A DNA stretch of 60,157 bases, filler included, from Bilabrum cf. latius (GCA_965178125.1; 3 parts of 3 records of this genome joined end to end with filler, not necessarily neighbours in it), one strand, 5' to 3'; counted from the first letter of the whole stretch, positions 1 through 60,157 are shown. The notes: generated from the letters alone by a model not told the origin. Made by a program: numbers and translations.

Positions 1-3000
1 TAGGACCCAGGAGGACGAATAACGACTGCGTCTCGACCAGGTCGGTAGCGCGCACTCGTTGAAGGCGAAGATTGAGCAGTGGCGCACGAGCGCCGAGATC
101 GCCCAAGCGCGCGACCATATAGCATATAGCACAGCAGAGCCGAGATCGCCGGTGGCTTCCCGAAGGCCACCGTTGTGCAGTACGTGACGATCAGCGACGA
201 GGTCTGGACGGAGGCCATGAGCTCGTTGGAAAAGACGACCGGTGGCGCGGATGCCAATCGGCTGATGCCCACCGGTTCCTCAGCCGACGTCGATCCCGCC
301 ACCAGGCAGACGGAGATCATGACAGTCCAGCTCCATCTGGAGGCCTTCAAGCGCGCCACTTCAGAGCGGCTCGTCAAGCATTACGACAGGCTCTTCTGGC
401 GCTTCGGGCATGTCTCCGAGACGATGTACTGGACGGTGACGCACATCGCCGGCAACAAGGCCGGCGACAGTTCGCAGTGGGAGACCGACTGTGACAACAC
501 CTACGCGCCGCCGGGCAAGGACGCCGACTTGTGCTTTCGTGCGCCGCGGGAGTGGTTCCTGTATGGAGACGGGGACCCCGCGGCGCAGGGACCCGGTTGG
601 GACTTCTGGCACGCGGATTGGATGTGCCCGATCCGGCCCTTCCTGGTGGAACGAGGACCGGAAGTGGTGGCAGGAGCCGCGCCTCCTGAGGTATCTCCTC
701 TCGCCGGAGGGCCGCGATGCCAAGCAGAAGATCCTCGACGGCGTGGTCACCAATCACCGGCGCGTAGTGGGCTACTGCCTTTACGTCAACTTCCTCCGGA
801 AGATCGACGAGGGCAAGGACCAGGACAAGATGCTCAAGCAGCTTAAGCGTGGGACACCCGACGACGATCGATTACGTACGACTTTCCGTCCCGCGTCATG
901 TGTGAGTGTGCACAGACGCTGGACTTGAAACCCCGCGCTCTACAACCAGCGATGCAAGCGCTTCAAGAATGGCTTTGAGCAGAACATTTTCAACCCTCAT
1001 GAGGCCAGCGAGGCCGGCCGCATCTACCGCGCCAAGCGGCGCAGGCTCAGCGACTACGGGTACAGCCTTCCGCAGACGGACGGAGCGATGGGCTTCGCCG
1101 CTGACGTGGTCTGTGATCCTCAGGATCCCGAGAGGAGGTTCGGCCAGGAGGTGCGCGAAGCCATGCAGAAGGCCGACTTGGCCATCGCTGCCGCGGAGCA
1201 GCTGTGGAAGCACAGGGATTACAAGGAGCGCCAGGAGAAGGCCCTCAAGCGATATGACGCAGAACTCGGCGCAGCGTATGCCAAGGACGACTTTGCCCTG
1301 TTCGGCAGGGGTGCCTACGCCCAGTTCTACCAAGTCCATACCTCGGAGCTCGTGGGCGAGCTTTCCCAGATCAATGGACAGGACCAAGCGACGGGCTCAT
1401 CAATGATTTCAATGATTGGCACAGCGCTGAGCACGACATGGGTCAATGCGTACAGCAAGGGGGGGGGGGGGGCAACCGACAGACGAGCCACTACTACCTC
1501 CAGACGGCCCAGAAGATGGCGAGAACATGGCCTTCCTTGTCGATTCCGATGGGGCAGAGACGTACCGCAGCTTGATCAATGAGTGCCGCAACAAGGACAC
1601 GCAGCCGGGCCCCGACTTCATGTACGAGGCCAGCGAGAGCGGCGAGTGGAGAGCATTCCCGCCGGCTCAGCAGGGACCGGTTGGGGTCATTGGTCCGCTT
1701 CCCGCTCTGACATACGGCCGGGAGATCGACAAGGACAACAAGAGCTTGAGAATACTCACCGGAATGTTCGGATTTCAGCGTGTCACCGGAATGTTCGGAT
1801 TTCAGCGTGCCGCCGACACCATCTCCGCGATCAATGCACGGCCAGCCAACGGAGGCTTCGTTGCCACCTTGGCCAGTTGACGAAAAGCCAGACGAAGGCG
1901 GTGGGCCGACACTTCGAAGCCAGCGCCATGATCGAGCCGCTCGCCAAGAACATGTTCCAGTTCTGGATCGACGGCCGCAGGAAGAAACGGCGCCTGGCCA
2001 ATGCGTTTGTCGACTTCATCCCGCAGAAGCCGCCGCAGGTGGAGAATCTCGACACTTGGGTCAATGAATGCAGGTGCGCAAAGGGGCCAGTCCGAAACGG
2101 ATCGACTTCCTACTTTGCCATGCTCTCCCAGCACGCCAACCAGTACGAGGCAGGTCCAGCGGTCGGCGAGCTCCGTCACGAATACCAAGAGCAGGAGACC
2201 TTCAAGAGGACGGATGGACGACAGGTGGTGCTCCGACCGCCAGCGCAACGGAGGGTTCCAGACCGTCAGCTGCGTTCGGACCCCATCGTGTCGCGAGCGC
2301 CAACGTGGCCGGCCATCCGGGCATCGCATATCACCCTTCGTGACGACGACGAGAGCTCGGGCAGCGACTGGGAGGACGAGACGACACTGCATCACAAGCC
2401 ATGGCCCACTGCGGAGGGTGCCCGAGGCTTGGCCGAGGGCATCGAATCCTACATTGCCAGCAACATGCAGGCCGTTGTCGACGTGCCAGAGGTGTTCTTT
2501 CAATGGCAGACCGCCTATGACCACGTGCTTCCGTGGCATTTGACCCTCAAGAACAACGCGCCGAAGAAGTATCGCTCCTACTGGTACGTCGAAGACGCGA
2601 CAGGGAAGAAGTCCCTTGTGCGCAGACAGTCGCTCATCTCCATCTACAATCCGACGAGTCAGGCTCCCGCCGACCGGCTCTACGACCCGGACGAGCTCCA
2701 GGGCATCAGCGTCCCAGTGCTTTGGGACAGCCTGTCCTTCATTCAGGCCTACATCCGTCGCCACCGCTTCCTCGAGCGGCGGCTTCAGAAGGCAGTCCCT
2801 GGGTGCAAATGGTTCGGGGGGTGCTACGTCTTCTCGAAGTGGCTCGACGACCATCCGGACATCTCAAAGTGGTACTACTCGTTGAAGGGCAACGGCAAGT
2901 TGACCGACGAGGATGTTGCCGCTCTTGGCGACGTCCACGATACCGAGGCCGCGAAGCAGATCAGCAAGTTCGGGACCGAGTTGTTCCAGGACATCGCGGA

Positions 3001-3292
3001 CAAGGTCGGCGACCGCAGTGCGATGATGACGATTCCGGAGTTCATCTGCCGGATCCACCAGAGCGCACACACGGGTCTGTTTCCGCCGATCATGCATGCG
3101 ATGCTGGGTCGGCATGCGGACTACGTGATGGACCGTGTCCAGAAAGAGATTCCGGCCACGCCTCTGAATTACGACGACGGCGATAAGGACGAGGAGATGA
3201 GCAGTGACAGTCCTCCATCCGGCACAGGGGCCCCTGCGGATACGGTGATGGCGCCGGTGGAGGAAGAGGAAGAGGTCGACTGGGACGTCTAG
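1..3292 (+). pseudogene. Long intronless degenerate ORF of unknown function (about 1,000 aa when joined), possibly an accessory ORF of a retroelement; 5' end lies outside the window
   Basis: Protein-like segments in ORFs 175-846, 491-928, 1088-1582, 1446-1880 and 1583-3292 join end to end through frameshifts and one stop. There is an in-frame 27-bp tandem duplication at 1756-1809 and an acidic C-terminus ending at TAG 3292. No domain was recognised. Confidence 0.5.
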
Positions 3293-4421
3293 GGCGTTCC
3301 AGCGGGAGCTGCGTTCGCAGATCGCAGCTCGAGACAAGTTGTGGCGATGCCCCGGATGGCGCGGATGCCAATTGGCTGATGCCTGTCCGGGGCAGACAAA
3401 GTTCAGTCAATGCAGCGTTTGTGTCAATGGGGCACAGAGATCGGAGGGACTAAGTAGAATTCAGCCATTGCGGTCAGCACATTAGCTCGCAGTCTGCACG
3501 GACCATCTGGCAGGAGCTGAGGCGCCCTGGCAGCACAGAACCCAGGTAACGGCTGAGGCCAACGACAGAGCAAGCAAGACGTGTGCCGCCTGCAGCAGCG
3601 GGATGCGCGACAAAGCCTTTTGGCGCGGATGCCAATCGGCTGATGCCCGCAAGTGCTGCCCGCACCGATCGCCCAGTGTAGAGGCCGACGCGGTGGTCGT
3701 CGGAAGCTGTAGGAGTCACCAGGTGGTTCCTGGTGTGCTCCGGCCTTTTGTCCTTCGCGACACGCCGGTTCGATGTCCGTTCCGGCTATCACTGAAGTAC
3801 AGCTTGTCTCTCGGGTCAATGGGGTGGTCAGCGCAGGCCGTGCGCTTGCGCGCCCAATGCGTTTGCGCCAACTTCGCACAAGTTTTACATGTTCGGGTCA
3901 CACAGGGCTCGAGCATGTCCGGCACGCCGAGCACTGGGGCTCCGGGCCGTACAGCTCGCCCAGGACACACCAGACTCGCAGTGCATCCGTTCATCATGCT
4001 TCTCTGCAGCTACGGCTCTGGCTCAATGCTGCAGCAGGCCACTCACTCTTGACACGTTGTATAGCACACACCCCTTGACTCGTGACCTTCGCTTGCCCTC
4101 TTGCGAAAAGAACCTTGCACGCAGCTGCGCACCAGCAGCCATGGTTCGTCTCCTTAAGCAGTCCATCGGGTTCATTGCGTACTTCTCCTTGGGCTCAAGC
4201 GATATCATGGGCCAGGCGGGTGTCTCTCGACCGGCCGGCGGTACCCCGCGGGCGGGCGACGGAGGGCGGGAGCTGACCACCCCGGACGGTCGCACTGCGA
4301 GGCGGCCGCGCAGAGGGCGAGCTTGGACCGCCCCCGGGCTCAAGGTTGGTTCACAAGTGCTCCGGGTTACGTCAGCGTTCCGCCGGTCCGGCCGAGTTGT
4401 GCCGATACCTGTTGTGATGTC

Positions 4422-5455
4422 GGGGGCCTACTAGAGTTATTTTGCGCGCCGCCCGCCACACTGTGCAGGATGGCGATTTCCCGGAAAATGCCGAAAAATG
4501 CCCGAAAAATGCCCGCGCGGGCCTCCCGGAAAAAGGCCTCAACAAAAACCCTCAAAAAGGCCTCCGTGCGGGGTTCGCTTGGGGCGGGGGTCGGAAAAAA
4601 GCCTCAAAAAGGCCTCAAAAACGCCTCCGGGAGGGGGGTTTTGGAGGCATTTTGAGGTTTTTTCGACCGATGTTTGGCAAAATTTGGTCAAATTTGGACA
4701 ATATTTCGTCCAAATTTGACCAAATTTTGCCAAAATCGGTCGAACATGCCTCAAACATGCCTCCAAAACCCCTCCCGGAGGCGTTTTTGAGGCTTTTTCA
4801 CGGAGGCGTTTTTGAAGGTTTTTTGAGGCATTTTTTTCTGGGAGGCCCACGCGGGCATTTTTCGGCATTTTCCGGGAAATCGCCATCCTGCACAATGTGG
4901 CGGGCGGTGCGCACTGTAATAGTAGAGCCCCCGGACGTCCCGAAAATCGGAAATACTCCTGCAGATTGGGAAAAAAGGGTTCCCTGGGGGGCCGGAGATG
5001 GGGGGAAAAATATCCTAAAATAGGTTCCGCCGGGAGGGGCCCCGACCGCAACCCCGGAAAAATAGCCCGCAAAATATCCAAAACAATAGGTGATTGAACT
5101 ACTTTGGGGCTTTCCAAGCTGTTTTTTGGCTATTTGCAGCGCTTTGGGGGCAGATTTTCGTTAGTTCGGGGCGAATTTTGGCTGAATTCAGCCGCCCCAG
5201 ATTGACGCAAAATTGCCCCAAAAGCGCCACAAATAGCCAAAACCCAGCTTGGAAAGCCAAAAAATAGGTCAAACACCCTATTTGTTTCCGGTATTTTGCG
5301 GGCTATGTTTCTGGGGTTGCGGTCGGGCCCCTCCCGGCGGAACTTAGTTGTTGGCTATTTTCCCCCTGTCTCCGGCGCCCCCCAGGGAACCTATTTTTCC
5401 ATATCTGCAGGGTATTTCCAATTTTCGGTACGTCCGGGGGTTTTAGTAGGCCCCC
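4422..5455. mobile_element. Non-autonomous foldback/MITE-like element with 12-bp TIRs and a 6-bp TSD
   Basis: The ends are GGGGGCCTACTA (4422) and TAGTAGGCCCCC (5455), flanked by GATGTC at 4416-4421 and 5456-5461. The interior is two ~500-bp imperfect palindromes centred near 4702 and 5186. Confidence 0.8.
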
Positions 5456-5532
5456 GATGTCATGGCCGGGGCGCTTGGACCACCCCCGGGCCCGCAGCGG
5501 GCCGCCGGGGCGCCCCGGGAAGCTCCTCTACT

Positions 5533-5795
5533 CCAGGCTGGTTAATAAGGGTTCCGGGATACGTCAGCGTTCCACCGGCCCGGCCGGCCCCAAATTCGGT
5601 CGGACTTTTGCCGAGATTTGGCCGAATTTGGGCCGATTCGGCCGGCTCGTGCCGAAATTTTGCCGACGTGGGCCGACTTGGGGCCGATTTGGGCGGATTT
5701 GGGCCGATTTGGGCTGAGTTTGGCCGAGTTTGGGCCGATTCGGGCCAAACTTTGGCCGATGTTCACCGATGTTTGCCAACATCGGCCAAACATCG
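5533..5795. repeat. Degenerate TTTGGCCGA-type ~10-bp minisatellite preceded by a ~55-bp dispersed repeat
   Basis: Repeated ttggccga/tcggccaa units. The leading CCAGG(T/C)TGGTT...CGTTCC.C.GGCC block recurs near 4341, 5533 and 7701. Confidence 0.7.
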
Positions 5796-6610
5796 GGGAC
5801 ACATCTAGATACGTACGTACGCTCTCCGTGACAGCTTGCAGTGAGAGCTTGCAGGCGCCAGTGCCCACCCTCATCGGAAGGTATTAGTGTTCAGTCATAT
5901 TAGGGTGCAGTGTGCGTGCTTTGCAAAGCATGAATATCGCGCTTTTTCTCTAGGAAATAGGACATCGATTCCCAAAAAGACAAGAAATAGGCCGAACATG
6001 GCCCAGATTGGGCGAACATGGATGAAAATCCGACCAAATTAATGAGAAAAGCACGAGGGATCCGAAAGAAACACTCCCGGGGTGCGAAAACGGCCTCCGG
6101 GGCGAGTTTTCGAAATTTCGGGTGAAATTTGGAAAAAATCCGCCCCAAAAAGTTCGAACCCCGGAAAATTAACCCGAAAAAATTACCAACATTTGCCAAA
6201 ATCTGCAAAAAATGCAAACATCTGCAAACATCGGCAAAATTCGGCAAATAGCACGAGCCGCAACTTACACGCAGTGCACCCCAATATGACCCACCCCCAA
6301 TACCTCCCTATGACACCCGCCCGCCCGCGAGCCCTCGCAGCCGCCCGTCTTCATGGCAAGCCGGGCCCGTGCTCGGGCCCGCCGCCCGAGCCCGGGGCGT
6401 GCGCCCGGGCTTGGGGCGGCGGCCTCAGGCTTGGTGCACGCACCGGGGCGCTTCGGCCGCCCCCGGGCGCGGAGCGGGCCGCCGGGGCACGCCCTCCGCT
6501 GTCGAAGGGGCCGCCGCTCGGCCCGCCGCCGTCGCGTCTCAGACGAAGCTGCGCGCGCGTGGCGCGCCGCGGCGCGGCGCGGTCGCGTGGGGGGTCCGCC
6601 TTTTTGAGGC

Positions 6611-7687
6611 ATGCCGTCCACCGGACACGAACACACCGTGTTATTGCGGAGCGATGGTCGTGCTGTGGCATGTGGTGGGAATGAGGATGGACAGTGCGAT
6701 CTGCCCGAAGCCGAGGCGGGGGTGAGCTACATCCAGGTGTCCGCCGGGCTCGACCACACCGTGTTATTGCTGAGCGATGGTCGTGCTGTGGCATGTGGTG
6801 GGAATGGGGATGGACAGTGCGATCTGCCCGAAGCCGAGGCGGGGGTGAGCTACATCCAGGTGTCCGCCGGAGGCCGCCACACCGTGTTGTTGCGGAGCGA
6901 TGGTCGTGCTGTGGCATGTGGCCGGAATGTAAGTGGTCAGTGCGATCTGCCCGAAGCCGAGGCGGGGGTGAGCTACATCCAGGTGTCCGCCGGGCCCTTC
7001 CACACCGTGTTGTTGCGGAGCGATGGTCGTGCTGTGGCATGTGGTTGGAATGAGGATGGAAAGTGCAATCTACCCGAAGCCGAGGCGGGGTGAGCTACAT
7101 CCAGGTGTCCGCCGGTAGAAACCACACCGTGTTGTTGCGGAGCGATGGTCGTGCTGTGGCATGTGGTTGGAATGAGGCTGGTCAGTGCAATCTACCCGAA
7201 GCCGAGGCGGGGGGTGAGCTACATCCAGGTGTCCGCCGGTAGAAACCACACCGTGTTGTTGCGGAGCGATGGTCGTGCTGTGGCATGTGGTTTTGGCAGG
7301 GATGGTCGGTGCAATCTACCCGAAGCCGAGGCGGGGTTGAGCTACATCCAGGTGTCCGCCGGAGGCGGCCACACCGTGTTGTTGCGGAGCGATGGTCGTG
7401 CTGTGGCATGTGGTAGGAATTATGATGGGCAGTGTAACTTGCCCATCGCGCCCGACGACCTGCGCTACGTGCCGTGCGCCCCAGCGGCCCGGGGCGACCT
7501 CGTCGTGCAGCTCTTCGCGGACGAGCGCGTGGCGACGTGCAGGTGCCTCCTCACCGGGGAGCGAGTTGGCGAGCTGGACCGTCCAGGACGAGGAGCTCGG
7601 GGAGAGCGTCCTGAGGCGCAGCTCGGGGTCAGTGGGAGCTTGGAAGGATGCGCCTCGGAGGCATCGGAGTTCGGGCTTATCTCATGA
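6611..7687 (+). CDS. RCC1-repeat (beta-propeller) protein exon with seven 41-aa repeats
   Basis: 123-bp units start at 6632, 6755, 6878, 7001, 7123, 7247 and 7370. Each encodes HTVLLRSDGRAVACGxNxxGQCxLP...YIQVSAG, the RCC1 consensus. Compensating -1/+1 indels in G-runs near 7090 and 7212 split the ORF track. Confidence 0.9.
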
Positions 7688-7722
7688 CAAAACGCGTCCT
7701 CCAGGTTGGTTGATAATCGTTC

Positions 7723-8283
7723 CGGGGTAACTCGGCGTTCCGCTGGCCGCGCCGGCCCACAAGGTGGCCGATTTGGGGGCCGATGTTTGGCCGATGTTGG
7801 CTGATTTCGGCCGATGTGGGGCCAATGTTTGGCCGAATTGGGCCCATTTTTGGCCGATCTGGGCCGATTTGGGCCGGATCTTGCCAAACTGTGGCCGATG
7901 GTGGCCAACTTTGGGCCGATTTGGGGCCAGTTGTTGGCCGATGTTGGCCGAGTTTTGCCGATGTTTGCCAAAATTTGGCCGATGTTGGTCGACTTTGAAC
8001 CAATATGGGCCGAGATTTGCTCGATCTGGCCCGAATTTGGCCAAAGATTGGCCGATGTTGGCCAACCTCGGCCACAGTTTGGCCAAACTTGGCCAGCATT
8101 TGGCCGAAGTCAGCCACACTTCGGCCGACATCGCCCTCAAGTAGCCAGAAGTCGGCCCAAACTCCACCCAAATTCCACCGAAACTGGCCAAACTCGGCCC
8201 CACATCGGCCAACTTCGGCCAGAATCGGCCAAACTCGGCCATGGTTTGGGCCGCCCGGGCCAGCGGAACGCCGAGCTACCCCG
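7723..8283. repeat. TTGGCCGA minisatellite bounded by 26-bp inverted repeats (MITE-like)
   Basis: CGGGGTAACTCGGCGTTCCGCTGGCC at 7723 matches the reverse complement of 8258-8283 with one mismatch. The interior units switch orientation. Confidence 0.65.
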
Positions 8284-8977
8284 CGCCGGCCCAGAAGCTC
8301 GCCGATTTGGGGGCCCATTTTTGACCGATGTTGGCTGATTTGGTTGCATTGGGGCGGTCCGTCAAATACTGGGATCGAGGACATCCTGGAAAGTGCCAAA
8401 AAATGCCGGAAAATACTCGCGAGGGCTTCCCGAGAACAGGCTCCCCAGACCCTCCCAAGACCCCTCGAAAAAACAAACGCCCCAAAGCCTCAACCCCCCC
8501 CTTGCGGAGCAGTTTTGGAGGGTTTGGTTGGGTGCCGGCGGGGGGGCAGCTCCGGACCCCCTCTAACAGGGGGTCGTGGGGATTTCCGAGGAAGTCCCGG
8601 GGGGGTCCCCCTCTTACCGCCCTCGGCCAAAATCGCCCAGAATTGGCCAACATCGCCCAGAATTGGCCATGTTTGTCGGGTAGCACGCGAGAGCACAGTA
8701 AGACAGTGTGCATGACCATGCGGGGTGGGGAGATCTTTAAGGTGTACAGATACATTGTGTGTCTCCGAAGCCTTGTTGCTTACACGGACACAGGAGCGCC
8801 TCGAGGCCCAAACGCTGCGCGTTCGCTCACTCACCCGTTACCCCAGTTGGTCACTCACCAATATTCCGGTGCCCGGGATTCCTTGGGCCCAGGGCCGGAC
8901 CATATCGGCGGGATTCTCGCCCCGCATTTTTGGAGGATTTGCGAGAAGCAGCTTATCAGCCGTAAGCTCAGACGACT

Positions 8978-10060
8978 ATGTCGTCCGACGCTTCGAGCGC
9001 TGCTCACAGCACAGACTTTGAGCTTACGGAGACCACAGAGGCACCGGCTATAACCCGTGAGGGCTCCGGTACGGATGAGCAACCGGAGACCGAGAACAGT
9101 CCCGAAACGGAGACGACGAGCGGGACAAGCCAAAGTCTCCAGAACTCCCACCGGGCCAACTCCAGGCGCCGGAGCAGGGAGGCGGGACGAGGAGCAGGGA
9201 AAGGAGGGGGTAAGGCGGGGGGGCGCAGGCCGAGGTCTTCGTCACAGGACCTGCGCTATCCCGGAGCGCGCGCCGCACCACGCGCTCGCGCCCCCGCGAC
9301 GGCGACGGTGACTGCAGCAGTGATCTCGTCACCCCCTTCCCTGAATCCCTTCGGGTACCTGGGTGAGCCGGCCGTGCTGGGAGGGGTCGGGGCAGACAGC
9401 GGTTCGTCCGCAGTGAGCTCCTTCCCCGACCGGCGCGTGTCGGCGACCCCGGGGGGCCCGGTGCCCATTCTTTCCGAGACCGAAATTATTCAGGGCCATG
9501 CGCAGGAAATTACCCCGATTCCGAGTCCAACGGGACAAGATGTCCCGGCTCTTGCCGATATCGAGCACTTCTCTTTGGAGGAGGAGCTCGAGAGGGTCAT
9601 GCACGACACGACCCAGAAGTTGATCGGCGAGCAGCGTGCTCGCGCAGCGTGCTCGCGCGAGGTCCCAACGGAACTCCGCCCCGGGGCAGACAGCGGTTCG
9701 TCCGCAGTGCGCTCCGGTGGCGGGGTTTCCGGCGGGACCGCACGTGTGCGTGTGCACGGTGACGTCGACGGCAGTGATGGGTTCATTCCCGACCCGATTC
9801 CCGACCCGACCCGGTCCCTGAACCCACGGGCAGACAGCGGTTCGTCCGCAGTGCGCTCGTTGGGGGAAGGGCCGGCGACGGCCGGGAATGGCAAGGGAGG
9901 ACCCGGTGCTCATGAAGGAAAGGGGTACGCGCAAATTCCCCCGCGCCCGCACACGCCCGCCGCGAAGAGTATGGCCGGGGCGATGGAAAGGGCCGAATTG
10001 GGGGGTTTCCGCAGGTTCAGCGTCGCCCTGAAATCTTCGGCCCCGCGGATTCGGACGTAA
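8978..10060 (+). CDS. ORF0 upstream of gag, 360 aa, low complexity; may be the N-terminal part of Gag
   Basis: Open frame that carries the element-specific SGSSA/hairpin motif three times. Its TAA overlaps the gag ATG (TAATG, 10058-10062). Confidence 0.55.
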   Translation: MSSDASSAAHSTDFELTETTEAPAITREGSGTDEQPETENSPETETTSGTSQSLQNSHRANSRRRSREAGRGAGKGGGKAGGRRPRSSSQDLRYPGARAAPRARAPATATVTAAVISSPPSLNPFGYLGEPAVLGGVGADSGSSAVSSFPDRRVSATPGGPVPILSETEIIQGHAQEITPIPSPTGQDVPALADIEHFSLEEELERVMHDTTQKLIGEQRARAACSREVPTELRPGADSGSSAVRSGGGVSGGTARVRVHGDVDGSDGFIPDPIPDPTRSLNPRADSGSSAVRSLGEGPATAGNGKGGPGAHEGKGYAQIPPRPHTPAAKSMAGAMERAELGGFRRFSVALKSSAPRIRT

Positions 10061-13000
10061 TGTCTTCGGATGATCGCATCAACTATCCGGGATTCCCGAA
10101 GGGCGCGAATTGGAGCGCCATGGTCGCCGAAAGAGGCGATACTCCGGGGGTTTCGGACGATTCGACTGTCCCAGAATTTTTGGGCACTTCCGATCCGCTT
10201 GATCGTCAGCATGTCGCTCGGAGTCAGGGAGTTGAGTCAGGGGTCGAGGGTGAGCAGGTCGGGCGTGGCAGCGGTTCGTCCGCAGCGATGCATCGGTCCT
10301 TGTCTCGCTCTCGCAAGGGAATCGGAAAGGTTTTCGTCCCTGTCTTACCTCTGACAAATCATTCCGGGAGTCGGCGGCCCAGTCCGGCTCCCTCCCATGA
10401 CTCCGCGATGAATGGCGCCCATGTCGACACAGGGTCCGCGAGTGTGATCGACGGAATCCCTAAACGAACTAGGGTAGGCTCGGAAGCGTCGGGCCCCGGA
10501 GACGACGATATGCCGTCGGTGCCTGGGGACCGGTTCGAGCCCATGTTTGGGCTGCCGGGGCGTGCTGGGAATACGCTTCCCTGGAATGGGGAGCGCCAGT
10601 GGCTGGAGATGCAGGAACAGGTCTCGAAGATGGCGCATGAGATAGAAGAATTGAAGACCATGTGTCGATCGGCTCAACAGGAGTCGGCCGCCCGTGGTGA
10701 CTTGGTAGCTTCTCTGCGCCAGGAAGGATTGGAGTTGAAGGAGGAGGTAAGGAGTCAGGAATTTAGGGTGGAACAAGCGAGGCTTACGCATGTGAGCGAG
10801 GCCAACGAGGCGCGCACCCTCTACCTCCGAGCGGCGGATGAGGCCTCGGAACGACTCCGGAGCGTGGAAGCCCGGGAGAGCTCCCGCGTCGGAATGATCG
10901 AGTCCGAGGCGGCCGTCCGGTTGGAGGCGGTTGAGGAAGAGGTTAAGAAGTACTTCACCGTGTTCAGTGAGGAGGAATTGGAGGCCCGAAACGCGTCGCT
11001 CCAGCTCCGCACCGATTTGGTCAATGCGGAGGCGACGCGGGATCGCTATGAGCGAGTCGTCCGTGAGACGACCCGCAGCGCCCGCGCCATGGCGGTCCGA
11101 TTTGCCGAACTGCAATTCCAGACGAACGCGACATCATCGGCTGGGCATGGGCCTCGCGAGGAGGAGGAGCGGCGGAAGTTGGAACGGCGCCTCGCCGAAG
11201 TCTCTGGGACGCTGGAGTCTGAGGTCGAGGCGGCAAGGAGGCACGACCATGAGGCCTCATCGCTGCGACGCCGTCTGACGGAAGCCCAGCAAGCCCTTCT
11301 CGTGGCTCAGGATCGCGCGACGGAGAGTGATGCCCGAAGGGCCGAGTGCGTGCCCGAAAGAATGGGAAACGCTTCGGCTCAGCGGGAGAACTCGATGCTT
11401 CGACATGAAATTGATGAGATGAAGCACGAGGTCGAGCATTATCGGGTGGGTTGTAACGCCCATTGGCAACGACGCCAATCACTGCTCGAGGGCGTCGAGG
11501 CTGCGTATGAGCAGCGGATCAAGACGCTCGAGATCTCCGAGAAGCGCGAAAGGGAGAAGGTGGCCACCGTGGAGGCCCAGGCCGAACGCTCCCTCGGTTC
11601 CGGGGGTAGCGGTCAGATCAATGCGATCGAACAAACTCGTGCGTTCATGCTGGAAGCGAAGTTGAAGGAGGTGACGACTAAGTTGTTGAAGGCCGACCAA
11701 GATAACGAACGATTGAAGGTGGAGTACGCCAAGGTCTGCGACGACCTGAAGGTTTCCACGCGGAAGCTGAAGGACTCGTCGTTGGAGTTACGGTCAGGAC
11801 CTCCTATGTTGCCCACGTTACAGACGGCCACGACGACACTGCCGATCCCGGCCGTGACATCTGCACCTGTGGCGAAGTTCAGTATCGCCACCCCGCAAAA
11901 CGATCGGAGTTTGCGGGATGGGTTGCGGCAGGAAGCTGGCGGCAGTTCGGGGCCGACGTCCTTTGTCTTCGGGCATCAGGACCCTCAGCCTCCTCCCCAG
12001 CCATCGGGAAGCGCTGGTCCTGGCAACGGCGACAGTTCGTCTGCTGATGCCGGGTTTCCGGTCGCCTACGACCGAGGGGGTGCACAGGGCCCTCCCGGGG
12101 GCGATCCCGATGGAGGCGGAGGAGGAGGGGGCGATGACCCGAACGAGGACGAGAGTGACACGTACGTGGACGAGGATGGTGAGGTCTGGACTCGCGTTCG
12201 CCGGCGCCGGAACCGTCGGAACGGAGGAGGCGAACCCCCGGGGGACGATCCTCCGGGCGACGGTGGAGACGGGGGAAACCCGGACGGGGATCCGCCGCCG
12301 AGGCGCGAGGATACGGGACGGGAGCGGCGAAGGAGAAGCCACAGCCGTTCGTCTCGGAGTCCCAACCGGCTTAAGGAGCAGAACAAGGTGGAGTTGCCCG
12401 GATTCCCGCAGGTTGTCACGCTCAGCAAGTATAAGGCCGATCTCCTTGACGCGGTTCTGAATTGCGCCCAGGACAAGTCTCTTGGCGTCGTGCTGCCGTG
12501 GATCATGAAGGTTGGTGAGAAGGGCGTGAAGTTCGAGGACCTGCAGGAGCCCGGTGCTACCTTCCAAACGCTCGACCGAAAGCTGGCCATTTCGCTGTCT
12601 AAGACTCTTCCTCAGGAGTTTGGCCGCATGGTCGAGGTCAAGCGTCAGAGGGCGCTGCGGGAGCATAAGCTGCTGGCGGGGCGGCAGATCCTGTGGGAGA
12701 TCTACCGGCATTTGGCGACCTCCGCCAACCAAGAGAACCTCTACAGCGCTTCCGACTTGATGTCCATCCGTTGGTTTGGCGACTCCCACAAGCAAGCATT
12801 CATGACTATGTGGGAGGACCGGATGTCGAAGACTAAGGGCAATGTCGCCGTGTGGGTCAAGGTCGAAGTCCTTGAGAAATGCGTCAAGGAATCGACGGAC
12901 CTTCGATTTCAGTGGATGCAGTATGAAGACAAGCATCGTGATGAGCGGAACGACGACAACGCCCTGGAGAGGTATGACCTCTTGATCGACATGATCCAGC

Positions 13001-13625
13001 GCCAAGTCATCAAGGAACGGAAGGAGGTCAATTTGGAAAAGATGCAGAGCGCTGACAAAAGGTTCAAGGAGCAGTTCATTAAGACTCCCGCGCCGAAGAA
13101 GGCCCCTGCCGCACCTGCCCCACATGGGAAGGGGAAGGATAAGGGAGGAGGGGGGAACGGAAAGGGACCTCCAAAGGGTCCTGGACCGGCTCCTCAGCAC
13201 CCAGCCCCTTCAAACCCTAACCCCTCTTCTGGGAAGCCCAAAGGGGGTAAGGGCAAGAAGGGCGACGGCAAGGGAAAAGGAAAGAAGGGACACTTCCGTA
13301 CGGAAGGTACGAAGCGGCTCTGCGTCAACTTCTTGTTCAACACGTGCCGGTGGGGAGGGCAATGCCCCTACCTGCGCGACCGGAAGATGTATGACACTCT
13401 TCCTGAAGAGAACAAGAAGGCGTGCATGATCAGCTGGTAGCGTCGCGTTCGCAGTCGCCAGCGCCGAGCCAGGCAAACAGCCGGGCCAGTTCTCCTGCCA
13501 CTCCGGGGAAGGGCAAAGGCAAAGCCGGCCCAAAGAGGAGGGGCAAGAAGAAGGCCGGAAACAGCCGCTCGACGTCCCCCGCTCCTAACACCCCTCGGGC
13601 CAAGACGGGGGGTCCCAGTTCTTGA
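10060..13625 (+). CDS. gag: Gag-like polyprotein: coiled coil, Gly/Asp-rich linker, capsid-like region, GKGK-rich tail and CCCH-like finger
   Basis: 1126-aa ORF upstream of pol. It has C-x7-C-x5-C-x3-R (His replaced) at ~13321-13377. The Gag-like tail (SRSQSPAP...GKGKGK) continues in another frame to TGA 13625, which implies a frameshift near 13425. Confidence 0.75.
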
Positions 13626-16600
13626 CGGTTTACCGCGCCCGCGGTTCAGGTCGGATCGGGCGAGCAGCGGTTCGTCCGCAGCGTGCTCGATCCGCTGGGG
13701 CGGGCGCCTGGGGGACGCCTTAGTTCCCCGGCCATTAGGACCCAGAGGGGAAGGTCTCCCTCCCCGCTGCGTAAGGCGGGTCGGCCCTATGACCCCGTTG
13801 AGGATGTGGAGAGCGGGATGGCGACTATCCTTGGGGGTAACGGGGGGGAGGGGGGAGTCTCGGTCTGGGTCGGGCAGCGGTTCGTCCGCAGCGAGATCCG
13901 GGTCGGGCTCGCCCGCCCGTCGGCCCAGTGTGGGTCGATCTCCCTCGAGGAGTCGCCGTACGCGATTGGATTTCGGGTATATTGAAGTGTTGTACCATGA
14001 AATGCCCGGCGAAGTCGCGAATAAGGAAGAGCAGACCGGATTGCGGAGTTCGGCACGAGCCCGAAGGAAGACGATTCCGTGGCGCGGGTTTCCTACCTCG
14101 CTGGAGGAGCACTTCTCTTCCCTCCTACAGGAAGCCCTCGCCAGGGTTGAGGCCCATGCTATGGCCCTAGAGGTGGGACGCAGTGGGGCGTGCGCCGTAG
14201 ATCTTCCAGCGGGGCCGTACACCGCGGTCTGGGACAATCAGGGAGGAGTTTACCTTGTGTATTACGCATCCGGATCGGTCATCCCGAAGGGCGAACCCAA
14301 GTACGTGAGCCGACAGGATGGCCTACAGTTGCTTCGGGAGCGCTGGAGCGCCTTCCTTCACGTCGGGGAGGTGCCCGGACCCACCGAGAGGGTCGAGAGC
14401 GGCTCAACATTGGGGTGGTTTGGAGCCGAGCGGTGGGACAGTGGAAGACCGAGTGTTCCGGGTGTGGTGTCCGAAGGCAGCGATCCGGGGGAGGCTCAAG
14501 TGAGTCGCTGGCTTGTCGACTCGGGGTGTGGATCCGACTTGGTCGACGCAAAGAGCGTTGCGCATTTGGGTGCCCAGGTCGAAGAGCTCACCGAGAAGCC
14601 AAGGTTGCTGACGGCGAATGGGATCACGGAAGTGTCCCATGACATCCCCTTGTGGATTGGTCCCATGGGGGTGGTTCGAAGGCCGTTGGTGATGAACAAT
14701 TCCCCGGATGTGCTGTCCATGGGCAAGATTTGTGTTGAGGAGGGGTATGACCTGCATTGGCCGGGCGGAAGCCTTCGGCCATATTTCGTCCTTCCGGGAG
14801 GCGAGAAGCGTATTTACATGACGGTGGAAGGAAACATCCCGTTCATGGACGCTTCCGCCGTCCCCGTCGACGTCCGCCACGAAGTCGAGGGTCGTGTGGA
14901 GCATGACGCGGCCCCGGCATTGTCTCCGGGCGGCGGCGATGAGTCGGCCGACGATGGAGGTGTTGGGCACCGGCCAGTCGAGCTGGAAGGGGAAGGGCAT
15001 ATGGAGGTCGCTCCCCCTCACGAGGTAGTGCCTAGTGATGATCCCGACGACATTGTGCTGGGTCCCGAGGATGATGGTCGGAGAGACCTGAGGAAGGAGG
15101 CCAAGAGTGTGGAGCATTTGCTCTTTCACTGGCCTAAGAACCCGCATTGTCGCGTGTGTCGGGAGGCGCTGGCGCTCAGGAAGCAGAATCGACGGAGAAA
15201 GGATGTCCCGGATCGATACCGGGAGTTTGGCGATATGATCACCATGGATCATGTCGTCCAGAAGGACCTATCACAACGAGGTCTTGAAGGGGTGCGCGAC
15301 TTGTTGGTCGTCTACGACTTGGGCACGGGGTGGCTTGGTGCATATCCCGTGCAGTCTAAGGCGGCCGATCGCGTTGTTCGATCTCTGTCTCGCTTCTTGG
15401 GGAACCAGAAGGCAAAGAACTTCCATTCGGACCGTGCCCCGGAGTTGTTGGCGGCCGTGAAGACGCTTCCCGGTTCCCCTCCGGAGACCCACAGGGCGAG
15501 TGTCCCGGGCGTTCATCAGACCAACTCCATCGCCGAGACAAGGGTCAAGCAGGTCATTCATGGCACTCGCACTAGCTTGTTGGGTGCGGGCTTGCCCACT
15601 TGCTGGTGGCCCTACGCGGCGAAGTGTTACGCTTTTCAGCACAACTGGGCGGAGTTCGGGGGAGTCGCCCCGGCCACCGCCAGGGGGCTTGGTCAGTGGA
15701 AGGGGCAATTAGTTCCCTTCGGAGCGCTCGTGAGCGCCATGCCGAGTGCGATCCACAAGGATCGCGTCCGAAAGTTTGAGGCGCCCATGCAGCCGGCCGT
15801 CTTCCTCGGCTATGTCGTGCAGGACGGCGGAAAATGGTCTGGAGAATACCTTTGGGCGTTCCTCGACGACTTTGCGGACAAGTCGTTTTATCGACGCGCT
15901 CGGTGGTCCGAGTGTGGGGTCACGATTCACTCCGGACGCGAAATGAGGTTCGAAGGCGACAGGCCCGTAGAGTTCCCGTGCCGTGAGAAATTCCTCAGGG
16001 ATAATGAAACCCTCGAGGGGATCGAGCGGTGCCTTGAACGGGAGCGCGAGGCCGAGGCCCTCGAAGATGCTCGACCGGAGATCGGCGATGTCGGAGAGTC
16101 CCAAGGTGGGGACGGGTCATCGGTGAGAGCTCTCCCTCCTGGTCAGGAGGATCAGGGCGCCGGTGATGAAATCCCAATGGGGCCTGATGACGTCGATGAA
16201 GAAGAACCCTTCCCGGAGGATGTCGAGGAGGAGCTCCATCGATTGGAACGGGAAGTCGAAGATGAACGGTTCACGTTGGAGTTTATACCGACGGGGCGCA
16301 GTGCGCGGGGGGCGCACACCGACCAGTTCGGGAACGAGATTCAGAAGACTCAGCGCCCGCCATATTTCTCCCCCGAGGAGTGGACTCCGATGGATTCGGC
16401 CAAGCGTAGGAAGTTCGTTGAGAAGTCTCGGTTGGAGATGGAAGACTATCGGGCGAAGCAGGAGAGAATAACCGCGTTGCAGGCGATCATCGACGGCTAT
16501 TATGCCCGTCTCCGTCGCCGGATCCAAGGCGGTGGTCCGCCTCAAATTCCTGTTGATCCGGCGGCTGTGGGATCGCTTCCGGGTGACAAGGGACAGTTTG

Positions 16601-19600
16601 GGACAGGCAGCGGTTCATCCGCAGCGCGTTCCGAGCAGAGTCTCCTATGTCCGGGGCGGCCGGGGACAGGCAGCGGTTCGTCCGCAGCGGGTTCCCGACA
16701 GGCTCCGGCAGCGGAGGCACCCTTTTCCCCGCCATCGTGTGATATTGCGATGCCCGTTTTCTCCTCTGATGGATTCCCGCATCGGGATAAGATTGCCCAC
16801 TCTTGGGCCCCGATGTATGCGCTTACCGCCCGGGATGTCTCGCACGCCGAGCGCCGTACATCGGAGGCAGCCCAGAAGGCCCTTAAGCTAGAGTGGGATC
16901 GCCTCCGATCGTGCGGTGACCGCGGGTGTTGGGACGAGGCCAACCCGCGGGAAATGGCGGACGTGAAGGCCGAGAAGCGACGAAATAAGACCACCGCCCA
17001 TTTCGGTAGGGTTTTCGACATCTGTGTGGAAAAGAACTTCCACCTGCCGGAAGGTACTCTGGGACGGAAATTCAAAGGGAGGGCCGTGTACCAGGGGAAC
17101 AACGTGAAGGACCAGGATGGAAATTGGGCTATTTTTCAGGAGCTGGCATCGTGTCCTTCGACGATGGAAGCATCGAAGGTGGCGGATTTCTATTCGCTGC
17201 TTGACGGGCACGAGGGACAGCAGGCGGACGCGGTTATGGCCTATACTCAGGCCGACTTTTCCGGACCAGAGACATGGGTGGAAATTCCGCGTGAGCAATG
17301 GCCCGATTCCTGGTACCGGAACGGAAAGCCCTTGTATCATCAGCCCGTTTGTCGATTGCTCAAGGCGCTATATGGACATCCCGATTCCGGGGGGCTTTGG
17401 GAGCGCAAATGCGACGCACACTTGAAGAAGATCGGCTTCAGGGAGGTGCCTTCGTGGCAGAGTGTCTATTTCCATGATGCCCTGGAGATTCTTCTCGCCG
17501 TCTACGTGGACGACTTGAAGATGGCCGGTCCCAAGGAAGCCCTCGGGAAATGTTGGGATATGATCCGTGGCGACGAGGCGGAGAACGGCCTGCGCATAGA
17601 GCCCCCGGAACCCTTTGGGTTGTTTCTGGGGTGCTCTCATGAGGTCGGGTCGGTGGAACTGGGAGCTGGAAAGCCCTCGGTGAAGACCATGACCTACAAT
17701 GTGGAGGCCTACCTTCGAAAGAGCATTGACAAGTATCTGGGGGTCCTCCCGGCGGGCTCCGCCCTAAAGAAGGCCCCCGCTCCCTTTTTGGCTGCGACCG
17801 GTGAGGCGTTGGATGTTGCCCGCCCGTCGCGCCCGGGTGGCGATCCTAAGAGGTGCCCGTGGTGTCGTGGGATTTTCGATCATTCAGAATTCGGCCAGTT
17901 GGCCGACCCGAAGAAGGTCCCCGCGCCGACCCCGGCGGAGAGGCCTCCGCCGCGGGGGGTGCTAGCGGCCAAGGCGGCCAGCGTCCTCATGCAGATTCTG
18001 TATGCGGCTCGCTATGCCCGCTTCGACCTCCTTTGTGCGGTGTCGAAGCTGGCCCAACGGATTGCTACTTGAGATGAGGAATGCGATCGGGGAATTTATC
18101 GGCTGATGTGTTACATACAGTCGACGTTGAGTTGGCGGCAGATGGGGTATGTTGGGGACGGCTTGTCCGACGTCGTCTTCGACCTGTACGCCGATGCGGA
18201 CTTTGCCGGCGACCCGTCGAAGAAGTCGACCTCGGGCATGCATGTTGCCATTTCGGGTCCCCGCACATACTTCCCATTGAATGGTCAGAGCAAGAGGCAG
18301 GATTGCGTCAGTCACTCCACTCCGGAAGCGGAAATCGTCGCGGCGGATCTCGCCTTGAGGCGAGAGGGGTTGCCTATGTTGGACTTATGGGATGTCCTGT
18401 GTCCTGGGCATGCTCCACTTCGCTTTCATGAGGATAACGAGGCGATGATCCGGGTGTGTCGTTCGGGACGCAATCCCACGATGCGACATCTGTTGCGCAC
18501 CCATGCCGTGGCGGTTGCCTCGTTGCATGAGACATTCTCCCGGTCGGATATCACTTTGTTGTACGTACAGTCCGACCGGCAGGCTGCCGACATCTACACC
18601 AAGGCCTTTGACAATGGAGACAAATGGAGGGCAGTGTGCACGCTCAGTGGGGTGTACGATGTCTCCTCCTTTACAGTCGCGGGGAACATTCATTTCTGGG
18701 CGAATCCGCCCCCGACAAAGGCAGCCCTACGGGCAGAGGCCGATGAGGCCGCCGTCCCGGCGCCCAGGGGAAGCAGCGGTTTGTCCGCAGCGTTCTATGG
18801 GTCGTCGGGCCCCGTCGCCCCGCCCCCGCACGGACGGGGGGATTTTGGGGGTCCGGGGGGTTCGGGGGGTGTTTCGCGCGTCATCGTTGAGATCTGCTGC
18901 TCTGCGACTTCCACCATAGGGGCTGTTGCCCCTCCTTCGTGTCGCGTATTCCGCATCACGGTGGTGGATGACTTCCGGTGCGCGAAAGGCAGGTGCAAGG
19001 TAAGCCGAATTCTCCGGCGCTTCTCGCACCACCCGATCTTGATTTGGGTGTCTTTTCCGTGCACGGGCGGGTCTCCATGGCAGAGGCAGAATTGGAGAAA
19101 AGGGAACCCCGATACGCAAGAGAAGATTAGGAGTCACTGGGAAGATCTCAGACGACTATGGGAGTCCTTCTGCTCGGTTGTGTTGCCCTGGGTGCGATCT
19201 GGGAAGGTCGACCTGGCATGGGAGTGGCCGGTGGCCTGCTCCTACTGGCACTGGACCGGCGAGGGACGATGTCCGGACGGGACACACCAGGTGGCCATTC
19301 GCGACACGTTGCAGTCGCTCAACATGCGCTCCATGGTGGTCCATGGATGCGAGGTGGGTCTTGTGGCCCACGCCGGCCCGCGACGCGGGGAGCATGTTAG
19401 GAAATTATGGCGTGTGGATTCAACCGTCCGTTCGCTCTTGGACGGGATAGGAAAGCCCCTTAGGGACGACAGGTCCGTTCCCATGGTGGGGGGTTTCATC
19501 ATGTCCGATGCGAAGGGTCCATTACCAAAGCATCGGAGATTTATCCCGATTCCCTTGCGAGAGCGATTCATAAGGGGTGGTCAAGGTCGTGTCAGAAGGT

Positions 19601-19649
19601 AAGAGGGAAGGTAAGGATGAGCGCATGTGCGATGCCGTTTCTTGTTTAG
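13624..19649 (+). CDS. pol: Copia Pol (protease, integrase, RT, RNase H) with a C-terminal C5 DNA-methyltransferase domain; one premature stop and one frameshift
   Basis: Protease WLVDSG (~14509). Integrase HLLFHWPKNPHCRVC, ITMDH, FHSDRAPE, SIAE. RT LKALYGHPDSG and YVDD (17503). RNase H YADADFAGD, STPEAE, EDNEA, ADIYTK. TGA at 18070 sits at a likely Trp. The DNMT part starts at ~18877 with VEICCS, SFPCTGGS, WEWP and RKLWRV. After a G-run frameshift at ~19490 it reads HVRCEGSITKASEIYPDSLARAI to TAG 19649. The frame is open upstream of the Met at 13789. Confidence 0.92.
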
Positions 19650-19856
19650 CACTCGAAGGGACGCGCCGATCGGCAGCCCTTAGCGCTCGCGCATCCGTGC
19701 GCGCCGACCCTTCGCCTTCGGGCGACCCCGCTCGACCCTAGGGTCATCCCCCGACGCTTCGGCGTCCTAAGGCCGTGCTCCCGGACTATTCCGCGGGGCC
19801 AGGCTGAGGAGAAGGAGGAGAGGAGCCGAAGGAGTCCGCAGATTGGAGTGGAACAG

Positions 19857-20310
19857 ATGGCGGGGCAGGATATTCTGTCCACGCTTGTGCCGCACACCTG
19901 GCGGCGCTTCTACGGCTACGAGGTCCCGATCCCGTTGAAGGAATTACGGGACAATAAAGGGGGTGCTTCCTCGCTTCCCGTATCAGGAGCGTTGGAGGAA
20001 GTATGTGGAGTGGAAGTATGCCTACGCGAAGGCCCTCGTGCAGAACGTTGGGGACCTCCACCGAGAGATGTACGTCCCTTGAGTGCGCCCTACGCGAAGG
20101 CGAAGCGGTGCTGGATCTACTTCCAAATGCAGTTTCACCCCGACAAGTCGGCACCCGGGAAGGGGGACCAGTCGAGCCCGCCCGGGATTTGGTTGAAGCT
20201 GCAGGAGTACCACAAGCGCTTTGAGGATCCGCACGAGTATTTCTTCCTTGTCCTAGTCTTGTTGCACAAGCGGCGAGGCCAGGATGGACTCGGAGATCTC
20301 GACCCCTATT
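19857..20310 (+). CDS. Extra ORF downstream of pol with a J-domain-like HPDK motif; truncated by the linker
   Basis: AKAKRCWIYFQMQFHPDK...WLKLQEYHKRFEDP resembles DnaJ helix II-HPD-helix III. HPD starts at 20136. Confidence 0.5.
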
Positions 20311-20410
20311 NNNNNNNNNNNNNNNNNNNNNNNNNNNNNNNNNNNNNNNNNNNNTTAATTAATTAANNNNNNNNNNNNNNNNNNNNNNNNNNNNNNNNNN
20401 NNNNNNNNNN
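20311..20410. other. Artificial contig linker
   Basis: N44-TTAATTAATTAA-N44, which places stops in all six frames. Confidence 0.98.
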
Positions 20411-20439
20411 CGCCGGTGCCCGCTCATCTCTTCAAGAGA

Positions 20440-20496
20440 CGGGAAACATTGGAATAGAAGAGGGGAACTTCCCCTCTTCTATTCCAATATTTCCCG
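20440..20496. repeat. 57-bp near-perfect palindrome
   Basis: CGGGAAACATTGGAATAGAAGAGGGGAA-C-TTCCCCTCTTCTATTCCAATATTTCCCG, with one mismatch. Confidence 0.9.
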
Positions 20497-20700
20497 GATA
20501 CATCGGTCACAGCTTGGAGTCATTGCGGATGTTCTTTCGCTCGGCGTTGGGTGCACGTCTGGTTTCCATGGACGCATTCAGTCGAGATTCACGGCTGTTT
20601 ATTTCGGCATACGCTGCAACAGATCCCCAAAGCCTTTTTTGGCACAAGCGCAGCACCCCGGGGAGCAAGGCCTTGGCGCCATCGCAGGGCAGCACGCGGC

Positions 20701-23700
20701 ATGAGGGGGCAAAGCGAAGACACGTGGCATCGGCTAGGCCGCAAGTGGCAGAGGTGCTTTCTGATTAGCACTGAGCGTCCGGAGCTAGGCAGTTGGATAG
20801 AAAGATGTCGGCTGCCGTTCCGTCTCGGTTGCATGGTCTGCCGCCACGCCGGCCTCCCCGGAAAATGGGCGCGGTGTGGGGTCGGCAGCGCTGATTACGA
20901 TCGCCAGCAAGGTTCGGTCCAGAAAGACAGCTTCGCCAAGCACGCACAGACGGAGTCGCACAAAAAGGCCGTGCAGGCATTGCTCGGGGAGAAGATATCG
21001 GCGAGAAGCGCCCCAAGCCCGGCGAACTTCTTAGACGTTCTGAAGGCTGTGCGCAGCGGTAACGCCTCTCGGCAAGCTGGCGTCCCCGGTGTGGGCGGCC
21101 GCAAGAAAGTGAAAGCCATGGTATACTGCCTAGCGGAAGCGCTGCGCGAGCGGGACCGGGCGATGTTGCGGCAAGCGGCCAGCATCACCCTCATGCAAGA
21201 CGCCCGAAAGGCACGGCTGCTAGTGCGGTTCAAGGCTTGCACCGCGGACCTGCGGCAGCACCGCGGGATCTTAGGCCAAGCGCAGTTGCGGAACATGGGG
21301 GCGACCGAGCTTACCGAGGCACGTGCCGGGGTGGGCGACAGGGGGCGGGGGGCGGGCAAGGCGCACGGGGGCCGGTACGGGCGGGACCGAGGCACAAGCC
21401 GGGGAGGGCGACAGGCGGGGCGGGGGGTGAACGGGCGGGCGGGCCGTACGGGCTGGGCGCGGGCAACGATGCGCCGAGGCGACGCTCGGCATCATCAAGG
21501 ATGCTTGTACGAAGTACCATGGCGTCCCCATGCGCCGGAGCTCGACGCCGGCCCCGAAAGTCGACGACAAGTTGCTACTCCACGTGGCAGACAAGATCGA
21601 GCACTTCGCCGCGGACGCCGCGAGCGACGAGCAGCTTGCAGGGAACCTCCTCCGCGCCCCCGAAGACCCGACCGTCAGGGAGAGTTGGGCGTTCTTGAGC
21701 AGCTTAAAAGTTGTGTCCCGCGACAGGGGCGCACGCGGCGAGGCGGTTGACCAAAAGGCCGTGGCAAGCTGACAAGTTCCTGAACGAGTGCATGCAGACC
21801 GTGATCCTGAGCAAGGGCAGCATCACGAGCATGATCGGCAATTCCACTGTCTTCCAAGGGTGGTTCAACAAGAGCGTTGAGAGGTCGCACACGTGCGTCA
21901 CCGACAACAAGCGCATCAAAGATCTTTCCTTCGGAAAGCACCGCTTTGACTCTTGCGCTCGCCCCACCGGTCGTTTCGTGCTGTTCTTCGAAGCAGTCGT
22001 AATGACGGCCGTGCAGATCGCGGATACCAGGCGCTATCTCAAGGAAGGCAAGCAGGCTTTGCGCTTTCTGGAGTGGGTCGACGAGGAGCGGCTCCTCCAG
22101 ATTGCCATGTTGGCAGACGGTGCGGACGAGGCACTCATGCATGTTCGACTGCTCGACAAAGAAGATGTCGACAACTCGCTCTTGCAAGAGGAGTGCAACC
22201 GCTTCCTCGAGCGCATCACCGCCTTGTTCGGACCGCAAGCAGAGTGCTGGCAGCTGGGTTACACCTTCCACATGCTGCGGCAATTGCAGCGCCCAGTGGT
22301 GGTGATGGTCGGCGGCGTTCCGAAAACCATCGGCGGGCCGACCACGGTGGATCCCGTGATCAAGCGCCGGTGCATCGACAGGACCTATGTTGATTGCATG
22401 CTTGATTGCATTTGGGCGGGTGGGCGGGCGGGAGGCCGGGCGGGCAAGACTGGCGGACGGGCGGGAAGGCCAGGGCGGGCGGGCAAGGCCGGTGGACGGG
22501 TCGGGCGGGAAGGCCGGGGCGGGCGTGCGGCCATCAACCCAGTCATCAACCCAGGATGCACTGTTGGTGCAAGCTCGTGAAGCTCGCCGTCGCGGCGGAA
22601 TTTCCGTCGTTCGATGTCTTGACTGCCTTCAGCTGCTTGAACGTTCAGGGGGATGCGGCTCGGCCAGCGCCGCAAGCGTCGGAGAGGAACCAACTTAGAC
22701 TGCTCGCCCACGCCTTGGGCTTGGACTACGCGGAGTTGCGCGAGGGGTACGAGGTTGTCAAGTCGGTCGCCATTATCAAACACCAGCGCAAGCAGCAACT
22801 CACCAACTTCGAAGCTTGGCGGGACGCCCTGGCCCACATCAAGAAGGCCAAGAAGTTCGACGGCCCCCTGCAGTCGGTGAATGTCGTGCTCGTGAGATTC
22901 GGTGCGTGGACAGCGTCCACCTCAGGCGTCGAGCACACCTTCTCCATGGTGCAGTGGTGCTTGGAGGGGCGGAAGGCTTGGATGTCTGCGGCGCTCGAGA
23001 ACAACGAGTTGAAAGTCTTGTGCGATCGCACGCCGGGGGACGACGACGAGGTCTTTCGCGCCGCCCAACGCATCTGGGTGGAAGTCGGCTATGGCCGGGC
23101 GCGCGGGGAACAGAAGGAGCGGAGGTTGGATGCGGGGTTGAAGCGCAAATGTGCAATCCAGGGCCGGTCGGAGGCCAAGTGGATCAAGAAGCGGCGCGCC
23201 GCTGTGGACACCTTGATGAAAGACGTCGCGGTCCGCCAAGATGCAGGGAAACACGTGGCGGAGCTTGGCGAGGGCGGCCGCGGGTGGACCGCATGCCACT
23301 CGAAGGAGAGCACCTTTCAGAAGGCCAAGGAGATGTCATACCTCGTGGACGCAGTGCTGGAAGGGTCGGTCAACCCGAAGTCGCTCGACCGCGACATGCT
23401 CGAGGTCATAGTGGAGGAGGTCGCCCGGAGACAAAATGCCGCGAAGCAAGCCGCTGCGGAGCGGCGCCGGAAACGTGTGCCCTTCCAAGACCCCAAGCGG
23501 GCGACGCTGGAGGGCGCCAAGGTTTTCATCGACCCCGAGGTGCAAATCACGGAGAAGCAACTCCGCGAATCACGCGTTGCGCACGGCTGGCAACGGGTGA
23601 CGGATCGCAGTCAAGCCACGATGTTCGTGGTGACGACGCCCGATGGCATGGGGCAGCGCACAGCCTGGTCCGCTGCGTTGCGCGGCGCGGTCGTGGCCAC

Positions 23701-24083
23701 AACCGAGTACTTGACCAGCAATGGCCAAGTCGGGGCCGCAGTCGCTTTCAAGCCGTCCGCTCGCATGCAAGTTGCCGTGCATTTCACCGGTGACTTTTGC
23801 GAGGCGCACCCGACCGTGTATAGCTTGTGCCGTGCGATCTGCACCCAGCCCACGGCACGCTGGCGGTGGCTGGAACACACCCAAGCCGTGCGTGACACTG
23901 CCGAGAAATGCCGCCGGTTAGGCAGGGGACGGCGAGCTCCTTGTGTTCGCGACCAAGGCCGAGCTCAAAGAGCGGGCTGAGGTCTTCGCCGACGTTAAGT
24001 ACATGCTGACCGTCGGCACCGCGCTTGTGTGGCTGAGCCGGATCGATAGGAGCCGGTGCGTCGCCGGTCTCTGCGGGTTTTGA
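20701..24083 (+). CDS. hAT-like DDE transposase with an N-terminal C2H2 (TTF/BED-like) zinc finger and a C-terminal BRCT-like domain; two introns
   Basis: Motifs are CMVC...HAQTESH, SITLMQD (D1), AADAASD (D2), RDxAH at the CxxH position, HRFDS at the RW.S position, and STSGVEHTFS (E, hAT dimerisation-like). Introns are 21319-21478 (GC-AG) and 22382-22554 (GA-AG). G-run frameshifts lie near 21728 and 23926. The protein ends ...VAGLCGF-TGA. Confidence 0.75.
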
Positions 24084-24445
24084 ATGGGGGTGGCGGCAAG
24101 TCATCTTGGCGCCGGCCAACGTCGGCATGGCCAGTGGGGCACGCGTGTGTCCGGGGTCGCATGCGTTTCGGCCACGCCGCGACGTTGCTTCCAAAATCAC
24201 ATTGTCCTTGCCGCACCATCATGGCAGCATGCATTGCGTGACCTTGCCGCTAACCACCATGCTTCTCCACGCCCCCAGCATGCGTCGTCGACATCCCTCA
24301 CGCTTATCTCTGATGCCAGGTGGTGTTGCACTCCGTCAAGCCGTTGATGCACATAAAGGCGCGCCCCTCTGGTGCGCAGTGCCCGAACCAAGCCGACCGT
24401 CGTCGCCTCATCGCATGCCCATGCGCAAGGCAGCGCTACCACGAA

Positions 24446-25410
24446 GGTAGCGCTACCGATTTGGGCACGGTAAGGCCGGCCAACCCAAACTCGGTAGCGC
24501 TACCGATTTTGGGCGCGATGTCGCCGCGAGCCCAAACTCGGTAGCGCTACCGATTTGGGGGCACGGTCAGGCCGGCCAGCCCAAACTCGGTAGCGCTACC
24601 GCGCCCAAACTCGGTAGCGCTACCGATTTGGGGCACGGTAAGGCCGGCCAACCCAAACTCGGTAGCGCTACCGATTTTGGGCGCGATGTCGCCGCGAGCC
24701 CAAACTCGGTAGCGCTACCGATTTGGGGGCACGGTCAGGCCGGCCAGCCCAAACTCGGTAGCGCTACCGCGCCCAAACTCGGTAGCGCTACCGATTTGGG
24801 GGCACGGTAAGGCCGGCCAACCCAAAACTCGGTAGCGCTACCGATTTTGGGCGCGATGTCGCCGCGAGCCCAAACTCGGTAGCGCTACCGATTTGGGGGC
24901 ACGGTCAGGCCGGCCAGCCCGAACTCGGTAGCGCTACCGCGCCCAAACTCGGTAGCGCTACCGATTTGGGGGCACGGTAAGGCCGGCCAACCCAAACTCG
25001 GTAGCGCTACCGATTTTGGGCGCGATGTCGCCGCGAGCCCAAACTCGGTAGCGCTACCGATGTGGGGGCACGGTCAGGCCGGCCAGCCCAAACTCGGTAG
25101 CGCTACCGCGCCCAAACTCGGTAGCGCTACCGATTTGGGGGCACGGTAAGGCCGGCCAACCCAAACTCGGTAGCGCTACCGATTTTGGGCGCGATGTCGC
25201 CGCGAGCCCAAACTCGGTAGCGCTACCGATGTGGGGGCACGGTCAGGCCGGCCAGCCCAAACTCGGTAGCGCTACCGATTTGCCGGGCGTGGTGGCGCCG
25301 CGAGCCCAAACTCGGTAGCGCTACCGATTTTGTAGGACAACGAACTCGGTAGCGCTACCGATTTGCCGGGGATGGTGGCGCCGCGAGCCCAAGCTCGGTA
25401 GCGCTACCGA
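24446..25410. repeat. Higher-order tandem array of a palindrome: 23 copies of GGTAGCGCTACC in ~169-bp four-subunit units
   Basis: The core TCGGTAGCGCTACCGA sits within CCCAAAC...TTTGGG. Units start near 24446, 24613, 24781, 24951 and 25120, and the linkers recur cyclically. Confidence 0.95.
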
Positions 25411-25854
25411 CTTGCCCAAGAGCAAATTTTCAAGAAACGCTATATCCCGCCAAGGGGGGTCTGTTTAAAATTAGCCCGAATTGAGGGGACATTTTAAACA
25501 GGACCATGCGCTACCGATTGTTTAAATCAGCCCGCCTTTTTTTTGCGAAATGCTCGCTTGGGCCTGTTTAAATTCGCCCGAATTTTAAACAGCCTCCGGA
25601 GGGCATTTCGCATAAAAGGCAGGCCATTTTCAACCGTCGGTTGCGCATTGCCCTGTTTAAAATCGGCCCATTTTGGGGGGGTAATTTTAAACAGGAGGGC
25701 CCTTGCGGGAAATAAGGATTCTGGCGATTTTCGGGGAGCACACCAATTTTCAAGAATCCGCGCCTTTCCGACCCCGAGGTCCATGAGCCGCCGAAGCAGT
25801 CTTGTTGTCAAAAGTCGCCGCCAGCCTTCTTTTCCCCTTCGTCGGCCGATTCCC

Positions 25855-31852
<5,998 letters not shown>

Positions 31853-31873
<21 letters not shown>

Positions 31874-32315
31874 TGACGCCGCGTTGGAGCTGCGTGATTT
31901 GGTTCCTTGCGCCATCGCAGGACACATTGAATATTGCGCTCTGGCGTAGCGCTTACTAGGTCAGCTTCGACCGACTTGGTTCCTTGCGCCATCGCAGGAC
32001 ACATGACGACTCCAATGACGACTAGTGACGCAGCGTTGGAGCTGCGTGATTTGGTTCCTTGCGCCATCGCAGGACACATTGAATATTGTGCTCTGCGGCC
32101 CGGCCGGGCGAGCCTCCCGCTATGCGTAGCGCTTACTAGGTCAGCTTCGACCGACTTGGTTCCTTGCGCCATCGCAGGACACATGACGACTCCAATGACG
32201 ACTAGTGACGCAGCGTTGGAGCTGCGTGATTTGGTTCCTTGCGCCATCGCAGGACACATTGAATATTGTGCTCTGCGGCCCGGCCGGGCGAGCCTCCCGC
32301 TAGGTCGGGTTCGAC
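31853..32315 (+). repeat. Tandem repeat with a ~180-bp period that duplicates the stop-codon region of the upstream gene
   Basis: GACGACTCCAATGACGACTAGTGACG... occurs three times, and the blocks at 31981 and 32161 are identical. Part of the unit recurs at ~34478-34533. Confidence 0.9.
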
Positions 32316-32926
32316 CGACTTGCCCGGCTGGCTGCGCACCGTAAATGGCGCAATTCCCGCGCTGGCATTGAGCACCCTGAACTCATGCGCTGCCTGCAGG
32401 GTCGTCGCCAAGTCCGTTGCTCACCGATCTTGCATTTCCCCACCGCCAAGCCACGGTTGCCACTCGTGTCCCCTTCCCGCCGACCACACCATGTTGCCCA
32501 CCGCCCTTGCCACTCGGTTCCCGCCGACCACACTTGCAACCCGACCTTTGGTGTCCTTGCCCTTGCCCACGCCATGCTTGCCACTCGTGCCCCCTTCCCG
32601 CCGACCACAATTGCAGCCCATCTTCACTCTTCCCCCCCCCCCCCCCCATGGCATGCTTGTCAGTCGCGCCCCCCTCCCGCCGACCACACTTGCAACCCAT
32701 CTTCACTGTTCTTGCCATTGCGCCCCCCCCCCATGCCACGTTTGTCACTCGTGCCCCCCTCCCGCCGACCACACTTGCAACCCATCTTCACCACCCTTAT
32801 TATCTGTGACAAACTTGCGCTGGCGCCTCATGCTTCTCCTTGTGGAGCCTTTGCCTTATGTAATTTGCAGAAACTTTTTTGTCCGAGCAAGGATCGAGTC
32901 CTCGACTCCTCCCTGGTCGTTGTCCG

Positions 32927-34405
32927 ATGGCCAAAACAGGAGGCCGCCGGAAGGCAAAGCCTTCCAGAAGGAAGGCCCCCGTGGAGTGGGGGTCAGAAAA
33001 AGTCGGCCGGTTGCGGCACGAGCCTTCGGCTCTGAAAGCGGCCTCCCTGAAATAATTTGTCCTTGAGCTTGCTTTGGTTTGGGATCCAAGTAGATTCGAT
33101 TGCGCGCATTTCAGTCTACCTCGGCGCGTTTCCTTCGGTCCACATCCGAATTGATACGGCGCGCAATTGGCCCATTGCCCTTCACCAGGTCACCATTGGC
33201 ACAGCTTTCAGTGGCATGGAGACTTGCATCATGGCCATGCGGCACTTGGGGGTCAAGCTTGACCATCTGTGGAGCATCGAGAAGGACCCATCATGTCGCA
33301 AGGTGATCAAGCAAAACTTCCAGCCGAAGTTGCTGTACAAGGACGCGGAGAAAGTCAATGCGAAGAAGTTGGCCCCGTGCGACGTCTATGTTGCAGGCTT
33401 CCCATGCCAGGCATTTTCAAGCGCAGGCCGCCGCCTAGGTCAACAAGACAGACGTGGCGACATGTTCAAATATTGCCTGGCGCACATTGCGCATACGAAG
33501 CCCACAGTGTTCATCTTGGAGAACGTGGCGCGGCTCGCGACGGACAAGAACTTCACGGGCTTCTTTCAGCAGATCATCTCTGACTTGGAGGAGATCAACA
33601 GCAGGGCCTTCGTCGTCCACCATGCCCTCCTAGACACGCAGCAGCATGGCATCCCGCAGCACAGGGAGAGGGTATACATCGTCGGTATCGCCAAGGTCGC
33701 CGCCAAGGCCAGTCCGTACAAGTTCAGCTTTCCCGAGCCGTTGGGTGGGTGCCTCCGCCTGGAGGACATCATCAACACCACGATGAAGGGTTCGACGGAG
33801 ATTCCCGGCTCCCCCATGGAGATTCGCAACTTGATGAAGGCATTTCGCAGGATGAAGAATGCGAAGGTCAACCCGCTTAGAACTCTCTGCTTGGTCGATT
33901 TAGGGGTTAGCCGGTCGCGGGAGCCTGCTTGGTCGAACACAAGGTGCCCATGTCTCACACGCGGGCGCGCTGGGAGTCAAAGTCTGTGGATCACGACGCT
34001 CCACCGGAAGGTCACGTTGGAGGAGATGATGCTGTTTCAGGGCTTGGACACGAGCCTGAATCGGAAAGGCGTGTCCGACCGGCAGCTCGGCAGCATGGTT
34101 GTTTTTTGGCGGGGGGGGGGGCGGGGGTCTTAGCCACAATTGGCCAAACCCGCCTTCACATCGACATGCGAAACGCCGTCCACAAGAATGTGTTTCGGAA
34201 TCATCGCGCAGTCGCATAGCTCCAGGTGACAAGCTTCTGGCGCTTCAGGAGATCGCGTAAACTTCTTCGGCCGTTCCACCGCCTCCCCACCCCCTCGCAC
34301 ACGCAGGTAGGGAACGCGATGAGCGGGAACATCATCGCTCGCGTCCTGTCGAAGGCCTTGACCGCCGGGGGGTTGGCCAAGGACTTGAACGACCCGTGGG
34401 CGTGA
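32927..34405 (+). CDS. Dcm-like DNA (cytosine-5)-methyltransferase, apparently intact
   Basis: Motif I GTAFSGM, II SIEKD, IV AGFPCQAFS, VI ILENV, VIII PQHRERVYIVG, TRD CPCLT, IX RKVTLEEMMLFQG. Motif X VGNAMS follows intron 34098-34306. The main exon is 33189-34097; the first exon from ATG 32927 is inferred. Confidence 0.92.
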
Positions 34406-35614
34406 GCGCTGTACGGCCTTGCCTGCGTTCGCGCTTCGCCTGTGACCAGCGCATGCGTTCGGTGCTGTGGAAAGGGCTGCGTGATTTGGTTCCTTGCGCC
34501 ATCGCAGGACACATTGAATATTGTGCTCTGCGGACCGTACCCGTGGGCGTGAGGCTGTGCTGTCGGAAGTCGATCCTCAGAGTGACCAGCGCATGCGTTC
34601 GCGCTTCGCCTGTGCGCAACCTTGCGCTCGAAGTCCCGCCAACCCGACTTGTGCATCGTCTCTCCCGGTGGCTTCTTGCACCATTGACGCCGGCAATCGA
34701 TGTGATGCATATTTGTCCCCTCTCGTCTGTGCCCTGTCGCCCGCAGCGCGATCAACTTTGCACCCGCTGAGCACACATTGCACGGCTCGCTTTTCCTGTG
34801 CCCTACGGGCAACCTTCGCCCGCCGCCTAAATCCGCGCCCATCCGTGCCCGCCCGCCTGCCCGCTTGCCCGGCGACGCTTGCTTGCTTGCGCTGTCCCGC
34901 GTGCCCGGTTTCGCGCTCTCCCAGCCGCGGTGCCTTGGCCGGGGATTGTGCTATGGATCGGGGAGCCTGGCCGGCCGGGGCGGAACTGCAGTGGGGGGCA
35001 TTGCCGCGCCAATCTCTTGTGTCTTCACTATTTCACGTCCCCGAGCTCTCACCGAAGTCTTAGACCCTCCCCTCCCCAAGTTGCGCTTGAAGGGCTCCGA
35101 GCTTCACATACATGTCACTGCGATTATCAATGGATGCCGGGGGCCCGAAAAAGGACGAAAGCTTGAGCAGAAGGCCGATTTCAGCCATGGGTGATTATGG
35201 TGCCTCCGAGGACTCCGCGGGCATCGGCGTTGAAATCTTGGACCCCTCGAATCCCCAGTCGATGAGCCCTTTGCTTCGTGCGCCCGCTTACTGCGGTGAC
35301 TCAAGGAAATAGGCGATTGCTGTGTGGCCGGGACGGTGGACACGTGTTGCAATATGTGGCATAGCGGCGCAATGGTGGCGGTGGGTTCGGCGTGCGTTGC
35401 CAGGCTGCCAAAAGCCGACGTCATTGTTGGGCGCTTTCCTCGAGCACCCGCCGCAGGACCGCTCCCGCCAGCCCAGCTCGCTCGGGGCTTGGCTCTGACA
35501 ATGTCGGAGGCCTTGCCGACTGGTACTCGCCCATCCCGCTCCACGCCTCTTCCACATCGAAGCCATGCTCGCGCTTTCTATCCACAAGTCCCACTCGATG
35601 ACTCTGCCTCCCAA

Positions 35615-35880
35615 TATGTACTTCCTGCTACTACGACTACTACTCATGTGTTCGTACTAGCGCGCTTCATGGACCGGTTGCCTTGGTTTTGCAAGTATGA
35701 CTATGGTTAGACTTACAGATATCATTACTCGTACTACCGATGGTCTATGTACGCAGTACGACTACTCCTGGTCTATGTACGCAGTACTACTACTCCTGGT
35801 CTATGTACGCAGTACGACTACTCATGGACTCCGCCTCTTACCCCTGGTCTATGTACGCAGTACGACTACTCCTAGCCTTG
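35615..35880. repeat. Short degenerate repeat (CTGGTCTATGTACGCAGTACGACTACT, about 4 copies)
   Basis: Directly visible in a lower-GC region. Confidence 0.75.
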
Positions 35881-37347
35881 CTTTTCTGAATACTATTAAC
35901 TATTGGTTGTAGTATGTGCGGCTCACTTTTGTTGTACCCCCCCTTTTTTCTTTACCCCTGCTTCTGCCATACTCATACTCTCACAATAGCTATGAATCAT
36001 GTACGCTGTACGACTACTCCCACTTTTGCTATTCCGAGTGCTACCAAGTACAATTTGACCATCTACGGCTTGTCATTGTTGCGCCTACCCATCTTGCCCT
36101 TGCTTGCTTCAGCTACTAGTGCCACTAAACTTGCGAATGCCAGAAACTTCCGCCGGCGCCATGTCTGCTTTTGTTTCTCGTTTGGTTATTGCTAGCCTTT
36201 GTGGGGCCACAACATGTACCAAGCTCCTCTTGCATCACGACTACTCCTTCTTTCGTGTACTAACATGTCGCACTAGACGCTTTATTGAATGAGTCTGTCA
36301 CGTTCAGGAATACCTGTCCTCTCGCGCACTGAAACTCTCCACCACCCTCCCACCTTGTTGTGGTCCTTGCTGTCCTTGCATTGTGCCAGCTTGCATTGCA
36401 CTATGGTCCGCCAAGGATGGGCAAAATCCGGCGCCCACTCCCGCGCTATTAAGATCTTCAGCCAACGGGCCAAGATCCGGAAGTCCGGCCCAATAAAAAA
36501 AAACCGACAAATCGGCCGAAATCGGCCAAGATCGGCTGAATAGGTGGGAATCATGCAAGACACCCATGACAAATCTGTCAGAATTTAGCGAGTTCGAGAA
36601 GTCGGCAAGCTCGACTACGAGTCCCCATGAGAGAACTTACCATACTCAGATTTTCGCCGAGACTGTGCGCAAGCGGCTTGCCAAGCTTTAGCGGCAGATG
36701 CGGGCGTCCATTGACCAGCGAGGGCCAAGGTCTGGATGTGTGTGTGTGTGTGTGTGTGTTTTTTTGGGGGGGGGGGGGGGGGGGGGGGGCAGCAGCATAT
36801 GCGCAAATTTTCTCCGCCCATGAATGAGTGTAGTCCGCAACTAACTGAAAGAAAAGGCAGGTACTGAAATCCGCAGCGGCCGGCTGGTATGTGCCGGAAT
36901 CTGGAATATAGCCACTGAGATATGTGCGTCGTTGGGAAGGCTCTGCCGAACATCGGCAAGATTCGGGCGGGCGGGGCGCGCATGGCGCCATGGCCGGCCG
37001 CCCGAACCGTCTTCGCCGTTGTGCGCGCATGGCGCCATGGCGGCTTCGAGTTCCTCGGGAAGTGCGGGTGTCTTTGCGTCATCGCAGGACACATGGCGGC
37101 CCGCCACGAAGAACGATGCTTTCGCAGAGGAATGCGGCGCCGACTTGCACCTGTTGCCGCGGACTTCTTGGCGCAGTGCACCCAGTGGCGGACGGTCTGG
37201 TTGGACTAGAAGGCGTTTTGTTGGCGAGTGGAAGCCGTTGTTCCCCGAGACGCCGGGATCCGGCGCAAGTTCCGGGAGTCTTGTGGGTTGCGCACTGTAT
37301 GTTCTGGGCATTCTCGTGGCTTGGTTGGCCAGAGGGTTTGCATGAAT

Positions 37348-38380
37348 ATGGCGAAGACATGGAAGACATGGCAAAGACGTGGCAAAGACATGGCAAAGCC
37401 TTTGCCATGTCTTTGCCATGTCTTTGCCATGTCTTTGCCATGCCTTTGCCACGTCCTTGCCATGTCTTGGCCATGTCTTAGACATGGCAAGGACATGGCA
37501 AGGACATGGCAAAGACATGGCAAAGACATGGCAAAGACATGGGAAGGACATGGCAAGTGGCAAGGACATGGGAAAGACATGGGAAATACATGGCAAAGAC
37601 ACGGCAAAGACATGGCAAAGACATGGCAAAGACATGGCAAAGACATGGCAAGAACATGGCAAGACATGGCAAAGACTTGGCAAAGGCATGGCAAAGACAT
37701 GGCAAAGCCATGGCAAAGACATGGCAAAGCCTTTGTTATGTCTTTGCCATGTCTTTGCCATGTCTTTGCCATGTCTTTGCCATGTCCTTGCCATGTCTCA
37801 GACATGGCAAAGACACGGCAAAGACATGGCAAAGACATGGCAAAGACATGGCAAAGACATGGCAAGAACATGGCAAGGACATGGCAAGGACATGGCAAAG
37901 ACATGGCAAAGACATGACAAAGACATGGGAAGGACATGGCAAGGACATGGCAAAGACATGGCAAAGACATGGCAAGAACATGGCAAGGACATGGCAAGGA
38001 CATGGCAAATACATGGCAAAGACATGACAAAGACATGGGAAGGACATGGCAAGGACATGGCAAAGACACGGCAAAGACATGGCAAAGACATGGCAAAGGC
38101 ATGGCAAAGACATGGCAAGAACATGGCAAGAACATGGCAAGGACATGGCAAGGACATGGCAAAGACATGGCAAAGACATGACAAAGACATGGGAAGGACA
38201 TGGCAAGGACATGGCAAAGACATGGCCCCGACATGGCTTCGCCGTTTCCTTTGCCATGTCTTTGCCATGTCTTTGCCATGCCTTTGCCATGTCTTTGCCA
38301 TGTCCTTGCCATGTCCTTGCCATGTCTTTGCCATGTCTTTGCCATGTCTTTGCTATGTCTTTGCCATGGTTTGCTATGTC
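37348..38380. repeat. 11-bp satellite (CATGGCAAAGA) in six alternating-orientation blocks
   Basis: Orientation switches near 37399, 37479, 37730, 37799 and 38240. The satellite produces the spurious MAKTWQRHGKD and CLCHVFAMSLP ORFs. Confidence 0.95.
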
Positions 38381-38685
38381 TTAGCCTTCTGCCATTGTTT
38401 CTGCGCGTTCCGTGCTCGGCCCTACCAGATGGAAACGGCGGGCGTGGCTGGGCTTGTCATCATGAGAAGCAAACCCACACGCCGGACCTTGCAACGAGAG
38501 CCCACTCTTTCACCTGAGGCTACCTTCGAGACCGAGGGGGTCGACAAATACCACCAAGATTTCCGGAGACAGGAGCAAGTTCAAGGTCGGTCACAACAAG
38601 CAGTCAGAGGGCGTTCGGCCAGTGGGAGCCTCCCAAGAACGACTTCGTTGTCGCCAATTGCCATGTGGGCCTCTGGAGTCTAACT

Positions 38686-39253
38686 ATGGCATGGGGCGAC
38701 CAGGTGCCTCGGGCCCAGGTGGCCCAGATGATGCCCCTGCGGCATCGCGGGGCAGGCTCGGGCCGAGACGCCGCAGACGAGTCAGGGGCGGAGGGCAAAG
38801 TTCGGCAAAAGGCGATGCGTATCCTCGACTGGCTGCATGGGCGCAGGGCGCGGATGCAGGAGGTGGAGTTGCAGAAGCAGTTCGCGCAGAACGACGATGC
38901 AGCGGAGCTGGAGCGGCGGTGTACGGCGTTGCTGGTGGAGAAGGTCGTTGTGGATGAGAAGATCGCCCGCTTGCGCGCATTGATGAATGCGGGGAACAAA
39001 GCCTCGGAGGATGTCGCGAAGCAGTGCGCGGATATCGGCCTGCCCGCGCGCGCCCACTCGGAGGCCGTAGGGCAGAAGCTGGAGGCGGCGACGGTTACGG
39101 CGCAAGCTACGGCGCAAGCAGCCGCTCGCCAAAGGGCAGCGCAGGAGGCGATGATCGCGGACGTTAAGTACATGCTGACCGTCAGGCACCGCGCTTGTGT
39201 GGCTGAGCCGGATCGATAGGAGCCGGTGCGTCGCCGGTCTCTGCGGGTTTTGA
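38686..39253 (+). pseudogene. Coiled-coil ORF fragment fused to a copy of the transposase 3' end
   Basis: ORF 38665-39219 is coiled-coil-like. Bases 39160-39291 duplicate 23991-24121. Confidence 0.45.
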
Positions 39254-39790
39254 ATGGGGGTGGCGGCTAGTCATCTTGGCGCCGGCCAACGCGTCAATGG
39301 GGGGGATAGGAGCTAGAGCGGCGTCGTCAGGAGGCGCTGTCGCCAAGGGAGCACAGGACGAGAACCCCCCCCCCCCCCCCCCCCCCCGCTCCTTCCGGCA
39401 CACGCTTGACCCCCCCCCCCCTTTCTCCAAGACACAGAGCCCAAAGCCCCCACCACCACCACCACCGCCACCACCGTACGGGGCCCGGGGTGTGGTGGGA
39501 ACCAGCCGCAGAACGCGGAGAAGTCGGTCATAACCGTCGGCCCCATCGTCCTCGTGTTCTACGCAGTTGCGGCCAAAAAAGGGGGGGCGCAAGGCCCGGG
39601 CCCGGCACCGCGACCACCACCCCCCCCCCCCCCCCCCCCCCCCCCCCACCCCCCCCCCCCCCCCTCCCCCCCCTCCCCCCCCCATGCTCCGGGTCTTTCG
39701 GATTCCTTGTGCATTGGGTGCGCCGCCCACCTCTCCGCCATTCTTACTAGTGGGAGCCCGAGAATCTGTCAGTGTCATTGCAGCCCCTGA

Positions 39791-40316
39791 CTAAAGCAAG
39801 ACGAGCCCGGTTGGGGCGACATCGCGGCGCAGAACGGTTCCGACGACGAGGCGGAGGAGGCCTCTGCGGCAGCGCGGGGCCAACAGTTGATGGACGACAC
39901 GTTCAGAATCCCGAAGAACGATGGCACCGGCGGATGGCGATTCTCGTGAGAGATCGCGGTCGACGACGTCACCAATGACTTGAGGTGGAGAGCCGAGGCG
40001 CTCAAGGGCGAGACTTCCGACATCATGCCGTTCGAGCTCCAGAAGAAGGTGCGGCGCCAGCACTTCGAGGATTGGGTCAACGACGCCGCGCACGCCGAGA
40101 TCGTCCAGGTCAGCTCGCAGAGGCACCGCGGGGCGAAGCATCGCATCGGTCGCGACCTCGACAGCGGGCACCGCGTCTTTTGCCATGAGCTCGCGTTCGG
40201 CCGCTTGGACGACGAGATTTTGGAGGCGGTCGAGGTCAGCGCGGAGGTCTACCAGCGGCACAGACGACAAGGCGGTGTTGGAGCAGACGCGGGCCTCTGC
40301 GCCAGCGCGGGGCCCT
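39791..40316 (+). CDS. Unknown protein exon or fragment, truncated by the linker
   Basis: Open frame with protein-like composition (DEPGWGDIAAQ...FCHELAFGRLD). Confidence 0.4.
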
Positions 40317-40416
40317 NNNNNNNNNNNNNNNNNNNNNNNNNNNNNNNNNNNNNNNNNNNNTTAATTAATTAANNNNNNNNNNNNNNNNNNNNNNNNNNNN
40401 NNNNNNNNNNNNNNNN
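40317..40416. other. Artificial contig linker
   Basis: N44-TTAATTAATTAA-N44. Confidence 0.98.
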
Positions 40417-41148
40417 TGTATTTTTTTTTCGTATTTTGGTCCGCGTATTTTTTTCTAATTTACACATTTTTCAAACCGGCACGTGGGATTTCGTAATTTT
40501 TGATATTTCGGTCCGCGTATTTTTTCTCATTTGCACGATTTTCAGGTCGGATTTTGTATTTTTGTATTTTTAGTATTTTGGTCCGCGTATTTTTTTTGTA
40601 TTTTAGTATTTTTTGCGGGGGGGGATTAGTATTTTTTAGTATTTTTTGTATGTTTTAGTATTTTGGTCCGCGTATTTTTGGTATTTTAGTATTTTTTGCG
40701 GGGGGGATTAGTAATTTTTAGTATTTTTTGTATTTTTTAGTATTTTGGTCCGCGTATTTTTTTGTATTTTAGTATTTTTTCGTATTTTTTGTATTTTTAG
40801 TATTTTTTTGTAATTTTTAGTATTTTGGTCCGTGTATGTTTTGGTATTTTAGTATTTTTTGCGGGGGGTGATTAGTATTTTTTTTGTAATTTTTAGTATT
40901 TTGGTCCGCATATTTTTTGTATTTTAGTATTTTTTTTCGTATTTTTTGTATTTTTTGTATTTTTTGTATTTTTTAGTATTTTGGTCCGCGTATTTTTTGG
41001 TATTTTAGTATTTTTTGCGGGGGGGGGATTAGTAATTTTTAGTATTTTTTTTTGTAATTTTTAGTATTTTGGTCCGCGTATTTTTGTATTTTAGTATTTT
41101 TCGTATTTTTTTTGTAATTTTTAGTATTTTGGTCCGCGTATTTTTCCT
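40417..41148. repeat. T-rich degenerate minisatellite (TAGTATTTTGGTCCGCGTATTTT units)
   Basis: About 11 copies of the GGTCCGCGTA core in a T-rich matrix. Confidence 0.9.
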
Positions 41149-41175
41149 AGTTCACACAATTCCCAGGTCGGATTT

Positions 41176-41250
41176 TGCACTTGCAGCGCTTGGCAGCATG
41201 AGTCGGTTTTCCGCTTGCAGTTGCAGCGCTTGGCAGCATGAGTCCGGCTT
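41176..41250 (+). repeat. Minisatellite TTGCACTTGCAGCGCTTGGCAGCATGAGTCGG, left block
   Basis: Two copies here; the same unit recurs at 43845-44165. Confidence 0.85.
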
Positions 41251-41528
41251 CCACTCGCCACGTTTGCAGCCAGTGGCGCGTTGCCTTTCGCGGTCGCTGA
41301 GTTTTCCGGTGAGAACAAAGCACTGCTCTGCTTCTGAGGCATGCCGCAGGCATGTCTTTCTGGTGGACAATCTCGGGCTCGTCCTAGGCCTCACTACGGA
41401 CGTCGTTGTTCAACTCGGCTTGTCGCGAGGCTTGCGCTTTGTCTGTGGCCTCGTCTTCTCGGTTGTACTTCCGATGGATTCCGAGTGAGGCTTCACATTG
41501 CAGGCTTGGATTCCATGCTCGAGCAAAG

Positions 41529-42797
41529 GATGAGCATGTCTGGCGACTTGAGCTCGCCGGCGTCGGCGGCCGAAGTGCCGTCGCGGCAGCGGGCGGGCCC
41601 GCCTACGTCCGACCTTCGTCGGTCGGCTCCGCTCCCAGATGCGTCCGATCCCTGCCAGCAGCGCACCCGCCCCCGCCTCATGGGTCCCGCGCCGTCGCAG
41701 GCGCCCCACCTCCGGTCGGCGTTGGAGCAGCACTCGGTGGGACCGGCGGCCCTGGACGACTATCGCCGACGCCTCTCGGCCTTCGTGACTTGGGGCCGGC
41801 AGGAGCGCATCTTCCCGGCGGAGCTCTCCCAGGCCAGCGACGAGTCGACGATCCAGGCGATCGACCAGACGACGTTGGACCAGGCGTTGGTGCACTGGTG
41901 CAACAGGTCGTACAGCAACAGCGCGCACATGGAAGAGGGTGAGAAGCTCTTGGCGGCGGCGCCGGCGATATCATGCCTCGCACTCGCAGTGCGCTGTCGG
42001 AGTGGCGCTCCCTGGCGCCGGCGGAGATGAGGGTGCCGGTGCCCGAGCCAGCGATGCATGCGATCTTCGACGAACTCCTCCGGAACGGCCGCCCGATCGT
42101 GGCAGCGATGTTGGTCTGCCACTACAACACGTACATGCGCCCAGCCGAGCTGTGCGACCTGACGTGCGAGCAAGTGATCCGGCCGCATCCTCTCATGTCC
42201 GATCAGCCGGACAGCTGGGGCTTCCACATCCGCCCGGCGTCGACCGGGTCGACCGGGGAGACGGTCGAATGGGCATCGGTGATGCTCGACCACGAAGGCA
42301 ACTTGGTGGTGCCAGTCCTCCGCGCCTTGATCGCCAAGTTGCGCCCGACCTCGCCCCTGTGGCCGATCACCTCCTCGGACGAGTACCACAGGCTGATTAC
42401 GGCCGCGGCCAGGACAGCTGGTCTTGGGGCCGCCGGAATCACCCCTCACGGCATGAGGCACGGCGGGGCGTCGCGAGACGCACTGTACAATCGCCGGTCG
42501 ATGCTCTCTATAAAGCTCCGCGGCAGGTCGGGCAGCGACGCGTCGCCGCGCAGTTATCAGAAGGACGCGATTTACCAGCGCGAGTTAGCGCGTCTTCCCG
42601 ATCCCGTCATGCGCCGCGCAGCCCTTGTCGAGCCGGCGATAGGGCCGATGCTAGAAGCGATCGGGAAGGCCATCCTCCGAGTTCCGCTGGAGAACTGCCC
42701 CGATCCGTCGGCGACGGCGTGCGCGCGACTCCAGGCCGGGGTGTCGGCATCCCCTACCCTCCTCGTAGCGCTGCGTCGTTCGGGGCTCAATCAGTAG
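41529..42797 (+). pseudogene. Tyrosine recombinase (DIRS-type), frameshifted and degenerate
   Basis: N-terminal LEQHSVGPAALDDYRRRL, then YMRPAE (R), PHGMRHGGAS (HxxR), RGRS in place of RGRW, and RSYQK (Y). Frameshift near 41970. The catalytic Lys is not evident. Confidence 0.85.
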
Positions 42798-42841
42798 TGC
42801 ACATCCGCCGCAAAGCGCGCACAGCCGTGCGCGCCGCATCC

Positions 42842-43500
42842 ATGCATCGGCACCAGTTCTTCCTCGAATTCTTTGCCGGTTCCGGGGTCGTGGCCACTGC
42901 ATTGCGCGCCCGGGGATTTGCCGTGGTCGCTGGACATTGCCCCGTCCCCTTTGGAGGACGTCACACACCATCATGTGCTTGACCTCCTCCAAGGATGGGT
43001 CATGTCTCGGAAACACAATTCGGAGTGCGGACCACCCGCTCGGCCTCCCCGTCGTGTCTGCCCGGGACGCCGAAAAGCTCGCCGACGGCAACCGCACGGC
43101 GCGCGCGCCATTGCGCGCATCGTGCGTGCCCCCCGGCGCGCCCGGGTGCCCGCCATTTTGGAGAACCCCGCCCAGAGCTTGTTATTGGCGCTCCCCCATC
43201 ATGTCCGCCCTTGTCGACCGCGCGAGTGCGTCTGTCGTGCTGGACCAGTGCCAGTACGGCACGCGGTGGCGCAAGCGCACCCGCTTGGTTGGCTGGGGCA
43301 CCGGGGACCTCTCGTTCATGGCCCGGTCGTGTACCGGGCACAAAGGGGTCTGCTCGAGGTCGGGGCTCCCTCACATCGTTCTCCGGGGATCTGTCGCGGG
43401 ATCGTCGTTGGCGTGGACACGCATCGCACAATCGTGCCCGAATAAATTTGCCCGGGCCGCCGCGTCGTCCCTGGAGCAGGTCGTGAGTCGGTCGTGTCAA
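42842..43500 (+). pseudogene. Retroelement-type C5 DNA methyltransferase, decayed
   Basis: FLEFFAGSG (I), ILENP (VI), LDQCQYGTRWRKRTRL (VIII), CTG...HIVLRG...WTRIAQSCP. Several frameshifts, and the PC motif IV appears deleted near 43005. Confidence 0.8.
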
Positions 43501-43844
43501 GCACATGCCGCGCACAGCATTGCGCATTGTCACACAGGGACCTCAATGCGCGCCCGCCCGCCCACCCCGCGCGGCGCCCTTTTCGGCGTTCGCCGCGCGC
43601 CCGGGCGCTCGAGCTTGGTCCGCTCGGCGCACGGGGGGGTTGGTGTGGGAGTTGTTTTCCGCCGGTCTGGATTCAGGCCGCGCAGAGCGTTGCGCTCCGA
43701 AGCGCCCGCCCGGGTCCCTCGTCTCGGAAAAGAGACGGACGCCCGCGCACGCGCCCCGCATGAGGGAGGGCCTCGTTAGGGGCTGGCTCATCGGAATTCT
43801 GGCCATTGGCGACAGAATATGTTGTATTGTTTTGGTACTTCTTG

Positions 43845-44165
43845 GCTTGCACTTGCAGTGCTTGACAGCGTGAGGCCGGCTTTCGGCTTTCGGCTTTCGG
43901 CTTGCACTTGCAGCGCTTGGCAGCATGGGCGCTTGGCAGCGTGAGTCGGCTTTCGGCTTGCACTTGCAGCGTTTTTGTTTGGCAGCGCTTGGCAGCATGA
44001 GTCGGCTTTCGGCTTGCACTTGCAGTGCTTGACAGCATGAGGCCCGCTTGCATTCGCAGCGCTTGCGGCGCTTGGCAGCATGAGTCGGCTTGGTTTTGTG
44101 CCGACAGTGTCCGGAAGTGTGGTGTCGGGTTTCGGCTTGCACATGCAGCGTTTGGCAGCATGAGT
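43845..44165 (+). repeat. Minisatellite TTGCACTTGCAGCGCTTGGCAGCATGAGTCGG, right block
   Basis: About 7 degenerate copies. Confidence 0.85.
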
Positions 44166-44897
44166 GTCGTGGGCGGGTTGCCGGGCTCCACGGATGGATA
44201 GTGGACTCGGCCACGTCAGTTAGTCATCGGACCAGAATTGTCAGGACTGATACAGAACCTGGTCGCGTGTACCGCCGGTGTGCCGCCGGTGTGGCGCCGG
44301 TGTGCCGCCGGCGTCCCGCAGGTGTGCCGCCGGCAAGCCATGTCTTCGGCACATGTTCCTTGCGCCCGTCTTGCTGCCCAGCAGCACGTTTACCTCTAGG
44401 AAAACGCCGGCTGGTACCCTGTGAAACTTCCGTCAGAGGCCATGATCTGCTTTGAGCGTCGGGCTGCCGGGTTGCCTGAGCCGTTTTTTCCAAGAGAGCA
44501 TTCCGGGAGACAGATCCAGAGCATCGCATTGCCGGAACGATGCGTGCACACCATACCCGAAAAGGGCCCAAATATGAAAACATGAAAAGACCAGGATTGT
44601 GTTCGACTGCTTTTTATATCTGATTGGTTCCCGTGGAAGAGGACCTATCACTTACAATACGAGGTGTGACATTTTCCTGTCGCGTTTGGAGAATTGAATG
44701 TATTCTGGGTCTGAATGTATCGTCTGCGAGTTTGAAGAGGTCGGCGGTCGGCTTAGCCCAGGAATTCTCATTTTGGCCCCACGGAGGCGGTATATCGCCA
44801 GCATCGTGCGGGCAGCGTTGCATTCGCCAGCGTTGCGGTGTGTGTGTGTGTGTGTGGGGGCCACTTGATTTTTGGCAGAGCCATATCTGCTCCGAGC

Positions 44898-47800
44898 ATG
44901 GCGGCTGTCGACCCTTGGGCCGTTTCCGACGACGGTGATGCCGATGAATCGGCACCGCCCGTAGGGTCGGTGATGGCATCGTCTGGTCGTCTCGGGCGTT
45001 TCGGCAACAGCAGTTTCAGAGCCTACCTGGCACATGCGCGTGGCCTTGCCGCAGAGGGCGAGCGGGTCCTCAACGCCCGCCGCTCCAGGGCAGGGGCCGT
45101 ACCGCCGCCGCTGCCGCCGCCCAAGGCCGCCGGCGATTCGCACTCGCCCTTGGGAATGCTCTTGGTTTCGACTGTTGCCGGCGGCATGGCCGGAGATATT
45201 GCCGCGGCTGTGCGCATGGCAGAGCGCGTCCCGTTCCTCGCCGAGGCCGAGATGAGCGCGGTCATGAATCACGTGATTGGTCCAGAGCCGAGGCGGTTAG
45301 GAAAAATAACAGCATGACGCCGGGCGGAAATAGCTGCAAGTGTGAGGATCCCCTTTTCCCCTCCTTCACGCCTTCCCTCCACGCCCTTTTCCCGAGGTAA
45401 GTGTAAACATACATGCGTTGAGCAGGTCGGACCCAGCTGCGGGCCTTCGGTTTCCCGGGCCCGGGCCGGCTTGTGACAGGCCCGGCCCGGCCCGGGCCCG
45501 GGCCCGGGTTCGGGCCCGGGCCTCCGGGCCGGGCCCGGACCCGGACCCGGACCCGACCCCGGCCCCATATGTGGAAGTGCATTTCACCCGCCACTGTCAC
45601 TGACTTGTTGTGAATCGTTGTGATTTCGACATTCCTCAGGCGGATGTTGCCGCTTCTTGCCGAGTGCGAGTCTCTCAAGATGGGGGTCAACGCCTTCAGA
45701 AACCGACTGCTTGAACTCGCTAGTTGCATGCACTTCGGCATGCAAGCGTTCGGTTCGGCCTTGCTCCGGCGCCTTGCCTCGGAGCTGCGCGCCGGCCGGT
45801 TGGAACCCCTCGCGTGCATCCAGACGATCGCACAGGACGAGACAACTATGCATGTGCGCGGCCTCGACTTCAGCAGCGGCATCTTCCCGGAGTCATGCGC
45901 GCCGGCGAAGATCGTCCAAAGTTCGACCTCGTTGCGCTTCTTGGTGCGTGTGCAAGAGACCGGCGAGATGATGATGTGGGCAGTCTATTACCCGGTTCCA
46001 TTGCAGGTGGCCGGAAATGGGGCGAAAAAGCAAGAGACAAGAGCAAGGCCGAACGACACGCGCACAATGCACACACTTGAAGACATGCAGGTAGTCGACC
46101 ACACAACGGGCGAGACATTGCACCACGCCATGTCGCAAACCATGGAGATGCCGTCGTACTCCTCCGTGGCCGCGCTCTTCCCGGTGCGGTAGATGGTGCA
46201 GCGAGGAGACGCAGCAGCGTCGAACGGGCGAGCCTTTTCGCAACTTGCCGCGGACGCCGAGGCGTGTCTGACGATTCGCACACGGTGCATCGCACACATC
46301 GTGTCTGGCGTGACCGGTCGGGTGTACTCAACGATCGCCGGCTTCGTCTCAGGGCTCATCGCCTTCGGACTGGCCTTGCGTCCATGCGGTTACACCTCGT
46401 CGTTCAGGCTGGCATTGCAGCGCTACTTGGCCGCGCATGTGGAGGTCTATGGCGGCCCGCCGCCGCGAGGCGGAGGGCCCGCCTCCGAGATGCGCGACTC
46501 TCGCTTGGCTGCGTTCATCCCGGCGACGCCGGTAGGCTTGGCACGTATACAAGCTCTCCGGGAGGACCTTCACGGGGATGTCGACGCTTCCCGCCTTGTC
46601 CTTTACTCGCCGGGCGGCCGGCGCCCCGGCTTGGTTGAAGATTGGGCCAAGCGCCTTGCAAAGAACTTGCTCCCTGGTCACATACGCATATTGTCCCGCA
46701 CCCGGTGGCTCACATCGCTGGACTCCTTGCAAGTTGCTGGCTTGCTGGCGACGACGCACCAATTGTTGCGCCACGTCTTCCCAGTCTGGCGCGGCATGGT
46801 GAAGGGCCAGAAGGTGCCCGAGCGTTTCTTGAATCCCAGGCGTTGCCCGTGAAACCAAGGAAACGCAACAACATAGATACTTAGGCGTTCGAAGACACCG
46901 TACCACACATGGAGTTGCGCTTCCATGTTTTCTCTTCAACGATATATTGCATGTTTCACCACGCCCGCCCATCAACTCCCAAGGCGGTGCGATGCGTTCG
47001 ACGTGTCCGACTCCGAGTCGGACGTAGACGAGCGCGCGCGGCGGCCGGCTGGCGGCGAAGGCGATTGGACTGCATGGAACCGGCTTCAACGCCGGGACGC
47101 GATGCGCTTCGCCCGACGGGTCGACACTCCCGTGGGCATCGCATTGTGCACCGTCGCCCTGGCCCCATTGGTGCAGTTTGCAGTTGCTGCGCCGCGTCGT
47201 TCGGCTCGGCACTGAAGCTTGGGCGCGAAGGCAGATCAGCGCAGCGCTATCCCGGCAGACCGCCTTGACACCGGTGGAGTCCATGATCGACGGGTCTCTG
47301 ACGGACCGGTGCTTCACCGATCTGGGCGGACTGATGTCGGAGCCGCAGCGCTGGGCGCTTCTCCCAGCAGTCGGACGCTCCCATCGCTTCTGCGGCATGG
47401 CCTTCAGCATGCTCGCGCGCATAGCGTGCGGAGTTCACCAGTTGGTCAACGGCATGCGGTGGCAGCCTTGTTTCCGGCTCTTTGCGCTGATCCGGCACCC
47501 GGACGCGGCGTACTTGGTCCTCCACATGCCGCCCTGCATGCAAGACAGGCCTACACCTTGCGCTTATAGGGTCTGCTCCTCCCATCTGTGTTCCCGCAGT
47601 CCGACAGTGCCCGACAGTGCAACCAACCAGCGACGTGTCCCCTGACGTCAGCCCCCCAAAGAGGCGTTCCCTGGCCGCTCCCTCGTTTTTCGCATTTCCC
47701 AATTGTGTACGCCGACATCCCAGTGATCGTGACTGCTCTTGTTGTAGCCGGCCGCGCGAAACCCGTTCGCTTTTCCGCTTCCAGGGCCGGAAAGAGGCCT

Positions 47801-48031
47801 CAGCTTCCCGCCTGTCCATCATCACAGCGAACCGATTTCACCATGTCCGACGCAGTCCGAAACTGTTTTTTCTACATCGCGCCACCGTTCCGGTGCACCC
47901 TTCCCACGCACAAGGTTCACGTCCGCCTTCCTCGCGCGGCGGCCCACGGCGCGACTGCTCCAGAGCGCGGAGTGCCGAGCAGAATTGCTGGCGCTCGTGT
48001 CCAAAGTAGCTTTTCCCACAACTCTCGGTTC

Positions 48032-48064
<33 letters not shown>

Positions 48065-50360
48065 TCTCTCTCTCTCTCGCTCTCTTCTCTCTCTTCTCTC
48101 TCTCTCTTCTTTCTCTCTTTGCTCTTCTCTCTCTTCTTTCTCTTCTTTCTCTTCCTCTCTCTCTCTCTTTCCCCTCTCCCTCTCTCTGCCCTCTTCGTCT
48201 CTTTCTCTCTCTCTCCTTTCTTCAAGGCGCTCGCGTCCGCCATCAAGCTGGACACCGGCGATCTGGAGTGCTTGCACGCCAGCGTTCGGAGACGGCTTCA
48301 CATGCGCGTGCAGACCCATGCGGCGACCTTCAAGGAGGTTTCCGCGGATTTCCTTTTGATGGCTATGCGGAGGTTGCTCCGCGAGAAGGCGGGGGTGACA
48401 GGCATCCCCCGCGGCGCAGCGGAGCCGCGGCATGGGCGGTCCACTCGCACGAAGCAGGCTGCCCGCGTGCGGAAGTCTGGGCGGTACATGGGGCATCGCA
48501 CAGGCGGCGGCGGCGCGCGCAGAGCGGCCTTGAGCGACGCGCTTGTGCGCCTGTGGCGGGCCCAGCCCGTCGTCAACGGGCGCAAGGTGCGCCCGTCAGC
48601 TGCTCAGCGGTCCGCGGCGTTCAAAGAGTGCCACACCGCCGCCGACAACGCGACCGTGGCCCAGACACAGCAGTGGCTGCGGGAGGGCGCGGCAGGGACG
48701 CGCTCACATCGTGCCGGCGGGGCATCGTTCGGATACCGGCGCCGCGTCGAGTCGCAGCGGCATGCAGGGCTGCTTCCTCCGGCCAAGCGCATGTGCGCCC
48801 GCCTCGTCGGCGAGTGCGGCGATGTGGCCGGGAACACCCTCGTCCCCGCCGGCGCAAGTCTCGCCGACGGCCGCGAGTCGCGAGAGGTTGATGCCGCCGC
48901 CGCACGCGTGGTGGAGGCGTGGAGCTGCCAGCACCCACCCGCACAGGTGGCGGACACGCTCGCGTTGGATCCGAGTCTGGGTGCGAAGTCTCTGCCGTCG
49001 ACACAGCCAGGCATGCAACAAGTCCCGGGGTCTGGTCGCACACATCTATTCGGGACGCGGGGTCCGGTGACCAAGGAATCCGGTGCGCGCACCGCATGTC
49101 AATGTCGAATTCGGCTCATCTTCAACGCCGGAGAGCACATCTCCCTTGTCGAAGAGAAGTTTCATGACCCGCCCGAACCAACGTTTTCCCGAAAATAAGT
49201 CGTATTTCCGCAGCCGGAGTCCACCCCGGACTTGACTTGACTAACTAGAGTCCTCTTGGGGAAGGATTCCACGCCGCCCGGAGCACTTGCAAAGGCATGT
49301 TACGCGTCGTGAGTTTCACGCCGCCCTTGGACCGCCTTGCCGGCAAGGCGTTGCAAGCCGCCCGGCACCACGGCCGCGGGTTACTCACAGAGAAGTTGTT
49401 ACGAGCTTGGGATGACAGGCCCGCGAGACATATAGACGCAAAAAGAAAGAACGCAAAGACCACTGCACTGTCGATAGTAGCGAGAAAGCCAGCGACCTCG
49501 AGAAAGGCACGCTGGCATCGTCCACAGCGGCTTGCGCAAGATCGAGGCCCCCGCCCCCAAGGAGTCCTTGTGTACCATCGCCGGGTTTTGCTTGCACACT
49601 CCGCACGGCGAGGAGTTGGCTCGTTTCGTGAAGCAGCTCACTGCCACTCTCGTGCCTCTCTTGGCGAAGGGGCAGCCCGCCCGTCCGGCCTTTGACACAG
49701 CCACTGCCGTCGTCCGGCTTCACGCGGAGGGCAGCCACTCCCCCTCGGAGGACGACCTCTTCCTGCACCTCGGCTATGGCAACTTGTCCACGAAGCGCTT
49801 CACGGTCCTGCCGCTCCACTATGAAGTTTCTGACTGCAACGGCGATCGCATGTGTTGGACAGAGGCACAAAAACCGCTGCAGCCGCAGAACGTATGGCGT
49901 GCGTGTTGGGACATCGACTTCGCAGAGAATGTCGATGCGGAGCTATGGGAGGTCAGCTCGTCCACCGCCGTCGTGTTGGAGTTCCGCCCAGAGAGGGTGA
50001 TGCTAGAGCGCACCGCGATCGTGCGACCGGTGTGGCGCCCGAGGCAGATCGTCCCATACAACCTTCCCCTTCGTCGCCCACGGCGTGCGCGGGCCGCTCG
50101 TGAGCCGCCTCAAGACTTCCCGCCCCTGGAGGATCGCCAGACCGTGTGGGGTCGTCTTGCATTCGTTTCGCCGCATGTTGGTGCTTGCGTTTGTCTCCTC
50201 CGGCCCCGGAGAGCCATCAGCAGTGCGTTGTGACATCCATGGTACGGCCGTGTTTTTGTCGTCGTTGTTGTTGTTGCGTGGTGGTGGTGGTCGTGGTGGT
50301 GGTGTTGGTGTTGGCGTTGGTGTTGCCTGCTTCTGTTTATGTTCATGTTTATGTTTATGC

Positions 50361-50423
<63 letters not shown>

Positions 50424-50433
50424 CGTTGGTTGT

Positions 50434-50464
<31 letters not shown>

Positions 50465-50506
50465 GGTTGCTGTTGTTGTTGTTGTTGCTGCTGCTGCTGC
50501 TGCTGC

Positions 50507-50594
<88 letters not shown>

Positions 50595-50596
50595 AA

Positions 50597-50651
<55 letters not shown>

Positions 50652-51495
50652 GGTTTTGTTGGCCAGTGTGCGCCGCTGCGTGGGGCGGAGCGATTGCTTA
50701 GGATATTTTCGTCCGTGCCACACCCATAAGCCACACAAGGACCGTCGCGATTTCGCCTTGCCCGACGACGGGCAGGATGGCGAGCCGTGCGAGGAGGAGG
50801 GCCCGGATGAGTTCGGCGAAGCCATGGCGATGGTGGAAGCGGCCGCAAACTTGGCGGCCATCGACCCGATCATGTCTTGGGATGTGAGCTCCGACGAGAG
50901 GGAGAATGAGGATGATGATGAGGAGGAGGAGGCGCCGCCGGAGGAAATGGCCGCACAGCCGGTGACCGCCCCGGCCGCGCCTGCCTCCAGCGCAGCGTCC
51001 GGCTCCGCTTCTGCCCAGGGCGCCCAGGCGTTGGTCGCCGTACCGCTCCCGCCGAATGGTGGGGCACAGGAACCAGCAAAGGGCCACGGTAAGGGCAAGG
51101 GCAAGCGCCGCCCGGGCGCCGCGTATCCATACGAAGACGTGTACCATAGGTCGACGAACGAGTACCTCGGAAAGATCTTGCTCAATCGCAGTGCGGAAAG
51201 CTACGATGCGCATTGCGCACGTTGCTCCTTGCGTGTGAATCGTAAGTACACGGCCTATCGAGGCCGGTCCGGACATCGGCAGGGCCGACCCCTTGGCTTT
51301 TTAATCAGTGTCCTCCATATGCAGTGTACAGGGGATGACGCCGCCCACCGGGCGCAGATGGCCAGGATTAGCTTGGCCGAGCGTCTGGCTTGCCGGCGGT
51401 GGGCCGCAGGCGGGGGGCTGTCTGCAGCCTTTATGGCCCACGAACGGCCGGCGCGTGAGGACGAGCTTGAGGGTGAGCCGCCTCACATGAGCTAG
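44898..51495 (+). CDS. Large multi-exon DDE transposase-like protein of the CxxH type (hAT/Mutator/Kolobok-like), with a Cys/His-rich C-terminal domain; one in-frame stop
   Basis: IAQDETT (D1, ~45835), RGDAAASN (D2, ~46205), RCIAH (CxxH, ~46286), SRTRW (~46700), GDLECLHASVRR (E, ~48265). The C-terminus reads HCARC...GRPLGFL...ERP...EP. Example intron 46007-46090. TAG at 46190. The exon structure is approximate. Confidence 0.65.
48031..48222. repeat. Intronic (CT)n/(TA)n pyrimidine tract
   Basis: Directly visible; ends at an AG acceptor before the ALASAIKLD exon. Confidence 0.95.
50256..50655. repeat. Intronic (GTT)n microsatellite
   Basis: Directly visible; source of the poly-L/V/C/N/T ORFs. 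Confidence 0.97.
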
Positions 51496-52286
51496 CTCGT
51501 CGTGGATGATAAATTGCGCCGATCGACTCACGGCGCGCCTCACATCCGTCCAGGGCCTCGCCTTTCTTGGCATTGTCACCCGTCGAGCGCGAAGCATGCT
51601 TCCCCGCCTCTTACCCCCCCGCCCGCCGGACCCATTCAGGTGCAGGCCGGGCCCTGTCGCGTCCAGTCCAGGGCGGGTCCCAGCTTGAAATCCCTTTCCA
51701 CCCCGGTGCTCTGGTCAGGCCCCCCAAGCCACTTGAAAGTTGCACGGCAGCGACGGGACGGAGCAACAGATATGATTGATGACTGCGTTTACAGCGTTTG
51801 GCTCATCCAGAGAGCACACATTTAACGCCGGGATTTCTGATTCGGCGCTCCACTGCGGAGTAGGGAAAGTACAGCCTCCCCCTCGGGCCTTTCGATTTAG
51901 AGTCTGGGCCCGTTCAGTCGCAGCCGCGGGCCATGGCGGGGTTGGGTCCACGGAGCTAGGGTTGGGTCTTTGTACTCGGGCCGTGGCCCGGGCCACAGGG
52001 TTTCGGTGCCGGTCCCAGGCGGTGGCTCGCCCCTCCTAGTCCATCGGAGCGGACATCCCCGAGCCAGGGTAAAGCAAGTGTGGGCGAGACATCGACTCGT
52101 CGTCTGACGCGCGCATGTCGTCCAGCCGACGTTGCTCGCGCGCGCCTTGTCTCGGCCATTGCGGTTGTTGCGACATGCCACACCCCGAGGTTGGACACAT
52201 TTACTTGCACTGCCGTTCCCATCGCCAGCTTGGCTCAGGCACCCCCGTGGATTGTGACCGGCGCAGGGCCAGGACGCCACAAACGA

Positions 52287-55200
52287 ATGTCGAAGGATTG
52301 CGAGGAGCCCTCAGACGTGGAGTCCCAGTCGTCGCATTTGCAGTCGGCCGCTTCCGACAGTGACTCACAGGATCCCTTCGACCGGGCTTGGTGTGTCGCG
52401 GATTCTTCCACGGATGTGGAGGCCCTCTTCGGCTTTCACGATCCCAACTCCGACGCGGCTGTTCAGCCGCTCTTGAGTCCCAGCGTCGCGGTGGCCACAC
52501 CTCCGCCCATCAAGCGTGCCTTCGTCAGGGGGCCGGCCTCATCAGAGGAAAAGCAGGTGAAGCGCCCTTGTTCAGAAGTCGTTGTTCCCGCTGCGGGCGG
52601 CAGTTGGGCCGTGAGCACCAGCGAGAGCGAAAGTGATGGGAACGAAAGCGGCGCTGACCAGGCGAAGGGGGCATCCGCCTCGGCCCCGGCCATGGCCATG
52701 GCCACGCCCAAGAATAAGACGAGGCCGGCGCAGAGTCCGCACCCACCGCATCCAAATGCGGAGTCGACACCGCCGCCCTCGCTCTCGCGCGCTGTAGGGT
52801 CGGGCCGAGTTCCTCCGATGCCCGCAACGCTTGCCGGCTGCGCATGGTGGCAGCCGAAGGTGTGGGAAGCGACAGCACACTTGCGGGCCGACGTCCCCGA
52901 GCACGCGTCGCAGCCATACACCACGTGCCACCTCTGCCTTGGCTCTGGCACGGACTTGTTGGTTGCCGAGGCACGTGCCGCCGCGTCCCGGGCAGGGGTG
53001 TGTGGCGGCGCGGCGGGTTGACATGCAGATTTCTTCACAAGTGTGAGAACGACAGTAGGGACTGTCGAGTCGACAGTGCTCGGCCTTCAGGTGATGTATG
53101 CGGGGGGTTCTATTTTCGGCGCGCGGCGTGCGGCGCGCACGTCCTGTGCCGCCTGCCTTGGCCTTGGGCCCATGGTCCATGTGGCGCCGCGCAGGCCATG
53201 AACATTCCATCGGAGACGGTCGCGTGCGCGGAGAAGAAGCGACAGGCGCAGGCATACGTGATGCACTACTACAAGGACCGTTGTGGGCATCTGTTCACCG
53301 ACAATGAGCGGATCATCATGGGCTCAGGCCGTTGCTTAGTCCATGGCAAGGACTGCACACTTCGCAGTCGCGATGGGCGACGGATCATGCTGGCGACCGG
53401 AGGGCTCCCTTGCCAGCCGTTCACGGGCATGCGACACACTGGGGGCGTGACCCCCAAGACAGGCCCCGCCGAGGGGCACCCAGATAACAACGTGGTGTTC
53501 GGGCAGTGGCTGTGCTTCCTGCGTGAGCATCGGCCACACCAGTGGTACATCGAGGAGGTCCCAGAGTTCCGGAGGCACATGGGTGCTTGGGCGCAGTGTT
53601 GTGTGCGCGAGGGCTACTCGATCCGGGGTGTGATCATGAAGCACGACTCCTTTGTCCAGATGGCGAGAGACAGGTTCCTCTGGGGTTGTTTGTTGTTCGT
53701 CGTTGGTGTCAGTGCGTTTTGCATTGGGGCGCCGCGGGCTTCAGGAAAGACGATCTCGCGCAGAGTATTGCCATCTTGCTAAACGCGGTGGGTCATTGGA
53801 CCAGCCAGGATTGGCAGAAATATCAGGAAAACACCATGTGTGACTCGGCGGAGTCTCGTCGACAGCCATGGTCGGCGTGTCTGGGTGACATGTCTTTGGC
53901 ACTGCACACGCATTCGAGCTTGTCCAACATGCGATGTCTGCACTGCGGCCCCAGGCTCATCATCGCCGGTTTTGCGGCGAGCGCTGGCGGCCGGGAAGCC
54001 GCCGACTGGTGGGCTTCGACGATGAAGGACCGTGCTGCAATTTCCATGATATATCTCAGCGCGCACGCATGGGTTGTGGCATACAATGGTGTGTGTTTTC
54101 CCCGTCGGGGTCTGGGTTTCTCCTAATCCGAGGATGCCATGGCTCGCGCGCAGAAGAGCCAGCCGGCGACTGTGTTCGTGCCGCGGAACAGCATGGATTT
54201 CACAACGGGCGTGATCGACCCTTGCAGCCGGGACGAGATCGCGCGACGGTATTCGGGCAAGGCCGCGCGGGGCGCATCGGGGGGAGGGCAGCGGCGATGG
54301 ATTCGCATGACTTGCCGGCCGGAGTTCCAAGCATCGCAGCGGAAGCGGGGGGAAGGCAGCGGAGGAAAGCAGTCTGCGGCGGGGGGCGGGGGGACCAGCG
54401 CATGGCGCGGCGTATTTCCCTCATCTTTTCCAACCTAGTTGACGTTTTTGGGTATTTTTGTATATATATGTATTTGTTCGTACTTTGAACAAGCTAATTT
54501 TCCCTGATTTATGTGTTTTCAACCCGGCAACGGGGAAAAGCGCCCTCCAGACGGGCCCACCGCCGCCCCGCCGTGGCCGTTGGCGGGTTCGGATCCAGCA
54601 CGGGCAGATGGCGGGTTGGGAGAGGGAGGGGGGGGGACTGTGTGGTTGCGTTCAGGCGCCGCCCTTGCACTATTTTCTTAATGACTTGCCGGGTCTCGGA
54701 AGTGGTACATCTATGCTTGAACGCCACCAGCGTGTGCCCGAGTGGAGCGGCAGCATGGCAGCCAGTACAGCAGGTTTGAAGCAAATCTTGATGCAGAGCG
54801 AGGTCGGGTGTGTCAGAGGCGTGCCGGGCGATTGGCAGAGACACCTCTCAGAAAGGAGGGGCCGCAAGCAGCTTCTCGCACGGCGAATACGGCATCCGGC
54901 GAATTGCTTGCAATGGTTGGCGGACCATGTATGCGGCAGTCACCCGCGCACACTTGCGGTTCGCGTCGTGTTCGGTCTGCAGAGTACATCCACCGCCCCC
55001 ATGGCCCCCGCAGGCGTTCGGACAGGCCGACGAAGTTCAGCGCTCCAAGAGAGGTGAGTTTTGCAAGTGGCAGATGTACAGTTCGGAACTCCGCACGAAG
55101 CACCGGGTGCCGAGGTCCGCGCGACCATGGTCCAGCCGCGCGGGCGTTAAGCTGCACGGTGTGCCGCAAATCGCAAGAGTCCTCGATGTCATCGACACCA

Positions 55201-55551
55201 TATGGGTCTTACGCGTTGCTCAGTCCGACCCCAAGATGACAGTCGATGCTCTGAAGGAGATTTTTTGGGTGGACGTCTCCCAATCGGTCCATCGGGTTCC
55301 GCCCATGCGCGTAGGCCCACCCGTTTTGACACAGAAACTCTCTGCTGTACAGCTACGAAGAAGACGCATGCTTGAGTGGCAAAGCGCATCTCCAACTACT
55401 CGGCCACCCTTCCGATAGGATGTCGCCGGCGTTCACAGAGAACACGCTACGCCAGCTTGCAGGGGAGGCGTTCAGCGCCCCTTGCGCAGCGCTCGTTTGC
55501 CACGTGTTGTTCTGCAACCCATGGGGACCATGGTGGCGCTCGGACGTGTGA
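52287..55551 (+). CDS. Multi-exon DNA (cytosine-5)-methyltransferase with an acidic/disordered N-terminus
   Basis: HLCLGSGT (I), CAEKK (II), a CLVHGKDC insert, GGLPCQPFT (IV), YIEEV (VI variant), MARDR-LIIAG (VIII), LSGKAHLQLLGHP (IX), LAGEAFSAPC (X). TGA at 55551. Introns include 52971-53194 (GC-AG) and 54028-54132 (GA-AG). An A-run frameshift lies near 55335. Confidence 0.8.
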
Positions 55552-56855
55552 ATCGTCCCTCGTCCCTCGACGCGCAGAGAAGTGGATGCATGCCAGATCT
55601 CAGGAGGGCCCGCAAAGTCCCTGCAACAAGCCGCCAGGGCAGTGCACTTCCTTGCTATGCAGTTCGCGCCGTCGAGTGCCCCTTGGTACATGCGCGTCCG
55701 AAGCAGAGCCAATTTAGAAGCGAGGGTGTAGGGGACCCGCCGCTTGTGGGACGGCTCTTCGGCGCGTCTGGTGCCCAGGGTGATGACCCGAAGCTGCCAC
55801 AGGTCTCGCCGCACGTCGCAGGCGACCTCGTTTCGAAAAGTCCGCACTGCGCGGGCGGTCGTGCATGCTTGGTCGGGCGTGTTGCCATGTCTACCTCGTG
55901 GCTCCCAGCTCTAGTGCGGTTGCGGTTGGCTTGCGCGGAGTCTTGATCGGTTACAGCACGCACTTGACTTGCGGCACATGTACAATCCGGAGGGCACAAG
56001 TTGCGATCCAGCCCTTGCGGCCGTCAGTGGTCCCGTTGCCGCATTCGCCCGACGCTCCGTGATCAGACCACAGTGCGCCAGGTAGGAGTCGCTCGGCGAG
56101 TCGGTTTTGGCTTGGGCGCGGCCAGCGACCAATGGAACAAGTGTGGAGGATTGTTCCTTTTGAATGTATGGAGCGGTTGCAGCATCCGCGGCGTTTTATT
56201 GTCGTCGCTTTCGGTCTTCTGCTTGCATGTGCCAGCAGGCAAAGCTCGCCCTTGTGGCGAAGCTCCAAGCTCGCCGCCTTGGCGCAGCTCATTCGTTGTG
56301 AGTTCGCGGCTCATTCGTTGTCAGTTCGGTTCCGGCGCGCCCTTTGTGGCGAAGCCAGCTCGCCGCCTCGGCGCAGCTCATTCGTTGTGAATTCGCGGCG
56401 TTGCAAATCCCCCGACTTAGCGGACTTAGCTCCGTTCAAGCATCCACATGACAAGCCCCTTGGGAGCCAGGCCCAGCGCGCACATTGTCAGGCACACTTC
56501 TGCCCCCATGGGCCCTGAATTCAGCCAACCTAAGTGTGCATGCTTGCCCCAGAGCATTTGTAAGCAGACAGATTGGCGGCGGGGCGCCAGGGTGTAGCGT
56601 TCAAAGATACACGTCTTGGCTCATTTCCTAGTGCCCAGGTTTCGCAGACTTGCGAGTGCAGACGCATACCATGCATCCGATGGAAGAGCGGCCTTGACAC
56701 AGTAGTTGCTGGCCACAGCGGGGAGCTTCGGATCGGCTGTAGGTTTGCCTGATTCGTTTTTCGTTGTAGCACATCTGAGCTCAGCTCCTTTGCATCGGCC
56801 TTGCCTCGCACTCGTGCCCTCCCGCGGCCCCCAGCACCAGCTGCTTCCCAAGACG

Positions 56856-59800
56856 ATGGGCGGCAAATCGAAAGCCGGTGAGAAGGCGGGCGTGCCCCAC
56901 ACAGGTTCTCGGAAGCGGGAGCCCAAGTCGGAAGGCACCGTGGTGAAGAAGGACCTTGATCAGGACTTTTGTAGGGATGGGGTCGAAGGGTCTCGCGGCT
57001 TGGGGCCTTGGTCCTTGTGGCGTGCCCGAAATTCAAGCAAGGCACAGGAAGGTCTGCACAATACCAGACATGTGTGCTCTCGGGCTTGGCCGTGGTGGGC
57101 ACCTCGTATTTGTCTTCGGTCGCAAGGTAGGTGCGGCAGGCAGCCTTAGCCCACCCGCCGTCGCACGGGTGGCGCAGGAAGACACATAGAACATGTAGAG
57201 ATGGCTTTTGCAAGGACTTGGCGAGGGCCGTGGGCGACGACGAGGACGCCGCACCGCCGGGGGCCAAGTGGAATGTCTCCTCTGACGGTGAGGATTCGCC
57301 CGGGCAGGGCGACGCGGGCGAGCCCGACGAGGATGACTCCGACGAGGAGCCCAGAACTCCTGTCATCATGGCTCAGCCTCGCGGTCGCAAGCGCACAGCC
57401 GTCCTCACGTGTGTGGTCTGCGCCACTACGAGCAAGAGGGACGACTGGTTCGTCACCCAGGAGACCATGGACGGCGAAGGCCACGTGACCGTTGTCCCCG
57501 TCGGAGAATGGTGCCACACATGCGGTCATGCTCGCGAGTGCTTCCCGAAGGTCTCCGCGGCGACTTGCGCGCAGAGGTACCACAGCGAGGCGGCGTTCAA
57601 GGTGGAGTTCGACAGCGTTCGCCGAGACTTGAAAGATATCGTGCAGCCGAAGATCCCCCCGGCGACCGTGCAGGACGGACGCGTTGTGGCGTTGGAGATG
57701 TATATGAAGATGGACCGTGTCGAGTCCTCGACGTTGACGAAGAAGTTCGTGGCGCCCGAGAAGTTGAACTTGAAGACCATCACAGTGTATTCCCCGGAAG
57801 GCACAGAGGTCACCGGGTGTCTCTTCGCGCGCGGCAACCGTTCCGGACGACGTGCCGCATTGGACTGTGAAGCTCTCGTCCTCGCAGTACATGAATTGGG
57901 ACAAGTGTGTGGTGCAGCCCGTCGATCTGCACCGGATGGCGCAAGCGAAGGAGGCCTTCCAGACCAAGGTCGAACGCACCATGAGGGAAGCGCCAGCAGC
58001 CGCTGCGAATGAGCCAGTTCCCTCTCGCCCCGCCGTGGTCCAAGGCCGAGAAGGCGCACGAAGACATGCAGGCCGCCTTCACCATCGGCAAGCGGCGCGC
58101 GATGGGGCTCTAAACGTCGCGGCGAGTGTGCCGGACAAGGTCTGCCGAGTGATGGGCGGCGGTCGTCACAACAGCGACTCCGAGGGGGACGCTCCGAAGG
58201 ACGGCCCCGCTTCCAAGAGGCGGAGGACCGGGGCCACCCAGGCAGGCGCCGCGCCCCAGGGGCATAGAAGCTCCGCCCCGAAGAGGGGTTCGAGGCGTGG
58301 TGTTGCGGTTTTGGCGGCAGCCCGCGTGCAGTCCGCGTCTGCTGGCGCCGACGATGACGACGGCTCGGTTATCGCGTTGGACGCCGATGACTTGTGCGAC
58401 GACGACGAGGAAGCGAAGAACAAGTTCTACGCGGACATCTTGAGCGGCGTGAAGTTGGGCAGGACTCTCCGCCCAATGAGGTTGTCTGGGGCTGTGGGGT
58501 CTGGGGTCTGGGGTGTCCGGTCCTCGACCCGTGCATTGGCCTTGGGCTTGGCCCGACGTGGCTTGGCCCACTTTTTTCTTGAGGCTTGGGGCTTCGCTTC
58601 GCGTCGGCTTCTTGCACCGCTCAGCTAGCCAAACTCCTAATGCTTCGGAGCCCGCGGGCTAGGGTCCTTGGCCCAGGTCAGTCGGTCAGTCGGGCGGATG
58701 TTGACAGCATGACCCCATTGTTGCCCAGTAGTCTTGAACCAAGCTCCGCCCGCCCCCCCCCCCCCCCCCCCCAAACAAAAAAAACAAAACATATCTAGGG
58801 AAAGGGTCGCCGGCGCCGGGAGGAGCGGCAAGAAGAAGATTGCGGCGGAGCAGGCGGATAACGAGGTTGAGCAGGAGGCGTTGCACGTCCAGGTGTCATC
58901 GGCCTGCCAGGCCCTGCAGCTGGAGAAGCTCCAGAAGCCCTTCGACTACGTCGAGTTGACCCACGGCGTCAACTTGATCTTGAATGCGGGAGTAGCATTT
59001 CCGACTCAGCATCGGCAATGGCTTACACGTAAGGTCGCAGAGCACATGTGTGTGGTTGGCTTGACCGAGGAGAGCATGCCGAAGTACTTGGACATCGTGT
59101 GGCCCTTCAAGGTCGGGGACCTCCGTGTGAGACGTGAGCAGGAGTGACTCTTCGCCGCCCCCCCTTCCTTGGCCCTCGGGCCTCCTATCCTCCGGACCGC
59201 GGGCGAGGGGCGCCATCGAAGTCGCGGACCAGGGCCTCTTGACGTTTGATGCTTGTGCAATCTGCTCGCGGGCTGGAATTCGGCCCACCCCCCCGTCAGA
59301 GGCATGTGCCAATTGAGAGCGCGGGTGACACCTGAGTTTTTAGTCAGTGTGTTCGTGCGGTCGCTCGAAATCCAGTGGTCGTGTCCGTCGTCCACCCACT
59401 GGCACCAGCCCATCAGTTGGGCTTCGTCATTAACTTGATTGAACAGTCTCGGTGACATTGCTCGCGCACACGAAAGATTCTGCCAATTTTCTCTTCGCAC
59501 GACGTGGCATGTGTCCCACATGCGTGCAAGTAGCCGCGGTGGCAGACTTGGCCCCCTCCGTCTGGAATGATGGGGGAGACCCTTGAGTAGCGATTCTTGT
59601 GTGATGGCTAACTTCGCCCAAGCAACCTTGCCGCAGCGACCGGCTTACGCAAAGTAACAAGAGCACAATGGGCGAAGATTTGTCACTTGTGTACAGGGTC
59701 GGTGGACCTTTAAGAGCACGGCCTTCACCGGACATGTACATTCACCCTCGCGCGCGCACGAACACACACACACACACACACGAAAGGATGACATGGACTT

Positions 59801-60157
59801 CGTCGACAGCGACGACGAGAAGGACGGCGCAGAGGAGCAGGAGCTCCAAGTACCTTGGGGCCCGCTCGCAGATCCTTCTTGGACCCTTGGCATCTTGGTG
59901 TCGAGTTGTGCGGCCGAGGGAGCGGATCTGTTTATTCGGAGATGCGGCCTGGTTTAGCAGGGCACATCTTTCAAATGAACCCCACAGACCCCGAGGGAAC
60001 ACATCGTCATGGTCTGTTGGAAAGGTTTGCGGGTGTAGAGAAAAATGGTCTTCTCGAGGCCGGACTTGACTTGACCTTGTCCCCCCTTTCCCCTCTGGAA
60101 TTACAGCGCTGGTCCTGGGCTGGGGCGTACACACAGGAGTGGTCATTCTCGGAGGCG
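56856..60157 (+). CDS. Multi-exon hypothetical protein with a CxxC...CxxC zinc-binding motif; probably continues beyond the window
   Basis: Starts MGGKSKAG. Intron 56964-57214 (GA-AG). Motif CVVC...PVGEWCHTC. Further exons lie near 58800-59110 and 59790-59860. Confidence 0.6.

What the first reader, a model, noticed from the sequence alone, without database searches (positions are those of the whole stretch)
9391..18795. Nine copies of a covarying RNA hairpin dispersed through the copia element
Seen: CAGCGGTTCGTCCGCAG occurs at 9397, 9691, 9835, 10269, 13665, 13875, 16608, 16671 and 18774, all on the sense strand and in inter-domain linkers. It folds as RC-A-GCGG-(5-nt loop)-CCGC-A-GY with an A.A mismatch. 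The outer pair covaries: A-T in the first three copies, G-C in the other six. The only core substitutions are in the loop (TTCAT, TTTGT). Most copies have a different but still complementary outer stem, such as CGAGCA/TGCTCG and GGGGAC/GTTCCC. Inference: selection acts on RNA structure rather than on the SGSSA peptide, for example as multiple dispersed Gag-binding or packaging signals.
Basis: partly seen in the sequence, partly recalled or inferred. Interest (0 to 1): 0.7.

Follow-up and report, generated by a model that had tools for sequence, protein, structure and literature searches.

The report
Family-specific RNA hairpins in copia retrotransposon
A giant jumping gene, probably from a dinoflagellate, carries the same small RNA hairpin cap nine times along its coding strand, and neighbouring jumping-gene families each carry a different cap of their own, which looks like a family-specific RNA tag that one of the element's proteins reads; its function is untested.

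Summary
The nine copies are real (0.36 expected by chance). Each caps its own 50-65 nt stem-loop: RC-A-GCGG-UYYRU-CCGC-A-GY plus a purine-G mismatch. The stems pair with their own flanks better than any of 100,000 re-pairings and favour the sense strand. An 87%-identical relative on contig C83 has 14 more copies. Selection is on structure, not on the peptide: at the one orthologous hairpin, third codon positions are conserved while amino acids change, and 6 of 6 listed stem variants in public runs keep pairing. The element is a large copia (capsid-fold Gag, CCCH finger in relatives, PR-IN-RT-RH). New here: other copia families in the same assembly carry different dispersed hairpins, and at orthologous sites the cap has changed in concert between subfamilies. 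Copy 13665 also caps a stem-loop just after the gag UGA-CGG stop, a likely readthrough signal. Best reading: a family-specific RNA signal read by Gag for packaging or self-recognition (about 0.5). Export or stability roles remain open. No expression or binding data.

The parts
9373..9437 (+). Hairpin A1 (core 9397-9413, A-U outer pair)
   Evidence: z -4.5; 5 of 5 listed stem variants keep pairing
9669..9731 (+). Hairpin A2 (core 9691-9707)
   Evidence: z -4.8; 1 of 1 listed stem variant keeps pairing
9811..9876 (+). Hairpin A3 (core 9835-9851)
   Evidence: z -4.0
10248..10310 (+). Hairpin A4 (core 10269-10285)
   Evidence: z -3.5
13623..13706 (+). Gag stop in a UGA-CGG context, followed by a long stem-loop capped by hairpin A5 (core 13665-13681); candidate readthrough signal
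   Evidence: same context, similar peptide after the stop (RFTAPAV / RLAAPAV) and a long stem-loop in the C77 relative, there capped by that family's own hairpin
13851..13914 (+). Hairpin A6 (core 13875-13891), upstream of the protease region
   Evidence: z -3.9
16589..16646 (+). Hairpin A7 (core 16608-16624, loop UUCAU), integrase-RT linker
16648..16710 (+). Hairpin A8 (core 16671-16687), integrase-RT linker
18750..18814 (+). Hairpin A9 (core 18774-18790, loop UUUGU), linker after RNase H; orthologous to C83:24495
8966..13625 (+). Gag region: low-complexity and coiled-coil N-terminal part, capsid domain (about 12358-13095), CCCH-type finger region, basic tail; split over several frames in this copy
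13966..18720 (+). Pol in copia order (protease, HHCC-integrase, RT, RNase H; protease, HHCC and RNase H assigned by recalled motifs), with an in-frame TGA at 18070-18072
   Evidence: (RVT_2 E 4e-6, below cut-off)
18865..19602 (+). C-terminal domain, possibly cytosine-methyltransferase-like (lead only)
   Evidence: nearest named cluster PF00145, score 0.90, 179 features; no PDB hit; no Pfam hit
227..3680 (+). Three hairpins of a different copia family (family B; caps at 249, 3363, 3627)

Best explanation
The hairpins are a cis-acting tag on the element's full-length plus-strand RNA. Shown: a fixed 19-nt cap with A-A and purine-G mismatches sits on a locally evolved, G-U-rich stem. It is repeated about once per kb in poorly conserved linkers, kept by selection on pairing, and specific to one copia family. 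Inferred: a sequence-fixed cap on a sequence-free stem is a protein-binding site. The likeliest reader is the element's own Gag (CCCH finger plus basic tail), which would use many dispersed contacts to pick out, compact and package a 20-26 kb RNA. Because co-resident families have different caps that change in concert, the tag would also let each Gag tell its own family's RNA from that of its neighbours. Copies probably spread as about 35-nt in-frame cassettes, after which the lower stems adapt locally.
For: Own-flank pairing beats all 100,000 re-pairings of the nine window copies. Over 23 copies, 89% of cells pair against 34-53% for slid partners. Sense minus antisense energy is -9.4 against -1.9 for 332 strong non-motif windows, p 4e-5, while DNA energies are nearly symmetric. 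G-U flank pairs: 66 sense, 18 antisense. Orthologous A9: 1 of 18 third positions changed against 89 of 279 outside (p 0.011), and 5 of 35 first/second positions against 20 of 561. 6 of 6 listed stem variants keep pairing, chance about 0.03. Family B is read in two frames of one ORF, and 41 of 57 distinct stem changes keep pairing, 13 of them on both sides. Family C has 46 covarying hairpins against 0-1 in shuffles. Caps changed in concert. The Gag model's ten best fold matches are all retroelement capsids, and 12 of 73 aligned relatives match zf_CCCH_4.
Against: No binding, particle or expression data. Frame bias of 22 of 23. The five inner pairs never vary, so they carry no covariation evidence. 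16 of 57 family-B stem changes break a pair. Only one orthologous pair was available for motif A, and against the linker alone the contrast is smaller (1 of 18 against 12 of 49). Only 40 of 261 variant rows were shown, and depth over the cores is swamped by paralogous hairpins. In C83 only 4 of 14 copies pair best with their own flank, because the flanks there are alike. Flank likeness does not fall significantly with distance. The capsid fold Z of 7.2 is middling on its own.
Confidence: 0.5

Rival explanations
1. Same RNA tag, different reader: a host or element-encoded cargo protein uses it for nuclear export, for protection from trans-splicing, decay or silencing, or for localisation of the full-length RNA (RRE/CTE/PTE-like).
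For: All structural evidence applies equally. The element carries large 3' cargo ORFs, one with a Tpt1/KptA domain (E 8e-14). Purine-purine mismatches recall the Rev site (recalled). The MLV export element lies in coding sequence as multiple stem-loops (PMC4588558 abstract).
Against: Caps differ between co-resident families in what appears to be one host, which fits a host reader poorly but not an element-encoded one. The known export elements are clustered, not spread over the whole RNA.
Confidence: 0.25
2. Translational role: the stems pause ribosomes between protein domains or stimulate recoding.
For: Copy 13665 caps a stem-loop starting about 11 nt after a conserved UGA-CGG, the arrangement reported for VEEV and CTFV readthrough (PMC13517186 passages). 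All copies lie in linkers.
Against: Pausing needs stability, not an invariant cap with mismatches. The other eight copies have no stop or shift signal identified. The C77 readthrough stem has a different cap.
Confidence: 0.08
3. DNA-level binding sites for an element-encoded anti-silencing or methylating protein, like the VANC targets of VANDAL transposons.
For: Family-specific short repeats that vary between related elements (PMC5735166 abstract). Possible methyltransferase-like domain in the element (lead).
Against: A duplex site needs no copy-specific 15-25 bp outer stem. G-U-rich pairing favours one strand. Family C conserves pairing but not sequence.
Confidence: 0.07
4. Neutral by-product of RT template switching or fold-back, spreading a cassette and perfecting inverted repeats.
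For: Neighbouring copies share flanks (9397/9691/9835; 16608/16671; many C83 copies 85-100%).
Against: Fold-back would erase mismatches and G-U pairs rather than keep them. Divergence is lower in family-B stems (0.083) and cores (0.035) than in flanks (0.190). Third positions are conserved at A9.
Confidence: 0.06
5. Selection on the peptide SGSSA as a linker or modification motif.
For: 22 of 23 copies lie in that frame of the longest ORF.
Against: Identical codons in 19 of 23 copies. Loop changes give S to L and S to P. Amino-acid changes are tolerated at A9. 17 of 18 related proteins have no match to the peptide patterns in any frame and one has a single match.
Confidence: 0.04

Closest known systems
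Multiple dispersed packaging signals of ssRNA viruses and HBV (PMC6281560, abstract and listing seen)
   Same: Many sequence-structure motifs with a shared recognition feature, spread along a genomic RNA that must be packaged by its own coat protein.
   Different: Here in an LTR retrotransposon. The caps are near-invariant 19-mers on long stems rather than degenerate loops. Binding is untested.
Coronavirus repetitive structural motifs (gUUYCGUc, agc/guAAu; PMC8206606, abstract seen)
   Same: Lineage-specific repeated hairpins placed in inter-domain regions of a polyprotein ORF on a very long RNA; proposed packaging role. The UUCGU loop resembles UUYCGU.
   Different: Those have 2-8 copies in clusters and a hexaloop. 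Here there is a pentaloop, and 9 copies in about 11 kb plus 14 in about 10 kb. The loop likeness is not evidence of kinship.
Ty1/copia LTR retrotransposons of dinoflagellates (PMC5776459 and PMC5890265, passages seen)
   Same: Copia domain order, RVT_2-type RT, copia/Ty1-like capsid fold; one protein relative is named from Symbiodinium natans.
   Different: Much longer (the C77 relative spans about 25 kb), CCCH-type Gag finger, 3' cargo ORFs. The main texts of those two papers do not contain 'hairpin' or 'stem'. PMC5890265 says Symbiodinium copia lack a DNMT domain.
Type II stop-codon readthrough signal, UGA-CGG plus extended stem-loop (VEEV, CTFV; PMC13517186, passages seen)
   Same: UGA CGG followed 7-11 nt later by a long stem-loop, in both the window and the C77 element.
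   Different: At a retrotransposon gag-pol junction and capped by the family hairpin. It explains one copy of nine; readthrough not measured.
VANC/VANDAL anti-silencing targets (PMC5735166, abstract seen)
   Same: Family-specific repeated motifs in a transposon, co-evolving with an element protein.
   Different: Those are DNA sites, often in tandem repeats (non-coding, by section titles). These are single-strand structures in coding linkers.

Membership tests
Ty1/copia LTR retrotransposon | Copia-type RT with PR-IN-RT-RH order | tested here: met
   RVT_2 E 4e-6 (below curated cut-off) at pol aa 1302-1363; 9 of 18 relatives carry PF07727; order read from motifs (motif names recalled)
Ty1/copia LTR retrotransposon | Gag with retroelement capsid fold | tested here: met
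   Model pLDDT 94; ten best VIA-align rows are all capsids, led by Ty1 CA-CTD and Drosophila copia at Z 7.2, rmsd 3.5 over 87 and 7.5 over 175 residues; Foldseek gave nothing at E<=0.001
Ty1/copia LTR retrotransposon | Two LTRs, PBS, target-site duplication | tested here: inconclusive
   The contig ends at 20310; 8601-9380 has no second copy in the contigs held
Dispersed packaging signals | Multiple copies of a shared sequence-structure motif along the genomic strand | tested here: met
Dispersed packaging signals | Specific binding by the cognate capsid/nucleocapsid protein and effect on packaging | not testable with these tools
   needs binding and particle data
Known Rfam RNA family | Match at gathering score | tested here: not met
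   12 weak matches in 8000-20310, none at gathering score and none on a hairpin copy
Type II readthrough signal | UGA-CGG plus 3' extended stem-loop | tested here: met
   in 2 of 2 related elements where the junction was held
Type II readthrough signal | Measured readthrough product | not testable with these tools
   needs a reporter or proteomics
VANC-type DNA anti-silencing target | Duplex DNA motif with no need for single-strand pairing | tested here: not met
   strand-biased, G-U-rich, copy-specific stems
C5 cytosine methyltransferase cargo | Significant DNA_methylase match or fold | tested here: inconclusive
   Atlas 0.90 to a PF00145 cluster; none in Pfam or PDB sequence searches; not folded

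The most novel reading that the evidence does not exclude
Giant copia elements of this host lineage label their whole RNA with a family-specific hairpin 'barcode' that co-evolves with a CCCH-finger Gag. Dozens of dispersed copies change in concert when families split, giving each family a self/non-self packaging code that limits cross-packaging and parasitism among co-resident retrotransposons.
Probability: 0.4. Interest if true: 0.85.

Novelty: new variant of a known kind. Interest (0 to 1): 0.72.

Why it matters
How LTR retrotransposons select their own RNA is usually put down to a 5' signal or to cis-preference (own knowledge). A genome-long, family-specific, concertedly evolving hairpin code would bring packaging-signal-mediated assembly to retrotransposons. 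It makes RNA self-recognition directly testable, because natural cognate and non-cognate Gag-hairpin pairs sit in one assembly. It also gives a marker for classifying very divergent giant copia families, and a candidate gag-pol readthrough signal.

Tried and rejected
Rfam: no family. Viral contigs (9 loci) and metagenome contigs (64 loci): every locus has a single match, and none of the 73 gave a tblastn hit to the element's proteins, so I treated them as chance. A loop-free pattern gave 14 scattered single matches on large contigs besides the 23 family copies; these were not folded and I treated them as chance. Sequencing runs: 8 holders in 5 studies, no RNA holder listed, which says nothing about expression. 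Joints between hairpins are most likely paralogous hairpins mis-laid, not shown deletions. The test for decay of flank likeness with distance was not significant (p 0.24 and 0.13). DVNP search: nothing rang, controls included, so it is uninformative. A genome-wide search with the covariance model was not available, so degenerate copies outside the 258 kb searched are not excluded. Foldseek on the Gag model gave no significant hit. Direct homology of motif A to the family C cap (both 19 nt, both in the same linkers) is not shown: the model did not match family C, and the DNA alignment there is poor except at the gag stop. K-turn, SECIS and IRE likenesses were considered from memory and not pursued. 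Literature: searches listed no paper describing such hairpins in LTR elements. The library lacks most subscription papers, and I read no supplements (those of PMC5776459 hold Symbiodinium copia sequences that may bear on this).

Full report
Observation. The 17-mer occurs nine times at the stated places, all on the + strand, against 0.36 expected. The window is three contigs joined by N; 1-20310 is contig C90. Each copy folds as a cap RC-A-GCGG-(UYYRU)-CCGC-A-GY on a longer stem of its own, z -2.4 to -4.8. The A-U variant of the outer pair is confined to three neighbours with 75-80% identical flanks and is best counted as one event.

The element. A 246-aa part of ORF 9916-13440 folds with pLDDT 94. 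Its ten best fold matches are retroelement capsids, led by Ty1 and Drosophila copia at Z 7.2; that Z is middling alone, but the list is uniform. Of 73 aligned relatives, 12 match zf_CCCH_4, and a 75%-identical sister protein has finger and basic tail in one frame. Pol follows in copia order with a weak RVT_2 match. This copy is broken in places. An 87%-identical relative on C83 continues about 8 kb beyond the window's contig end, with a 1918-aa ORF holding a Tpt1/KptA domain; two protein relatives fuse Tpt1 and RVT_2. The host is inferred to be a dinoflagellate, from a relative named Symbiodinium natans and from general make-up. Two 10-kb samples of the megabase contigs look like another, gene-dense organism, so the small contigs may be a co-assembled species; that is inference.

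Specificity. The exact core has 19 matches in 48.6 Mb, all on C90 and C83 and all on the element's sense strand. With a free loop there are 23 family copies and 14 scattered singles. A covariance model over 258 kb returned the 23 training copies and one weak match. The 73 matches in viral and metagenome collections are singles with no element protein nearby. Contigs from all 4 runs laid cover 9340-10330, with depth spikes at the four hairpins.

Structure, not peptide. (a) The true pairing of 5' and 3' flanks among the nine window copies is more stable than any of 100,000 permutations. (b) Over 23 copies, 89% of cells pair, 8 of 14 pairs change on both sides, and slid controls give 34-53%. The structure was drawn from these sequences and the copies are related, so this control is lenient; five inner pairs never vary. 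(c) The sense strand is favoured by 9.4 kcal/mol, against 1.9 for 332 equally strong non-motif windows, and DNA energies are nearly symmetric. G-U flank pairs number 66 against 18. (d) At the single orthologous pair (18774, C83:24495), 1 of 18 third positions changed against 89 of 279 outside (p 0.011; 12 of 49 in the linker alone), while 5 of 35 first and second positions changed against 20 of 561; every change at a paired site keeps the pair. (e) Of the 40 best-supported variants shown (of 261), six fall in predicted stems and all six keep pairing, chance about 0.03. Core positions are uninformative there. Against: 22 of 23 copies are in the SGSSA frame of the longest ORF, though 13665 is probably read as QRFVRS. 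I read the bias as peptide tolerance or in-frame spread.

Neighbouring families have other caps. Family B is also copia-like (RVT_2, rve and CCHC matches, all below cut-off). It carries a GGAUGCC...GGCUGAA cap 9-13 times per element on C51 (two elements), C54, C83 and C98, and three times in this window (249, 3363, 3627). It is read in two frames of one 2701-aa ORF. Of 57 distinct changes at paired sites, 28 keep the pair on one side, 13 are compensatory and 16 break it; divergence is 0.083 in stems, 0.035 in cores and 0.190 in flanks. One cap position is G in 46 of 47 copies of one subfamily and A in 13 of 13 of the other. Family C (C77, 68% identical to the window over RT) has 46 hairpins of 8 bp plus a triloop, with freely covarying stems, against 0-1 in shuffles. 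Its 68%-identical neighbour has C-CAA-G in 5 of 6 copies, including three aligned sites where the first element has U-YGG-A. A distant copia on C88 has GAGA-capped stems: about half of 19 pattern matches fold so, by eye. So the architecture is general and the cap is a family trait that changes in concert.

One copy has a second role. Gag's basic tail ends at TCT-TGA-CGG (13620-13628). The C77 element has the same context, a similar peptide after the stop, and a long stem-loop starting 7-11 nt downstream. That stem is capped by motif A here and by a family-C hairpin there. UGA-CGG plus an extended stem-loop drives readthrough in VEEV and CTFV (PMC13517186, passages). Readthrough here is inferred.

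Mechanism. Shown: selected, sense-strand, family-specific stem-loops at about one per kb. Inferred: a fixed cap on a free stem is a protein site; family specificity points to an element-encoded reader; Gag with its CCCH finger and basic tail is the obvious one. Many dispersed contacts would select and compact a 20-26 kb RNA. I give this 0.5, another reader for export or protection 0.25, translation 0.08, DNA sites 0.07, neutral by-product 0.06 and peptide 0.04.

Comparison and novelty. It works like the dispersed packaging signals of RNA viruses (PMC6281560, abstract) and the lineage-specific repetitive structural motifs in coronavirus inter-domain regions (PMC8206606, abstract); membership needs binding data. 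It matches no Rfam family. Nine literature searches listed no description in LTR elements. Term look-ups found no 'hairpin' in the main texts of PMC5890265, PMC5776459 or 10.1101/2023.11.30.569493. Two earlier notes of this scan report GNRA-capped dispersed hairpins in other dinoflagellate-type copia. They are not independent support, but they show the architecture is not unique to this window. What this locus adds is a non-GNRA, near-invariant cap, several different caps side by side in one assembly, their concerted change, and the link to the gag stop. Verdict: real, selected at the RNA level, function inferred; new variant of a known kind; interest 0.72.

Noticed in passing
window 13620-13710: Conserved UGA-CGG plus long stem-loop at the end of gag, also in C77: candidate readthrough signal for pol.
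   Followed up: partly
window 1-3680: 3' part of a family-B copia element (86% identical to C98) with three hairpins of a different cap.
   Followed up: partly
window 18865-19602: Domain after RNase H with a weak lead to cytosine methyltransferases; PMC5890265 says Symbiodinium copia lack one.
   Followed up: partly
L012:271-6024 (G000:C83, minus strand): 1918-aa cargo ORF of the same family with a Tpt1/KptA domain (E 8e-14); P0010 and P0013 fuse Tpt1 with RVT_2.
   Followed up: partly
L088:6830-9997 (G000:C77): Cargo ORF of the family-C element with a weak cpYpsA SLOG-family match (E 2e-5, below cut-off).
   Followed up: no
L090 (G000:C88:1-6000): Distant copia with GAGA-capped hairpins.
   Followed up: partly
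L105, L106 (G000:C1, C12) versus the small contigs: Megabase contigs differ in composition and gene density from the small repeat-rich contigs; the assembly may hold two organisms.
   Followed up: partly
window 6616-7434: 6.7 copies of a 123-nt coding repeat that looks like RCC1-type repeats (recalled, not tested).
   Followed up: no
window 4421-5448 and 7723-8283: Imperfect inverted repeats and GGCCGATGTT-type satellites flanking the elements; may be MITE-like.
   Followed up: no
window 24446-25416: Higher-order 169-nt satellite built on the palindrome GGTAGCGCTACC.
   Followed up: no
window 20411-24080: Long ORFs that look like a DNA-transposon transposase region, not examined.
   Followed up: no
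window 37348-38386: 11-nt satellite with abrupt strand inversions.
   Followed up: no
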